Positions 1 through 64,000 of a stretch of DNA of 64,000 nt are shown one piece after another. Origin of the DNA: an uncultured Candidatus Binatia bacterium (GTDB lineage Bacteria; Desulfobacterota; Binatia; UBA9968; JAJDTQ01); assembly GCA_964291295.2 (NCBI GenBank), contig OZ219754.1, forward strand, positions 3,072,001 through 3,136,000. Direction: 5' to 3'. Below the pieces are notes generated by a model. It was not told the origin of the DNA, did not search any database, and worked only from the letters and a program-made list of their open reading frames with translations. A program made the translations under genes and the position numbers. Positions within the stretch are counted from its first letter, which is position 1. Each line of letters begins with the position of its first letter.

Positions 1-1060
1 CGTTTGGTGAAGATCACCCCGGGCGCGGTTGGCCGATCCGTGTCCGATGCCGGTCAGGCAGGCTCCTCGCCGAAGACGCAGTCCCTCTGCCGGTGGTTGC
101 GGTTCTCCACGACCCCGTGTCCGCGATTGAGCCGGAGCCGGTCTCTCGGAGATGCCGCTGCGGCATCAAGGGAGGTGAGGACATGGGCGGTTTCCATGTG
201 TTCTTCCCCGGCCCTGTCCCCGTCCTCGCGCAGGGGCTGGCCGTAGCGGGTGATGCGGGTGATCTGGCGGACGCCGGGGTAGTGGACCCGGCGCGGGGGC
301 GGGACGCGGATGGAGCGCGGCTCCGGACCACCGGGAAGCTTGTCGAGTTCCTCCTCGAAGTGGCCGCTGGCGTCTTTCTCCCAGTCAATGCGGGCGAGAA
401 GATGGAAGGTGTCCGGCGCGTTGGCCTTGACCCGGAAAAGATCGTCGGCACCGCACATGCACGGCGAGCACGCAGGCCACCCCGGGCTTCCGGCCCTGGT
501 TCCGGCGGAAGTCCGGCACGACCGCCCGTTCGGCATACTGGGAACGCATCGCCACCGGGTGGCGGGAAGCCAGACCGGGATCGACCGGAGGCGCCACGTG
601 GAACGGCAGCGGACGCGGGTTCGACAGCGGCGCCCGGGGGTCGGGCCGCAGCGGCTTGACCCCTGTCTCCTTCCGCCGACCGTGGGGGTCGGTGGAACGA
701 CCGTTGGCGCGCGCTAACCCGCGGGGCCTGCCCGGCCCGCCGCCTTGTAAAGCGTGCCCGCAAACAACCTCGGAAAACCCCGAATCGCGGAACGTCTCGG
801 CCACAAGCACCGGATGGCCGTGCACCGCCCGCCCGCCGCCGGGTCATCCGCGCCACGAAACGGGAGGCGCCACGAAACGGGAGGCAAGGTTGGGAAACAC
901 TCCGGGCTCGGAGAGCAGCAGAAGGCGCGTGTGGTTGGCGATCCGACCCGGACGCTCGAACGGCTGCTTCGACCGTCCGCCGCTCCAACGATCCCGCGGT
1001 CGGCACTTGAAGGCGCCGTTCTGCCACGCCGCCAAGCCCGGCCATCGACCTCTGAAGGTC
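1..1060 (-). mobile_element. Degenerate ISAs1-family transposase with N-terminal DUF4338 (DruA-like) domain; pseudogene, probably running off the window start
   Basis: Fragments in different minus frames: AAWQNGAFKCRPRDRW..RIANHTRLLLL..FPNLASRF and GHPVLVAETF..DPHGRRKE (DUF4338-like); VKANAP..ETAHVLTSL..RGHGVVENRNHRQRDCVFGEE (ISAs1 WxIENxLHWxxDxxFxED motif, decayed). Several frameshifts. Confidence 0.75.
851..884. repeat. Exact 17-bp tandem duplication CGCCACGAAACGGGAGG x2
   Basis: Read directly; length is not a multiple of 3, so it shifts the transposase frame. Confidence 0.95.
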
Positions 1061-1446
1061 GCCGCATGACGAAAGCCGCGGCCTGCCAGACCGCGAAAGC
1101 CCGGACAAGGATGCCTGTCCATCAGCACGTCCCGGTCCGGACGCTCCTCCGGGAACGCTCCTCCGGCTTCACCCGACCCTCCCCCACCTCCCACAGCGCA
1201 TACCCTTCCGGTGCCTCACCGTGGACCGCGCCCGACCCCTTGCTGATGCGTTCCCACATCCCCCCCATGTCCATCTGCCACCGCACTATCTGCCACAGCG
1301 CAAGAACGCCGGTGCCTGAACCCGGACCTCTCCCGCACGCACCCGACACGCAGCGCGGGACAGCCCTGTGCAATCGGACCGCCTTCCTTGACAGCTGGCG
1401 GCATTCACGGTTTACCCGTCCGGATGAACCAAGCCCCGGGGCGGCC

Positions 1447-2226
1447 ATGGACGAATCGCTGAAAACCCTGCGGCGCAAGGTCGCCACCGGAACCCGCATC
1501 CTCGCCAGCCAGGGATGTCTGGGCGACATACTGGGGCACCTGTCGGCGCGGATTCCGGGCACCGGCCAGATGTTCCTCCGCTGCCTCGGAGACCCGGAGA
1601 AGGGACTGCTCTACACCGACGTGCGCCACGTGCGCCGAGTGGACTTCGACCGCACCGCCGAACAGCTGCAAGGGTACCGGATTCCGCTGGAACTGCCGAT
1701 CCATGGCGAACTCTACAAGGCGCGGCCGGAAGCCCGGGCGGTGCTTCACGCCCACCCGTATCACTGCCTCGTGGCCACCCTCGCCGGCCTGGAATTGCGG
1801 CCCATCTACGGCTCCTATGACCCCTTGAGCCTGAGCGCCGCCATCCAGGGGATCCCGGTCTATCCGAGGTCGGTGCTGATCGACAGCCCGGAACTGGCCG
1901 CGGAGTTCATGGCCGTCATGGGCGACCGTGACTGCTGCCTGATGCGCGGACACGGCCTGACGGTCATCGGACCCACCGTGGAAGCCGTCACCCTGCTGGC
2001 GCTGCGCCTGGAGCAACTGGCACGGATCACCCTGGATGCGGCCCGCGCCGGCGGGGCTCCTCCGGCACCGCTCCCCCGCAGCGACCTCGACGCCTTTGCC
2101 TTCGTGGTGCAAGAGGGTCTTCAGGCCGCGGTGTCGAAAGTCTACGAGTGGACATGGAACCACTACGAGCAACGCGTGGCCGATACGGCGGGACTGCCGG
2201 CGGATGACCCGGAGAGCCTCGGATAA
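1447..2226 (+). CDS. Class II aldolase/adducin-family protein, 3,4-dihydroxyphthalate decarboxylase (PhtC)-like
   Basis: GHLSAR, ELPIHGELYKARPEARAVLHAHP, LMRGHG metal-binding motifs; start moved to ATG 1447 within ORF 754..2226. Confidence 0.85.
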   Translation: MDESLKTLRRKVATGTRILASQGCLGDILGHLSARIPGTGQMFLRCLGDPEKGLLYTDVRHVRRVDFDRTAEQLQGYRIPLELPIHGELYKARPEARAVLHAHPYHCLVATLAGLELRPIYGSYDPLSLSAAIQGIPVYPRSVLIDSPELAAEFMAVMGDRDCCLMRGHGLTVIGPTVEAVTLLALRLEQLARITLDAARAGGAPPAPLPRSDLDAFAFVVQEGLQAAVSKVYEWTWNHYEQRVADTAGLPADDPESLG

Positions 2227-2239
2227 AGCCTTCGGCCAA

Positions 2240-2265
2240 CCCCACCGGTGCGGGCACCGGCGGGG
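2240..2265. terminator. GC-rich hairpin between convergent genes
   Basis: CCCC-A-CCGGTG-CGGG-CACCGG-C-GGGG; no U-tract. Confidence 0.3.
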
Positions 2266-2302
2266 TCCCGGGCACGGCGGTTGGTTCCCGCGCGCGCCCT
2301 GT

Positions 2303-3151
2303 TCAACCCCGGGCGCCGTCTTCCAGGAGCAACAGGCCCATGCCGGTCAACATCGGAGCGTAGTAATTCTGGTGCACCAGCCTGACCTCGGGGGACAGGG
2401 CGCCGCGCATGCCCAGCCACATGATCATCTCCACCGCCTCGGCGCCTCCCTGCACCATGTACTCGTGGTGCGACAACTCCACCAACTCTTCCGGGCGGCT
2501 CACGATGCGCTCCATGAAACGACGGTCCCATGCCTCGTTGCGAAAACCGAAGCGCTCGCCGTGGAGCTGGTGCGACAACCCGCCGGTGCCGAGCACCGCC
2601 ACACGGAGATCCCGCGGCCAGCTCTCCACGGCCACGCGCAGAGCCTGCCCGAGCTTCCACAGCCGGCGCGCCGTTGGCAGCGGGTGTTGCAGCACGTTCA
2701 CGCACAGGGGCAGCACCTTGATGTCCCACCGGGGCTCGTTGGACCAGAGCATGGGCAACGGTGTCAGCAGGCCATGGTCCACCGCCAGCTCCTGGCACAC
2801 GGTCATGTCGAATTCACTCTCCCGGATCAGCGACTCGGCCACGTGCCAGGAAAACTCCGGGTCGCCGGGAACCGGCGCCAGCGGACGCGGACCCCAGCCC
2901 TCGTCCGCCGGCGGGTAGCTGTCGGCCACGCCCATGGCGAAGGTGGGGTACTTGTCGAAGAAGAAGTCGGAGCCGTGGTCGTTGTAGATGAAGATGGCCA
3001 CGTCGATGCGGGCCTCCCGGAGCCATGCCCGGGCCGGCCGGTAGCCGTCGAACAGCGGCTTCCATTCGGGAGCGTTCTGCTGGCCCCGATCGAACGCCGC
3101 GCCCGCGGCGGGCACGTGAGACGATCCGATTCCCGCAACGATCCTGCCCAT
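2303..3151 (-). CDS. ligB: Protocatechuate 4,5-dioxygenase beta subunit / class III extradiol dioxygenase
   Basis: SSHVP, YNDH, VDHG, GTGGLSHQLHGER, EAVEMIMW motifs of the LigB family. Confidence 0.9.
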   Translation of the reverse strand: MGRIVAGIGSSHVPAAGAAFDRGQQNAPEWKPLFDGYRPARAWLREARIDVAIFIYNDHGSDFFFDKYPTFAMGVADSYPPADEGWGPRPLAPVPGDPEFSWHVAESLIRESEFDMTVCQELAVDHGLLTPLPMLWSNEPRWDIKVLPLCVNVLQHPLPTARRLWKLGQALRVAVESWPRDLRVAVLGTGGLSHQLHGERFGFRNEAWDRRFMERIVSRPEELVELSHHEYMVQGGAEAVEMIMWLGMRGALSPEVRLVHQNYYAPMLTGMGLLLLEDGARG

Positions 3152-3152
3152 G

Positions 3153-3533
3153 TTACCTGGCTCCCTGGACGGTGCGCGTGCTCAGGAATTCATCAAGGGT
3201 CTGACCCCGGAACGCCGCCCCGATGTGCTGCAGACTGTCGCCGGTCACCGAGCCCATCTTGTACATGACGTAGATGTTGGCGCCACCCTCACGCGCCAGG
3301 GCCGGCCAGTCCTTCTCGCGTATCCGGTCCTTCTCCCAGTCCGTCAGACCGAACCGCTCCATCAGCGCGTCGGCGTCCTCCCGGAAGGCCGCGCGGTTCT
3401 CGGCCCTGTTGAGGGAGAAGAAGAACTTGTTGAGGCGGTAACCCTTGCGCGACCGGGCGCCGTCGAACACGTAGGTGCCCTCTATCGTCCTGGCATCCTC
3501 GCCGGTCCTGGCATCCTCGCGAGATTCGCTCAT
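3153..3533 (-). CDS. ligA: Protocatechuate 4,5-dioxygenase alpha subunit (LigA family)
   Basis: GTYVFDGARSRKGYRLNKFFFSL..NRAAF..GGANIY; directly upstream of ligB; GAGG RBS. Confidence 0.9.
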   Translation of the reverse strand: MSESREDARTGEDARTIEGTYVFDGARSRKGYRLNKFFFSLNRAENRAAFREDADALMERFGLTDWEKDRIREKDWPALAREGGANIYVMYKMGSVTGDSLQHIGAAFRGQTLDEFLSTRTVQGAR

Positions 3534-3756
3534 GTCCTCGCCCTCCGATGACGGGTTGCTTCACGCGCACGGTCTCGCGTTCACGGGTACGTTTTGCGTT
3601 CGCCGGTACGCAGCATCGAGCATATGACCCTCGGCACACCCGGTCAACCCGCTCGTCGGCCCAACGCCGATTTGACAGGGCGCTGACCCGGCTGATAGGT
3701 GAGGGACACCAAAGTGGGCACCGGAACAGGCACCGATACGGACGGAGAACGCCAGC

Positions 3757-5511
3757 ATGCCGGGACCTCGATTCGAAGACGTGGCCGTATCCAACGGAGC
3801 CGAAGCCTTTCTGGCGCAGATCAACGCCAACCCCGACGTCGACTACATCTTCGCCAATACGGGAACGGACCACGGCCCGATCCTGGAAGCCCTGGCCCGG
3901 ATGCGGCGCAGCGAGTCCAGGGGAGCGGAGATCGTTGTCGTGCCCCACGAACAGGCCGCGGTATCCATGGCTCACGGCTACTACTGCGCCTCGGGCAAGC
4001 CGCAGGTGGTGCTGGTGCACACCCTGCCCGGCACCGCCAACGGCCTCGGCGGGCTCATGAACGCCAGGTCGTGCCAGGTGCCGTTGTTGTTCGTGGCCGG
4101 ACGAACCCCGGTCACCGAGGGCGAGGTGGAGGGCGGCAAGAGCCGCCACATCCACTGGCGCCAGGAGTCCCGTGACCAGGGCGGCATCGTGCGCGAGTTC
4201 GTCAAATGGGATTTCGAGAACCGCGCCAACGAGCAGCTCGGCACCCTCATCCCCCGGGCGTTCAAGATCGCCATGGCGGAGCCCCGGGGTCCGGTGTACC
4301 TGTCGCTGCCGCGGGAGTGGCTGTACCAGTCCATGGAAACCACCCGCGTGTCCGCGGATGTGTTCAGGCCCCCCGGCAAGTACCAGACACCGGTCGCCGA
4401 CCTGGAGCGGGCCGCGGACATCCTCATGGACGCTGCCGCGCCGGTGATCGTGACGCGCTATCTCGGAAGGACGCCCGGCGCGGTGAAGCCGCTGATGGAA
4501 CTGGCCGACCTGCTGGCCATACCCGTGGTCCAGCATCCGCAGTCGCCATACATGAACTTCCCGTCGAGCCACGCCTGCCATGTCGGTCACGACATCGCCG
4601 GTCAGGTGGAACGGGCGGACGTGGTCTTTCTCATGGACATCGACGTGCCCTGGACGCCGGCCGGCCGGGACAGGCTGCGGGCCGACGCCACGGTGCTGCA
4701 ACTGGAGGTGGACCCGCTGTTCTCCTCCATTCCCGTCTGGAGCTTCCCGGTGGACCACGCCATGACCGGGGCCGCCGACGTAACCCTGCCGGTGCTCAAC
4801 GGCCTGATTCGCCAGCGGCTCGACGCCTCGGACGCCCTGCGGAAGGCCGTGGGCGAGCGGCGGGCGCGGGTCAGGGCCGCGCATGACGAGACCCGTGCGG
4901 CACTGGCCGCGCGGATCGAAAGGGTGAAGGACGAGCGGCCCATCCATCCGCTGTGGCTGTCCCGCTGCATCGCCAGCGTGATGGATGAGAAGACCATCGT
5001 CATGGGCGAGGCGGTCACCTCGCCGCTGGGGCCGGTGCTCGAAATGGAAAGGCCCGGGTCGTTCTTCGACCAGGCGCCGGCCGGCCATCTGGGATGGGGC
5101 ATGGGAGCGGCCATCGGCGCCAAGCTGGCCGCGCCCGACCACACGGTAATCGCCTGCGAGGGCGACGGCTCCTACATGTTCTGCGTCCCCACCGCGTGCC
5201 ACTTCACCGCGCAAAAATACCAGGCCCCGTTCCTTACCGTCATCTACAACAACCAGGCCTGGAACGCGACCCTCGCCACCGTTCGCGAACTCTACCCCGA
5301 CGGCGCCGCCCAGCGGACCGGCAACTTCCCGGGCACGGATCTGACACCGTCGCCGCAGTTCGAACTGACCGCGCGGGCGTGCGGTGCCTGGGCGGAGCGT
5401 GTCGACGATCCCGGGGAGGTGGCCGCCGCACTGGAGCGCGGCCTCCGGGCGGTGAAGGACGAGGGCCGCCAGGCCCTGCTGAACGTCATCTGCCGCAACC
5501 CGGCCAACTGA
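3757..5511 (+). CDS. Thiamine-diphosphate-dependent enzyme (acetolactate synthase/benzoylformate decarboxylase-like)
   Basis: PHEQAAVSMAHG catalytic Glu region; GDGS..YNNQ ThDP motif; GGAG RBS. Confidence 0.9.
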   Translation: MPGPRFEDVAVSNGAEAFLAQINANPDVDYIFANTGTDHGPILEALARMRRSESRGAEIVVVPHEQAAVSMAHGYYCASGKPQVVLVHTLPGTANGLGGLMNARSCQVPLLFVAGRTPVTEGEVEGGKSRHIHWRQESRDQGGIVREFVKWDFENRANEQLGTLIPRAFKIAMAEPRGPVYLSLPREWLYQSMETTRVSADVFRPPGKYQTPVADLERAADILMDAAAPVIVTRYLGRTPGAVKPLMELADLLAIPVVQHPQSPYMNFPSSHACHVGHDIAGQVERADVVFLMDIDVPWTPAGRDRLRADATVLQLEVDPLFSSIPVWSFPVDHAMTGAADVTLPVLNGLIRQRLDASDALRKAVGERRARVRAAHDETRAALAARIERVKDERPIHPLWLSRCIASVMDEKTIVMGEAVTSPLGPVLEMERPGSFFDQAPAGHLGWGMGAAIGAKLAAPDHTVIACEGDGSYMFCVPTACHFTAQKYQAPFLTVIYNNQAWNATLATVRELYPDGAAQRTGNFPGTDLTPSPQFELTARACGAWAERVDDPGEVAAALERGLRAVKDEGRQALLNVICRNPAN

Positions 5512-5885
5512 GCCGGCGTGCGCTCCCGCTCCGCCGGGGCGAAACCGGGAGGTGGCCGTCACGCGCTCCGTTCACCCCGGGGAACGACCCCCGCCGCGAT
5601 CCGCATCCGGTTCCCGGAATCAAGGGAAGGTCTGGCAACCCCGAGTTCGCCGAGGCTGGATCCATACGATCAGCAGTTGTGAACCGATCAAGGCCGCGCC
5701 ATCGCCCTGGTCAGACCTTCTCAAGGGCGATTGCGGGCTTGGCGGTTTCGAGTTTACACTATGTGAAGACGAAACCGTGAAGACGAAACCGGCCGGATGC
5801 GGACACGTTCCCGGTCACGTCTTGGCCACGTTGTGGATACCTTTCGGACACGCAGCCGTTGGCGCCGCCATGGCGGGAGGCAATC

Positions 5886-6203
5886 ATGATCTGCAGGATA
5901 TTCTGGGGCAAGCTTCGACTCGGAAAATGGTCGGAATACGAGCGGTACTACAACGAGGTCGTGGTTCCGGCCACGGCGAAGATGCCCGGTTTTCGCGGGC
6001 GCCAACTGCTCCGCAGCTCGGAAAATCCCGACGAAGGGATCTCCCTGACCTTCTGGGAAACCAGGGAAGACATGCAGAACTACGTCACCAGCCAGATCCG
6101 GACCGACATCGCCGGGGGAGCGGAAGGCATGTACACCGGCGAGTACTGGGTCAAGGATTTCGAGGTGAAGTCGCTGTCGCTGCTTTCGCTGGGCAATGTG
6201 TGA
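5886..6203 (+). CDS. Antibiotic biosynthesis monooxygenase (ABM)-like protein
   Basis: MPGFRGRQLLRS..GISLTFWET pattern; GGAGG RBS before ATG 5886. Confidence 0.75.
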   Translation: MICRIFWGKLRLGKWSEYERYYNEVVVPATAKMPGFRGRQLLRSSENPDEGISLTFWETREDMQNYVTSQIRTDIAGGAEGMYTGEYWVKDFEVKSLSLLSLGNV

Positions 6204-6299
6204 ACGGCCTTCGCTCCCCCGACCGCCGGCCATCCGCGCACCCTCCGGAATAGCGGGTGCGCCGGCCGCCGGCGCGCGGCCGGGCCGTTGCCCATGACG

Positions 6300-7142
6300 T
6301 CACCCGAACTGCTCCCTGAGCCATCCATCCAGAACATCGATCACGAAATCCTCGCAACCGGCGTAGAAATGGTTGGCGCCGGGGACGATGACGCAGGTGC
6401 CGGCATCGGAGCCGGCGGCCTCCTCCAACTCCCGTGCGTATTCGCGGAAATACCCGGCTTCGGTCTCTCCCGCGGTCACCAGCAAGGGACAGCCGAGCCT
6501 CGCGGCATGCGGGCGTACATCGTTGGTCTCGTGGCGCCCGTACTTGCTGACGTAGGTCCGGCAGGTGAACAGCCCGGTGGCGCCACTGGCGGGCGCCCAC
6601 AGGAATTCCTCCCCCTCGCCCGCCGCCACCCGGCTTTCGGCACCGGCCATGCGCGCCTCGAATTCCGGATCCTCCGCCACCCTGGCAGCGTAGAACTGTC
6701 TGGGGGCGGAGCAGGAGATGACCCCGACCACGTCCCGCCGCTGGCGCGTCCCCTGGTAGAAGAGCGACTTGACCGAGCCCAGGCTGTGCCCCACCAGCAC
6801 GAAGCGCGCGTAGCCCTCCTGCTGCAACCGCTCCACGGCGGCGTCCAGATCCAGCAGACACTCCTCGAAATTCTCGCAGGTGGCGCCGCGGAAGGCGGTG
6901 AGGTCGCCGCCGCGGGAGATCCAGTCATGGCCGCGGGTGTTGATGGAGAAGGCGTCGTGGCCGCGTCCCGCCAAGGCTTCGGCGAACACCGGCAGCGGCC
7001 CCGTGTAGAAGCTCATGGCCACGCCGTGGATCATCAACAGCGCCAAGTCGGGGTGCCGCGGCGCGGCCGCGCGAAACAACGCCCCGTGCAGCGTCTCGTG
7101 GTCCGAGGTCACGAACGAAAGCAGCCGCGCATGGACCGCCAT
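6300..7142 (-). CDS. Alpha/beta-fold hydrolase
   Basis: IHG oxyanion motif, GHSLG nucleophile elbow, GANHF catalytic His. Confidence 0.85.
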   Translation of the reverse strand: MAVHARLLSFVTSDHETLHGALFRAAAPRHPDLALLMIHGVAMSFYTGPLPVFAEALAGRGHDAFSINTRGHDWISRGGDLTAFRGATCENFEECLLDLDAAVERLQQEGYARFVLVGHSLGSVKSLFYQGTRQRRDVVGVISCSAPRQFYAARVAEDPEFEARMAGAESRVAAGEGEEFLWAPASGATGLFTCRTYVSKYGRHETNDVRPHAARLGCPLLVTAGETEAGYFREYARELEEAAGSDAGTCVIVPGANHFYAGCEDFVIDVLDGWLREQFG

Positions 7143-7178
7143 CGGTTTCTCCTTTCCGCCGGTTGAGGCGCTCGGGGT

Positions 7179-9755
7179 TCAGGACGGCGGCCGGTACGAC
7201 GCGAGCCACCGTGCGAGGGCATCGCCGTCCCGCTCGAGCCACAGCGCATTGGCCCGGATCCGCTCCAGGGACTGGCGCACCGTGCGGGCGGCCGCCGGCG
7301 CCGGATGCGACTCGAAGAAGGCCTCCACCTCCCCGGCCTTCTCCAGGGTGGTGAACTCCTCGGTGGTGAAGGAGACGATCCGCGCCAGGATGAACCCGCT
7401 CTCCTTGTAGCGGAGATCGAACACGTCCCACTCCTCTCGCAGGAAATCCCAGGCCAGATCACGTCCCAGCGGGTTCATGGCAACGCCCGCCACTGCCAAC
7501 GGCGTATCCTGGCCGCGGACCTCCTCGGACAGCGAGAAATCAAGCGTCCGCCGGAGCAGACCCGCGTCGGCGCTGCGTCCCAACGCCCGAAGGCAGCGGT
7601 TCTTTTCCTCGTGAAGCTCGGCGCCGCGGTAGACCCGAAGCACCGCCTCGTACCCATCCACTCCGCGGCTCTCCACCACCTGGCCATACACGGCCGCCCG
7701 CAGGTCCGGCGCCACCGGCGTCCCCCCATCGAACCGGCACAATGCCTCGGCATTCACCCCCGGGTCGCCGTAGCGCCCCAGCAAGCCGATCACCATGGGA
7801 CGAAGCAGCATTGTACCATGACTCTCCCCGGGACGGGCGTCCCAGCCCAACGCCCCATGGATGATTTCGTAAAGGCTCCGGGCGAAAACCCGGAACGACT
7901 CGTGGCAGCCTTGCCCGCAAAGGAGGCCGTCGTAGTCGCGTATATTCTCCGACAGGTCGGCCCAGACCGCGTAGTCGCTCTCGTGACGATACGCCTGAGC
8001 CAGGGCCAGCGGCCGGGAGGGACCGAGATGGCCCGCCCGCGCCAGGGCGAACGCATCGTTCTGGAGACCCAGCCGATCGGTGGCCGCAGCAAGCTCTCCG
8101 GCCGCCACCGCTGCGGCCAGCCGGTCCCAGAGCTCGGCGTCGTAGTTGGTCCGATGGAAACCCGTCTGATCCGGGTTGAGCTTCACCCATCCCGCCCCAC
8201 CGCCGCCCACGTCGATGCGCATCCTCTCGTCCTCCAGGAGCCGGAACGTGTCCCGGGCGCCCGCGGTCCGTATGCCCAGGGGAACCGACCACCGGGTGTT
8301 GTCGTCCCGCCGGCGGACGCCGCTCAGGAAGAACCGCGTCTGGTGCAGCTCCAGCTCTTCCTGCTTCCGCTCCACGGACAGGACCGGGTAGCCGGTCTGC
8401 TTGGTCCAGGTGTCCATGATCTGCTTGACCGGCTTCCCGGACTCATCCGCCAAGGCCTGCCACAAGTCTTCGGTGGTGGCATTGGCGTACTCATGGCGCC
8501 GGAGATAGCGTTGCAGCCCCCGCCGAAAGGTATCTTCGCCAAGATAGGCTGCCAGCATCCGGATCACCGAGGCGCCCTTGCTGTAGCTGATCGCGTCGAA
8601 GATCTCGCTGATCTCCCGCGGATCATTGACCTCGACCTCGATGGGGTGCGAGCTCTCGAGCCCGTCCAGGGACAGGGCGGGACCGAAGTCGCTGTAAACG
8701 AACTGTGTCCAGATATCCCAATCCGGAAAAAGGTGGTCCACGGCGAGGTACTCGATCCAGGACGCAAAACCCTCATTCAGCCACAGATGGGTCCACCACT
8801 GCATCGTGACCAGGTTGCCGAACCACTGGTGCGCCAACTCGTGGGCGATGATGATGGCCACCCGCTGGCGCGTGGCCGTCGAGGATTCCTCCGGGTCCAC
8901 CAGAAGGGCCGTCTCGCGGTAGGTCACGGCTCCCCAGTTCTCCATCGCTCCGGCTGCAAAGTCGGGAATGGCCAGGAGATCCATCTTGGGCAGCGGGTAC
9001 TCGATGCCGAAGTATTCGTGGAAGAAGGACAGCGTGCGCACGGCCACGTCCAGGGCGAACCGCCCCTGCTCCCGCCGGCCCACCGGCGTATAGACCCGAA
9101 CCGTCACACCTTCCCGGGTCCGGGCCTCGACGTGGTCGAACTCGCCTGCGACGAAGGCCAGAAGATAGGTGGACATCACCGGGGTGTCGGCAAAACGCAC
9201 GGTCTTGAACCCGTCGCCCCCGGTCTCGACCTGGCTGGGCGGCATGTTCGACACCGCCACCCGGTCCTCCGGCACCACCAGCGTCACCGCGAACACGGCC
9301 TTGCGCGCCGGCTCATCCCAGCAGGGGAACGCGCGCCGGGCGTCGGTGGCCTCGAACTGGGTCGACACCATGGTCCGCTGCTCGCCGTCCCGGTGGTAGA
9401 CGCTGCGGTAGAAGCCCTGCATCTTGTTCTTGTCGTTCAACTTCCCGGTGAACTCGAAGGCGATCCGCGCCGGACCCGGCTCCAGCGTGTCACCGAATAC
9501 CAACGCGACGGTCTCCCTCTGCTCGTCGGTTTCGATGCGCTCGGGCTCACGGGACACTCCATCCCGGTCCAGCACCGCGGAGTGGATCTCCAGTTCCGCG
9601 GCGTGCAGCACCACCCGCCGCGTGGCCGAACGCACCTCCACCTCCACCAACTCGCGGCCGCCGAAGGCAACGCCTTCCAGATCCGGCCTGAGAGTCAGTT
9701 CGTAGCGTTTCGGGACGACATTGTCGGGCAAACGCACCCATTCCTGCCTGGCCAT
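7179..9755 (-). CDS. M1 family zinc aminopeptidase (puromycin-sensitive/PepN type with ERAP1-like C-terminus)
   Basis: GAMEN, HELAH-x18-E, YSKG; GGAGG RBS before MARQEWVRLP. Confidence 0.95.
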   Translation of the reverse strand: MARQEWVRLPDNVVPKRYELTLRPDLEGVAFGGRELVEVEVRSATRRVVLHAAELEIHSAVLDRDGVSREPERIETDEQRETVALVFGDTLEPGPARIAFEFTGKLNDKNKMQGFYRSVYHRDGEQRTMVSTQFEATDARRAFPCWDEPARKAVFAVTLVVPEDRVAVSNMPPSQVETGGDGFKTVRFADTPVMSTYLLAFVAGEFDHVEARTREGVTVRVYTPVGRREQGRFALDVAVRTLSFFHEYFGIEYPLPKMDLLAIPDFAAGAMENWGAVTYRETALLVDPEESSTATRQRVAIIIAHELAHQWFGNLVTMQWWTHLWLNEGFASWIEYLAVDHLFPDWDIWTQFVYSDFGPALSLDGLESSHPIEVEVNDPREISEIFDAISYSKGASVIRMLAAYLGEDTFRRGLQRYLRRHEYANATTEDLWQALADESGKPVKQIMDTWTKQTGYPVLSVERKQEELELHQTRFFLSGVRRRDDNTRWSVPLGIRTAGARDTFRLLEDERMRIDVGGGGAGWVKLNPDQTGFHRTNYDAELWDRLAAAVAAGELAAATDRLGLQNDAFALARAGHLGPSRPLALAQAYRHESDYAVWADLSENIRDYDGLLCGQGCHESFRVFARSLYEIIHGALGWDARPGESHGTMLLRPMVIGLLGRYGDPGVNAEALCRFDGGTPVAPDLRAAVYGQVVESRGVDGYEAVLRVYRGAELHEEKNRCLRALGRSADAGLLRRTLDFSLSEEVRGQDTPLAVAGVAMNPLGRDLAWDFLREEWDVFDLRYKESGFILARIVSFTTEEFTTLEKAGEVEAFFESHPAPAAARTVRQSLERIRANALWLERDGDALARWLASYRPPS

Positions 9756-9931
9756 GCAAAGACCTCCAAGAGTAGGATCCGAACGGTTCGAGTGACGGGA
9801 CAGCGACGACGGAACAGCGACACTCAGATCGGCCAGCGGTGCTTCGACAAATCGATGCGGCGGCCGTATGCCGACCCTTCCCTGAAACCGCCGCACGCCC
9901 GGGGCACCCCGGCCGTCTACGTCTACAGGCG

Positions 9932-10699
9932 CTACAGGTGCTTCTCGAAGAAGTCCACGGTCCGCTTCCAGGCGGTCGCCGCGGCAGCCTCGTCGTAGTT
10001 GTCGCTGTCGGCGTTGGCAAAGGCATGCCCCGCGTTGGGGTAGATGAAGATCATGTGGTCGCCCTTGAGGGTCTTGAGCCTGGCGCGGAACTCGCGGACA
10101 CTGTCCACCTGGATGCCTCGGTCCGCCTCGCCGAAGTGCCCGAGGATCGACGCACGCATCCGGCTCAGATCATCCTTGGGATTGAACCGGCCATAGTAGA
10201 TCACCGAGGCCTTGACTCCGAGGTCATTCCTGGCCATCTGGTAGGACCAGCCGCCGCCGAAACACCAACCGACCGAGGCAATACGCGCCGGGTCCACTTC
10301 TCCCTTGAGCCCGGTGAGGTAGTTCACCGCCTGCTGCAGGTTGGCGAAAGCCGCGTCGGGATCCTTGCGCACGCCGCCGGCCAGTTTGCGCGCACCCGCC
10401 CTGTCCGCCGCCACCCGGCCATCGTAAAGATCCACCGCCAGGGCCGCGTAGCCCAGCTTGGCGAACGCACGCGCGTTCTCCCGGATGTTGTCGTTGAGGC
10501 CCCACCACTCGTGGATCAGGATCAGCCCCGGACGGGGCTTCTTGTCGGCGGGCTTGGCCAGGTAGCCCTTGACCTTCGGGTTGGCCTTGTCATAGGCCAC
10601 CTCGGCCGTGGTGATCTTCATGCCTTGGCCATGGACGTCACCGGCCATGACAGGGAACGCCAATGCCACGAACACCGCACACAACATTCGAAGTGTCAT
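9932..10699 (-). CDS. Dienelactone hydrolase family protein with signal peptide
   Basis: IHEWWGL, GWCFGG, YPNAGHAF. Confidence 0.9.
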   Translation of the reverse strand: MTLRMLCAVFVALAFPVMAGDVHGQGMKITTAEVAYDKANPKVKGYLAKPADKKPRPGLILIHEWWGLNDNIRENARAFAKLGYAALAVDLYDGRVAADRAGARKLAGGVRKDPDAAFANLQQAVNYLTGLKGEVDPARIASVGWCFGGGWSYQMARNDLGVKASVIYYGRFNPKDDLSRMRASILGHFGEADRGIQVDSVREFRARLKTLKGDHMIFIYPNAGHAFANADSDNYDEAAAATAWKRTVDFFEKHL

Positions 10700-10792
10700 G
10701 TCCCTTCTCCCCCAGGCCCGGACAATGTCAACCCTCGGACTCGCGCTTGTGAGCGACGCCCAGAGCTACGCCCACACCGGCACACCCGAAGG

Positions 10793-10869
10793 TGGCGCGC
10801 CCGAAGGGAGTCGAACCCCTAACCTCCAGATCCGTAGTCTGGCGCTCTATCCAATTGAGCTACGGGCGC
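10793..10869 (-). tRNA. tRNA-Arg(ACG)
   Basis: GCGCCCGTAGCTCAATTGGATAGAGC..CT-ACG-GA..GGTTCGACTCC..GGGCGCGCCA. Confidence 0.97.
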
Positions 10870-10889
10870 AAAGTGCCGGGGAAAGTTGC

Positions 10890-10953
10890 AAACCAGAACT
10901 GAAAACCAGAGTTGAAAACCGAATTGAAAACCAGAAACGAAAAACCAGAGTCT
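10890..10953. repeat. Degenerate ~12-13 bp tandem repeat (GAAAACCAGAGTT-like, ~5 units)
   Basis: AAACCAGAACT GAAAACCAGAGTT GAAAACCGAATT GAAAACCAGAAAC GAAAAACCAGAGT. Confidence 0.8.
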
Positions 10954-11189
10954 GATCCAGTTAACCACACCAACCGGGAAACCGCAATCATGCAGATCCC
11001 GCAATCGTGCAGGTCCGGAACGCCATCCGGCCCTCCCGGACGCCGCTCGGCAGGGAACCCGGCGGCAGCGGGATGCGCGGGCCTCGCCCGGCTGTCCCCT
11101 GCCCGGTCGTCCCGAAGCCGGGAGATGCGGAAAGTAGCAACACGGAAAGTCGCAACACGGACCGCGCCGCGGCCGGACCGCGGAATGGG

Positions 11190-11280
11190 TGGCGGAGAGA
11201 GAGGGATTCGAACCCTCGGTACCCTCGTGGGGTACACACGCTTAGCAGGCGTGCGCCTTCGACCGCTCGGCCATCTCTCC
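11190..11280 (-). tRNA. tRNA-Ser(GCT)
   Basis: GGAGAGATGGCCGAGCGGTCGAAGGC..CT-GCT-AA, long variable arm, GGTTCGAATCC..CCGCCA. Confidence 0.97.
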
Positions 11281-11438
11281 GATGCATGGAAGTGACCAGA
11301 CATATGCCACACCCGACTGCGGCGGTCAAACTTCGAGGCCCCGGGGCGGGGCTGCGAACGCGCGGCAAGGCATGAATCCGGCCCGGGCGGTCATGGCGGA
11401 GTCCGCAGGCCAGCCGGGCGGCGCATGACGCGGTCCGT

Positions 11439-11467
11439 TTGACAACCCCGGCTGCCGCCCCTAACAT
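11439..11467 (+). promoter_or_regulatory. sigma70-type promoter for gltX
   Basis: TTGACA-17 nt-TAACAT. Confidence 0.65.
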
Positions 11468-11549
11468 GGTCCGGACCGGCGGCGCGGCCCGGGCGGGGCG
11501 CCGGCACCCCGCCGCCGGCACCCCGCACCCGCGGCCCCTCTGGAACCAC

Positions 11550-12995
11550 ATGCCCGAAGTCCGTACACGAGTCCGTACACGTTTCGCTCCCAGCCCCACC
11601 GGCTACCTGCATGTCGGAGGCGCGCGCACGGCGTTGTTCAACTACCTGTACGCCCGGCACTGCGGCGGGACATTCATCCTGCGCATCGAGGACACGGACC
11701 GGCGGCGGTCGACGCCCGAGGCCATCGACGCCATCCTTCGCGGCATGGAATGGCTCGGACTGGAGTGGGACGAGGGACCGTTCCGTCAGACGGAGCGCCT
11801 GGCACTCTACCAGGAACGCCTTCGCACGCTCCTGAACGCGGGCGACGCCTATCCTTGCAGGTGCACGCCGGAAACCCTCGACGCCAAGCGGGAAGCCGCG
11901 CTCGCCGAGAAGCGCAAGCCGGTCTACGACGGAACCTGCCGGCCCCGGGAAAAGTCGGCGGCGCGGTTGCCGGAGGGTGTCCCCTGCACCATCCGGTTCC
12001 GGTCGCCGGAGAGCGGCGCGACGGTGGTGCATGACAAGGTCAAGGGGCGCGTGGAGTTCGACAACACCGAACTCGACGACCTGATCCTCGCCCGCTCCGA
12101 CGGCAGCCCCACCTACAACTTCTGCGTGGTGTGCGACGACATCGACATGGGCATCACCCACATCCTCCGGGGCGACGACCACCTGTCCAACACGCCGCGG
12201 CAGATGCAGCTCTACCAGGCCCTGGGCTCGGACCCGCCGGTATTCGCCCATGTGCCTTTGATCCTGGGAGTGGACAGGAAGCGGCTGAGCAAGCGTCATG
12301 GCGCCACCTCGGTCACGGCCTACCGGGACATGGGCTACTTCGCCGAAGCGCTGATCAACTATCTGGTGCGCCTGGGCTGGTCCCACGGCGACCAGGAGAT
12401 CTTCGACAGCGGGGAGTTGGTGGAGAAGTTCGACATCGACGCCGTCGGCAAGTCACCGGCGGTCTTCAACCCCGAGAAGCTGCTGTGGCTCAATGCCCAC
12501 TACCTCAAGAACCGCACGCTGTCCCGGCTGGCGGAAGACGTGATCCCCTTCCTGACCAGCGCGGGTCATGGCATGCCCCGCGACCGGCAATGGCTCGAGA
12601 GGATGGTGGGAACCCTGAGGGAACGGGCCAGGTCGCTGGTGGAGCTGGTGGACATGGCGCACTGTTTCCTGACGGAGACGGTGGAGGTCGACGAGAAGGC
12701 CGGCCGCCGGCACCTGGTTCCCGCGACCCGGAACCTGCTGCGGGAGGTTTCCGTCAAGCTGGGGAATCTGGCGGACTTCGACGAGACCGGCATCGAGCGG
12801 GTGTTCGGCGAAGTGGTCGCCGAGCGGGGCATCAAGCTGGGCAAGGTGGCCCAGCCGGTGCGGGTGGCGCTCACCGGCTCCACCGTGAGCCCGGGCATCT
12901 ACGAGGTCATCGGCGTGCTGGGACGGGAGGCGACGCTGGAGCGGCTTGCGGCCGCCCTTCGCTACATCGATTCCCAACTTGACGCCGGGGTCTGA
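11550..12995 (+). CDS. gltX: Glutamate--tRNA ligase
   Basis: [14 protein letters not shown] (HIGH), RIEDTD, RGDDH, LSKRHG (KMSKS). Confidence 0.97.
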
Positions 12996-13007
12996 TTGAT
13001 TTATCCT
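12979..13007 (+). promoter_or_regulatory. sigma70-type promoter for tRNA-Gln/tRNA-Glu
   Basis: TTGACG-17 nt-TATCCT, 11 nt upstream of tRNA-Gln. Confidence 0.6.
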
Positions 13008-13018
13008 TTGTAACCGAT

Positions 13019-13094
13019 TGAGGAGTCGGCTAATTGGTAAGCCACCTGACTCTGGATCAGGCGATTGTAGGTTCGAGTCCTACCTCCTCAGCCA
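13019..13094 (+). tRNA. tRNA-Gln(CTG)
   Basis: TGAGGAG/CTCCTCA acceptor stem, CCTGA-CT-CTG-GA-TCAGG, GGTTCGAGTCC, CCA. Confidence 0.97.
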
Positions 13095-13095
13095 C

Positions 13096-13167
13096 GGTCC
13101 CATCGTCTAGCGGTTAGGACGCTGGCCTCTCACGCCAGAAACACGGGTTCGAGTCCCGTTGGGATCA
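13096..13167 (+). tRNA. tRNA-Glu(CTC), CCA not encoded
   Basis: GGTCCCATCGTCTAGCGGTTAGGAC..CT-CTC-AC..GGTTCGAGTCC..TGGGATCA. Confidence 0.95.
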
Positions 13168-13254
13168 CTCCCCCGGACTCTCTTCAGTATTGTTCCCACC
13201 TTCGTTCCCCACCGTCGGACGCTCTCCTCACGGAACCACCACCGGCGGCGGTCC

Positions 13255-13725
13255 TCATCGAAGCCATTTTCCGATGCCGTCCGACTCCGCGCCGCCCTTC
13301 GCCGGCGGGCGGATTGCCCGCGCGCCGTCCGCGCCGGTGAACTGCACGGCAAGGGTGGCGTATGGCTCCGGCAGCTCCACCGCGGTGGCTCCGGCCCAGA
13401 GGCCGTCGAGGTCGTAGAACCGCCGCACCGGCTCGTAGAAAACGTGCACGAGGATGTCGGAGAAGTCCATCAGCACCCACTGGCCCCGGGTGATGCCCTC
13501 CGTGGCCAACGGGCGCAGGCCGTGGGCACGGCCGTCTTCCCGGAGTCCTTCGGCGATGCTCTGGACGTGCCGGTCGGACCGACCGGAGCAGATGATGAAG
13601 TAGTCGGCGATGGTGGTGAGCTCGCCAACCTCCAGCAGGGCGAGCGCCTCGGCTTTTTTTTCGAGCGCGAAGCCGCAGAGCAACAACGCCTTTTCCCGGG
13701 CGTCCCGTTCCTGCGTTTCGGTCAC
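13255..13725 (-). CDS. rsfS: Ribosome silencing factor (iojap)
   Basis: IADYFIICSGRSDRHVQSIAE, WVLMDFSDILVHVF..RRFYDLDGLW; GTG start overlaps nadD stop. Confidence 0.93.
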   Translation of the reverse strand: MTETQERDAREKALLLCGFALEKKAEALALLEVGELTTIADYFIICSGRSDRHVQSIAEGLREDGRAHGLRPLATEGITRGQWVLMDFSDILVHVFYEPVRRFYDLDGLWAGATAVELPEPYATLAVQFTGADGARAIRPPAKGGAESDGIGKWLR

Positions 13726-14384
13726 GGACACTCCACCGGCTGGTTGTAGAGACGTCGAGCTTCCATGTAGCGCCACACTTCCGGAGGAACCAGGCCGCGA
13801 ATCGATCGGCCCTTTCCAAGCCGTTCCCGAATGGTCGAGGCGGAAACGCGAACGTCCGTCAGACGCTGGAACAGGATCTTCCTGCCGAACTCGTTCCGGA
13901 AGCCGGATGGGATCGGATCGTAGCAGAATGCCTCCCGCACGACAACGGGAATCTTCTCGTAGGGCAGGTCGTCTCCGAACCCCGGCCGGGAGGTCACGAT
14001 CACATGGGTGAGCGAAAGCAGCTCGCGCCACTCCTTCCAGGCGCCCATGAGCAGGAAGGCGTCGAGGCCGAGGATCATGAACAGGTGGTCCCCGGGCGCC
14101 AGCGTGGCGGAGAAGTGGCGCACGGTGTCAATGGAGTAGGAAGCGCCCGGCCGCGCGACCTCGACATCCGAGACCCCGAGACCCGGGCGGTGCGCCGCCG
14201 CCAGCCGCACCATCTCCAGGCGGTGATGGGCCGCGGCCCCCGGACGGCCGCTCCGGTGCGGCGGTACGCCGCACGGCACGAAGCGGACCTCGTCCAGCGC
14301 GAAGGCCTGGCGCACCTCCTCGGCGCTCCTCAGGTGGCCGGAGTGAATGGGATCGAAGGTGCCACCGAACAAGCCGAGCCGCAT
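13722..14384 (-). CDS. nadD: Nicotinate-nucleotide adenylyltransferase
   Basis: GLFGGTFDPIHSGH, SYSIDT, VSASTIR. Confidence 0.95.
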   Translation of the reverse strand: MRLGLFGGTFDPIHSGHLRSAEEVRQAFALDEVRFVPCGVPPHRSGRPGAAAHHRLEMVRLAAAHRPGLGVSDVEVARPGASYSIDTVRHFSATLAPGDHLFMILGLDAFLLMGAWKEWRELLSLTHVIVTSRPGFGDDLPYEKIPVVVREAFCYDPIPSGFRNEFGRKILFQRLTDVRVSASTIRERLGKGRSIRGLVPPEVWRYMEARRLYNQPVECP

Positions 14385-14391
14385 GGCATGC

Positions 14392-15648
14392 TCAGGTACG
14401 GATCTGTCCGTCGCCGAACACGAAGAACTTGGTGCTGGTGAGCTCTTCCAGTCCCATGGGGCCGAAGGCGTGGATCTTGCTGGTGCTGATGCCGATCTCC
14501 GCCCCGAGGCCGAGCTCGCCGCCGTCATTGAAACGAGTGGAGGCGTTGACCAGGACGGCGGAGGAGTGGACCCGCGCCACGAACTCCCGGGCCCTGGCGC
14601 GGTTCGCGGTCACGATGGTCTCGGTGTGATCCGAACCGTACTTGCGGATGTGCTCAATGGCCTCGTCCATGTCCGCCACCACCCGCACCGCCAGCACGAG
14701 ATCCAGATATTCCTCGTGCCAGTCCTGCTCGCCGGCCGGCGCCACGTCAGGTCGCAGCGCGCGGGTCTTTTCGCAGCCGCGCACCTCCACTCCGTTCTCC
14801 TTCAGCCTCCCGACGATGCCGGGCAGGAACCGCGACGCCACCGCCTGATGGACCAGCAGGGTCTCCATGGCGTTGCACACCGAGGGCCGCTGCACCTTGG
14901 CGTTGAGGGAGATCCGCTCCGCCATGTCCAGATCCGCGTCACTGTCCACGTAGACGTGGCACACCCCCTTGTAGTGCTTGATCACCGGCACCCGGGAGTT
15001 GGCGGCGACGAACCGGATGAGCGCTTCGCCACCCCGGGGTATGACCAGGTCCACGTATTCCTCAAGCTTCAGCAGCTCGTGGACCATCGCTCGGTCGGCG
15101 GACGCCACCACCTGAACCGCATCTTCCGGTGCTCCCGCACGCGCACAGGCCTCCCGCAAAACCTCGCCGATGGCCCGGTTGGAAGACATCGCCTCGCTGC
15201 CGCCCCTGAGGATCAACGCGTTGCCCGACTTGAGACACAGAGAGGCGGCGTCTGCGGTGACATTGGGGCGAGCCTCGTAGATGATGGCGACGACCCCCAG
15301 CGGTATGCGCATCTTCCCCACTTCCAGGCCGTTGGGACGCTGCCATGTCCGGGTGACCTGCCGCACCGGATCGGGCAGGCCGGCGATGTCCCGCATGCCC
15401 GCGGCCATGGCCGCCACCCGTGAAGGATTCAATGTGAGACGATCCATCACCGCCCGGGAAAGACCCTTCCCCTCGGCACCGGCCACATCCCGGGCGTTCT
15501 CGGCCAGCAGGAAATCCTGCCGCGCCTCGATGCCGTCGGCCATGGCCGCAAGGATGCGATTCTTCACCTCGGTGGACAGGTTGGCGAGGGCGCCGGCCGC
15601 TTCCCTGGCGCGCGCGCCCATGGCCCGTGCTTCGTCGGCCCACACCAT
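14392..15648 (-). CDS. proA: Gamma-glutamyl phosphate reductase
   Basis: IYEARPNVT, PSVCNAMET, NASTRFNDGGELGLGAEIGIST; GGAGG RBS before ATG 15648. Confidence 0.96.
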   Translation of the reverse strand: MVWADEARAMGARAREAAGALANLSTEVKNRILAAMADGIEARQDFLLAENARDVAGAEGKGLSRAVMDRLTLNPSRVAAMAAGMRDIAGLPDPVRQVTRTWQRPNGLEVGKMRIPLGVVAIIYEARPNVTADAASLCLKSGNALILRGGSEAMSSNRAIGEVLREACARAGAPEDAVQVVASADRAMVHELLKLEEYVDLVIPRGGEALIRFVAANSRVPVIKHYKGVCHVYVDSDADLDMAERISLNAKVQRPSVCNAMETLLVHQAVASRFLPGIVGRLKENGVEVRGCEKTRALRPDVAPAGEQDWHEEYLDLVLAVRVVADMDEAIEHIRKYGSDHTETIVTANRARAREFVARVHSSAVLVNASTRFNDGGELGLGAEIGISTSKIHAFGPMGLEELTSTKFFVFGDGQIRT

Positions 15649-15694
15649 GACTTCCTCCGGTTCAACCCCCACGGTTCAGCCCCCGTCACCCGGA

Positions 15695-17891
<2,197 letters not shown>

Positions 17892-18072
17892 TCATGGACC
17901 GCGGCGATGTTCGCGAGAACCGAGGACGCCAGGACTGATGACGTCAGAACAGAGGATTTCAGGACAGAGAAAAGGACAGGTGGAACAAGGGGACAGGGGG
18001 CATGACGGGAATGAAGCAACGGCACGGGCATGGAAGCCGCGGACGCGAGCCGTCGTGCGCGCGGGACGGCTT

Positions 18073-18327
18073 TCAGGCGGGAACCACGGCGACGCGCTTG
18101 CGCGAACGTCCCCAGCGTTGATACTCCACCACGCCCTCCACCAGCGCGAACAGGGTGTAGTCCCGCCCCATGCCGACATTCCTGCCCGGATGGATCCGGG
18201 TGCCGAGCTGGCGGACGAGGATGTTGCCCGCCTTGACGTGCTGTCCGCCGTAGCGCTTGACGCCGCGCCTCTGTCCCTGACTGTCGCGACCGTTGCGTGA
18301 GCTTCCGCCCGATTTCTTGTGCGCCAT
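18073..18327 (-). CDS. rpmA: 50S ribosomal protein L27
   Basis: [24 protein letters not shown]. Confidence 0.98.
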
Positions 18328-18340
18328 CGGTTGTTCCCGC

Positions 18341-18667
18341 CTATGACCGGATTTCGATGATTCTCAGGGTGGTCTGCATCTGACGGTGGCCCTGTTTCCG
18401 CTTGTAACCCTTCCGCCTCTTCTTCTTGAAGACGATGATCTTCCTGTCGAGTCCCTGCTTGACGATCTCCGCCGTGACCTCGGCCTGTTCCACCGTCGGG
18501 GTACCGATCCGGACCGGCTCGCCGTCGTCGCCGCCGCTCACCAGCAACACGTCGGCAAGGGTCACGGTGGCGCCCACATCGCCTCCCAGACGCTCCACGT
18601 CCACCAGTTCGCCCTCGGCGACCCGGTATTGCTTCCCGCCCGTCCTTACAACCGCATAACGTTCCAT
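18341..18667 (-). CDS. rplU: 50S ribosomal protein L21
   Basis: [30 protein letters not shown]. Confidence 0.98.
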
Positions 18668-18678
18668 CGTCGCATGAA

Positions 18679-18707
18679 TTTGTAATGGACAACGCCGTTG
18701 ATGTCAA
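18679..18707 (-). promoter_or_regulatory. sigma70-type promoter for rplU-rpmA
   Basis: Minus strand TTGACA-17 nt-TACAAA. Confidence 0.55.
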
Positions 18708-20470
18708 ACCCCCGCGCCCTTTACGTCCAGCAACCGCAACTCCATGGCGCAGGTGCCCTGCCACTCGTTCTCCCTCAACCGGTAGGCGACGTCCACGTGG
18801 TCGTTGACGCGGACCGGGAGTTCCCCCGGAGGGCCGAAAGCCACCGCGGTCACGGTACGTTCGCCGTGTCCGAGACGAAAGCGGGAGACCGCGTTGAAGT
18901 CGCGGCGCTCGCGCACCTCCACGCCCCGAGTCTGGAACACCGGTTCCGGATTGCCCACCCCGAAAGGACCCAGGTGGCGCATCTGCCGCACCAGCCCCAA
19001 GCTCAACTGCCGGAAGTCCACCTCGGCGTCGACGTCGAGGCAGGGCAGCAGATCCTCGTCGCTCAGGACCTCCCGCGCCACCTCTTCGAAACGTCCGGCA
19101 AAGGCCTCGAGCCTCTCCTCCCGGATGCTCAGACCGCCGGCATGCTCATGGCCGCCGAAGCGTTCCAGCAGATCCTCGCACCGGCGCATGGCCCGGACCA
19201 TGTGGAAACCGCGGATGCTTCGTCCCGAGCCCTTGCCCTCGCCGTCGTCGAGCCCGATAACGACGGTGGGGCGGTGAAACCGTTCAACCACGCGCGAGGC
19301 CACGATCCCGAGCACGCCGGGATGCCAGCCCCGGCGCGCCACGACGATGGACCGGCAATGGTGGAGACGCCGCTCCTCGATCTGCGCCAGCGCCTCATCC
19401 AGCACCTGCGCCTCGGTCTCCCGCCGATCCCGGTTGTGGCCGTCCAGTTCCCGGGCGATCTCCTCGGCGGTGGCCCGGGAATCGGTGGTGAGCATCTCCA
19501 CCACTTTCATCGCCGCATCCATGCGGCCGGCGGCGTTGATGCGCGGGCCGAACTGGAACGCCACGGTGCCGGCATCCAACGCGCCTTCGCGCACCCCCAC
19601 GACCTCCCGCAGCGCCACGATGCCCGGCCGGGTCGAACTCCCCAACTCCATCAGGCCCCGGCGCGTCAATACCCGGTTGGCGCCGCGCAGCGGCACCATG
19701 TCGGCGATGGTGCCCAGGGTCACGATGTCCAGGTGGCGGCGGATGTCCGGCACCGCGTCGGGCTCGAACCAGCCGGACTCGCGCAGCGCCGCCCGCAGGC
19801 CAATGACAAGATAGAAGGCCAGCCCCGCCGCGCAAAGGCCCTTGTCCGGGAAGGCGCAGTCGGTCTGCTGGGGGTTGATGACGGCCGCCGCCGCCTCCGG
19901 AAGACGCTCCGGCAACTGGTGGTGGTCGACGATCACCACATCCATGCCCAAGCCCCGGGCCAGCGCCACCTCGCCGGCGTTGGAGATGCCGCAGTCCACG
20001 GTGATGATGAGCGTCACGTCACGGGAATGGAGATGCTCGATCCCCTGCCGGCTCATGCCGTAGCCCTCGTCGATCCGATGCGGGATGTAGAACATCGGCT
20101 CGCGCCCGATTTCCCGTAGAAACGACACCAGGACCGCGGCGCCGGTGGTGCCGTCCACGTCGTAGTCGCCCCACACGCAGACCCGCTCACGGTCATGCAA
20201 CGCGCGGCAGATGCGCCGCACCGCCGGGTCCATTCCCGCCAACAGATGAGGCGGGGGCAGGTCGGCGCTCAGGCTGGACGACAGGAAGCGCCGGGCGGCG
20301 TCCGGCTCCGCAAACCCGCGCTGTACGAGAATCCGGGCGAGCAACAACGGCAGCCCGAGCTCCCGGGCCAGCCGCGCGGCCGCGTCCGCGTCCGTCTCCT
20401 TGAGGATCCAGCGCTTGGGAGCGTCGTTCAACTCGAGCCTGGCCGGGTTACCGCCTGCGGCCTTTTTCAA
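18704..20470 (-). CDS. recJ: ssDNA-specific exonuclease RecJ (start uncertain)
   Basis: GDYDVDG, TVDCG, VDHH, PRINAAGR, FGGH, PFGVGNPEP. Confidence 0.95.
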   Translation of the reverse strand: MKKAAGGNPARLELNDAPKRWILKETDADAAARLARELGLPLLLARILVQRGFAEPDAARRFLSSSLSADLPPPHLLAGMDPAVRRICRALHDRERVCVWGDYDVDGTTGAAVLVSFLREIGREPMFYIPHRIDEGYGMSRQGIEHLHSRDVTLIITVDCGISNAGEVALARGLGMDVVIVDHHQLPERLPEAAAAVINPQQTDCAFPDKGLCAAGLAFYLVIGLRAALRESGWFEPDAVPDIRRHLDIVTLGTIADMVPLRGANRVLTRRGLMELGSSTRPGIVALREVVGVREGALDAGTVAFQFGPRINAAGRMDAAMKVVEMLTTDSRATAEEIARELDGHNRDRRETEAQVLDEALAQIEERRLHHCRSIVVARRGWHPGVLGIVASRVVERFHRPTVVIGLDDGEGKGSGRSIRGFHMVRAMRRCEDLLERFGGHEHAGGLSIREERLEAFAGRFEEVAREVLSDEDLLPCLDVDAEVDFRQLSLGLVRQMRHLGPFGVGNPEPVFQTRGVEVRERRDFNAVSRFRLGHGERTVTAVAFGPPGELPVRVNDHVDVAYRLRENEWQGTCAMELRLLDVKGAGV

Positions 20471-21344
20471 AGAAGAGAATCGTCGGTGTGGCCACGAAGA
20501 TGGTGGAGTAGAGCCCGGCCAGGAAGCCGACGAACAGCGTGAAGGCGAAAGGCCGGATCACGCCGCCGCCCAGGACCAGAAGCGCGGTCAACACCAGGAG
20601 CGATGTCACCGTGGTCAGGATGGTCCGGCCCAGGGTTTCGTTGATGCTGGCGTTGATGATCTTCTCCATGGGGTCGCGGCGGTGCTTGCGCATGTTCTCG
20701 CGGATGCGGTCGCAGATGACCACGGTGTCGTTGACCGAGTATCCGGCGATGGTCAGGATCGCCGCGACGATGGGAAGATCGAACTCGAAGCCGGCGACGA
20801 TCAGCGCCCCGACCGTTATCAGCACGTCGTGGATCAGGGCCACGATGGCGCCCAGCCCGAAGCGCAGCTCGAAGCGCAGCCAGATGTACGCGCCCATCAT
20901 GATGGTGGCGAAAATGACCGACAGGATGCCCCGGCGCCGGAGGTCGTCGCCCACCTTGGGTCCTACGGACTCCACCCGCAGCACTTCGTAGGAGCCCTCG
21001 CCGAACGCGCCGTCGAGAACCTCCCGGATGTCCTTGCCCACCGTGCCGACCTGGGCGGCGGACTTCTCGATGCGGATCAGATACTCGCCGGTGCCGCCGC
21101 CGCCGAAATCCTGCACCACGCCGCCCAGCGGCGACTGCCGCATGACGGTGCGCAACTGTCCGATGGTGACCGTATCCGCGAGCTTGACGTGCACCATGGT
21201 GCCGCCTTCGAAATCCACTCCCAGGTTCGGGCCCTTGGTGAACAGCAGCAGCAGCACGGCGACGATGAGCACCGACGAGACCACGAAACCCCATCGGCGG
21301 TAGCTCAAGAACGGTATCCGGGTTCCCGGCCTGATGATCTCCAT
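20448..21344 (-). CDS. secF: Protein translocase subunit SecF
   Basis: GVDFEGG, VGPKVG, GYSVNDTVV, TLGRTILT. Confidence 0.96.
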   Translation of the reverse strand: MEIIRPGTRIPFLSYRRWGFVVSSVLIVAVLLLLFTKGPNLGVDFEGGTMVHVKLADTVTIGQLRTVMRQSPLGGVVQDFGGGGTGEYLIRIEKSAAQVGTVGKDIREVLDGAFGEGSYEVLRVESVGPKVGDDLRRRGILSVIFATIMMGAYIWLRFELRFGLGAIVALIHDVLITVGALIVAGFEFDLPIVAAILTIAGYSVNDTVVICDRIRENMRKHRRDPMEKIINASINETLGRTILTTVTSLLVLTALLVLGGGVIRPFAFTLFVGFLAGLYSTIFVATPTILFFEKGRRR

Positions 21345-21406
21345 AGTCTTCGCAGTCCAGTCCGTGACAAGTCCGCCCACGTCGCCCATGCACGGGTTCC
21401 GGGAAC

Positions 21407-22987
21407 CTAGACGGAAAGTCGGGCCAGGTTCCGCCTGGCCAGCCGGTAGTCGTAGTAGATGCGGGTTCCGTACACCGCGGAAATCACCGTCGTGAGGATG
21501 CCGACGCACAGGGTCACGGCGAAACCGCGAATCGGACCGGTGCCGAACTGGAACAGGATCACGCCTGCCAGGAAGGTGGTCAGATTCGAGTCGAGGATGG
21601 CCGGTATGGCGCGCTCGTAACCCGTATCGATGGCCGAACGCGGCGGCTTGCCGTTCCTCACCTCTTCGCGAATGCGCTCGTTGATGAGCACGTTGGCATC
21701 GACGGCCATGCCCAGGGTCAGGATGATGCCGGCGATGCCCGGCAGGGTCAGCACCGCTTCGAAGCCCGCGAGAATCGCCATCATGAAGAAGATGTTCAAG
21801 ACCAGCGCGACGTCCGCCAACAGCCCCGCGCCACGGTAGTAGGCCGCCATGAAGATCAGTACGAGAACACTTCCGAGAATGAACGAGACGATCCCCTTCC
21901 GAACCGAGTCGCGCCCCAGGGACGGCCCGACAGTGCGTTCCTCGATGATTCGGACCGGCGCCGGCAGCGCCCCGGCCCGGAGCACGATGGCCAGGTCCCG
22001 GGCCTCCTGAAAGTCGAAGCTCCCGGTGATGGAGGCCACACCCCCGGAAATCCGCTCGCGGATCTGCGGCGCGGAGTAGACCCGGCCGTCCAGGACGATG
22101 GCCAGCAGCCGTCCGACGTTCTCGGCGGTCAGGCGGTCGAAGGCCGTACTACCCACGGAGTTCAGTACCAACTCGACGTACAGGCCTTCAAGCTGGTCGC
22201 CCCGGCGGACGTTGGCATCGGCGATGGCCTCCCCGGTCATCAACGTCCTCGCTTCCAGGAGATACGGTATCTTCTCGCGCCGCACGCGTGCCGACGCCGT
22301 ACCCTCGTACCCGTACAGGATCTCACGTCCCGGCGGTGGTCCCGAGCGCGCGGCCTGTTCCGGGTCGCCGCGCTCGTCCACCAGCTTGAACTCCAGCAGC
22401 GCGGTCTTGCCGATGAGCGCCTTGGCCCGCTCCGGATCCTGGATTCCGGGCAACTGGACCAGGATGTCCCGCTGTCCCTGGCGCTGAATGGTGGGTTCGG
22501 TGACGCCGAACTGGTCAATGCGGTTGCGGATGGTCTCGACGGTCTGGTCCACGGCGAAGTTGCGGATACGGTCCAGTTCCCGGCTCGCGAAGACCGCCCG
22601 CAACTCGGCCCCGCCGGTGCCGGAGACGGCTGCCTGCAGTTGGGGAAACTCCGTGGCGACGATGCCCCGGATCCGTTCCAGATTGTCCGGTGAGGCGGCC
22701 ACCACCAGCTCCCGGGCGTCGTGGACGGTGAGCTCCTCGAAGGCGATGCCGCGGCCCCGCAACTCGTCGCGGAGGGCACTGCGAACCCTGCGCATGCGGT
22801 TCTCCACGGCTTTCGCCACCTCCACCTCCAGCACCAGATGCGACCCGCCCTGCAGATCCAGGCCGAGCCGGATACCGTTCTCCGGCAGGAACCACAGGCC
22901 GGAGACGAAGCTTGGCGCCAGGTAGGCTCCCGCCGCCAGCAGGCAGGCCACCAGCACCACCCCACGAATGACCAGACTTTGACGCAT
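21407..22987 (-). CDS. secD: Protein translocase subunit SecD
   Basis: LGLDLQGG, NRIDQFGVTEP, LRAGALPAP, GMAVDANVLINERIREE. Confidence 0.97.
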   Translation of the reverse strand: MRQSLVIRGVVLVACLLAAGAYLAPSFVSGLWFLPENGIRLGLDLQGGSHLVLEVEVAKAVENRMRRVRSALRDELRGRGIAFEELTVHDARELVVAASPDNLERIRGIVATEFPQLQAAVSGTGGAELRAVFASRELDRIRNFAVDQTVETIRNRIDQFGVTEPTIQRQGQRDILVQLPGIQDPERAKALIGKTALLEFKLVDERGDPEQAARSGPPPGREILYGYEGTASARVRREKIPYLLEARTLMTGEAIADANVRRGDQLEGLYVELVLNSVGSTAFDRLTAENVGRLLAIVLDGRVYSAPQIRERISGGVASITGSFDFQEARDLAIVLRAGALPAPVRIIEERTVGPSLGRDSVRKGIVSFILGSVLVLIFMAAYYRGAGLLADVALVLNIFFMMAILAGFEAVLTLPGIAGIILTLGMAVDANVLINERIREEVRNGKPPRSAIDTGYERAIPAILDSNLTTFLAGVILFQFGTGPIRGFAVTLCVGILTTVISAVYGTRIYYDYRLARRNLARLSV

Positions 22988-23016
22988 GTTCGTTATACCG
23001 AAAGGAGGATCCCGAA

Positions 23017-23349
23017 CTACCTGGCCTTGGCCTCCTTGGCCCCGGTCGTCTTCTCGACTCTGAGGAGTTGGGCGACATGGCTCCGACTCACCCTGATCCT
23101 GACATTGGGCGCGACCTCCAGGGTCAACTCGGTCTCCGTCAGATTCAACACCTTGCCGAAAACCCCGCCCGTCGTCATCACTTCGTCATTGCGCTTGAGC
23201 TGTGCCAGCATGTTGCGGTGCTCCCTGGCCTTGCGTTGTTGCGGCCGGATCAGAAGAAAATAGAAGACCGCGAAAATCAGCACCAGCGGCAGCATGCTGA
23301 TGAAGGTGCTGGGTCCACCTCCGGCCTGCGCGTAGGCTACGTCCCACAT
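23017..23349 (-). CDS. yajC: Preprotein translocase subunit YajC
   Basis: FYFLLIRPQQRK, DEVMTTGG; tgt-yajC-secD synteny. Confidence 0.96.
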   Translation of the reverse strand: MWDVAYAQAGGGPSTFISMLPLVLIFAVFYFLLIRPQQRKAREHRNMLAQLKRNDEVMTTGGVFGKVLNLTETELTLEVAPNVRIRVSRSHVAQLLRVEKTTGAKEAKAR

Positions 23350-23383
23350 GACATCCTCCGAGTTTCAGTGGTGCGGGCGCCCG

Positions 23384-24460
23384 CTACAACCTTTCCAGGC
23401 TCGACCCCTCCCGAATGGCTCCGCGCAGTCCCGCCATCAGCCGCTGATAGTAGCAGACGTTGTGCAGCGTGTTCAGGTAAGCCGCCAGGATCTCGCCGGC
23501 CGTATGGAGGTGGCGAAGATAGGCTCGCGAAAAATGCCGGCAACCGTAGCATGGGCAGCCTTCCTCCACCGGACGCGCGTCCGTGGCAAAGGCCGCGTTC
23601 TTGATGCTGAGCTTTCCGGTGGCAGTGTATAACGTACCGTTCCTGGCATTCCTCGTCGGCAGAACGCAATCGAACAGATCATAGCCGGACCGGACCCCAT
23701 GAATCAAGTCTTCCGGCTTTCCCAGGCCCATGAGATAGCGCGGCCGGTCTTCGGGCATCAGCCGGGCGGCAAGGCTGCCGATCTCGGCCAGCAGCGCCGG
23801 CCCCTCACCGATGCCCAGCCCCCCGGCGGCAAAGCCGTCGAACGGGAGGTCGCGCAACCGGGCGGCGCAATCCTCCCGAAGGTCCTGGAACACACCGCCC
23901 TGGATGATCCCGAAGAGCGCGCCGTCCGGGTTCCGCGCCACCTCCAGCGACCGTTGCGCCCAGCGGACGGTCCGGTCCGTGGACTGCCTGACATACTCGC
24001 GGCTCGACGGGTACGGGATGCACTCGTCCAGAACCATGGCCACGTCGACGCCCAGCGCCTGCTGGATGGCCACCACCCTCTCGGGGCTCAGGAAGTGCGA
24101 AGAGCCGTCCAGATGGGACCGGAAGGAGACCCCCTCCTCGGTGATCCTGCGCATGGCGGCAAGGCTCAACACCTGGTAGCCGCCGCTGTCGGTGAGGATC
24201 GGCCCCGGCCAGCCCATGAAGGCGTGCAGGCCTCCAAGGTCGCGGATGACATCCTCTCCGGGCCGCAGGTGCAGGTGGTAGGTGTTGCAGAGGATGATCT
24301 GGCTCGACACCTCCTGGAGATCCCGGGGCGAGAGCGCCTTGACCGACCCCCGGGTGCCCACCGGCATGAACGCGGGGGTTTCCACCACGCCGTGGGCGGT
24401 CTCCAGCAGGCCGGTCCTTGCCCGGCTGTGCGGGTGGTTGTCCGTAATCGTGAACTTCAT
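23384..24460 (-). CDS. tgt: tRNA guanosine(34) transglycosylase
   Basis: FMPVGT, NTYHL, TDSGGYQ, FDCVLPTRNAR, CxCxxC..HN zinc site. Confidence 0.97.
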   Translation of the reverse strand: MKFTITDNHPHSRARTGLLETAHGVVETPAFMPVGTRGSVKALSPRDLQEVSSQIILCNTYHLHLRPGEDVIRDLGGLHAFMGWPGPILTDSGGYQVLSLAAMRRITEEGVSFRSHLDGSSHFLSPERVVAIQQALGVDVAMVLDECIPYPSSREYVRQSTDRTVRWAQRSLEVARNPDGALFGIIQGGVFQDLREDCAARLRDLPFDGFAAGGLGIGEGPALLAEIGSLAARLMPEDRPRYLMGLGKPEDLIHGVRSGYDLFDCVLPTRNARNGTLYTATGKLSIKNAAFATDARPVEEGCPCYGCRHFSRAYLRHLHTAGEILAAYLNTLHNVCYYQRLMAGLRGAIREGSSLERL

Positions 24461-24490
24461 GCGGGTGCGGAGCGGTCGAGGACGTCGCCG

Positions 24491-25528
24491 TCAGAGGATC
24501 AGCATGGCGTCGCCGTAGCTGTAGAACCGGTAGCCCTTGTCGATGGCCTCGGCATAGGCGCGGCGGACCCGGCCGAGACCGGCCAGCGCCGCCACCATGG
24601 CGAGGGGCGTCGAGCGCGGCAGGTGAAAGTTGGTGATGAGGGCGTCGATGCCGCGGAAGCGGTAGCCGCCGGTGATGAACAGCCGCGTGATGCCGGAGTC
24701 GGCCACCACCCTGCCCTTTCGCCGGACGATGCTCTCCAGCGTGCGGGTGGTGGTGGAACCCACGGCCACCACGCGTCGTCCCGCCGCCTTGGCCTGGCGG
24801 ATGCGCTCGGCCGCCGCCGCGCTCAGATCGTACCACTCGCCGTCCATGCGATGATGCTCCACCACCGCCTCCCGGACGGGACGGAAGGTTCCGAGACCCA
24901 CATGCAACGTCAGATACACGCTGTCGATGCCGGCCGCGGCCAGTTCGTCCAGCAGCGCCCGGGTAAAATGGAGGCCGGCGGTGGGCGCCGCCACCGAACC
25001 GGGCGTGGTGGCGTAGACCGTCTGGTAGCTTTCCTGGTCGCTCTCCCGGACGCGGCGCAGCCGCTGGATGTAGTGGGGCAGCGGTGCGGTCCCGATTTCG
25101 TCCAGCGCATGCCGAAAACGCCCGGGCGGCTCGAATCCGAGGCCGTAGCGGCCCGACCCGAGGTCCCCCAGCACCGTGGCCGTGATGGCACCGGAGAACA
25201 GAATGCGCCCGCCAACCCGCGGCTTCCTGGAGGCATCGACCAGCGCGAGCCAGAGTCCCCGGCTGGCGTCGAAGGGCTCCACCAGCAGCACCGTCACCCT
25301 GCCGCCGCTCTCCTTGCGCCCTTCGAGGCGCGCCGGGATCACTCTGGAGTCATTGAGCACCAGCAGATCGCCCGGGCAGAGGAACTCGCCCAGGGAGGCG
25401 AAGCCGGAATGGATGATGGCGTCCGATCGACGATCGACCACCATGAGACGGGCCGACACGCGGTCTTGCGCCGGGTACGCGGAAATCAGCGACTCGGGAA
25501 GCTCATAGGCCAGCTCTTCCAGCAGCAT
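24491..25528 (-). CDS. queA: SAM:tRNA ribosyltransferase-isomerase
   Basis: PLPHYI, SVAAPTAGLHF, LHVGLGTF, TNFHLP, YRFYSYGDAM. Confidence 0.97.
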   Translation of the reverse strand: MLLEELAYELPESLISAYPAQDRVSARLMVVDRRSDAIIHSGFASLGEFLCPGDLLVLNDSRVIPARLEGRKESGGRVTVLLVEPFDASRGLWLALVDASRKPRVGGRILFSGAITATVLGDLGSGRYGLGFEPPGRFRHALDEIGTAPLPHYIQRLRRVRESDQESYQTVYATTPGSVAAPTAGLHFTRALLDELAAAGIDSVYLTLHVGLGTFRPVREAVVEHHRMDGEWYDLSAAAAERIRQAKAAGRRVVAVGSTTTRTLESIVRRKGRVVADSGITRLFITGGYRFRGIDALITNFHLPRSTPLAMVAALAGLGRVRRAYAEAIDKGYRFYSYGDAMLIL

Positions 25529-25659
25529 GCAACTCAGTCGCCCCCGGCGGCCCGTGCCCGGCGCACCAGGAAAGGTCTGGACAACCCCGTGTTCGCCGGG
25601 GCCGCATCAATGGGGCGCGAGCCGTTCAATGTCGCGCCATCGCCTTGTCCAGCCATTCC

Positions 25660-26427
25660 CTAAGTCGCGTCGTCATCCCGCTGGCGGTTCAGGAACGGCG
25701 TCAGCAGGTCCACCGGCACCGGGAAGATGGTGGTGGAGTTCTTGTCGCCGGCCACTTCCTGGAGGCTTTGCAGGAAGCGGAGCTGCATGGCCATGGGCTC
25801 CTTGGCGATGACCGTGGCGGCCTCCTGCAGCTTCTGGGAAGCCTGATATTCGCCATCGGCCAGGATGACCTTGGCCCGCCGCTCGCGCTCCGCCTCGGCT
25901 TGCCGGGCCATGGCGCGCTGCATTTCCTCCGGCAGATCGATGTGCTTGAGTTCGGTCAGCACGACCTTGATGCCCCAGGGATCGGTCTGCTCGTCGAGGA
26001 TCTTCTGGATGTCGGCGTTGAGGCGCTCCCGCTCCGACAGAAGCTGGTCCAGTTCCGCCTGTCCGCAGATGCTCCTCAAGGTCACCTGGGCGAGCTGCGA
26101 GGTGGCGAACAGGTAGTTGGCCACCTCCCGGACGGCCCGATTGGGATCCAGAACCCGGAAGTAGAGCACCGCGTTGACCTTCACCGACACGTTGTCCCGG
26201 GTGATGACGTCCTGGGAGGGCACGTCCATGGTGACGGTCCGAAGCTCGATCCGCTCCATCTTTTCGATGAAGGGAATCACGTAGATGAGTCCCGGGCCGC
26301 GGGAGGCGACCATGCGGCCAAGGCGGAAGATGACACCACGTTCGTATTCCTTGAGGATCTTGATACCGCTCAGCGCCAGACCGATGACGATGATCAGCAC
26401 GATGGCGATGGGTCCGATTTCGAGCAT
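25660..26427 (-). CDS. SPFH/band 7 (slipin/stomatin) protein
   Basis: [38 protein letters not shown]; downstream of nfeD. Confidence 0.93.
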
Positions 26428-26467
26428 CCGTTTCTCCTGCGCCGCCGCAGCCTGACCGAGAGGCCGG

Positions 26468-27793
26468 TCACGCACCCGTGACGCGTCTGACCTTGAGTAT
26501 CATGCCGTCGTGTCCGACGACCTCGATCCGCTCCCCCGGCTCCAGCCGCTCCGGGCACGACGCGTTCCATATCTCGCCATGGACGAAGACCCTGCCCCCG
26601 GGGTCCAGCCGGTCCCGCACCTCGCCCACCTCGCCCACCAGACCCTCGTATCCCAGGGTCGCCCGCCGTCGCTGCGACTTCACCACCAGAAACGTGACCG
26701 CCAGCACGAACGCGCTCAGAGTACCCACCGCGGCCACGATGATGGAGCCGTCCACCGAGAGGTCGGAACCCTCCACGTCGAACAACAGCAGCGAACCCAG
26801 GCCAAGGGACACCACGCCGCTGATGCCGAGCAGCCCGAAACTCGGCAGGAACGCCTCGGCCACAAGCAGGCACAGCCCGAGGACCATGAGCAGCAGGCCG
26901 GCATAGTTGATGGGCAGTACCTGAAAGGACGCCAGCGCCAGCAGGAGCGCGATGCCGCCGGCGACGCCCGGGAAGAGCGCTCCGGGGTTCGAGAACTCCA
27001 TGTAAAGGCCCAGGATGCCCGCCATCATCAGCAGGTAGGCGACGTTGGGATGCGCCAGGATGTTGAGGACCTTGTGTTTCAGCCCCATCTCGAAGCGCAG
27101 CACGGACACGCCGTCGAAATCCAGGGTGCGCCGGACCCCGGCCACATCCACCTCGCGCCCGCTGGCCTGCTTCAGAAGATCACCCACGTCCAGCGCGATG
27201 AGGTCGATGACGCGCTTGTCCAGCGCCTCCTTGTCGGTGATGGAGATGCTCCGCCGCACCGCCTGAATCGCGAACTCGGTGTTGCGGCCGCGCCGCTGGG
27301 CAATGGTCTCGCTGAACGAAGCCGTGAAATTCTCGATCTTCTCGCCCATCACCCCCTTGACTTCCTCGCCTCCTCCCGCCACCGGATGGGCCGCGCCGAT
27401 GTTCGTGCCCGGAGCCATGGCGGCGACATTGGCCGCCATGGTGATGAACACCCCGGCGGAACCGGCGCCGGCGCCGCTGGGCGCAACGTAGACGATGACC
27501 GGCAGCGGCGCGCTCAGCATTTCCTTGACGATGGAACGCGTGGAGGACAGCAGGCCGCCGGGCGTGTCGAGCTGGATGATCAGGGCGCGGGCGTTGCCCT
27601 CGTGCGCCCGCTGGATGCTCTCGCGAATGTAGTCGTTGACCGCCGGGTTTATGCCGCCGTCGATGACGATGAGGTTGACGTGGGAGCCGGCGTCGGACTC
27701 GCGAGCCGCCTCTCCCGTGCCCGCGGCAACCCAGGCGATGCCCGCCAGCAGCAGCCACCACAACATGTGCGATCTCATGCGCCCGCGCCTCAT
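26468..27793 (-). CDS. nfeD: NfeD family membrane-bound serine protease (long form)
   Basis: [20 protein letters not shown]-terminal [10 protein letters not shown] fold. Confidence 0.93.
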
Positions 27794-28525
27794 CTACGCC
27801 ACCACCGTCCCGAGCTCCCGCAGGACGCTCTTGATGTCATCCCACACCAGCCGCTTGTCGGCCGGATTGCGCAGCAGATAGGCCGGATGAAAGGTCGGCA
27901 TCAGCCGAATGCCGCGGTAGTCGTGCCAGTGCCCGCGCAGCCGGGACACCGGCACCGCGGAGCGCGTCAGGGTCTGCGCCGCGAACTTGCCCAACGCGAC
28001 GATCACCCTCGGCTTGACCAGCTCGATCTGACGGTCGAGGAACGGCTCGCACGACGCCACCTCGTCGGGCTCGGGATCGCGGTTCCGCGGCGGGCGGCAC
28101 TTGACCACGTTGGCGATGTAGACGTCTTCGCGCCGCAGCCTCATGCCCTTGGTGATGATGTCGTTGAGCAACTGTCCGGCGCGGCCCACGAAAGGTTCTC
28201 CCCGGAGATCTTCGTCCCGGCCCGGCCCCTCCCCCACGAACATGACATCGGCGGCGGGGTTGCCGGTCCCGAAGACGATGTGGGTACGCTCCTGCCACAG
28301 CCGGCAGCGGCGGCATTCGCCCAGAACCTGGCGAAGCTGCCCCAAGTCCCCGGCTGCGCCGGTCTCGCCGCCGGCAGCGGTGTCCGGACCACGGGCCACC
28401 CGCGCCGGCCCGGGCAGCACCGGTATTCCCGCGGCCCGGTGCTGTTCAAGGCAACTCCGGAGCGACGTCACCGCCACCGCGAGACGCCGCCGTAACCGCT
28501 GCCGCCGTGGCTCAAGGCTTTCCAT
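27794..28525 (-). CDS. Uracil-DNA glycosylase family 4
   Basis: CRRCRL, GEGPG, PFVGRAG, KCRPPRNR, HPAYLLR. Confidence 0.93.
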   Translation of the reverse strand: MESLEPRRQRLRRRLAVAVTSLRSCLEQHRAAGIPVLPGPARVARGPDTAAGGETGAAGDLGQLRQVLGECRRCRLWQERTHIVFGTGNPAADVMFVGEGPGRDEDLRGEPFVGRAGQLLNDIITKGMRLRREDVYIANVVKCRPPRNRDPEPDEVASCEPFLDRQIELVKPRVIVALGKFAAQTLTRSAVPVSRLRGHWHDYRGIRLMPTFHPAYLLRNPADKRLVWDDIKSVLRELGTVVA

Positions 28526-28625
28526 GTCGATGTCGTCAACCTCGTCAACGCGATACGATGCATGATTTCTGTTTACGACAATTGCCGCGGCAGGGCAATG
28601 CTCCCGACCGGGCGGGACACGGGGC

Positions 28626-29840
28626 TCAGGCGAGCCGGTCCCGAGCCTGGTTCTTGTGCTGGAGAAACCAGTCGCAGATGCGTTCGGCCACCGCATCCTT
28701 GCTCATGGCCGGCAGCGGCGTGACCGTGCCGTCCCGGTCCAGCAGCGTCACCGCGTTGGTCTCCACGTCGAAGCCGCTGTCCGCCCGGGTGACGTCGTTG
28801 GCCACCAGCAGGTCGAGGTTCTTCCGGTGCAGCTTCCCGCGGGCGTTTTCCAGCAGCGACTCGGTCTCCGCGGCGAAACCCACCACGGTCTGGTGCCGTT
28901 TCCGGGCGCCCAACTCCGCCACGATGTCCGGATTGGGGACGAACTCGGGGCGGAGGCTGTCGCCGCTCCGCTTCATCTTGTGGCCGGACGCGGAACGGGG
29001 CCGGTAGTCCGCCACCGCCGCCGCCATGAAAACCGCCGTGGCCGTGTCGAACTCCGCCAGCACGGCGCCGTGCATCTCCTGGGCCGTGACCACCGGCACC
29101 GTCCTGACGCCTTCGGGCCCGGCCAGGGCCGTCGGACCGCTCACCAAGGTGACCTGCGCACCGCGGCGGGCGGCGGCCCTGGCCAGGGCGTAACCCATCT
29201 TCCCGGACGACCGGTTGGAAATGAAACGCACCGGGTCCAGGGGTTCCCGGGTCGGCCCGGCGGTGACCACCACCTTCTCGCCGGCCAGGTCCCCGGGCCC
29301 GAGAAGACGCCGGACCTCCTCGACGATGGCCGGCGGTTCCGGCAGACGCCCCTTGCCCTCGTAGCCGCAGGCCAGATAGCCGGCGCCCGCTTCCATGACA
29401 TGGCAGCCCACGCCCCTCAACCGGGCGAGATTCGCCTGTACCATGGGATGGGCCAGCATGTGCACGTTCATGGACGGCACCACCAGCAGGGGAGCCCGGG
29501 TCGCCAGCGCCACGGTGGTGAGAAGATCGTCGGCAATGCCCGCGGCCAGCTTCGCGATGATGTTGGCGGTGGCCGGCGCCACCACCAGCACGTCGGCACT
29601 GTCCGCGAGGTTGATGTGGCCGATCTCGGATTCCTGGGTCAGGCTGAACAGGTCGGTGCCGACCGGCGCCCCCGAAAGGGTTTGAAAACTCAGCGGCGTG
29701 ACGAACTCGGCGGCTTCCCGGGTCATCACCACCCGGACCACGCACGACTCCCGCACCAGGAGACGCACCAGTTCAAGGGCCTTGTAGCAGGCGATTCCTC
29801 CGGCCACTCCCAGGACGACCCGCGGCTCTTCCACGGACAT
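28626..29840 (-). CDS. coaBC: Bifunctional phosphopantothenoylcysteine decarboxylase/synthetase
   Basis: GGIACYK, PATAN, PSMN, LACG, TAGPT, SSGKMG, GFAAET. Confidence 0.96.
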   Translation of the reverse strand: MSVEEPRVVLGVAGGIACYKALELVRLLVRESCVVRVVMTREAAEFVTPLSFQTLSGAPVGTDLFSLTQESEIGHINLADSADVLVVAPATANIIAKLAAGIADDLLTTVALATRAPLLVVPSMNVHMLAHPMVQANLARLRGVGCHVMEAGAGYLACGYEGKGRLPEPPAIVEEVRRLLGPGDLAGEKVVVTAGPTREPLDPVRFISNRSSGKMGYALARAAARRGAQVTLVSGPTALAGPEGVRTVPVVTAQEMHGAVLAEFDTATAVFMAAAVADYRPRSASGHKMKRSGDSLRPEFVPNPDIVAELGARKRHQTVVGFAAETESLLENARGKLHRKNLDLLVANDVTRADSGFDVETNAVTLLDRDGTVTPLPAMSKDAVAERICDWFLQHKNQARDRLA

Positions 29841-29979
29841 CGGCTTTTCCACGAATACACGCTCTCCGGCATTCGACGGGCACACACTCCAACTCTACGG
29901 CCCCGCACGGTATCCCATTGATGACAGGTTTTCAAACTCTTGATTTCACGGGGCCGTGGTGTTAATTGCCTTGATACTC

Positions 29980-30795
29980 ATGCGAATCCGCAGCCTTGCG
30001 ATCCCGGCCCGCCCGATCCCGACCCCAGTCCTCCCGATCCCGGCCCGCCCGATCCTTGTCCTCCCGATCCTTTTTCTGCTGCTTCACTTGAGCCTGCCCC
30101 CATGGGTCGGTTCGCAGGTCGGTCCCGGCGAGGCTGCGGAAACGGGCCTGTCAGGCTTCGGCGGGCCGGCCACCGCGGCGCCGCACCACGACCCGTTCGA
30201 GCGAATCAACGACGACATCTTCAAATTCAACAGCGACTTCGACCGCTTCGTCCTGGAGCCGGTAGCCAGGGCCTATGCGGCGGCGCTCCCCCTGTCGGCC
30301 CGGACCGGGATACGCAATGCCGTCAACAATCTCGACGTGGCCAGGAAGACGGCCAACAACCTGCTCCAGGGAAGACCCGTCTCGGCCAGCCGCGAGGTGG
30401 TCCGCTTCGTTGTCAACAGCACCGTCGGCATCGCCGGGGTCTTCGACATGGCCGCCAGGCTCGGGCTGGAGCCCAGCGACCCGGACATGGGCATCACGCT
30501 GGGTGTCTACGGTTTCGGTCACGGCGCCTATCTGGTGCTCCCGTTCCTTCCGCCGACGACTCTCCGGGACGGGCTGGGCAAGGTGGCGGACTCGTTCATG
30601 AATCCGCTGAGGTATTTCACGCCGTCCCATGTGCCCCTGGCCATCGGAGTCACCAGCGCCATCAACAGCCGTTCCCTGAACATGGAGATGTTCGAGGCGC
30701 TGCGACACAGCATCGACCCCTATGGCGCGGCGCGGGACGCCTATCTGCAAATCCGGCGGCAGAAGCTGCAGGCGGCCCGGGCCGCGGGACCGTAG
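29980..30795 (+). CDS. mlaA: MlaA/VacJ family protein (start uncertain)
   Basis: [50 protein letters not shown]. Confidence 0.85.
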
Positions 30796-30833
30796 CGGGC
30801 CGTTTCCCGGCGCCGCGCCCCACTGGCATGACC

Positions 30834-31946
30834 ATGCGCAAGCCTTCTCTCCTTTCCGGAAGAACGATCGATCCGAAGCCCATCGGCGCCGGGACCACCC
30901 TGGTGGAGCTCATCGACGACAACTTCGTCTCCTACAACAGCGGCCGCCTGCGCGAGGCATGCCAGTTGTTTACCGGGAAGATCCTTGCGGACGACGTCAC
31001 GGTCGGACTCAGCATCACCGGCGCCCTCACCCCGGCCGGACTCGGCATGAGCGCGTTCATCCCGCTCATCGAGAACGGCTTCGTGGACTGGATCGTCAGC
31101 ACCGGCGCGAATCTCTATCACGACGCCCACTTCGCCATCGGCCTGTCCATGCACCGGGGCAACTTCGACGCCGACGACGTCGACCTGCGCGAACAGGGCG
31201 TCGTGCGCATCTACGACATCTTCTTCGACTACGACGTCCTCATCGCCACCGACGACTTCTTTCGCGAGATACTGAAGGCCCCCGGGTTCCAGAAGGAGAT
31301 GGGGACGGCCGAGTTGCACCACCGCGTGGGCCGTTACCTCGACGAAAGGGAGAAGGTCCTGGGGCTCGAAAGGCGCTCGCTTCTGGCTGCCGCGTACCGG
31401 GGCGGCGTACCGGTGTACACCTCGTCGCCCGGCGACAGCTCCATCGGCATGAATGTCGCGGCCCTGGCGTTGAAGGGCAACGGCCTTCGCATCGACGTCT
31501 CGCGCGATGTCAACGAGTCCGCGGCCCTGGTGCTGGCGGCCAAGCGTGCCGGGGGCCGCAGCGCCGCGGTCATCCTCGGCGGCGGTTCGCCCAAGAACTT
31601 CCTGCTTCAGACCGAACCGCACATCCAGGAGGTACTCGGGCTTGAGGAAAAGGGGTTCGATTATTTCATCCAGATCACCGACGCGCGCGTGGACACCGGA
31701 GGTCTCTCCGGAGCCACCCCCGCCGAGGCCGTGAGCTGGGGCAAGGTGGACCCCGATCAACTGCCCGACTCCGTGGTCTGCTACGTGGACAGCACCATCG
31801 CCGTGCCGCTGATGACGGCCTACGCCATCGGCAAACACCCGCCAAGAAAACTGAAACGTCTCTACCACACGCGCGAGGAGGCGCTGGCGCACATCGCCGA
31901 CGAGATCCGCGAGAAGTTCGGCAATGTGCCGCTGGCACAGCGCTGA
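30834..31946 (+). CDS. Deoxyhypusine synthase-like protein (homospermidine biosynthesis SpeY type)
   Basis: [40 protein letters not shown] with catalytic Lys. Confidence 0.9.
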
Positions 31947-31951
31947 CGGAC

Positions 31952-33187
31952 ATGAAAGCCTTTTTCAGGGTGGTGACCACGGCGGAGGCGCTGGCGCTTC
32001 TCCGGCAGGTTCCGGCCGTGGGCACCGAGGCCGCCGATACCGTCGCGGCCCGGGGCCGCGTGCTGGCCGAGGAGCTGCGTTCCCCGGTCGACCTGCCCCA
32101 CTTCAACCGGGCGGCCATGGACGGCTACGCCGTCATGGCCCGGGACACCTTCGGGGCCAGCGCCGCGCTGCCGGCCTGCCTCAGGCTTGCCGGGACGGTG
32201 GAGATGGGCCAGGAGGTCACCCGCCGCATGGAACCGCACGAGGCCATGCGCATCTCCACCGGCGGCATGCTCCCGCCCGGCGGCGATGCCGTGGTGATGG
32301 TGGAGCACACCGAGGAGACCGGCGACGGCATGGTGGAGATCCATCGGAGCGCCCCGCCCTGGCTCAACGTGATCCAGGTGGGAGACGATATCCGCAAGGG
32401 CGAACCGGTCTTCCCGCGGGGCCGGCGGCTTCGGGCCCACGACCTCGGCGCGCTGACCGGCATCGGGGTCGCGTCGGTGCCGGTCTACAGAAAACCGCGC
32501 GTGACCCTGGTATCCACCGGCGACGAGATCGTCCCGGTGCACCGGGAGCCGCGCCCCGGACAGGTACGCAACATCAACCAGCATTCCCTGGCGGGGCTTG
32601 TCGCCGAATGCGGTGCGGTGTTGAACGATCTCGGCGTTGTCGCCGACAATCCGCGGGAACTGCGCGAGGCGCTGATCACGGGCCTGGACTGGGGCGATCT
32701 CGTGCTCCTGTCCGGCGGCAGTTCCATGGGAACCCGCGACGTGGCGCTGGAAGTCATCCGCTCGCTGCCCGACGCCAGAATCCGCTTCCACGGCATCTCC
32801 ATCAGTCCGGGCAAACCCACCCTTTATGCCGAGGCGGCCGGGAAGCCCGTGCTCGGCCTGCCCGGGTATCCGGTTTCCGCCCTCGTCATCTTCGATCTGT
32901 TCGCCGCACCGCTGATACGGACGCTGGGAGGCGAGGGGGCTGCGGCCGCGCCGTTTTTCCGCGGCACCGCAAGGGCCGTCCTCGCCACCAACATCTCTTC
33001 ACGGACCGGCCGGGAGGACTACGTGCGGGTCACCCTGGAACACAGGGACGGAACCCTCCGCGCCGCGCCGTTGCCGGGCAAGTCCGGAGCCATCTTCACC
33101 CTGGTCAAGGCCGACGGCATGGTCCGCATCGACCTTGACCGCGAGGGCCTGGAACAAGGGGAAGAGGTGGAAGTGGCGCTGTTCTGA
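31952..33187 (+). CDS. moeA: Molybdopterin molybdotransferase MoeA (paralogue 1)
   Basis: AMDGYAV, STGDE, SGGSSMG, PGKP, LPGYP. Confidence 0.93.
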   Translation: MKAFFRVVTTAEALALLRQVPAVGTEAADTVAARGRVLAEELRSPVDLPHFNRAAMDGYAVMARDTFGASAALPACLRLAGTVEMGQEVTRRMEPHEAMRISTGGMLPPGGDAVVMVEHTEETGDGMVEIHRSAPPWLNVIQVGDDIRKGEPVFPRGRRLRAHDLGALTGIGVASVPVYRKPRVTLVSTGDEIVPVHREPRPGQVRNINQHSLAGLVAECGAVLNDLGVVADNPRELREALITGLDWGDLVLLSGGSSMGTRDVALEVIRSLPDARIRFHGISISPGKPTLYAEAAGKPVLGLPGYPVSALVIFDLFAAPLIRTLGGEGAAAAPFFRGTARAVLATNISSRTGREDYVRVTLEHRDGTLRAAPLPGKSGAIFTLVKADGMVRIDLDREGLEQGEEVEVALF

Positions 33188-33188
33188 C

Positions 33189-35123
33189 ATGGCACGGAAA
33201 CGCTACCTCAGGAAGACCCCCCTGGAGCGGGCGCGGCAGGCGTTCCTGGACGCCGTTGACGGCAGCCCCCTGGAGGACGAGACGGTGGCTGTCGGCGAGG
33301 CGCTCCACCGGATCACCGCCGAGCCCGTGTTCGCCAGGATCTCGTCGCCCCACTACCACGGGTCGGCCATGGACGGGATCTGCGTAAGCGCGGAGGATAC
33401 CTTCGGTGCCACGGAGTTCTCCCCCCGGCAACTCCGGCCATTGACCGGCGAAGCCCGGGCCGATGGATGCTTCGCCTACCTGGACACCGGCCAGCCGCTG
33501 CCGTCCTGGGCCAACGCGGTGATCATGATCGAGAAGGTGCGGGAGCTCGAAGATGGCACCGTGTCCATCGACGAAGCGGCGGCGCCGTGGCAGAACGTGC
33601 GCCTGGCGGGCGAGGACGTGGTGGCCACCGAGTTGCTGCTGCCGCGGAACCATCGCCTGCGGCCCCATGACATGGGGGCCGTGCTGGCGGCGGGCCATAC
33701 CACCCTTCGCGTCAAGGCGCGTCCCCGGGTGGCCCTCATTCCCACGGGTGACGAGATCACCGCTCCCGGGGCAGCACCCCGCCCGGGACAGGTCATCGAT
33801 TTCAACTCCACCGTGCTGGCCGCCATGGTAGCCGAGTGCGGCGGCGCGGCGCAGACCTTTCCGGCCGTCGCCGACGACCCGGCGCTCCTGAAACGCGCGC
33901 TTGCGGACGCCCTCGAGGACCACCACCTGGCGGCCCTCATCGCCGGATCGTCCGCGGGCGCGCGGGACTTCACCGCGGCGGTGATCGACGACGCGGGCGA
34001 ACTGCTGGCGCACGGCATCGAAGTCATGCCCGGCAAGCCCGCGGTCCTGGGCGTGGTCGGCGGCAAGCCAGTCATGGGCATCCCCGGCTACCCCGTGTCC
34101 GCCATCGTCATCGCCCGCGAACTCCTCCAGCCGGCACTGCGGCGAATGCTGGGCACGGACCCCGGCGCCCCGGCGGAGGTCCGTGCCGTGGCGCCGCGAA
34201 AGATCCCCTCGCGACTGGGCCTGGAGGAGTTCGTCCGGGTCACGCTGGGAAAGGTCGATGACCGGCTCATGGCCGTTCCGCTGGCGCGCGGCGCGGGGGT
34301 CATCCACACCATGGTGCGGGCCGACGGATTCCTGCGCATTCCGGGGAGAGTGGAGGGGATCAACGCCGGCGAGGAGATCACCGTCGAACTGCTGCGGTCG
34401 CCCGGGGAGATCGCGCATACGGTGCTCTGCACCGGCAGCCACGACCTCTCCATCAGCGTGCTGGAAGACCAGCTCAAGTGCCGGGACCCGCGGTTCAGGA
34501 TCGCCACGGCCAACGTCGGCAGCCTCGGCGGACTGCATTCCATCCGGCGCGCCGAGACGCACATGGCCGGCACCCACCTGCTGGACCCCGCCACCGGCGC
34601 GTACAACATTCCGGACCTCCGGCGCGTGCTCCCGGATGTGCCGGTGGTGCTCGTGCACTGCGTCAGACGCCGCCAGGGCCTGCTGGTGCCCCGGGGCAAT
34701 CCCCTGGGGCTGTCGAGCATCGCCGACCTGGGGAGCCGGGCGCTGCGGTTCGTCAACCGGCAGCCCGGCTCGGGCACCCGCGTGCTGCTGGACTACAATC
34801 TCGCGCAACTCGGCATCGAAACCACCGCGGTCAGGGGATACGAACACGAGGCGTTCACCCACATGGCGGTGGCGGTGGCCGTGGCCAGCGGTCTGGCGGA
34901 CACCGGCCTGGGGATTCTTTCCGCCGCCAATGCGCTGGAACTGGACTTCATTCCGGTGGGCGACGAGCAGTACGACCTGGTGCTGCGGCGGTCGTTCCAC
35001 GACTCGCCGGCAGGCGCCGCGCTGCTGGCGGTCCTCCGCTCCGCCGGATTCCGGCAGGCGATGGAATCCCTCGGCGGCTACGACACCGGCACCAGCGGCG
35101 ACATCCTGTACGAGCAGGGATAG
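33189..35123 (+). CDS. MoeA fused to C-terminal PBP/LysR-type substrate-binding domain
   Basis: SAMDG, PTGDE, PGKP, PGYP, then GSHD, GSLGG, FVNRQPGSGTR. Confidence 0.92.
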   Translation: MARKRYLRKTPLERARQAFLDAVDGSPLEDETVAVGEALHRITAEPVFARISSPHYHGSAMDGICVSAEDTFGATEFSPRQLRPLTGEARADGCFAYLDTGQPLPSWANAVIMIEKVRELEDGTVSIDEAAAPWQNVRLAGEDVVATELLLPRNHRLRPHDMGAVLAAGHTTLRVKARPRVALIPTGDEITAPGAAPRPGQVIDFNSTVLAAMVAECGGAAQTFPAVADDPALLKRALADALEDHHLAALIAGSSAGARDFTAAVIDDAGELLAHGIEVMPGKPAVLGVVGGKPVMGIPGYPVSAIVIARELLQPALRRMLGTDPGAPAEVRAVAPRKIPSRLGLEEFVRVTLGKVDDRLMAVPLARGAGVIHTMVRADGFLRIPGRVEGINAGEEITVELLRSPGEIAHTVLCTGSHDLSISVLEDQLKCRDPRFRIATANVGSLGGLHSIRRAETHMAGTHLLDPATGAYNIPDLRRVLPDVPVVLVHCVRRRQGLLVPRGNPLGLSSIADLGSRALRFVNRQPGSGTRVLLDYNLAQLGIETTAVRGYEHEAFTHMAVAVAVASGLADTGLGILSAANALELDFIPVGDEQYDLVLRRSFHDSPAGAALLAVLRSAGFRQAMESLGGYDTGTSGDILYEQG

Positions 35124-35223
35124 GAACAGGCGGTCCATCCACCGGCGCGGCGGCGCCTCCCGGTGGGCGCATCGGGCGGGGCGGGCATCGGGCGGGCTGG
35201 ATACGGAAGCGGGTCCGGGGTGC

Positions 35224-35310
35224 TGGTGCCGGGAGCCGGACTTGAACCGGCACAGGCCAAGGCCCGCGGGATTTTAAGTCCCGTGTGTCTACCCATTCCA
35301 CCATCCCGGC
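35224..35310 (-). tRNA. tRNA-Leu(TAA)
   Basis: GCCGGGATGGTGGAATGGGTAGACAC..CT-TAA-AA..GGTTCAAGTCC..CCCGGCACCA. Confidence 0.97.
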
Positions 35311-35408
35311 GCAACACGTCTCCATAACTTCCGTCCATCCCTTCGTCAACCGGAGACTCCCGCGGCCGCGCACACGACCCGTTCCCTTGCGTGGCACCCG
35401 GCACTTCG

Positions 35409-35446
35409 CTACCGTGGTCCGTGAGATCTACCGTGGTCCGTGAGAT
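35409..35446. repeat. Exact 19-bp tandem duplication CTACCGTGGTCCGTGAGAT x2 upstream of the grdB-like gene
   Basis: Read directly. Confidence 0.95.
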
Positions 35447-35475
35447 CGGGTCAGCCAATGGCAGGGAGGCCAGGC

Positions 35476-36804
35476 ATGAAGCGCGTGGCACACGTCGTGA
35501 ACCAGTTCTTTGCCGGCATCGGCGGGGAGGAAAAGGCGGATGCCGTTCCGGGGATCCTCGATACCCTGGCGGGACCGTCGCGCGGCCTGCAAGGGCGGCT
35601 GCAGGGCGAGGCGACGGTGGCTCCCACCATCCACTTCGGCGACAACCACTTCCACGAACGGGCCGCGGAGGCACGGGCGGCCCTCCTGCGCGCGGTCGCG
35701 GCTGCGGAGCCGGACATCGTCGTGCTGGGTCCGGCGTTCAATGCCGGGCGCTACGGCCTCGCCTGCGTCGAGATCGGGCACCGGGTGACCACCGAGTTGG
35801 AGCGCGTGTGCGTAACCGCCATGCACGAGGACAATCCGGCGGTGGAAACGTACCGGCGATACCATAACCCCGGGCTGTTCCTCCTGCCCACAACGGAGAC
35901 GGCCGCGGGCATGGGCAAGGCCCTCGACGATCTCGGCCGTTTCATTGCCAGGCGGCTGCGCGGCGAGCCCCCGGGCACCGCCGGGGACGAGGGCTATCTG
36001 CCGCGGGGAATCCGGACCCAGGTGCGGAGTGGCCGGACCGGCGCCGACCGCGCCCTGGCCATGCTGCTCGACAAGCTGGAGGGAAAGCCCTTCGCCACCG
36101 AAATACCCGTCCGGAACTGGGACCGGGTGGCGCCCGCGGCCGCGGTCAAACGCCTCGACAAGGCCAGGGTCGCGCTGGTCACCACCAGCGGGGTGGTGCC
36201 GTGGGGCAATCCGGACGGCTTCAAGACCTTCCGCAACACGTTCTGGCGCAAGTATCCGGTGGCGGAGTTGAAGACCATGGAGCCGGGCATGTGGGAGGCG
36301 GTGCACGGCGGCTACAACGTCGCCGACATGAACACCAACCCACTCTACGGCGTTCCGCTGGACGCGCTGCGGGAGCTCCGGCACGAGGGCCGATACGAGG
36401 ATCTCTACCCCGCCTACTACGTCATACCCGGCAACCAGGGCTCGCCCTCGGCCATGCAGCGGGTGGGACGGGAGATCGCCGCGGAACTCAAGGCCAACAG
36501 CGTGGACGCGGCGCTGCTGGTCAGCACGTGAGGGACCTGCAGTCGCAGCGGAGCTGTGATCAGCAAGGAGTTGGACCGTGCCGGAGTTCCCGTGTCGATG
36601 ATCAGTGCCATGTTCCCTCTGGCGGAGCAGGTGGGCGCCAACCGCATCGTCAAGGGCGTCCGGATTCCCCATCCCTGCGGCGACCCGGGCCTGCCGTCGG
36701 AGGTCGACGGAAAACTGCGCAAGGCCATCGTCGAGACCGCTCTCAAGGCCCTTGAGGAAGACGTCGACGGGAGCACCGTGTTCACCCCGGACGCAGCGTC
36801 ATGA
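35476..36804 (+). CDS. grdB: Glycine/sarcosine/betaine reductase selenoprotein B-like subunit, 442 aa with Sec352 (TGA 36529-36531)
   Basis: NQFFAGIGGEEKAD, GPAFNAGRYG, ALVTTSGVVPWGNPD, HGGY; in-frame read-through gives VST-U-GTCSRSGAVISKELDRAGVP..VGANRIV..IPHPCGDP, joining track ORFs 35440..36531 and 36556..36804. Symbol marks the family, not the substrate. Confidence 0.9.
36537..36563 (+). promoter_or_regulatory. Putative bacterial SECIS hairpin
   Basis: GTCGCAGC-GGA-GCTGTGAT (8 bp with two G.U) plus CTG/CAG lower stem; G-starting apical loop 18 nt after the TGA. Confidence 0.7.
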
Positions 36805-38126
36805 GCAGCGGCCGGCACGGCACGCCGCTGGAGTTGGCGGAATTTCCCGTGAACGAGCTTCGGTCGGGCGGCGCGTTGCGATACCGCGGCCGGACCCTGG
36901 AGGTGGACGAGGCGGCGTTGGCGGAAACCGCTTCACGGGATCCCGGAGTCCTGTCCGCCAGGCTCGACATCATCCGGCCTGGCGAGCGGGTACGGGTCAC
37001 CGGGATTCGCGACATCGTGGAGCCCAGGGTCAAGGTGGCCGGCGGCGGTCAGGTGTTTCCCGGGATCACCAATCCGGTGGCCGCCGTGGGGGCCGGCCGC
37101 ACTCATCGGTTGTCCGGCATGACCCTCACCACCACCGCGGCGTACGAGGGCACCATCCGCACCGGCACCACGGCCCCGCGCAGCGCCATCCTCGACATGT
37201 GGGGACCGGGGTCCGAGCTTACCGGATTCAGCCGCCTCCCGAGCCTGGTCCTCACCCTCGCGCTCTCCCCGGACCTGATCGAGGCCGAGGCGCACCAGGC
37301 GATACAGGCCGCCGAGTACCGGGTGGCCCAGCGGCTGGCGGAAACCACGGTGGAGGCCAGGCCCGCGTCCATCGAGACCCACGGAGCGGCACACGGAAAC
37401 CCGGACCTGCCCAGGGCCGTGCTCATCGTCGGCTGCATCACCGAATCGGAGCACCGGCCGTCAGGCCTGGGATATTACGGGCTGCCGGTGCGTGAGTCGC
37501 TGTCCACGGTGGCCCACCCCAACGAGTTGCTGGACGGCGCGGTCACCGGCAATACCCTGAAGAGCATCGCCTACTACCCCACCACCTGGGACTGGCAGAA
37601 CCAGCCCCTGGCCCTGAGCTTGTCCCGGGAGCACGGCCGCCGGCTCGATTTCGCCGGCGTCATCCTGCTGCGTATCGGCTTCGGAAGGTTCCAGGAGAAG
37701 GAGGTGGCCGCGCACAACGCGGCCCAGGTGGCTGGCGCCCTTGGAGCGAAGGCCGCCCTGGTCACCTGGATCGGTTCCGGCAATGCCTTTATGGAAGTGA
37801 TGCTGGCGGTGCGCGCCTGCGAGCGGAAAGGCATCCGGACCGTGCTGGTTACCTACGAGTATGGCGGCAGGGACGGCGTGGACTCACCGCTGCTTTTCTA
37901 CGACGCCTGCGCCGACGCGGTGGTGAGCACCGGCAGCCGCGACCGCACCCTGGAACTGCCTCCGGCGGACCGGGTGGTGGGGGGGTATGAACGGCTTCAG
38001 GTTCTCAACTACCCCGGCGCACCGGTGGTGCCGGCCGCCGGCGCCATCCACCTCGACGCGGTCGACGCCATCATCGGCGGCACCGATCTCTGGGGCGGCC
38101 GGGACTGGACCTGCCGGGCGCACTGA
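36801..38126 (+). CDS. Glycine/sarcosine/betaine reductase component B proprotein (GrdE/GrdG/GrdI-like)
   Basis: IIRPGERVRVTGIRDIVEPRVK, GRTHRLSG, ILDMWGPG, HPNELLDGAV, DAVVSTG; ATGA overlap with grdB. Confidence 0.88.
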   Translation: MSSGRHGTPLELAEFPVNELRSGGALRYRGRTLEVDEAALAETASRDPGVLSARLDIIRPGERVRVTGIRDIVEPRVKVAGGGQVFPGITNPVAAVGAGRTHRLSGMTLTTTAAYEGTIRTGTTAPRSAILDMWGPGSELTGFSRLPSLVLTLALSPDLIEAEAHQAIQAAEYRVAQRLAETTVEARPASIETHGAAHGNPDLPRAVLIVGCITESEHRPSGLGYYGLPVRESLSTVAHPNELLDGAVTGNTLKSIAYYPTTWDWQNQPLALSLSREHGRRLDFAGVILLRIGFGRFQEKEVAAHNAAQVAGALGAKAALVTWIGSGNAFMEVMLAVRACERKGIRTVLVTYEYGGRDGVDSPLLFYDACADAVVSTGSRDRTLELPPADRVVGGYERLQVLNYPGAPVVPAAGAIHLDAVDAIIGGTDLWGGRDWTCRAH

Positions 38127-38223
38127 GCATGCGCACCGGGCTCGCAGACTCCGACAGAGTCATCATCGATATCAGGGAGCACTGACGCGAAACCGCTCCG
38201 GACAACGCTTCCAGGCACACGGC

Positions 38224-38472
38224 ATGGCAACACGACGACGGCTACGCAGAAGAACGCGACGGAAGAGGAGCCGCCGCGCGTGGCTCCTGGTTCCGGCGAT
38301 CATCCTGGCAGTGATGCTGGGGTGGCTGTACCGGATCGAGATCGTGAACCTCGCCACCTTCCGGTTCAGCGGGATCGACTTCAGCCGGCAGCCCGCGGGC
38401 ACTTCCGAGGGCGTTGCCCCGATCACGGAGAAGGAGCGCCGGGAACTGGAGGGGATCCTCAAGAACCGCTGA
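38224..38472 (+). CDS. Small hypothetical single-TM protein (82 aa)
   Basis: Arg-rich N-terminus, hydrophobic helix AWLLVPAIILAVMLGWLY, C-terminal ITEKERRELEGILK; high-GC3 codons. Confidence 0.6.
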   Translation: MATRRRLRRRTRRKRSRRAWLLVPAIILAVMLGWLYRIEIVNLATFRFSGIDFSRQPAGTSEGVAPITEKERRELEGILKNR

Positions 38473-38501
38473 TCCGGGAGGCTCCGCCGCCACCACTGGC
38501 G

Positions 38502-39581
38502 CTACAGCCCACCGGGCAGACTGTAGAAACGCTGGGCGTTGCGTGACAACACCGCGGTCTTGTCCTCTTCGGTGAGGTCTTCGCTCTCGATGACCTCGCC
38601 CAGTTCTTCCTTGCAGAACTCGTTGTTCACCTCGTGGGGAAAGTCCGAGGAGTAGACCCAAGGCTTGTTCCCCACGGTCTTGATGGCGTGGGCCAGATCC
38701 GGTTCGTGGCCCTCGCAGCCGACGAAAATCCGACCGCCCTCGATGTGCCGCCGGCAGTACTGGCTGACGCTCTCGCCCTTCTCGAGTTGCAGGAACTCGG
38801 CCCGGGGGTCGTGCTGGATGTGCGTTTCGTAGGAGCGGTCGAAGCGCTCGAGACACATGAGCAGCCAGGCGACGCCCCCCTCCAGGAAACCGATGCGCAG
38901 GTTGGGATACTTGTCGAAAATGCCGTTGAAGACGATGCCGCCGAAGGAGATCATCTGTCCGAACGGATGGCCGAGGGCGTGCACCGGGGCGTACGGATGG
39001 AGGTCATCCATGCCCAGGTTCTCGTGCGCGCCGCCGTGGATGCCCAGGCAGCAACCCAGCCGGTCGGCCTCCTGGTAGATGGGCCAGTAGTACTTGTGGC
39101 CGAGATGCAACTGGATGCCGGTGGAGGGCAGCATGGCGCCGCACATCCCCAGCTCCTCCACCGCCCGGCGCAGCTCCTTCACCGCCTCGTCCGGCTCCTG
39201 AAGCGGAATCAGAGCCACCGCCTGGAACCTCGGACTCTTGCTGACGTAGTTCTCGGCAATCCAGTCATTGTAAGCGCGGGCCAGGTCGATGGCCCAGTCC
39301 TGGCTCACCACCTTGCCGTAGGACAGGCCCACGGTGGGATAGAGGACCGTCCGGTCGATGCCGACGTCCTCCAGAAACTCCACCCAGCCGTCGAAGCCCA
39401 CCTGCTGGAATGAACCCTCCGGAAGCTTGTGCGCGTTGGCCGAATGCAGGTGGTCCAGCGGCGGGAACGGGTTGGACCAGCGCATCTGTTCCCGCACCGC
39501 CTTGGGAAAGCGGCTCGTGATGGCCGCCATGTCCTCCACGACGTGACCGTCGCCGTCAATGATCTGATACTTGTTTGCCAT
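38502..39581 (-). CDS. Amidohydrolase_2 family protein
   Basis: IIDGDGHV, VLYPT, AYNDW, FLEGG, SSDFPH; GGAGG RBS. Confidence 0.9.
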   Translation of the reverse strand: MANKYQIIDGDGHVVEDMAAITSRFPKAVREQMRWSNPFPPLDHLHSANAHKLPEGSFQQVGFDGWVEFLEDVGIDRTVLYPTVGLSYGKVVSQDWAIDLARAYNDWIAENYVSKSPRFQAVALIPLQEPDEAVKELRRAVEELGMCGAMLPSTGIQLHLGHKYYWPIYQEADRLGCCLGIHGGAHENLGMDDLHPYAPVHALGHPFGQMISFGGIVFNGIFDKYPNLRIGFLEGGVAWLLMCLERFDRSYETHIQHDPRAEFLQLEKGESVSQYCRRHIEGGRIFVGCEGHEPDLAHAIKTVGNKPWVYSSDFPHEVNNEFCKEELGEVIESEDLTEEDKTAVLSRNAQRFYSLPGGL

Positions 39582-39776
39582 GGGTAACCTCCGGGTAGGC
39601 CCGTGTCGTGGTGTCCGCAGATCCGGCGCCGCTGGCGGGCAGGCCCTTTCGACGGACCCGCCCGCCAGCGGGCTCCGGGCATTGAGCGGGTCTTAGCCGG
39701 CTCCGCGGGAATTGTCAAGAATGCGCCGAGGCCGGCCAGTGGCCCGCCCGAGGCGACTCGTGCTAAGGACCATGCC

Positions 39777-41078
39777 ATGAGCAGCACCCGACGAACCGGC
39801 GACTGGTCGCCGCCCGACATCCTCTCCCGCCCCGAGGTGGTCAAACTGTCCGAAGAGACCCTGGCCCTACCCGACATGGCGATCGGGAACCGCGAGGACA
39901 TCTTCCGCATCCAGGCGCTGGACCTGGACTGGGACATCGGTACCATGACCTGCGAACCCGAGGACGCGGGCCGCGTGCCGAAAGTTGCGGACGGAAGGCG
40001 CGCGGGCATCTTCCTGCTGCACGGCGGCACATCGGACTACAAGTCCCTGGAGCCGGTGGCCCGGATGATGGCCGCAAAATACGGCTTCAAGGTGACGCTG
40101 ATGACCTTTCCCGGGCGCCTGTACCTGCTGGACCCCTCCCGGGATTGGCCCGGCGACACCCTCGAACCCGACGGCACCGGCCGGACGCCGCTGTGGATCC
40201 GGGAGACCCGCATCACGCGCGACCAGTACCAGGTGGCCCGGGACGAGTCCCGGCGCGCCAGCTACGGCACCGTCCTGTCGCTGGCGGCCCGCGAGGGAAG
40301 CGAATTCTACCACCGCATGGCCGCCTGGCCCGCGGCCTTCGAGGAAGCGATGCGGGAGGCCTGCCGCCGGGAGTTTCCCGAGGCCGGGTATTCCCTGTAC
40401 GTCCACGGCCACTCCACCGGCGGACCCTTCGCCATGATCGCCGCGCAGCGGGTGGCCAATGTGGCCGGCGTCCTGGGGTACGGCTCGTCGACCTTCGGCT
40501 ACATCTACACCGCGGTCACCGGGGATCGGTGGAACTTGCCCTTCAACCACCTGCGGCTGCGGACTTGGCGCGACACCGCCCGCTACCTCCACGAAGGGCT
40601 CAAGGACAAGGGCTACGGCCTCCCCATGCTGATGGAACTTGCCATGGAGAAGTGGGAAGTGGAGAAGAGGCGCGCCAACTTCAAGGCCGAGGACTTCGTC
40701 CACAAGAACGGCGCCGGCGCGCTGGAACAGGCCGCGCGCGTCACCGCCCGCCGCCTTGGGTTGGGAGCGGCCGCCGAGCGGGAATTGGTGGGGCGCTATC
40801 TCGGATATCTGCGGGAGCTGGCCGGCCCCGGCGTCAAGCCGGTGCCGCCCGTGCTTTCGCTTCACGGTGTGGACGACGACACCGTCACCCTGCAGCGGTG
40901 TGGCGACTCCCGGCCGTTGTACGCCGCCATGAAGCCGGCGCCGAAGGTCGCCTGCGTCTCCCTGGGCGCCGGCGTCCATACCTGGGACCGCACCTGCGAG
41001 GATCTCCCGCGCGGCATCCTGCCGCCGGTGTGCCGGCTCTGGCACGACGCCATCGCGGGTGGCTACTTCGCGCCCTGA
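39777..41078 (+). CDS. Uncharacterised alpha/beta-hydrolase-fold protein
   Basis: LLHGG, GHSTGG, HGVDD, GVH spaced like a Ser-Asp-His triad. Confidence 0.7.
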   Translation: MSSTRRTGDWSPPDILSRPEVVKLSEETLALPDMAIGNREDIFRIQALDLDWDIGTMTCEPEDAGRVPKVADGRRAGIFLLHGGTSDYKSLEPVARMMAAKYGFKVTLMTFPGRLYLLDPSRDWPGDTLEPDGTGRTPLWIRETRITRDQYQVARDESRRASYGTVLSLAAREGSEFYHRMAAWPAAFEEAMREACRREFPEAGYSLYVHGHSTGGPFAMIAAQRVANVAGVLGYGSSTFGYIYTAVTGDRWNLPFNHLRLRTWRDTARYLHEGLKDKGYGLPMLMELAMEKWEVEKRRANFKAEDFVHKNGAGALEQAARVTARRLGLGAAAERELVGRYLGYLRELAGPGVKPVPPVLSLHGVDDDTVTLQRCGDSRPLYAAMKPAPKVACVSLGAGVHTWDRTCEDLPRGILPPVCRLWHDAIAGGYFAP

Positions 41079-41158
41079 TTTCGCGCCCTGATCGTGCCGG
41101 CTCCGCCGGCTTCCGGGTATAGGGTTTCGTGACCGGACGTGAGTCAGACGGGAGAACC

Positions 41159-42055
41159 ATGATCGACGCACGAGCGCCCGCGGGATACAAGCCGCCGTGG
41201 CTCAAGGTCCGGCTGCCTTCCGGTGCCCGCTACAACCGCCTCAAGGAGAGCTTCCGGACCTTGAAGCTGCACACCGTGTGCGAAGAGGCCCGCTGCCCCA
41301 ACCTCGCCGAGTGCTGGCAGTCCGGCACCGCCACCCTCATGATCCTGGGGGACGTCTGCACCCGCGGGTGCCGTTTCTGCGCGGTCAGGACCGCCAGAGC
41401 CGGTACCCCGGTGGACGACGACGAGCCTCGCCGCGTGGCCGAGGCTCTGGCGCGCATGGATCTCCGCTACGTGGTTCTCACCTCCGTGGACCGCGACGAC
41501 CTGGCGGACGGCGGCGCCGGCATCTTCGCCGGGACCATCCAGGAGACCCGAAGGCGCTGTCCCGACCTGCTCATCGAGGCGCTGATCCCGGATTTCCGCG
41601 GCGACGTGCGCGCGCTCCGAAAAGTGGTGGACGCCGCCCCGCACGTCATCGGCCAGAACATCGAGACGGTGGAGCGCCTCACCCGCCCGGTTCGGGACGC
41701 GCGCTGCGGCTACGGGCAGACCCTGGACGTGCTGGCGAACGTCAAGACCCTGAACCCCCGCATCCATACCAAGAGCGCGATCCTGCTGGGCCTCGGAGAA
41801 ACGGCCGCGGAGGTGGCGGCCACCATGCGCGACCTGCGCGCCCGGAGCGTGGACATCCTTACCCTGGGCCAGTATCTACAACCCACCCCGAAACACCTGC
41901 CGGTTGCCGAGTTCCTGCATCCGGACCGCTTTCGCGAGTACGAGGAACAGGGCCGGAAGCTCGGCTTTCGTTACGTCGCCGCCGGTCCCATGGTGCGCAG
42001 TTCCTACCGCGCCGCGGAGTTCTTCGTGGAAAAGATGTGCGCCCCGCAGGGCTGA
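41159..42055 (+). CDS. lipA: Lipoyl synthase
   Basis: [33 protein letters not shown]. Confidence 0.97.
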
Positions 42056-42134
42056 GACCGGCTGGCGCGCCGCCAGGGGCGCGGCGGCCAGCACGCCCTC
42101 ACGTGCGCGCGGCGCCTTCCGGCTCGCGGCAAGA

Positions 42135-43199
42135 TCAGCCGAGCCGGTCTCCGGCCAGCTTCGCGCCCTCCACGCGCGCGCGTATCTTGGCGAAGGCCGT
42201 GGCCCGGGCGGTGGAGGTGTCGTCGCCGAACGGCGCGAAGCCGCAGTCGTCGGTGCACCCGAGCCCGTCGGTGCCCAGTCGGGAGGCCGCTTCCAGGATC
42301 CGCTCGCAGACCTCCCGCGCGCTCTCGACCCGGGGATCGATGGGATCGGTGACGCCGATGAACACCCTCTGACCCGCACGCCGTTCCCGCGCGATGATGT
42401 CGAGAACGCGCGGCCGGTCCGCTTCACTGGCCATCTGGATGAAGAACCGGCCGGCCTTTATGGCGAACAGGTCGGGAAGCAGTTCGGCGTAATCGACGTC
42501 CGCGGAGTGGGTGGAGTCCTGGTCGCCCCCGGGACACGTGTGGACGCCGATGCGGCTGCGCTCCGCATCGGAGAACCGCCCGAGCACCGTGTTGTTGAGC
42601 TCCACGAAGTTTCGCAGCAGCCCGCGCGAGGGATCCAGCTTGCAGCACAGCCGCCCTTCGGTGAAATCCATCTGCACGCTGTCCGCGCCGGCCTCGAAGG
42701 CTGACCGGATGTCCTTCTCGCATTCGTTCACCAAGTCGGCGACAAAGACGTCACGCGGATAACCGTCGATGCCGTCCCGGGGATAGATCAGGCTGATGGC
42801 GGACGGCGCGATGACCGCCTGCTTCACCGGCCGGCGGGCATGCCTCCGAGCCGCGGCCACGTACGCTCCCGAATAGGTGGTGTACCGGAACGGTCCGGCG
42901 GTCAGGCGCGGCAACTGCCGCGTGTGGCCGTCTTCGAAAGGAATCAGGACTCCGTCCGGTGCGAGGGTGTCGAGACCCGCCAGCGGGTAGGTCGCGAAGC
43001 TCGGCTTCGACTGCTCTCCGTCGGTGACCACCGGCGAACCCGTCTCCTCCATGGCCGCCACGGTCTCCGCCACCGCCCGGTCCATGGCCTGGCTCAGATC
43101 GGCATCGTCAAGCCGGCCGGCACCGTGCGCGCGCATGGCCTCGACGAGCCAGCCGGGGCGCGGGATGCTGCCGATGGGTTCGGTCGGGATAGTCATCAT
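42135..43199 (-). CDS. Cobalamin-independent methionine synthase II family protein (MetE C-terminal-like)
   Basis: PIGSIPRP, TDGEQ, VHTCPG, DDCGF zinc ligands. Confidence 0.88.
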   Translation of the reverse strand: MMTIPTEPIGSIPRPGWLVEAMRAHGAGRLDDADLSQAMDRAVAETVAAMEETGSPVVTDGEQSKPSFATYPLAGLDTLAPDGVLIPFEDGHTRQLPRLTAGPFRYTTYSGAYVAAARRHARRPVKQAVIAPSAISLIYPRDGIDGYPRDVFVADLVNECEKDIRSAFEAGADSVQMDFTEGRLCCKLDPSRGLLRNFVELNNTVLGRFSDAERSRIGVHTCPGGDQDSTHSADVDYAELLPDLFAIKAGRFFIQMASEADRPRVLDIIARERRAGQRVFIGVTDPIDPRVESAREVCERILEAASRLGTDGLGCTDDCGFAPFGDDTSTARATAFAKIRARVEGAKLAGDRLG

Positions 43200-43624
43200 T
43201 TCCTCCCCGGATCGAATGGTGCGCCGACTCTACTGGATGTTCGCCGTGACGACAACCATGCAGCCGTCCCTGGAGCGGGTTTCCAGGCGCCAGGCCGCAG
43301 TCCCCGGCAAGACGGATCCGGCGCGCCTCGACAGCCCTGCAACCTGTCCGGCAGGCCGCCCCGACCCTTGCGTGATGGACGGCTGCCTGGGGTCGATCCA
43401 CATGACTCGGCAGACAGTTTGCTCTCATGAGGAGGTGCAAGTGTTCCAAGTGCAAGTGTTCTTCATGATTCTGCCTATATGTTATCCATATTTGCATAAA
43501 GTTATCCTTTTTTGGTGAATTCCGAGTGAATCCCGAGTGAATTTTCGCGAAACAGGCCGATAGTCTGTCTCGTCGCGGCATCAAGTATCTTGCCGTGGCA
43601 TCGAAACCACGGAAACCATCTGTC

Positions 43625-45177
43625 ATGGACGCCTCCGCGCAGAATCGCTTTTCAGGCCCGGTTGCCATTTTTCAGGAACGGCGCCTTCCCGTGACCGCGA
43701 CGCCGGCGGGCTACGCCGCGCTGATCGGGGCCTACCATCTCCCGGTGCCGCTTCCCCGGAATCTCAGTGCCATTGGTGAGCGGCACAGGCGCATGGCACA
43801 AGGCGGCTGGCGCATCTATTCGCCGCCCTACAGGCCGAACGCAACCCTGGAAGGCCATCTCACCTTCGCCCTGAAACATGAAGGGCTGGACCTCTGGCCG
43901 TCCTCAAGAGGCTCTTTGCCGCGGCCGGCCCCGACGCCATCGCCCATCTGGTCAGGGCCAGGCCCACGGGCGCCTACGCCCGGCGCATCTGGTTCCTCCA
44001 TGAATGGCTGACCGGCACGCGGCTTGACCTCCCGAACGCCCGTCGTGGAGCCTACGCGCCCGTCGTCGATCCGAACCAGCAATATGCCATCTCCGCGAAA
44101 ACCTCTTCGCGGCACCGGGTCAAGAACAATCTCCCCGGCACACCGGACTTCTGTCCGCTGGTGTTTCGCACCGAAGCGCTGGAGCGCTTCATCGCCAAAG
44201 ACCTGCGGACGCGCGCCCGGGAAGCCATTGCCGCCGTGCCGCGCGACCTGCTCGCGCGCACGGCGGCTTTCCTGCTTCTCAAGGATTCGAAATCGAGTTT
44301 CGCCATCGAGAGCGAACATCCGCCGCAGGATCGCATCCAGCGGTGGGCGCGCGCCATCGGTCAGGCCGGGCGGCAGTCCCTCGATCATGACGAACTGCTG
44401 CGGTTGCAACGCCTCGTGATCGGAGATACGCGCTTCGTCCGTCCCGGTCTGCGGACCGAGGGTGGCTTTGTCGGCCAACACGACCGTGAGCCGCGCATGC
44501 CCATACCCGACCACATCAGCGCGCGGCCGGATGATCTGGGACCTTTGCTGGAGGGCATGGCCGCTTTCGACCGGGGAGCCGCGCGTCAACTCGATCCCAT
44601 TGCAGCCGCATCGGTCCTGGCCTTCGGCTTTGTCTACATCCATCCTTTTGACGACGGCAATGGCCGGCTGCACCGTTACCTGATTCACCACGTGCTGGCC
44701 CAGTGCGGTTTCAACCCGCCGGGACTGGCCTTTCCGGTATCGGCGGCCATTCTGGACCGGATCGGAGACTACCGCGCCGCCCTCGAAGACTACTCGCAGC
44801 GGCTGCTGCCGGCGGTACGGTGGGAACCGACAGAACAAGGCAATGTCCGGGTGTTGAACGATACCGGAGATTTCTACCGGTATTTCGACGCCACGCCGCA
44901 AACCGAGTTCCTGTACGGCAGCGTGCAGCGGACCATCGAACTGGATTTGCCGCAGGAAGCCGTATTCCTGCGGCGCCATGACGCGTTTCGGCACCACCTG
45001 AACCTGATCGTGGATATGCCGGACCGCCTGTCGGATCTCCTTTTCCGGTTCCTCCACCAGAACGGCGGCACGCTTTCCCGCCGCGGACGGGAAACGGAAT
45101 TCGCCGCGCTGACGGACCACGAGGTCGCGCGTATCGAGGCCATTTACCGGGAAGAATTCGCCGGCCACCCTTGCTGA
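43625..45177 (+). pseudogene. Fic family protein, frameshifted by a 2-bp (CT) insertion at ~43892-43895
   Basis: N-terminal part ..HLTFALKHEGLDL resumes in another frame at 43897 as AVLKRLF..YARRIWFLHEWLTG..RHRVKNNLPG, open into ORF 44161..45177 with Fic motif HPFDDGNGRLHR. Confidence 0.85.
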
Positions 45178-45434
45178 ACGCGAACGGAGGTCATCCCGCG
45201 AAAGCAGAGCGCCGCGGCGGCTGTCGCCGGCGCGGAACAGGCTTGCGCGAACAGGCCGGGTGCAAAGGCGCTCCTGTCGACGAACCTGACAAGCGGGCGG
45301 CGGGCCGAACCCGCGGCGCCCTTCCGCGGCGCCGTTCATCCCGGTGGCCGGCCCGGTGCGAGGAACGCCGCCGCCTTGACATCCCGCCGGAGTGCGTGCA
45401 GGTAAATGGAAAACCGCGCAGGAAAGGAATACGC

Positions 45435-46373
45435 ATGAGCACCCTGATAACCGGCATCGGTCTGGTAGGCACCGCCTTCGCGCAACGCGCCCTCCAACGG
45501 GGCGAGAAGATCATATTCTTCGACATGGCACCCCGGATGGACTTCCTGGAGCGGAAGCTGGGGAAAACCGACGTCACCGTCCTCAAACGGGACATCCGCG
45601 ACCTGCCCGCGCTGATCGACGCCATGCAGACCCACAAGGTGGAGACCGTGCTGCATACCGCCGGCCTCATCGGCGGCGCGGTGGCCGATCCCGTCTACAG
45701 CGGCCTTCAGATCAATGTCATGGGCACGGTGAACGTGGCCGAGGCCGTGCGCCTCACAGGCGTCCGGCGGCTGATCCAGATCAGTACCATGGGCGTGTAC
45801 AACCGCCGCATGGAGGGCGCCCACCCCATCGGCGAGGGTTTCGTCCGGGGCGACGGCAACGCCTACGGCAACTCCAAGGTCGCCAAGGAGCTCATGGTGG
45901 AGGCCTACCAGCGGCTCTACGGGTTCGAACTCCTGGTGCTGCGGCTGGCCAACGTGTTCGGCTTCGGCCACTTTGCCGGCGGCTCCGCCGGCGGCGAGAT
46001 GCTCCAGAACCTGGTGGAGGCCGGCATTCGGGGCGGCGTGGCCCACATTCCGCGGGAGTCCGCGCGGGATTTCGAGTACGTCTACTTCAAGGATGTGGGG
46101 CGGGCCATCGAACTCGCCGCCACCGTTCCCGCCCCGGCTGAGACCACCTTCAACATCGGCACCGGAGTGGTCCTCAAATTCGACGATCTGGTGACCCTGG
46201 TCCAGGGGCTCCTGCCGAACCTGGAGGTGGAGATCATTCCCGGCAAGCCGCCGCGGTCCTCGAAGCAGCCCATGGTCATCGACCGGGCCAGGGAGATGCT
46301 GGGCTGGGAGCCCGAATTCAGCGTCGAAGCCGGCTTCAAGGACTACATCGAAGACTTCAGATCGGCTCCGTGA
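45435..46373 (+). CDS. NAD-dependent epimerase/dehydratase (extended SDR)
   Basis: LITGIGLVG, HTAG, YGNSK (YxxxK); AAGGA RBS. Confidence 0.9.
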   Translation: MSTLITGIGLVGTAFAQRALQRGEKIIFFDMAPRMDFLERKLGKTDVTVLKRDIRDLPALIDAMQTHKVETVLHTAGLIGGAVADPVYSGLQINVMGTVNVAEAVRLTGVRRLIQISTMGVYNRRMEGAHPIGEGFVRGDGNAYGNSKVAKELMVEAYQRLYGFELLVLRLANVFGFGHFAGGSAGGEMLQNLVEAGIRGGVAHIPRESARDFEYVYFKDVGRAIELAATVPAPAETTFNIGTGVVLKFDDLVTLVQGLLPNLEVEIIPGKPPRSSKQPMVIDRAREMLGWEPEFSVEAGFKDYIEDFRSAP

Positions 46374-46470
46374 ACTGACGCCTCGTCCGGGCGGAGAGCC
46401 CGCCACACCTTGACGGGCGCTTCCGGAGCGGCTAATGAACCTCTTCCACGGGCGGCCTTTCCGGCCGCCC

Positions 46471-46640
46471 GGTTCTCGGGTCCCTCACGGGATAAAAGGG
46501 AAACCGGTTGAAATCCGGTGCGGTCCCGCCACTGTGAATGGGAAGGCTTGCCTGAAGCCACTGTTCCCCACCGGGAATGGGAAGGCGGCAAGCCGGTCGA
46601 TGACGACCGGCCCATGAGCCAGGAGACCTGCCCGAGAATC
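46471..46640 (+). ncRNA. Cobalamin riboswitch upstream of tonB
   Basis: P1 GGTTCTCGGG/CCCGAGAATC, AAAAGGGAA, CCGGTTGAAATCCGG, CCCGCCACTGT, GCCACTG..GGGAAGGC, B12 box GAGCCAGGAGACCTGC; TTGACG-17-TAATGA upstream. Confidence 0.93.
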
Positions 46641-46759
46641 CACCGCAACCATGCTCTCCGAGGAGAGAGGAGGTGTCGCCATCCGCACTTGTACCCTGAA
46701 CGCTCCCGTTCCCGCCCGGTCGAAGCGGCACTGACCTGCGGCCGCCTGCAGCGAACGGG

Positions 46760-47503
46760 ATGCGCCGGCTTCTCTACTGCCTGTTGGGCTCGACGCTGAT
46801 CCACGGTCTGCTCCTGTGGGTACCTTTTCCCATGCGCGCCGGCGGCGAGGACGAGAGCGCTCTTCGGCCGTTGCGGATACGACTGGTGACGGCACCCCGC
46901 GCCGAGCCGGACCGCCGCGTTTCCCGACAGTCCCGACAATCCCGGCAGCACCGTGGAGTGCGGACGGCGGTACCTGCCAAGGCGCGGAAGTCCCCGCCGG
47001 CAAGGAAGCGGCCGGAAACGCCGGCCCGCCCCCGGATGGCGGTCGTGCCGGCACCACCGGAACCTGCCGCCACCACACCGGTTCGAGTCCGCCCGCTGGT
47101 GCAGGAGCCGGGGAAACGGCAGCCAGCCGGCCGTGACGGGAGCGTTGCGGAGAGAACGCATCGCGCCCGCGCCATCGCCCCCGACAAGCCCGCGGACCGG
47201 GGCATCGAGGCCAGCGCCGGTTTCAATCCGGTCCGCTATGCACGGACCGTGAAGCCCCGCTACCCCGCCACGGCACGACGGGCCGGATGGCAGGGCACCA
47301 CCGTTCTCAAGGTACGGGTGGACAGCCAGGGTGCGCCGGACCGGGTCACGGTGGATCGGACTTCCGGCTTCGACATCCTTGATGCGGCGGCCGTCAAGGC
47401 CATGGGACGCTGGAGATTTCATCCGGCGCGCCGCGGCAACCACCGCGTGGCCGCTTGGGTCCGGATCCCGGTGACATTCAAACTGAAGGAGGACAAGCGC
47501 TAG
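46760..47503 (+). CDS. tonB: Energy transducer TonB
   Basis: N-terminal TM with SxxxH, Pro-rich linker, PRYP..ARRAGWQG..SGFDILDAAA..WRFHPA..IPVTF. Confidence 0.9.
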   Translation: MRRLLYCLLGSTLIHGLLLWVPFPMRAGGEDESALRPLRIRLVTAPRAEPDRRVSRQSRQSRQHRGVRTAVPAKARKSPPARKRPETPARPRMAVVPAPPEPAATTPVRVRPLVQEPGKRQPAGRDGSVAERTHRARAIAPDKPADRGIEASAGFNPVRYARTVKPRYPATARRAGWQGTTVLKVRVDSQGAPDRVTVDRTSGFDILDAAAVKAMGRWRFHPARRGNHRVAAWVRIPVTFKLKEDKR

Positions 47504-47538
47504 CAAACCGATTGCGAGTCACCAGCAAACGACAAACT

Positions 47539-47711
47539 GAAGGCGGACGCCAGGGAAAGGGGTGAGAATCCCCTGCTGCCCCGCAACTGTAACGGCGACG
47601 AAAACCGCAACACGAGCCACTGCCCCTGCGACGGGCGGGAAGGCGCGGCGAGTAGGCCGGCAGCATCCAAGGACTGCCAGAAAGCCCAAGCCAGGAGACC
47701 TGTCCGTCTTC
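47539..47711 (+). ncRNA. Second cobalamin riboswitch upstream of btuB-like receptor
   Basis: P1 GAAGGCGGAC/GTCCGTCTTC, AGGGAA, GGGGTGAGAATCCCC, GCCCCGCAACTGT, GCCACTG..GGGAAGGC, AAGCCAGGAGACCTG. Confidence 0.9.
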
Positions 47712-47747
47712 CACAGCAATCCGCTTTCGCGGGAAAGGAAGATTGCC

Positions 47748-49682
47748 ATGAAGTTTCTGTTCCCGGGTGTTGTCACCCTTCTCGTCCTTGTCGTCCTTCT
47801 GACCGTTCAACCCGGCGCCGCGCAGTCCCTGGGAGACGACCCGCGGAAGACTCCGGCTGCCGCCAACGACATCCGGCAGCTTCCCGAAATCGTGGTGTCG
47901 GCCAGCCGCGTACCGCTGGAAGCCAAGGCCGTGGGCAGCGCGGTCACGGTCATCACCGCGGAGGAGATCGAGCGCAGGCAGATCCGCGTCGTATCCGACC
48001 TGTTGCGCCAGGTCCCGGGGTTGGCGGTACACCGTTCCGGCCCCGTCGGCACCCTCACCGCCGTGCGAATCCGCGGCGCCGAAAGCCGCCATACCCTGGT
48101 CGTCATCGACGGCATGAAGGCCAACGACCCGAGCAACACGGGAGCCACGTTCAACTTCGCGAACCTGCTCGCCGCGAACATCGAACGCGTCGAGATCCTG
48201 CGCGGACCGCAGAGCGGCCTCTACGGCAGCGACGCCATCGGCGGCGTGATCAACATCATCACGAAACGGGGGCGAGGGCCGTCGAAGGCGAGTCTGGCCG
48301 TCGAGGGCGGTTCATTCCGAACCGGCAATGTCTCCGCCGGTCTGAGCGGCGGCGGCGACCGCTACCACTACTCCGTGAACGCCGCCGGCTTCAGAACAGC
48401 CGGGATATCCATCGCCGCGGGTGGCGAGAAGGACGGCTACCGGAATCAGACCTACGGTGCCAGACTCGGGTTCGAACCACTCGGACGGCTGGAAATGGAG
48501 TTGTCCGGCCGTTACGTCAAGGACGACGTGGAAACGGACAACGTACCGACGGACAGCAGCGACGAGACCGCCTCGGACCACGCCATGGGCCGCATCCGAC
48601 TCGCCTACAGCCTTTTCGATGGCACATGGAAGCATGCGCTGGAGGCCGCCATGGACCGCACCCGCCGCACCTTCGTTAGCCAGCAGTCGGGAACGTTCCG
48701 GTACGACGGCAGGAAGTCGCGCTTCGGCTACGAGACGAGCCTCTCCTTCGAGACTTCCGCCGTGACCGAGGCCGCGCACACCATCGTCCTGGCCACCGAG
48801 CGGGGGAAGGACACCCGGACATCCGGCGGAACCAGCGACAACGCCACCCACCACGGCTACTCCGGCGAATACCAGCTGGGACTCGCAGACCGGCTCTTTC
48901 TTTCCGGCGGCCTTCGCTACGACGACAACCAACGCTTCAAGGACACGGCCACATTCCGGTTGACGGCGGCCTATGTGTTCGACGGTCTCAGAACGCGCCT
49001 GCACGGCAGCTACGGCACGGGGATCAAGAACCCCACCCTGTCGCAACTGTTCCAGCAGTTCGGCCGCGTCGGACCGAATCCCGACGTCGAGCCGGAGGAA
49101 AGCAGGGGATGGGACATCGGTATCGAGCAGGAACTGGCCGGCGGGCGGCTTGCCGTGGACGCGACCTATTTCGACAACCGTCTCGAGAATCTGATCCATT
49201 GGAACGACGCCGGCACTCCCTGGTCCGTGAACCCCGACGACGACTTCTACGACAACCTGGACGGGACATCGCGAATCCGCGGGCTGGAGCTTGCCCTGAG
49301 GGGCGAACCGGCGGCGGGGTTCAGTCTGTCCGCTCACTACACCTACACCGACGCAAAGGATCCGGACGGCAAACGGCTGCCGCGGCGCGCCCGGCACGTG
49401 GCGAGCGTGAACCTCGGTTACCAATGGCTCGACAGCAGGGCCAACGTCGACCTCGGCGTCGACTACAACGGCGAGCAACCGAACCGGATAACCGATCCCG
49501 TGATGCTGCACGACTTCACCCTGGTCCGCCTCGCGGCCGCCTACAGGATCACCCGGCAAGTCGAACTCTTCGGACGGATCGAAAATCTCCTGAACGCGGA
49601 CTACGAGGAAGTACCCGACTACCAGACCACGGGCATCGGCTTCTTCGCCGGCATCCGGGGCACGCTGGAACTGCTGCCGTGA
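47748..49682 (+). CDS. btuB: TonB-dependent receptor, BtuB-like vitamin B12 transporter
   Basis: Signal peptide, TonB box IVVSASR, IERVEILRGPQSGLYGSDAIGGVINIIT, IENLLNADY; preceded by a cobalamin riboswitch. Confidence 0.88.
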   Translation: MKFLFPGVVTLLVLVVLLTVQPGAAQSLGDDPRKTPAAANDIRQLPEIVVSASRVPLEAKAVGSAVTVITAEEIERRQIRVVSDLLRQVPGLAVHRSGPVGTLTAVRIRGAESRHTLVVIDGMKANDPSNTGATFNFANLLAANIERVEILRGPQSGLYGSDAIGGVINIITKRGRGPSKASLAVEGGSFRTGNVSAGLSGGGDRYHYSVNAAGFRTAGISIAAGGEKDGYRNQTYGARLGFEPLGRLEMELSGRYVKDDVETDNVPTDSSDETASDHAMGRIRLAYSLFDGTWKHALEAAMDRTRRTFVSQQSGTFRYDGRKSRFGYETSLSFETSAVTEAAHTIVLATERGKDTRTSGGTSDNATHHGYSGEYQLGLADRLFLSGGLRYDDNQRFKDTATFRLTAAYVFDGLRTRLHGSYGTGIKNPTLSQLFQQFGRVGPNPDVEPEESRGWDIGIEQELAGGRLAVDATYFDNRLENLIHWNDAGTPWSVNPDDDFYDNLDGTSRIRGLELALRGEPAAGFSLSAHYTYTDAKDPDGKRLPRRARHVASVNLGYQWLDSRANVDLGVDYNGEQPNRITDPVMLHDFTLVRLAAAYRITRQVELFGRIENLLNADYEEVPDYQTTGIGFFAGIRGTLELLP

Positions 49683-50134
49683 AACCCGGGCCCGGCAACG
49701 TCCCTCCACCGCCAGGGAGCGGCGCACTGGCCGCTCCCTGGCGCGCACGAGGCCGCGGCCGGTGATACGGAACTCGGGGAGCGTGACGGGATTGCGGTAC
49801 CGGCTCGCGAAGTACCGGGTCACGGGACACCGGGTTGTTTGAGGGTATCCTCTTTTCAGGGTATCTTTCCGGTGCGCCGGACACCGGCCTGCGGTCGGCA
49901 CCATGAACGACACACCTTGCGGACCTGCTCCGACCTCCCTTCACCGGAGCGCCGGCCCGGCTGCGGTGCGGGCGGCCGCGGGAAGACGCCCTCGGCCGCC
50001 GCCATGCCCCCCCGGGGCCGGACACGAGGAGGCGGCCGGTTCCCGACATCCCGCACCGGGTGGCGCCACCCGATGCCCCTGCGCGGAGGGATGGCAGGCG
50101 GATTCGGAGCCCGGCGATGCCGGTCAAGGCTAAT

Positions 50135-50229
50135 GGAGAAGGAAGGTGCCCGGTGGCGCCGCTGGTCTTCAAAACCAGTCTGAGGGCCGTAAGGTTCTCG
50201 GAGGGTTCGACTCCCTCCCTTCTCCGCCA
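50135..50229 (+). tRNA. selC: tRNA-Sec(TCA)
   Basis: 95 nt; 8-bp acceptor stem GGAGAAGG/CCTTCTCC; GCTGGT-CTTCAAA-ACCAGT anticodon arm; long variable arm; GGTTCGACTCC; GCCA end. Confidence 0.95.
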
Positions 50230-50395
50230 GCCAAGGCACCCGGACCCGGAAGGCTTGGTGCTCAGCGCCGCGGAGTCCCGTGACGCGCCAAGGCCGGCGG
50301 ACCGGAGCAGACCGTCCCGGCGGCCAGTCCCGGCAGGAGACAGGCCGGCCGCGCGCCTCGCTGCCATCCGAAGCGCATCCTGCGGCGCAAGGCTT

Positions 50396-50914
50396 CTAGA
50401 GCGGCGGAATGAAGGCCCCGAACAGAACCCCGGCGAAAAGATCGACGGCGAGGATTTCCTCGAAGATGAAGTAGAAGAAACCCAGCGCCAGGGCGGTGAT
50501 GAAAGTCGAACCGGGCCAGCCGATGCGGCCCTGGTAACGGGTGAAGAAGACCGCGAACAGAAAAGTCGACAAGTAGAATCCGCACAGGAACACCAGCAGC
50601 CCGAACGCGCCGAACCACACGAACATGCGGACGATGAGGCCCAACTCGCCGGCCCGGGGGCCGTGCCCGGCCTCCGCCGTTTCGTCGCCTGCGGTCCCGG
50701 CGGCGTTGGAGAGAACGTCCTCAAGACTGACCTCGAACGCGCTCAGGATGGCTGGCCAGCGCTCCCCGGCCAGGCACAGCGCCGCCAGCACCACGGTGGG
50801 AAACGCCAGCACCAGGGGAACGAAGCCGGCCATGCCCCCGTAGGAGAACGACCAAGTGAAGAACAGCAGCGCGGTGGCCACCAGGATCACACCCAGGAGC
50901 ACCGACCCCTTCAT
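50396..50914 (-). CDS. tctB: Tripartite tricarboxylate transporter TctB family
   Basis: Four to five TM segments, LCGFYLS; overlaps tctA stop. Confidence 0.8.
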   Translation of the reverse strand: MKGSVLLGVILVATALLFFTWSFSYGGMAGFVPLVLAFPTVVLAALCLAGERWPAILSAFEVSLEDVLSNAAGTAGDETAEAGHGPRAGELGLIVRMFVWFGAFGLLVFLCGFYLSTFLFAVFFTRYQGRIGWPGSTFITALALGFFYFIFEEILAVDLFAGVLFGAFIPPL

Positions 50915-52404
50915 GACACCGCCTTCGCTTTCCGGCTCGACAGCCACGGCAGGCAGAGCATGAGAATGCTCAGCAACATCAGCGCGATGGTCACGGGCCG
51001 CGTGAGGAAGATGGCGTAGCTGCCGGCGGAGATCTGCAGCGATTGCACGAAGGACAGCTCGGCGCGGACCCCCAGCAGAAAGCCGATGACCAGCGTCACC
51101 AGCGAGAAACCGAAACGGTTGAACGCGAAGCCGAGAACGCCCGCGGCGATGGCGATGCCGATGTCCCAGACGTTCTCCCGGGCGGCATACGCGCCGCCGA
51201 TGGAGAGCAGGAACGCCGCCGGAACCACATAGCCCACCCGCAGCGTGGTGACCCGGGCCAGAATGTCGGCGCCGAATGCGGCCATGAGACTCGCCAGAAA
51301 GTTGGATATCACGAAGCCGAAGATCAGCACGAACACGATGTCCATGTGCTCGCGCACGAAGAAGAAACCGGGCTGAAGCCCGTGGAGGATGAAGGCGCCC
51401 AGGAGCACGGCCATGCCGGCGCTGCCCGGGATGCCGAAGATGATGGTGGGCAGCAGCGCGCCGCCGTCCTTGGCGTCATTGGAAGCCTCGGAAGCGATGA
51501 TGCCCTCCGCGGTGCCGGTGCCGAACTTCTCCGGATTCTTCGAGAACTGCACGGTCATGGAATAGGAAAGAAAGTTCGCCAATACCCCGCCGATACCGGG
51601 GATGATGCCCGCCAGGATCCCTATCGCCGAGCTTCGCACCAGCGTCAACTTGTACTGGAACACCTCCAGGAATCCCCTGAAGGCGCCGAACAGGCCCACC
51701 TTGAGCCGTGCGCCGCCCTCGGCGATGGTCTCGCCCCGCAGCACGTGGTTGACCAGTTCGGCGATGGCGAAAAGGCCGATGAAGAAGGGCACCAGCGGGA
51801 TCCCGTCCCACAGGTAGTTGTCGCTGCCGAAATTGAACCGCAGCACCCCGTGCACCGGGCTGAAGCCGATGAGTGAGAGCAACACGCCGATGCCGGCGGA
51901 GACCAGCCCCTTCAGCATGTTGCCGCGGGCCGCGTAGGCCACCGTCAGCAGGCCGAAGACCACCAGCATGAAGAACTCGGGAGGTCCGAAGGAGAGCACG
52001 ATGATCTTCACGAACGGGATCAGGATCATCAGGAAGCACATGCCCACCACGGCGCCCAGAAAGGACGAGGCCGCGGCCAGACCCACCGCCCGGCCCGCCT
52101 CGCCGCGCCGGGCCATGGGATGGCCGTCAAAGCAGGTGGCCGCATTGGGCGCCTCGCCCGGGATGTTGAGCAGGATCGCCGGAACCGACCCCCCTTCGGT
52201 GGCCGCCCCCATCATCCCGGCCATGAGGAACATGGCCGTTACCGGGTCCCACCCGAAGGTGAAGGTCATGCCGATGGTCAGGCCGGCCAGGAACAGTCCG
52301 GGGAGTGCTCCCAGGATCAGGCCGGTGACGGCGCCGACGGCGAGCACGAGCAGATTCGCCGGCTGGCTGAGCTGGCCCATCGCCTGCACGAGAGGTTCCC
52401 ACAT
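50911..52404 (-). CDS. tctA: Tripartite tricarboxylate transporter permease TctA
   Basis: GALPG, AILLNIPG, FDGHPM, EASNDAKDGGALLPT..GIPG, GLQPG. Confidence 0.93.
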   Translation of the reverse strand: MWEPLVQAMGQLSQPANLLVLAVGAVTGLILGALPGLFLAGLTIGMTFTFGWDPVTAMFLMAGMMGAATEGGSVPAILLNIPGEAPNAATCFDGHPMARRGEAGRAVGLAAASSFLGAVVGMCFLMILIPFVKIIVLSFGPPEFFMLVVFGLLTVAYAARGNMLKGLVSAGIGVLLSLIGFSPVHGVLRFNFGSDNYLWDGIPLVPFFIGLFAIAELVNHVLRGETIAEGGARLKVGLFGAFRGFLEVFQYKLTLVRSSAIGILAGIIPGIGGVLANFLSYSMTVQFSKNPEKFGTGTAEGIIASEASNDAKDGGALLPTIIFGIPGSAGMAVLLGAFILHGLQPGFFFVREHMDIVFVLIFGFVISNFLASLMAAFGADILARVTTLRVGYVVPAAFLLSIGGAYAARENVWDIGIAIAAGVLGFAFNRFGFSLVTLVIGFLLGVRAELSFVQSLQISAGSYAIFLTRPVTIALMLLSILMLCLPWLSSRKAKAVS

Positions 52405-52527
52405 ATCGGTTTCGTTCCCTGGATGCGGCCCTTGCGGTTCCCGGTGTCCCGCCGGTTGTCCGCGTGATGGTGACAAGCGCTCGCGACGGGGCCTGACTCC
52501 GGCCGCGGGCGCTGTCGGGGCCGGCGC

Positions 52528-53511
52528 CTACCTGGCCCTGGCGGCCTCCTTCATTTCCTCGAGGTTGGTCTCGAACAGGTTCTGATAGTACTTCAGATCC
52601 TGGGCCACGGCCGTCCCGGGACCCTCCGTGAGGACGATGGACGAGGCCTTCTTCCAGTCGAGGTAGAGCTTGTCCCTCATGGCCTTGAGCAGCAGATCTT
52701 CAAGGATCTTCGCCCGCTCCTCGGGGACGCCCGGCGGGGCGCCGAAGGCGCGCAGGTCGCTGAAGTAGAAGTCGTGGCCCATTTCGTAGGAGGTCGGCAC
52801 GTCGGGGGCGTTGATGGCCCGCTTCCTGTCCAGTTGCACCACCGGGCGCAGGTCCGTCCCCAGGTAGGAGGTCACCGACGGATGGTCGATGGGCTGCGCC
52901 CAGACATCGAAGTCACCGCGCAGCAGCGCCGGCAGCGACTCGCCCGTGCCCCGGTAACCGGCCACCACGTGAAAGTCGATGCCGAAGGCCTTGGCGGCCA
53001 GGAACGAGCCCAGCCACCGGCCCACGCCCACACCCTCGACTCCCCAGGTGACCCGCTTGGCCTTTTGCAGGTCCGCGATGGACTTGTGGGGGCCCTTGGC
53101 CGATACATGAAGCCCGAAGGGGTCCGCGCCCACCCGGGCAAGCCAGGTGTATTTGCCGGTCTCGAAGCCGAGGGGCCTGTCCGACAGCATCTGCTGCCCG
53201 AGCATCCCCGACGACTGGAAGTGGGCGATGGTGTAGCCGTCAGGCTTGGCGCGGTACACGAACACGGCGGCGCGAAGGCCGGCGGCGCCGGTGACGTTCT
53301 TGACGATGACGTTCACGCCCTCGGGCAGGAATTTCTTCATGCTCCGGGCCACGGCGCGGGCGATGGCGTCGTAGCCGCCGCCGGGAGAGAAGGGCACGAT
53401 CAGGTTGATGTTGCGGTCGGGAAAGGCCGCCCGGGCCTGGGACAGGGGCAGACTTGCGGCCAGGCCGAGGACGGCGGCGCCCACCAGAATTCGGGTCATC
53501 AGATTGCGCAT
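52528..53511 (-). CDS. tctC: Tripartite tricarboxylate transporter substrate-binding protein (TctC/Bug)
   Basis: Signal peptide, FPDRNINLIVPFSPGGGYD, KPDGYT, YRGTG, PDVPT. Confidence 0.92.
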   Translation of the reverse strand: MRNLMTRILVGAAVLGLAASLPLSQARAAFPDRNINLIVPFSPGGGYDAIARAVARSMKKFLPEGVNVIVKNVTGAAGLRAAVFVYRAKPDGYTIAHFQSSGMLGQQMLSDRPLGFETGKYTWLARVGADPFGLHVSAKGPHKSIADLQKAKRVTWGVEGVGVGRWLGSFLAAKAFGIDFHVVAGYRGTGESLPALLRGDFDVWAQPIDHPSVTSYLGTDLRPVVQLDRKRAINAPDVPTSYEMGHDFYFSDLRAFGAPPGVPEERAKILEDLLLKAMRDKLYLDWKKASSIVLTEGPGTAVAQDLKYYQNLFETNLEEMKEAARAR

Positions 53512-53762
53512 CGTGTTCCTCCCGTCAAGTGGACTGAAACGCGGACTGAAACGCGTTCCAGGTTCGTGCTGCAATGGGACTAAAGGTTTGCCGATGGCTG
53601 CCGACATGCAAAACAGGCAATAAGCCTGACCTTTTATGGGCTGTGCCCCGGACTTGTCAAGGGCACCGCCCCAAATTGTCCGTCGCCGGCCGTTCGTCGC
53701 CGGCCGCCGGGAACCGCGGGGACCGGGCGCGGCGGCGGGGCCCGGAGCCGGCAAGGTCCGGA

Positions 53763-53791
53763 TTGACTCGGGACGGCGCAAACGATAAGTT
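53763..53791 (+). promoter_or_regulatory. sigma70-type promoter for ssb
   Basis: TTGACT-17 nt-TAAGTT. Confidence 0.5.
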
Positions 53792-53873
53792 CCGGCGATA
53801 TGATCCACGCAGATTTGTCTTGCGCAAACCTGCTCCACGCAAACCTGCTCGCCACCATCCGGATGAGGTCGTC

Positions 53874-54305
53874 ATGTCGGTAAACATCGCAATTGTCGTC
53901 GGGAACCTTGGCAAGGATCCGGAAGTCCGTTTCACGCAGAGCGGTCGTGCGGTCGCCAATTTCTCCCTCGCCACATCCGATTCCTGGACCGGACAGGACG
54001 GCAACCGCCAGGAGCGCACCGAGTGGCACAACATCGTCGTGTGGGGCAAACAGGCCGAGGCGTGCGGCCAGTACCTGGCCAAGGGACGGCAGGTGTTCGT
54101 CCAGGGCAGGATCCAGACCCGCTCCTACGACGACAAGGAGGGCAACAAGCGGTACATCACCGAGATCGTTGCCCAGCGGGTGCAGTTCCTGGGCGGTGCC
54201 GGCGGTGCCCGGGCTTCGCAGGAAGCCCAGGACCAGGGCTTCGGCGATCCTTCCCCCTCACCCTCGATCCCGTCGCCGCCCATCGACGACGACATTCCGT
54301 TCTAG
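53874..54305 (+). CDS. ssb: Single-stranded DNA-binding protein
   Basis: [14 protein letters not shown]-terminal DDDIPF. Confidence 0.97.
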
Positions 54306-54691
54306 CGATCCCGCTCCAGGGAGCCGTTCCAGCGATCCGGGCTCCATCCGGAGACCGCGGACTTCCAACCACCCGAACCGTCCGTCCTTTCAAGCACCGG
54401 ACCGGAAGTCGGCCGTTACGCCCCCGGTCCGCCGCGCAAGGCTCCTGATCCACCCTCCCGTGCGTGCGTTCTTGCACGCGCTGCCTGGTTCCGTCCCGCG
54501 AGTGTTCCACCGCATCCGTGAAACCATTCGTTCAGAAACGTCAACCTGTGGCAGCCTTGACCGTACAGCCTGTTTCACAACGCTGCACCGGAAAGTGCCA
54601 ATGCACTGACAGAGCAATTCGGTGAGCATGTTTTTACGCACGGAACAAGAATGCTCATTTGCAGATTTTTTGCCTTATTTGAAAAGCTGCA

Positions 54692-55525
54692 ATGCGCAAC
54701 AAGAGGACGCCGCTGCCTTCGAGCCGCGCCAAAAGCCAGATAAGGGACTTCATCGACGACGAGAAATCCCTCGGGAGAGCGACCAAGAGCCAGATCGCGG
54801 CGGCCATCGGCATTCGCCCCAGCCATTTCTCGAACCTGTTGAACGGGCGCAACGAGTGGAAACTCGACCAACTGGAGAAGCTGGCGGACTTCCTCGACGT
54901 ACCCATCGCGCGATTGTTCGAGGATCGCACCGGATCCGATTCTTCGGAGTCGGGCACGGAAGACAGGATGGTCCGGGCGTTGAGGACCGAGAACCGGCAC
55001 CTGCGCAGCGGACTGCGCGCGGACCTGAGCGCCCTGCTGCGCCAACACCTCACCGACCGGCGAAGACAGGGGACCGGGGACTACCCGGGAAACGCCGCAC
55101 CAACCTACCCGGATACGGACATTGATGTATCCCGCGCCCTTCCCATCGGCATACGTGACCTGGACGCCCTCTACGACAGGCCCTCCACCGGACCGGCCTC
55201 GGAATCTCTCTGGTTCGGAAGAGACTGGTTGCATCGCCACGGGCTGGACCCCGCCCAGTGCCTGATCGTCAGGGTGCAGGATGAATCCATGGGGAACACA
55301 TTGCCCGACGGCTGTACCGTACTGGTGAACCGGGGCCAGCGAGAGCCGCGCGAAGGCCGCATCTACGCTTTGCACACCGATGAGGGTCTGGTGATCCGAC
55401 GCGCGGGCAGAGACGATGCCGGGGCGTGGCTGCTGGAAAGCGACCACCCCGAGTCGAGAGCGGTGGCGTGGCCCGACAGCGCCGAGGTCATCGGCCACGT
55501 GTGCTGGATGGCGCGGTCCCTGTGA
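54692..55525 (+). CDS. XRE-HTH + S24 peptidase-domain repressor (CI/LexA-like)
   Basis: KSQIAAAIGIRPSHFSNLLNG HTH; VQDESM..PDG..VLVN..IYA..VIGHVCW S24 domain. Confidence 0.85.
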   Translation: MRNKRTPLPSSRAKSQIRDFIDDEKSLGRATKSQIAAAIGIRPSHFSNLLNGRNEWKLDQLEKLADFLDVPIARLFEDRTGSDSSESGTEDRMVRALRTENRHLRSGLRADLSALLRQHLTDRRRQGTGDYPGNAAPTYPDTDIDVSRALPIGIRDLDALYDRPSTGPASESLWFGRDWLHRHGLDPAQCLIVRVQDESMGNTLPDGCTVLVNRGQREPREGRIYALHTDEGLVIRRAGRDDAGAWLLESDHPESRAVAWPDSAEVIGHVCWMARSL

Positions 55526-55712
55526 ACCGCCGCGAAGCCGGACGCACGCCCACCCGCATCCGCACGCCTGAACGCATCGCCCCGCCGCCGGTCCGGAAGG
55601 ACGCGACCTTGACCCGTGACCCTTCCGGTTGTAAGAGCCCCTCAGCAGGTGCAACGACCCGGCCGGCAGGGTGCGGGCGGCCTGCATTCCGGGCCGAAAG
55701 GAGGGCAAAGAC

Positions 55713-56624
55713 ATGGCTGAACGGGTCAGGATAAACGTGGAAAGCGCCGAGGCGGTACTCGGACTTCACTGGTTCGTGGCGCAGGAGGAAGGTCTTTTCG
55801 ACGAGGAAGGCATGGAGATCGATATCTTCCTGCCAGGTGTCCGCGAAACCAGGTTTGCAGACGACGACCCGCGCCGGACCGACCACACGCTGGTGAAGTC
55901 CACCAACTACCAGTTCCTCTTCGAGCAGAAGAAGGTGGACATCTATCGGGCCTGCTCATGGGGACAGGTGCGGCGGGCCTACGACAGCGAGCGCCGCAGC
56001 CCCATCTGGACCAAGCGTCCCGCGGTGGTCTGCCAAGGTATCTACGTCCTGCCGGATTCCCCGGTGAACGCGCCCATGCAGCTCGCCAACAAGAGCGTCG
56101 GCGTCCAGTATCACCAAGGTTCCCACTACCATACGCTGTCCCTGCTCGAAGGCTTCCTCTCCCGGGACGAGATGAACGTGGTGCACGCCGGCACGGTGCG
56201 CGAACGGTTCGTGGCGCTGGAGAACGGCAGCGTGGACGCCGCCACCCTGATGGAGCCGTGGATCTCGCTGGCCGAGAAGCGCGGCTACAAGAAGATCGTC
56301 GAGGGTCATTACCTGGGGGTGGAGAACGGACCCACGGACATGGACCCCGAGTTGCTCAAGGGCATGCTGCGGGCCATCAGGAAGTCGGTCACCTACATCA
56401 ACAGGAACCCCAGGAAGTACATCAGGCACATGCTGGAGGAGATCCCCGAGCACTACGCCAACGAGCTCACGCCGGACGACTTCCACCTGCCGCGGCTGCG
56501 CTACGTGAATCCGGAGCCCTACACCCGGGAAGAGTTCGACCGGCAGTACCGGTGGATGCGGACCTGGAACCTCATTCCCGAAGACGCGGAGTACACCGAA
56601 CTGGTGTGCAACGTCACGGAGTAG
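55713..56624 (+). CDS. NMT1/SsuA/TauA-like periplasmic-binding-fold protein without signal peptide
   Basis: VAQEEGLFDEEG, QLANKSVGV, GSVDAATLMEPW; AGGAGG RBS; no permease or ATPase adjacent. Confidence 0.8.
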   Translation: MAERVRINVESAEAVLGLHWFVAQEEGLFDEEGMEIDIFLPGVRETRFADDDPRRTDHTLVKSTNYQFLFEQKKVDIYRACSWGQVRRAYDSERRSPIWTKRPAVVCQGIYVLPDSPVNAPMQLANKSVGVQYHQGSHYHTLSLLEGFLSRDEMNVVHAGTVRERFVALENGSVDAATLMEPWISLAEKRGYKKIVEGHYLGVENGPTDMDPELLKGMLRAIRKSVTYINRNPRKYIRHMLEEIPEHYANELTPDDFHLPRLRYVNPEPYTREEFDRQYRWMRTWNLIPEDAEYTELVCNVTE

Positions 56625-56683
56625 GCGTACCCCACGTCACGGTGCGGACGCACCGGTACCGGCGGGACGAAAAGGCCCGTGCG

Positions 56684-59098
56684 TCACGGCTGACCGGGCC
56701 GTGACGCGCGGGCCTTTTCGATCTCTTCCCACACCCGCTCGGGCGTGAGCGGCAAGTGGTCGAAGGCGCAGCCCAGGGGCGCCAGCGCGTTCTCCACCGC
56801 ATTGCAGATGGCGGCCGGCGCGGGAATGGCGCCGCCCTCCCCCACCCCCTTCATCCCAAGAGGCGTGTAGGGCGACGGCGTCACAAGGTGGTCCATGCGC
56901 ACGTCGGGGATCTCCACCGCAGTGGGCTTGAGATAGTCCACGAAGGTGGTGGCCTTCAGATTTCCCTGCTCGTCGTAGTCGAACTCCTCGTACAGCGCCG
57001 CGCCGATGCCGTGGGCGGTGGCCCCCTGCACCAGCCCCTCCACGATGGACGGATTGAGCACGGTGCCGCAGTCGTGCACCACGCCGTAGTTGAGGATGGT
57101 GACGCCGCCGGTGTCCGCATCCACCTCGACGGTCACGGCGTGGGCCGCATTGCTGGCAAAGAGCTGGTTCCTTACCCGGCGGTTCTCGTCGGGGAGATTG
57201 GCGATGGCCGGCTTGTAGTAGAACCGGCCCTCCAGGCCCGGCTCCATGTCGGGCGGCAGCGACAGCAGGTCGCGGTAGGCGACGAAGGCCAGCTCGGCCA
57301 GCGTCTTGCGGTGCTCGTGGCGGTCCCGGGCGCGCACGCCGCCCTGGGCCAGCTCCAGGTTCTCCACCGGTTCCCGCAGCAGATGGGCCGCCAGCTCCAG
57401 CAGCTTGTGGCGCACCTTGCCGGCGGCGCCGAGGATGGCGCCCACGTCGGTGCCGGCGAACTTGTTCGAGTAGTTGCCGGTGGCGTAGAGCCACGGCGTC
57501 ACCGCGGAATCGAAGAACGGCGACACGCGGACGCCGTCCATGGGCACCCCCAGCTCGTCGGCGACGATCTGCGCCGCCGCGGTCTCGTGCCCCTGCCCGC
57601 TGCCCACGTCGCCCAGCAGCACCAGGATGCTGCCGTCGTGTTCCACCCGCACCATGGCGGCCTCGGCCGCCCCCGAGGCGCCCCGCCGACCCGACGACAG
57701 GATATAGGCCGACGCGTTGGAGGTGCTGGGCTCCAGGCCGATGGCAATGCCGATGCCCAGATACCGGCCCTGGGCGCGGGCCTCCCGCTGCTCCCGCAGG
57801 AACCCGTCGTAGTCGATGAGCGGCAGCAGCTTGTCGAGGGTGCCGTTGAAGTCGCCGCTGTCGATGAGCGCGCCGCTGGGACCGGTGTAGGGCATGGCGT
57901 CGGGCAGCACCAGATTCCTGCGCCGCAACTCGACGGGGTCCATGTCGAGTTGCCGGGCAAGGTGGTCCATCATGCGCTCCATGGCCAGGCACATGAACGG
58001 CTTGCCGATACCCCGGTTGGCGCCCGACGGACACTTGTGGGTCATCACCGAGTTGACCTCGTAGCGCACCACCGGAATGCGGTAGCAGTTGGTCAGGTTG
58101 CCGAGCTTCAGGATCGAATGGACCGTGGGATTGAGGACGTTGGCGCCTTCGTCGGCGATGTCCCGCACCTTCATGCCGAGGATGCGGCCTTCCGCGTCCA
58201 GCGCCGCCTCCAGGTCCATGACGCCGTTGCAGGCATGGATCAACGCCATGAGGTTCTCGCGGCGGTCCTCCAGGTAGTGCACCGGCCTGCCGCCGCTCAG
58301 CCGGGACAGCAGCGCCGCGATGATCAGGTAGTGGGCCTTGCGCTTGTTGCCGAAACCACCGCCCACGTCCGGCGTGACGAAGCGGATCTGCGCGTGGGAG
58401 AGGCCCAGGCTGTGGGCCACGATGGGCATGGCCTGACCCGGGCGCTGGTCGTTGGACCAGAGGGTGAGCTGCTCGCGGCGGTGGTCGTAGACGGCGGTGC
58501 AGCCGAAGGTCTCGAGTGCGGTGGACGAGTAACGCTGGATGTAGAACCGCTTCCCGACAACCCGCGCGGCGCGGCCGAAGGCCTCGTCCACATCGCCGTA
58601 GTCGAAGCGGTCCTGCCACATGACGTTGGTGCCCATGGACTCGAACAGCAGCGGGGCGTCCGGCTCCATGGCCGCCTCCGGATCCACCACCGCGGGCAAC
58701 GGCTCGTACGCCACGCGGATCTTCTCCAGTGCGTCCTCGGCCAGATAGCGGCTGGTGGCCAGGACCGCCGCCACCGGCTCGCCCACGTAGGTCACCTTGT
58801 CGCAGGCCAGACAATAGGCGTCGAGGTTCGCGGGTATGGGAATGAGGGAACGCAGCGGCGCGCTCATGCGGCGCGCGTCTTCGCCGGTGAGACCGCACAC
58901 CACGCCGGGCATCTTCAACGCCTCGCGGATGTCCACGTCAAGGATGCGGGCGTGGGCGTGGACGCTCCGGAGCAGCGCCACGTGCAGCGTGTCGGGAAAT
59001 TTCATGTCGTCGATGTAGGTGCCCCGGCCGGTGGAAAACCTCAGGTCCTCCCGGAGCGGCACCGCCCGGCCCTTCCACCGCGTGGATGAAACTTCCAT
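56684..59098 (-). CDS. Xanthine dehydrogenase family molybdopterin-binding large subunit
   Basis: REDLRF, RSVHAHA, GGGFGNK, ANRGIG, GQGHET, HDCG..NP, KGVGE. Confidence 0.93.
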   Translation of the reverse strand: MEVSSTRWKGRAVPLREDLRFSTGRGTYIDDMKFPDTLHVALLRSVHAHARILDVDIREALKMPGVVCGLTGEDARRMSAPLRSLIPIPANLDAYCLACDKVTYVGEPVAAVLATSRYLAEDALEKIRVAYEPLPAVVDPEAAMEPDAPLLFESMGTNVMWQDRFDYGDVDEAFGRAARVVGKRFYIQRYSSTALETFGCTAVYDHRREQLTLWSNDQRPGQAMPIVAHSLGLSHAQIRFVTPDVGGGFGNKRKAHYLIIAALLSRLSGGRPVHYLEDRRENLMALIHACNGVMDLEAALDAEGRILGMKVRDIADEGANVLNPTVHSILKLGNLTNCYRIPVVRYEVNSVMTHKCPSGANRGIGKPFMCLAMERMMDHLARQLDMDPVELRRRNLVLPDAMPYTGPSGALIDSGDFNGTLDKLLPLIDYDGFLREQREARAQGRYLGIGIAIGLEPSTSNASAYILSSGRRGASGAAEAAMVRVEHDGSILVLLGDVGSGQGHETAAAQIVADELGVPMDGVRVSPFFDSAVTPWLYATGNYSNKFAGTDVGAILGAAGKVRHKLLELAAHLLREPVENLELAQGGVRARDRHEHRKTLAELAFVAYRDLLSLPPDMEPGLEGRFYYKPAIANLPDENRRVRNQLFASNAAHAVTVEVDADTGGVTILNYGVVHDCGTVLNPSIVEGLVQGATAHGIGAALYEEFDYDEQGNLKATTFVDYLKPTAVEIPDVRMDHLVTPSPYTPLGMKGVGEGGAIPAPAAICNAVENALAPLGCAFDHLPLTPERVWEEIEKARASRPGQP

Positions 59099-59106
59099 GG
59101 GAACGG

Positions 59107-59607
59107 TCAGCCTTTCATCACGGACGCCGCCGCGCGCACCGCGCGGATGATGCCGGCGTAGCCGGTGCACATGCAGAGATTGCCGGACAGGGCCTCGCGG
59201 ACCTGGGTCTCGGTGGGGTGGGGGCAACGCCTCAACAGGTCCAGGGCCGCCAGCAGCATGCCGGGTGTGCAAAAACCGCACTGGAGCGCGTGGTGGTCCA
59301 CGAAAGCCTGCTGCAGCGGACTCGGCTCCCGCTCGCTGCCGAGGCCCTCCACCGTCAGGATCTCGTGGCCGTCGGCCTGCACCGCGAACAGGATGCACGA
59401 CCGGATCACCTGGCCATCCATCAACACCGAACAGGCGCCGCAGACACCGTGCTCGCAGCCCACGTGGACGCCGGTGCACCCCGCGTCCTCGCGCAGGAAG
59501 TCGGCAAGGGTCTTGCGCACCTCCACCGCGGCCTCGCAGCGGGTTCCGTTGACCGTCACCGCGACGGTTCTTCTGTCGGTCGGTCCGGTGGTCAATTCCG
59601 GCTCCAT
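59107..59607 (-). CDS. (2Fe-2S)-binding small subunit (CoxS/CutS-like)
   Basis: GCEHGVCGAC, QCGFCTPG, NLCMCTGY. Confidence 0.95.
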   Translation of the reverse strand: MEPELTTGPTDRRTVAVTVNGTRCEAAVEVRKTLADFLREDAGCTGVHVGCEHGVCGACSVLMDGQVIRSCILFAVQADGHEILTVEGLGSEREPSPLQQAFVDHHALQCGFCTPGMLLAALDLLRRCPHPTETQVREALSGNLCMCTGYAGIIRAVRAAASVMKG

Positions 59608-60470
59608 CGCTCCAGCGCCTTCGCCAGCGCGCGCTTCACGAGAACCGCGGCCAGGCGGCGCTGGTAGGCCGTGGCGTCCGCGTGGGCCGCCAGCGCCGCC
59701 TCGGCCGTCCGGCCCGTCTCCTCCACCAGGTCGCGCTGCGCCGCGCTGTCCGTCCGGCTCACCCCGGAGGCGGCCACGAGCCGCTCCACCGGCGCCAGCC
59801 GCGACGGCGTCCACGCCGGACCGGCCGCCACCACCCGCCCGGCCCTCAAGGTTCCGTCACCCTCCAGCACCACCGCGGCTTCCGCCAGCGCGAAGTCCCC
59901 GTGACGGCGGCTGAACTCGACGAAGCTCACCGCCGGAGGCGCCGGCGCCAGCGGCACCGCCGCCTCCACGAGGATCTCACCGGGCGACAGCGCGGTCTCG
60001 TAGGGGCCCAGAAAGAAGTCGCCGGCCGGCACCCGCCGTTGGCCCGACGGACCGGCCAGCACCAGTTCCGCCTCCAGCGCCGTCATGACACAGGGAAGCT
60101 CGGCCACGGGGTCGGCGTGGGCCAGACTGCCGCCCACGGTACCGCGGTTGCGGATGGCGGGATGACCCACCTGGGCCAGCGCCTCCACCACCAGCGGGCA
60201 CCGCTCCGACAGCAGCGTCGAGAACTCCGCCTCCCGCTGCCGGGTCATGGCGCCGATGCAGAGCCGGTCCCCTTCTTCGCGTATGTGGGAAAGCCCCTCC
60301 ACCTGGTTCAGATCCACCAGGACGTCGGGCCAGGCCAGCCGCAGATTCAGCAGCGGCACCAGGCTCTGGCCCCCGGCCAGAACCCGCGCCTCTTCCGGCG
60401 AGTCCCGCAGCAGGTCCAGCGCTTCGGACAGGGACCGGGGCGTATGGTAACGGAAGGGCGGTGGTTTCAT
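59592..60470 (-). CDS. FAD-binding medium subunit (CoxM/CutM-like)
   Basis: MKPPPFRY, AGGQSL, IRNRGTVGGS..ADP, RRHGDFA. Confidence 0.94.
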   Translation of the reverse strand: MKPPPFRYHTPRSLSEALDLLRDSPEEARVLAGGQSLVPLLNLRLAWPDVLVDLNQVEGLSHIREEGDRLCIGAMTRQREAEFSTLLSERCPLVVEALAQVGHPAIRNRGTVGGSLAHADPVAELPCVMTALEAELVLAGPSGQRRVPAGDFFLGPYETALSPGEILVEAAVPLAPAPPAVSFVEFSRRHGDFALAEAAVVLEGDGTLRAGRVVAAGPAWTPSRLAPVERLVAASGVSRTDSAAQRDLVEETGRTAEAALAAHADATAYQRRLAAVLVKRALAKALERWSRN

Positions 60471-61065
60471 GACAGGATGCCGGTACGACGGAGCCGGAGA
60501 CCGGGAGGAGACCGCCTCGTGCCAACTTCTCCCCTGCGGGAATGCGGCACAAGATCCTCCCCAGCCACGCGAAAGGCACCGCGAAGGTACAGCACGCAGG
60601 CCGGGAGGCTTTTCGCCCACCGGCACCTCCCTGAACCGGCGGAACAGCAATGGGCTGATTGCACAGGTGTAGCGTTTCGCGGCAACACCCGTCAAACGGT
60701 GCCGTATCGATCCAGTATCGATCCAGTATCCCGGCGCCGTTCGGCGCCGCCGGGCCGACCCGGGCCGCCGGCGGACATGCCGCAATGCAGGAAGGCCGGC
60801 ACGTCCCTGCAAAACCCGGTGGAATACACCTTGACCGCACCCCGCCGGGGTCGCAACCCTGTCGTGGTTCGTCTGCGGACCCCCGGTGGAGGATACCTTG
60901 AGCCCACCCTGACCTCCGGTCCGATTCTCCGGGGCCACCTCTCCCATCGGCGACCGTACCACGTGGGACAACGACCTGGGACAATGCAACAGGCACCCGG
61001 CCGACCCTCCCATGCCCACCGCCTCGTTTGCCTGACCTTCCGCTTTCGGCTACAGAGAAGGCTGC

Positions 61066-61929
61066 ATGCGCCCTGAAATCGTTCCCTTCCTCTCCGCCAT
61101 GGGCTGGGCCGTGGACTCAATTCTGGTGCGCAAGGGCGCGCGCACTTCGAGCGTTCTCAGCGCCGCATTCCTCAGCTATGTCGTGACCACCGTGCTGATG
61201 TGGTCCTTCGTGCTGCTCAACTTCCCGCTGGCCATCGTCCGCACCCGCGCCTCCCTCTACTTCATGACCAGCGGCACGATCCAGCCCCTGCTGGCCCGCA
61301 TTCTCCTCTACATCGGCATCGACCGTCTGGGAGTCGCCCGGGCCATGCCCCTGCGCGGCACCGGACCGTTCTTCTCCATAGCCATGGCGGTGATGTTCCT
61401 GGCCGAACGTCCAACGGCCCCGGTCTGGCTGGGAGCGGTCCTGATCGTGGCCGGCGGGTGGATGGTGCTCTATCGGAAGGGCGCCGCCAAGAGCGACTGG
61501 CGGTTCCTGGACGCCCTCTATCCGCTGCTGGCGGCCTTCCTGGCCGGGGTCTCCCAGAACTTCCGCAAGGTGGGACTGCTCATTCTGCCCAACCCGTTCG
61601 TGGCCGGCGCGGTCACCACCGGCACGTCGCTCACCCTCTTCGTGCTCTACCTCTGGATCAGACGGCAGTTCCCGGTGGTCGTACCAAGCCGGGAGAGCCT
61701 CCCCTACTTCGGACCCACCGCCTTCGTCTCGGCGGTCTCGCAACTCCTGGTCTTCACCTCGTTGAACCTGGGCGACGTGTCGGTGATGATCCCGCTGCTC
61801 AACACCACCCCGCTTTTCTCGCTCCTCTTCAGCGCGATCTTCCTGAGAGACCTGGAACGGGTCACGGTTCCCGTCATGCTCGGGGCATTGTCGCTGCTGG
61901 GCGGGGTGATCCTGATCGCGGCCCGGTAG
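61066..61929 (+). CDS. DMT/EamA family transporter
   Basis: About 10 TM segments in two repeats, FLAER / FLRDLERVT. Confidence 0.85.
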   Translation: MRPEIVPFLSAMGWAVDSILVRKGARTSSVLSAAFLSYVVTTVLMWSFVLLNFPLAIVRTRASLYFMTSGTIQPLLARILLYIGIDRLGVARAMPLRGTGPFFSIAMAVMFLAERPTAPVWLGAVLIVAGGWMVLYRKGAAKSDWRFLDALYPLLAAFLAGVSQNFRKVGLLILPNPFVAGAVTTGTSLTLFVLYLWIRRQFPVVVPSRESLPYFGPTAFVSAVSQLLVFTSLNLGDVSVMIPLLNTTPLFSLLFSAIFLRDLERVTVPVMLGALSLLGGVILIAAR

Positions 61930-62032
61930 CACTTCATGGAGACCGGGGAGGGCGCACGCCCGTGGCTCCCGGCGTTGCCCCGGTCACCATGGCACGTTCC
62001 CGGAGATGACCGAGAGAAGCGCCGCCGCCGGC

Positions 62033-63001
62033 TCAGTCCACCCGGTTCCGCCGCTCCCCGCGCCGGAACGCCTGGATGTTCTCGAACACTTCATCCATCA
62101 ACCGCTGGCGGGTCTCCCGGGCAGCCCAGGCGCAGTGGGGCGTGATCCACAGGCTGTCGAGGCGGGCGGCCGCAGCCATCATCGGATGGCCCGCCTCCGG
62201 CGGTTCCCGCGAGATCACGTCCAGGGCCGCGCCGGCGATCCGTCCCTGCTCCAGCGCCTCGATCAACGCCGCCTCGTCCACCAGGCCGCCGCGGGCCGTA
62301 TTGATCAGGTAGGCCGTGCGCTTCATCAGCGACAGGCTGCGCCGGTTGATGAACCCCTCGGTAAGCGGCGTCAGCGGACAGTGCAGGCTGACGAAGTCGG
62401 CCTGCCGCAGCACCTCGGCCACCGAGAACCGCTCCGGCTGCGGCCGCTCCTCTCCCACACGCCCGGCGACCATCACCCGCAGCCCGAGCACCCGAGCCAT
62501 CTCCGCCACCTTGCGGCCGATATTGCCGTAACCGACGATGCCCAGCACCCGCCCCCGGAGTTCGAAGCTCGGATAGTCGTGGCGCGTGAAGATGGTGCTT
62601 TCCTGCCAACGGCCCAGGCGCGTTCCCTGGGCGTAGCGGGCCGCCTGGGTGGCCAGTTCCAGGATCAGCGCCAAGGTGTACTGCGCCACCGCGGTGGTGG
62701 CGTAGCCCGGTACGTTGCACACGGCGATGCCGCGTTCCCTGGCGCATGCGATATCGACGTTGTCCGTGCCGGTGGCGCCCACCGCGATGAGCTTGAGCTG
62801 CGCGGCCGACGGGTGCTCCAGCCGCGGCCGGTCGAGAACCAACTTGTTGATCACCGCGCACTGGCAGCCGTCGAGCCGCCCGGGCAGTTGGTCCGCCTCG
62901 GTCAACTCGTGCACCGCGCACCCGCCGGCTTCCTCGAACCGGTCCAGTGCCACGACGCCGAACGTCGCCGCGTCCAGGAACGCCGTACGAAATCCGCTCA
63001 C
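62033..63001 (-). CDS. D-2-hydroxyacid dehydrogenase (glycerate dehydrogenase-like)
   Basis: ATGTDNVD, GYGNIG, LHCPLT, INTARG, ALDV..EP, TPHCAW; GTG start overlaps the cupin stop. Confidence 0.92.
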   Translation of the reverse strand: MSGFRTAFLDAATFGVVALDRFEEAGGCAVHELTEADQLPGRLDGCQCAVINKLVLDRPRLEHPSAAQLKLIAVGATGTDNVDIACARERGIAVCNVPGYATTAVAQYTLALILELATQAARYAQGTRLGRWQESTIFTRHDYPSFELRGRVLGIVGYGNIGRKVAEMARVLGLRVMVAGRVGEERPQPERFSVAEVLRQADFVSLHCPLTPLTEGFINRRSLSLMKRTAYLINTARGGLVDEAALIEALEQGRIAGAALDVISREPPEAGHPMMAAAARLDSLWITPHCAWAARETRQRLMDEVFENIQAFRRGERRNRVD

Positions 63002-63516
63002 GGCTCGTCCTTGCCCCCGGGACCGGTCTCGTCCTGGAAGTACGGCACCTCGGTCCCCTTCCGGTAGATGCCGCGGAACGGCTTCCGGCCCGACACCGAA
63101 GGGCCGGCGTACACGCCCACCTTGCCGGAGTCGGGGTAGTGGACGATGTCGGGGTACTGCATGGTGCTCACGCACAGATAGCGCAGGTCGCGCGCCGACG
63201 TGTTCACGAGCTGATGGGCCGTATCCAGGCCGCCCGGGCAGGCGATGAACATGCCCGCGCGCACGGCCACGGTCTCGCCGCCGAACCGCAGCGTCCCCTC
63301 CCCCTCCAGAATGTAGATCATCTCCTCGTTCAGGGTGTGGACGTGGAGCGGGAAAGCCGTCTTGCCCGGCGGGACGACAAAGAGGCCGCAGCCCAGCTTC
63401 CGCGCGCCCACGGCCACGCCGACGCGCTGCCGTGTACCGCCGAACGCGGTGCCCTCGGGAGCCGGCAACGGTTCCTCCGGAACGTCGGCAATGTGGACGA
63501 TATGTCTGTGACTCAT
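62998..63516 (-). CDS. Cupin domain protein
   Basis: PPGKTAFPLHVH..EEMIYILEGEG..AHQLVN..YPDSGK. Confidence 0.9.
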   Translation of the reverse strand: MSHRHIVHIADVPEEPLPAPEGTAFGGTRQRVGVAVGARKLGCGLFVVPPGKTAFPLHVHTLNEEMIYILEGEGTLRFGGETVAVRAGMFIACPGGLDTAHQLVNTSARDLRYLCVSTMQYPDIVHYPDSGKVGVYAGPSVSGRKPFRGIYRKGTEVPYFQDETGPGGKDEP

Positions 63517-63572
63517 GCCGGACCCCTTCCGCTAAAGCAGGGTATAACTTGAACTTACAATGACAACCCTAT

Positions 63573-63591
63573 GATAATGAAAGTAATTCTG
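63573..63591. promoter_or_regulatory. Fur-family box-like site
   Basis: GATAATGAAAGTAATTCTG matches 14/19 of GATAATGATAATCATTATC, in an AT-rich divergent intergenic region. Confidence 0.4.
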
Positions 63592-63698
63592 TCATACATC
63601 CCGGCGTTGCGGACCGCTTTCGGAAAGCCTCTTTCGGCCCGGAATCTGCATGACGGCGCCGATTGTGTTTCGCGGCGCGGCGTTGCTACACTCGGGCC

Positions 63699-64000
63699 AT
63701 GAGCCTGTGGCTGGCCTGCGCAATGGGTTTTTCCATCGCCTCCATGCCGGGCCCCATCCTGGCCCTCATCACCACCGAGACGCTCCGCCGGGGCGCGTGG
63801 CCCGGCGCGCAGGTGGCCTTGGCGCCCATGTGCGTCGACGCCTGCGTCATGCTGCCGCTGGTGATGGCACTCCAGTCCTCCATCCCCTCGGGCACCGGCG
63901 CGGTGGCCTTGGGAGTTGCCGGCGGCGGCTTCCTTTCATGGCTTGGAATCCAGTCCGTCCGCGCCGGTTCCACGGTGGCCGTGCCGGGCCGCCACCGGGG
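63699..64000 (+). CDS. LysE family translocator (partial, runs off window; not in ORF track)
   Basis: MSLWLACAMGFSIASMPGPILALITTETLRRG..D..GGGFLSWLG. Confidence 0.8.
   Translation, partial: MSLWLACAMGFSIASMPGPILALITTETLRRGAWPGAQVALAPMCVDACVMLPLVMALQSSIPSGTGAVALGVAGGGFLSWLGIQSVRAGSTVAVPGRHR

Follow-up and report, generated by a model that had tools for sequence, protein, structure and literature searches.

The 64,000-nucleotide stretch of DNA analysed here (the window) encodes a selenoprotein of the GrdB family followed by a partner of the GrdE family, and we propose that this pair serves as a substrate-specific protein B module in a Grd-type reductase system whose genes are dispersed, acting on a substrate that would need no Schiff base, a reading we consider moderately probable. 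Selenoenzymes of the Grd type are familiar from textbooks for their part in anaerobic amino-acid (Stickland) fermentation, and to our knowledge few of their substrate specificities have been described, namely glycine, sarcosine, betaine and D-proline, to which fluoroacetate was added recently. By alignment and phylogeny, the pair belongs to a distinct and conserved clade, a separate, uncharacterised branch of the GrdB/GrdE family.

Open reading frame prediction (translation table 11) splits the first gene into two ORFs of one frame, as the preliminary description had noted: 35440..36531 ends at a TGA and 36556..36804 resumes behind it. With this TGA read as selenocysteine (Sec, U), a single product of 442 residues results (...ALLVST-U-GTCSRSGAVISKELDR..., U being residue 352), in accord with the read-through to VST-U proposed earlier and with the (S/A)T-U-G motif of the GrdB family. 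The NCBIfam model TIGR01918 ('various_sel_PB') covers residues 3-436 of the 442 with 415.6 bits (cut-off 65.45), and Pfam GRDB (PF07355) matches the protein at 1.3e-104, with 350.7 bits against a cut-off of 22. The second gene product matches Pfam Gly_reductase (1.5e-82). Both the initial reading as a true Sec enzyme belonging to the GrdB/GrdE family and the gene order, B then E, thus stand. Sequence and profile searches of the PDB returned no match for either protein, and a scan of the window for in-frame TGA codons with coding sequence on both sides gave no further selenoprotein gene, only the TGA at 36529 and three ordinary gene ends. The features of the locus are compiled in Table 1.

Table 1. 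Positions of the selenoprotein gene pair and associated features in the window.
Feature	Position	Strand	Remarks
tRNA-Leu(taa)	35224-35310	-	tRNA scan
19-nt tandem duplication, perfect	35409..35447	+	Tandem Repeats Finder: period 19, 2.1 copies, 100% matches
Shine-Dalgarno-like AGGGAGG	35463..35469	+	6 nt before ATG 35476; GGAGG in 5/5 close relatives (upstream alignment)
grdB-like selenoprotein gene	35476..36804	+	442 aa; predicted Sec352 from TGA 36529-36531; motif ST-U-GTC-SR-S
In-frame UGA, read as selenocysteine	36529..36531	+	TGA at the same column in 82/82 homologues
SECIS-type hairpin	36542..36560	+	8-bp stem 36542-36549/36553-36560, loop GGA 36550-36552; begins 10 nt past UGA
grdE/grdI-like partner gene	36801..38126	+	441 aa; start overlaps grdB-like stop in ATGA; both processing cysteines absent
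tRNA-Sec	50135..50229	+	anticodon tca; ARAGORN; Rfam RF01852 75.2 bits versus gathering score 47

Decoding of the UGA as Sec is well supported by the conservation of the codon and of the sequence behind it, by covariation in the stem that follows and by a tRNA-Sec gene in the window. All 82 GrdB-like genes aligned carry TGA at the Sec column, and the frame stays open for 90 codons past it. This continuation is better conserved than the upstream part, with identities 3′ versus 5′ of the TGA of 88 versus 82% in the window subclade, 69 versus 57% in the deeper clade and 49 versus 41% in the other sequences. In the hairpin, 84.9% of the cells are paired across the 82 sequences and 55 cells are changed on both sides, whereas none of 500 shuffles scored as high. 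The loop (type GGN) has invariant G22 and G23 in these sequences; stem pair 19:27 is UA in 56 cases, AU in 19 and UG in one, and is never unpaired; and the Cys-to-Ser codon change from TGC to AGC is mirrored across the stem by an Ala change from GCA to GCT. The SECIS-like hairpin of the preliminary description is therefore upheld by covariation and not by energy. Its folding energy is unremarkable (z = 0.29; 119 of 200 shuffled sequences fold equally well), and this measure was dropped and replaced by covariation; no Rfam SECIS family matched the site at gathering thresholds. The tRNA-Sec, needed for decoding UGA, lies 13,606 bases from the TGA, at the distance of 13.6 kb given before. That the TGA is instead a true stop, leaving a truncated gene or pseudogene with a downstream frame open by chance, is extremely unlikely. 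Gene callers do end 117 of the 120 best database matches here, at 350-353 residues (351 for a product stopped at this codon), which is itself a point for annotation of such proteins, and the hairpin energy is no better than that of shuffles; against this stand the TGA and the open, better-conserved continuation in all homologues, the covarying stem, the tRNA-Sec and the ATGA by which the real stop couples the next gene translationally.

The clade was defined on an alignment of 82 GrdB-like rows, 18 inside and 64 outside it, and for the E family on 19 clade rows and 58 others; locus counts refer to 17 clade loci and tree supports are SH-aLRT values. The 18 clade B rows, from Binatia and 'Deltaproteobacteria' metagenome-assembled genomes, are monophyletic with a support of 100, as is the window subclade of six (also 100). 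The alignment and tree that the preliminary description had proposed thus set the pair apart from the other GrdB-like rows, in a tree that left out the characterised GrdH/GrdI, GrdF/GrdG, PrdB/PrdA and FarB/FarE. The replacement of U-x-x-C-x-x-C by U-x-x-C-x-x-S, pointed out initially for the window protein (U-G-T-C-S-R-S), proves to be a fixed trait of the clade, present in 18 of 18 rows versus 2 of 64 outside, where the second Cys is found in 62 of 64. The window protein hence lacks the complete motif, with the first Cys retained and the second replaced by Ser. In a 2026 review (PMC13188914), U-x-x-C-x-x-C is suggested as the GrdA interaction site.

Equivalog cut-offs are missed throughout. 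The B protein scores 385.6 versus 602.2 bits for GrdB (TIGR01917), 391.1 versus 800 for the sarcosine-specific GrdF (NF040794), 375.6 versus 775 for GrdH (NF040795) and 89.7 versus 300 for PrdB (TIGR04483); its partner reaches 180.3 versus 780 for GrdG (NF040793), 23.1 versus 700 for PrdA (TIGR04480) and 87.5 versus 675 for FarE (NF053623). The published GrdB and GrdF motifs (PMC9751293) match 36 and 4 of the 82 rows, respectively, and in each case none of the 18 clade rows; compared with the GrdB motif, the window protein has VxN for YxN, FGD for CGD, VHGGYN for AHGGxD and IPGNQGSP for TxGNxTxV. Cut-offs and motifs alike support the view that the pair is no canonical glycine, sarcosine, betaine or proline reductase. 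Among the 80 loci compared no GrdH-type reference was recognised: the non-canonical B proteins tested, those of L018, L021, L023, L028, L037, L045, L050 and L060, fall below every equivalog cut-off. Literature searches combining Binatia with glycine reductase and Binatota with selenocysteine returned no description of the clade; supplements, for example Fig. S6 of PMC9751293, may show it.

The second gene had been described as encoding a GrdE-like proprotein, and here the family likeness is retained and the proprotein is not. The processing-site region reads GNTLKSIAYYP in the window protein versus SGNCVSACDKN in canonical GrdE, and Leu and Ala occupy the columns of Cys242 and Cys246 of the Clostridium fallax L040 GrdE (SGN-C-VSA-C). 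The E-like subunit has no cysteine able to form a pyruvoyl group. Either Cys is present in none of the 19 clade E rows, both in 48 of the 58 others. Since both processing cysteines are absent, the partner is probably no proprotein and would remain unprocessed, as described for GrdI of betaine reductase, which lacks these cysteines and does not mature to a pyruvoyl enzyme, and for FarE, which lacks both (PMC10838667). In the best 150 of the partner-family representatives at 50% identity, the canonical Cys pair occurs in 3 of 118 full-length proteins, so that the diversity on this side of the family is mostly unassigned biochemically.

These features bear on the familiar substrates. A conventional glycine or sarcosine reductase with dispersed genes (GrdB/GrdE or GrdF/GrdG) is suggested by family membership and by a GrdC gene that is probably present elsewhere in the genome, but we regard it as very improbable: the GrdB, GrdF and GrdG cut-offs are missed, the GrdB and GrdF motifs are absent from the clade, the clade branches apart in the tree, and the pyruvoyl cysteine that both substrates require for a Schiff base is lacking. 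Simple orthology, in Binatia, to betaine reductase protein B (GrdH/GrdI), which forms trimethylamine and an acetyl unit from glycine betaine, would account for the E-like subunit without processing cysteines, as in GrdI (PMC10838667), and for the automatic JGI name 'betaine reductase' of some relatives; grdH homologues have also been mentioned for proteobacteria in open-ocean metagenomes (PMC9321204). We nevertheless judge this rather unlikely, because the GrdH score is no better than those for GrdF or GrdB, neither the window nor the scanned flanks of clade loci showed a betaine transporter of the opuD or BCCT type, and the clade paralogues imply several specificities.

In the preliminary description the pair stood alone, with no grdA, grdC or grdD beside it. 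Their absence is confirmed for the 64-kb window, where neither tblastn (E<=1e-3) nor profile HMMs run on six-frame translations (E<=1) detected GrdA, GrdC, GrdD, GrdX, TrxA or TrxB. The stand-alone character was not borne out, as grdC-beta and grdA directly follow B/E at three loci of the same clade (L004, L005, L015) and a GrdC-beta probably lies on the contig of the window. For L004 and L015, GrdC-beta scores 516.4 and 502.6 bits (cut-off 450) and GrdA 196.9 and 189.4 bits (cut-off 130). Such adjacency is confined to these 3 of 17 clade loci; the flanks of the other 14 contain neither gene, and both are missing within 10 kb from all four close relatives with 10-kb flanks (L002, L003, L006, L016). 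In all six loci with GrdC but without GrdD (L004, L005, L015, L045, L050, L060), grdA adjoins grdC. This GrdC-beta, P0272 (476.9 bits, equivalog cut-off 450), lies on a contig of 3,648,015 bp, exactly the length listed for the contig of the window's GrdB fragment P0004, and tblastn (E<=10) does not detect it in the window itself; a second, P0210, is assigned to the 3,949,999-bp chromosome of L002. GrdC is probably encoded elsewhere in the window's genome, and the pair probably relies on partner proteins encoded at a distance. GrdD was missing at E<=1 from all 17 clade loci, and also from L045, L050 and L060, which leaves the acetyl-phosphate step of the textbook mechanism unaccounted for. Thioredoxin components gave three weak matches in the clade loci, all outside the B/E genes (TrxA in L014; TrxB in L011 and L009). 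Paralogue pile-ups (three E-like genes with one B in L004, two E-like genes in L008) and the occurrence of B/E pairs in either order agree with a set of substrate-specific modules; in many bacteria several protein B complexes are stated to supply one common reductase.

In D-proline reductase a direct reduction frees the product; proteins A and C and acetyl phosphate play no part. That the window pair is likewise an autonomous two-gene selenoenzyme, dispensing with GrdA and GrdC, appears improbable to us. The lack of A, C, D and thioredoxin genes in the window, the 14 clade loci and four fully flanked close relatives without A or C nearby, the clade-wide loss of the second Cys of UxxCxxC and the missing GrdD at every clade locus would suit it, and D-proline reductase (PMC13188914) offers a GrdB-related precedent without substrate-level phosphorylation. 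Yet bona fide grdC and grdA directly follow B/E in three clade loci, GrdC-beta proteins lie on contigs that have the lengths of the window's contig and of the L002 chromosome, the GrdB-like protein has its full length of 442 residues with a low score for PrdB, and empty 10-kb flanks are compatible with distant partners.

We thus favour the protein B module of a dispersed system, which would consist of the GrdB-like selenoprotein and a subunit of the GrdE family that, like GrdI and FarE, stays unprocessed. By homology to glycine and betaine reductase, for which a mechanism has been formulated (Andreesen 2004, as cited in PMC10838667 and PMC13188914), the module would bind a substrate of the type X-CH2-COO(-) without a Schiff base. 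Sec352 as the active residue would attack the alpha-carbon, so that X is released and a carboxymethyl-selenoether remains, with Cys355 as a putative resolving or protecting partner. From there the carboxymethyl group would be passed to selenoprotein A (GrdA) and on to protein C (GrdC), both presumably encoded elsewhere on the chromosome. An E-like subunit lacking a carbonyl would not restrict the substrate to primary or secondary amines; the substrate would be neither glycine nor sarcosine, and the leading candidates would be a quaternary amine such as a betaine, or a compound with another good leaving group. The pair probably acts on a substrate other than that of glycine/betaine reductase. 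The preliminary description had expected C-N or similar cleavage of a different substrate outside Stickland fermentation. A different substrate outside the classical pathway is plausible in a genome with O2-dependent enzymes, including the LigAB (2303-3533) already reported for this window; C-N cleavage is not indicated.

The 19-nt duplication is located about 28 nt 5′ of the start codon and overlaps an upstream stretch conserved in the orthologues of three of five close relatives, and it is a possible promoter or operator; a consensus scan of 35100-38600 found no promoter or terminator on the + strand. The genes neighbouring the relatives of the window subclade (glyoxalase/VOC, PIG3-type oxidoreductase, TctC/TctA, ABC transporter, Rieske protein) are uninformative as to the substrate.

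For the clade as a whole, we put forward as a tentative idea with a modest chance of being right that the U-x-x-C-x-x-S proteins are Sec-dependent lyases that reductively cleave C-X bonds in carboxymethyl compounds other than amines, each paralogous B/E pair having its own uptake system and feeding a GrdD-less GrdA and GrdC-beta system in largely aerobic or facultative Binatia; in the deeper paralogues organosulfur compounds (sulfoacetate, thetins, methylthioacetate) would lead. Binding proteins of the SsuA/NMT1 type occur at six of the eight deeper-clade loci with scanned flanks and directly adjoin the pair in three. They make up 7 of 55 scanned clade-flank proteins, compared with 1 among the 52 proteins scanned for the window (Fisher p = 0.06), an enrichment that we treat as a lead only. 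In L009, genes for a bona fide methanethiol oxidase MtoX, SCO1, a flavin reductase and a binding protein precede the E-B pair immediately on the same strand, and luciferase-like monooxygenases adjoin the pair in L010 and L017. The binding proteins, the MtoX cluster and the monooxygenases are leads to this reading, not proof of it. The branch is large within uncultured Binatia and 'Deltaproteobacteria', with paralogue expansions, an altered redox motif and an unprocessed partner, and its substrates, once found, would bring new compounds, and organisms not seen as fermenters, within the range of selenium-dependent C-X cleavage.

Among the known systems, glycine reductase protein B of C. fallax L040 belongs to the same two families and has Sec and the SECIS hairpin at the same positions. 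Identity to the window proteins is about 39% for B and about 28% for E; the canonical locus runs grdX-trxB-trxA-grdE-grdA-grdB-grdC-grdD as opposed to B then E only, the motif is UGTCTRC instead of UGTCSRS, and a processing site SGN|CVSAC stands where the window has GNTLKSIA. D-proline reductase (PrdA/PrdB) likewise combines a homologous Sec subunit with a homologous partner, and works without proteins A and C; PrdB, however, is a protein of about 26 kDa whose model matches the C-terminal half of the window protein only (89.7 versus 300 bits), and PrdA is a pyruvoyl proprotein, unlike the window partner (23.1 versus 700 bits). Fluoroacetate reductase FarB/FarE of Cloacibacillus porcorum (PMC10838667) sets a precedent: in this GrdB/GrdE-like pair the CxxC region is altered and both processing cysteines are missing from the E subunit, and the pair uses the common reductase system for a non-amine X-CH2-COO(-) substrate. 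FarB lacks the CxxC residues altogether (PMC10838667), whereas the window protein keeps the first Cys; the window partner scores 87.5 versus 675 bits for FarE, and no radical-SAM or oxalate/formate-type antiporter gene lies beside the window pair. Betaine reductase protein B (GrdH and GrdI, Peptoclostridium/Eubacterium acidaminophilum) differs in the GrdH score of the window protein (375.6 versus 775 bits), and the window pair has no nearby betaine transporter and resides in an uncultured Binatia-type bacterium with O2-dependent enzymes. Both, however, have a Sec subunit of the GrdB family and a GrdE-family partner without pyruvoyl processing (GrdI, PMC10838667), and the window pair is likewise expected to feed shared proteins A and C.

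The in-frame TGA that splits the grdB-like frame of the window was proposed in the preliminary description to be read through as selenocysteine, and this is confirmed by an invariant TGA, better conservation 3′ of it, covariation in the hairpin that follows and a tRNA-Sec within the window. The read-through protein has the context ...ALLVST-U-GTCSRSGAVISKELDR..., and AGGGAGG lies 6 nt 5′ of its start codon. In an alignment of the window with 80 loci fetched with the clade alignment (82 rows, with L035 left out as a partial match and two rows each for L028 and L060), each of the 82 GrdB-like genes has its TGA in one shared column and is otherwise free of stops. Among the best 120 database matches to the protein, 117 measure 350-353 aa, and 119 terminate in V-x-T, which directly precedes Sec; these matches were therefore cut at the Sec codon by gene callers. 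The 90 residues 3′ of UGA are more conserved than the 351 residues 5′ of it in all three row groups, with identities of 88.0 versus 82.1% in five rows of the window's subclade, 69.1 versus 57.3% in the 12 rows of the deeper clade around it and 48.9 versus 40.6% in the 64 other rows.

The energy of the hairpin is by itself unremarkable (z = 0.29). It was compared with the general 'bSECIS' distance and loop rules, and its covariation was analysed in 82 aligned sequences, 76 of them distinct, using five measures and 500 shuffles. Overall, 84.9% of cells are paired, four of eight pairs show both-sided changes (55 cells), the loop GG is invariant and slid registers score far lower. For four measures no shuffle attained the observed value; the fifth, the count of pairs changed on both sides, was attained by 6 of 500. 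Pair 19:27 is informative, as it links position 1 of the Cys/Ser codon with the wobble base of the next Ala codon: where canonical genes have TGC...GCA, the window has AGC...GCT, and this pair is unpaired in 0 of 76 sequences. Just 5′ of the grdB-like start, a 19-nt unit forms a perfect tandem duplication (35409-35447), possibly a promoter or operator; one copy similar to it occupies the same site in the related loci L001, L003 and L006 (CTTCGCTACCGTG...).

Features of the window and, in the last line, of the deeper-clade locus L009
Feature	Position	Strand	Remarks
grdB-like frame, table 11	ORF 35440..36531, then 36556..36804	+	broken by TGA 36529-36531
grdB-like gene, TGA read as U	ATG 35476 to stop 36802-36804	+	one 442-aa protein, U = residue 352
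GrdE-like gene	ATG 36801 to 38126	+	441 aa; start overlaps grdB-like stop (ATGA)
Hairpin 3′ of UGA	stem 36542-36549 with 36553-36560	+	loop GGA
tRNA-Sec	50135-50229
Two adjacent MoeA-type molybdopterin genes	31952-35123	+	directly upstream of pair; one is the 662-aa PRK14498-type form
491-aa protein	39603-41078	+	no Pfam/NCBIfam match; next to Amidohydro_2 gene also in L002, L003
LigB/LigA extradiol dioxygenase genes	2303-3533	-
Cobalamin riboswitch 1	46461-46649	+	109 bits; precedes ORF 46760-47503
Cobalamin riboswitch 2	47528-47721	+	80.2 bits
TctCBA tripartite carboxylate transporter	50396-53838	-
CODH/xanthine-dehydrogenase-family large subunit and FAD subunit	56684-61019	-
L009 same-strand run	2744-11332	+	NMT1-type binding protein, MtoX, SCO1/SenC, flavin reductase, PhnS-like binding protein, E-like, B-like

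Pfam assigns the two proteins to GRDB (1.3e-104) and Gly_reductase (1.5e-82), and NCBIfam places the GrdB-like protein at subfamily level only (TIGR01918, 415.6 bits). As had been suggested, it belongs to a branch other than canonical GrdB, scoring below all equivalog cut-offs: GrdF (391.1 versus 800 bits), GrdB (385.6 versus 602.2), GrdH (375.6 versus 775) and PrdB (89.7 versus 300) were rejected. The same holds for the E-like partner as GrdG (180.3 versus 780 bits), FarE (87.5 versus 675) and PrdA (23.1 versus 700). In a quick, unrooted maximum-likelihood tree with SH-aLRT supports, the window clusters with L001-L003, L006 and L016 in a group of six (100), nested in a group of 18 (100) from Binatia, 'delta' and Thermodesulfobacteriota MAGs; the nearest neighbours of this clade are two Acidobacteriota rows (92), and it stands apart from the canonical clade. 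U-G-[TS]-C-[ST]-R-S is present in all 18 clade rows, whereas 62 of 64 rows outside end this motif in Cys. The GrdB and GrdF motifs, as published in PMC9751293, occur in 36 and 4 of 82 rows, respectively, all of Bacillota, Spirochaetota or Synergistota types, and in 0 of 18 clade rows. The G+C content of the window is 67%, and the chromosomes and MAGs most closely related to it carry the labels Candidatus Binatia or 'Deltaproteobacteria'. Literature searches yielded no description of this GrdB/GrdE clade, which may still figure in supplementary trees.

Canonical GrdE, reportedly cleaved at Cys242, reads DGAIVSGN-C-VSA-C-DKN (Cys242 and Cys246 in the Clostridium fallax protein of L040). Both cysteines are found in 48 of 58 non-clade E rows and neither in any of the 19 clade rows; the window reads DGAVTGNTLKSIAYYP. 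At the pyruvoyl-forming Cys242 column, 13 deeper-clade rows carry Thr (E-like proteins of L004, L007-L010, L012-L015 and L017), and the window subclade carries Leu or Met. Querying 1.84 billion representatives with the E-like partner returned 1014 matches at E<=1e-3 and 193 at E<=1e-30. Of the best 150, 118 are full-length and only three of these have the Cys pair; partners lacking these cysteines are thus frequent and varied in this part of the family. Within the same 150, clade partners have one close match, the E-like representative P0280 (58% identity; next <=44%). Judged by its sequence, the clade partner is probably not a proprotein, contrary to what the preliminary description had assumed. 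According to PMC10838667, a carbonyl is required for the Schiff base with glycine and sarcosine. Since a Cys-less partner would offer none, either compound is unlikely as substrate, and the different substrate proposed earlier is probable. By homology, Sec352 would attack a bound X-CH2-COO(-) compound at its alpha-carbon with departure of X, Cys355 could form a selenenylsulfide with Sec, and the carboxymethyl group would pass via GrdA to protein C.

Partner genes were sought in the window by tblastn with the canonical set of L040 (grdX-trxB-trxA-grdE-grdA-grdB-grdC-grdD) and with profiles, each based on 7-46 canonical sequences; neither found GrdA, GrdC, GrdD, GrdX, TrxA or TrxB within the 64 kb. 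In L004, L005 and L015 of the same clade, however, GrdC-beta and GrdA lie immediately 3′ of the B/E pair; the L004 order is E, E, B, E, GrdC (9415-10857) and GrdA (about 11070-11537). L004 and L015 exceed the equivalog cut-offs for GrdC (516.4 and 502.6 bits; cut-off 450) and GrdA (196.9 and 189.4 bits; cut-off 130). The L004 GrdC as query led to P0210, on the 3,949,999-bp chromosome of L002, and P0210 to P0272 (80% identical, 476.9 bits for GrdC-beta). P0272 resides on a 3,648,015-bp contig, the size also listed for the window's own GrdB fragment P0004, and has no match within the 64-kb window; protein C beta is therefore probably encoded elsewhere in the genome. 'Stand-alone' describes the window but not L004, L005 and L015 of the clade nor, probably, the genome, and it falls with 'proprotein', whereas the different branch, the probably different substrate and the unusual host are retained.

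The pair is preceded by the MoeA-type genes and tRNA-Leu and followed by an Amidohydro_2 gene (- strand), the unnamed 491-aa protein, lipA and a MetE-like gene. The arrangement MoeA...B-E...Amidohydro_2 is kept in all four close relatives with 10-kb flanks, which carry an additional 1.8-6 kb of genes either side of the pair (glyoxalase/VOC, PIG3-type oxidoreductase, TctC/TctA, ABC transporter parts, Rieske protein, cupin, alpha/beta hydrolase); the window carries a minimal form of this variable spot. TctC/TctA genes lie immediately 3′ of the pair in L002, L006 and L016. By ESM Atlas features alone, the clusters closest to the 491-aa protein are unnamed Binatota-rich ones and alpha/beta-hydrolase or lipase-like ones. 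Molybdoenzyme genes are abundant in the window. A TonB-dependent B12-receptor-like ORF (47562-49682) has its called start inside riboswitch 2, so its real start codon probably lies downstream of the one called.

Deeper-clade pairs occur in either gene order and with paralogue pile-ups. Three E-like genes surround one B-like gene in L004 (2599-9276), L008 has two E-like genes (521-5973), and L007 and L014, contigs of one MAG, hold two separate B/E pairs. SsuA/NMT1-type binding proteins lie nearby in L004, L007, L009, L010, L014 and L015, and UbiD and Amidohydro_2 decarboxylase-type genes, luciferase-like monooxygenases and flavin reductases recur. The L009 run, whose methanethiol oxidase MtoX scores 742.1 bits (cut-off 650), may be an organosulfur operon that includes a Grd-like pair. 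As leads, these neighbours point to organosulfur or aromatic-acid substrates for the deeper-clade paralogues, not for the window's pair.

In all six loci with GrdC but without GrdD (L004, L005, L015, L045, L050 and L060, from Binatia, Thermodesulfobacteriota, Chloroflexota and Thermincola), grdA adjoins or follows grdC, and no GrdD was seen in their flanks. GrdD reportedly has a role in acetyl-phosphate formation. In canonical clostridial clusters grdD comes after grdC, whereas these six loci, devoid of grdD, combine grdC-beta with grdA.
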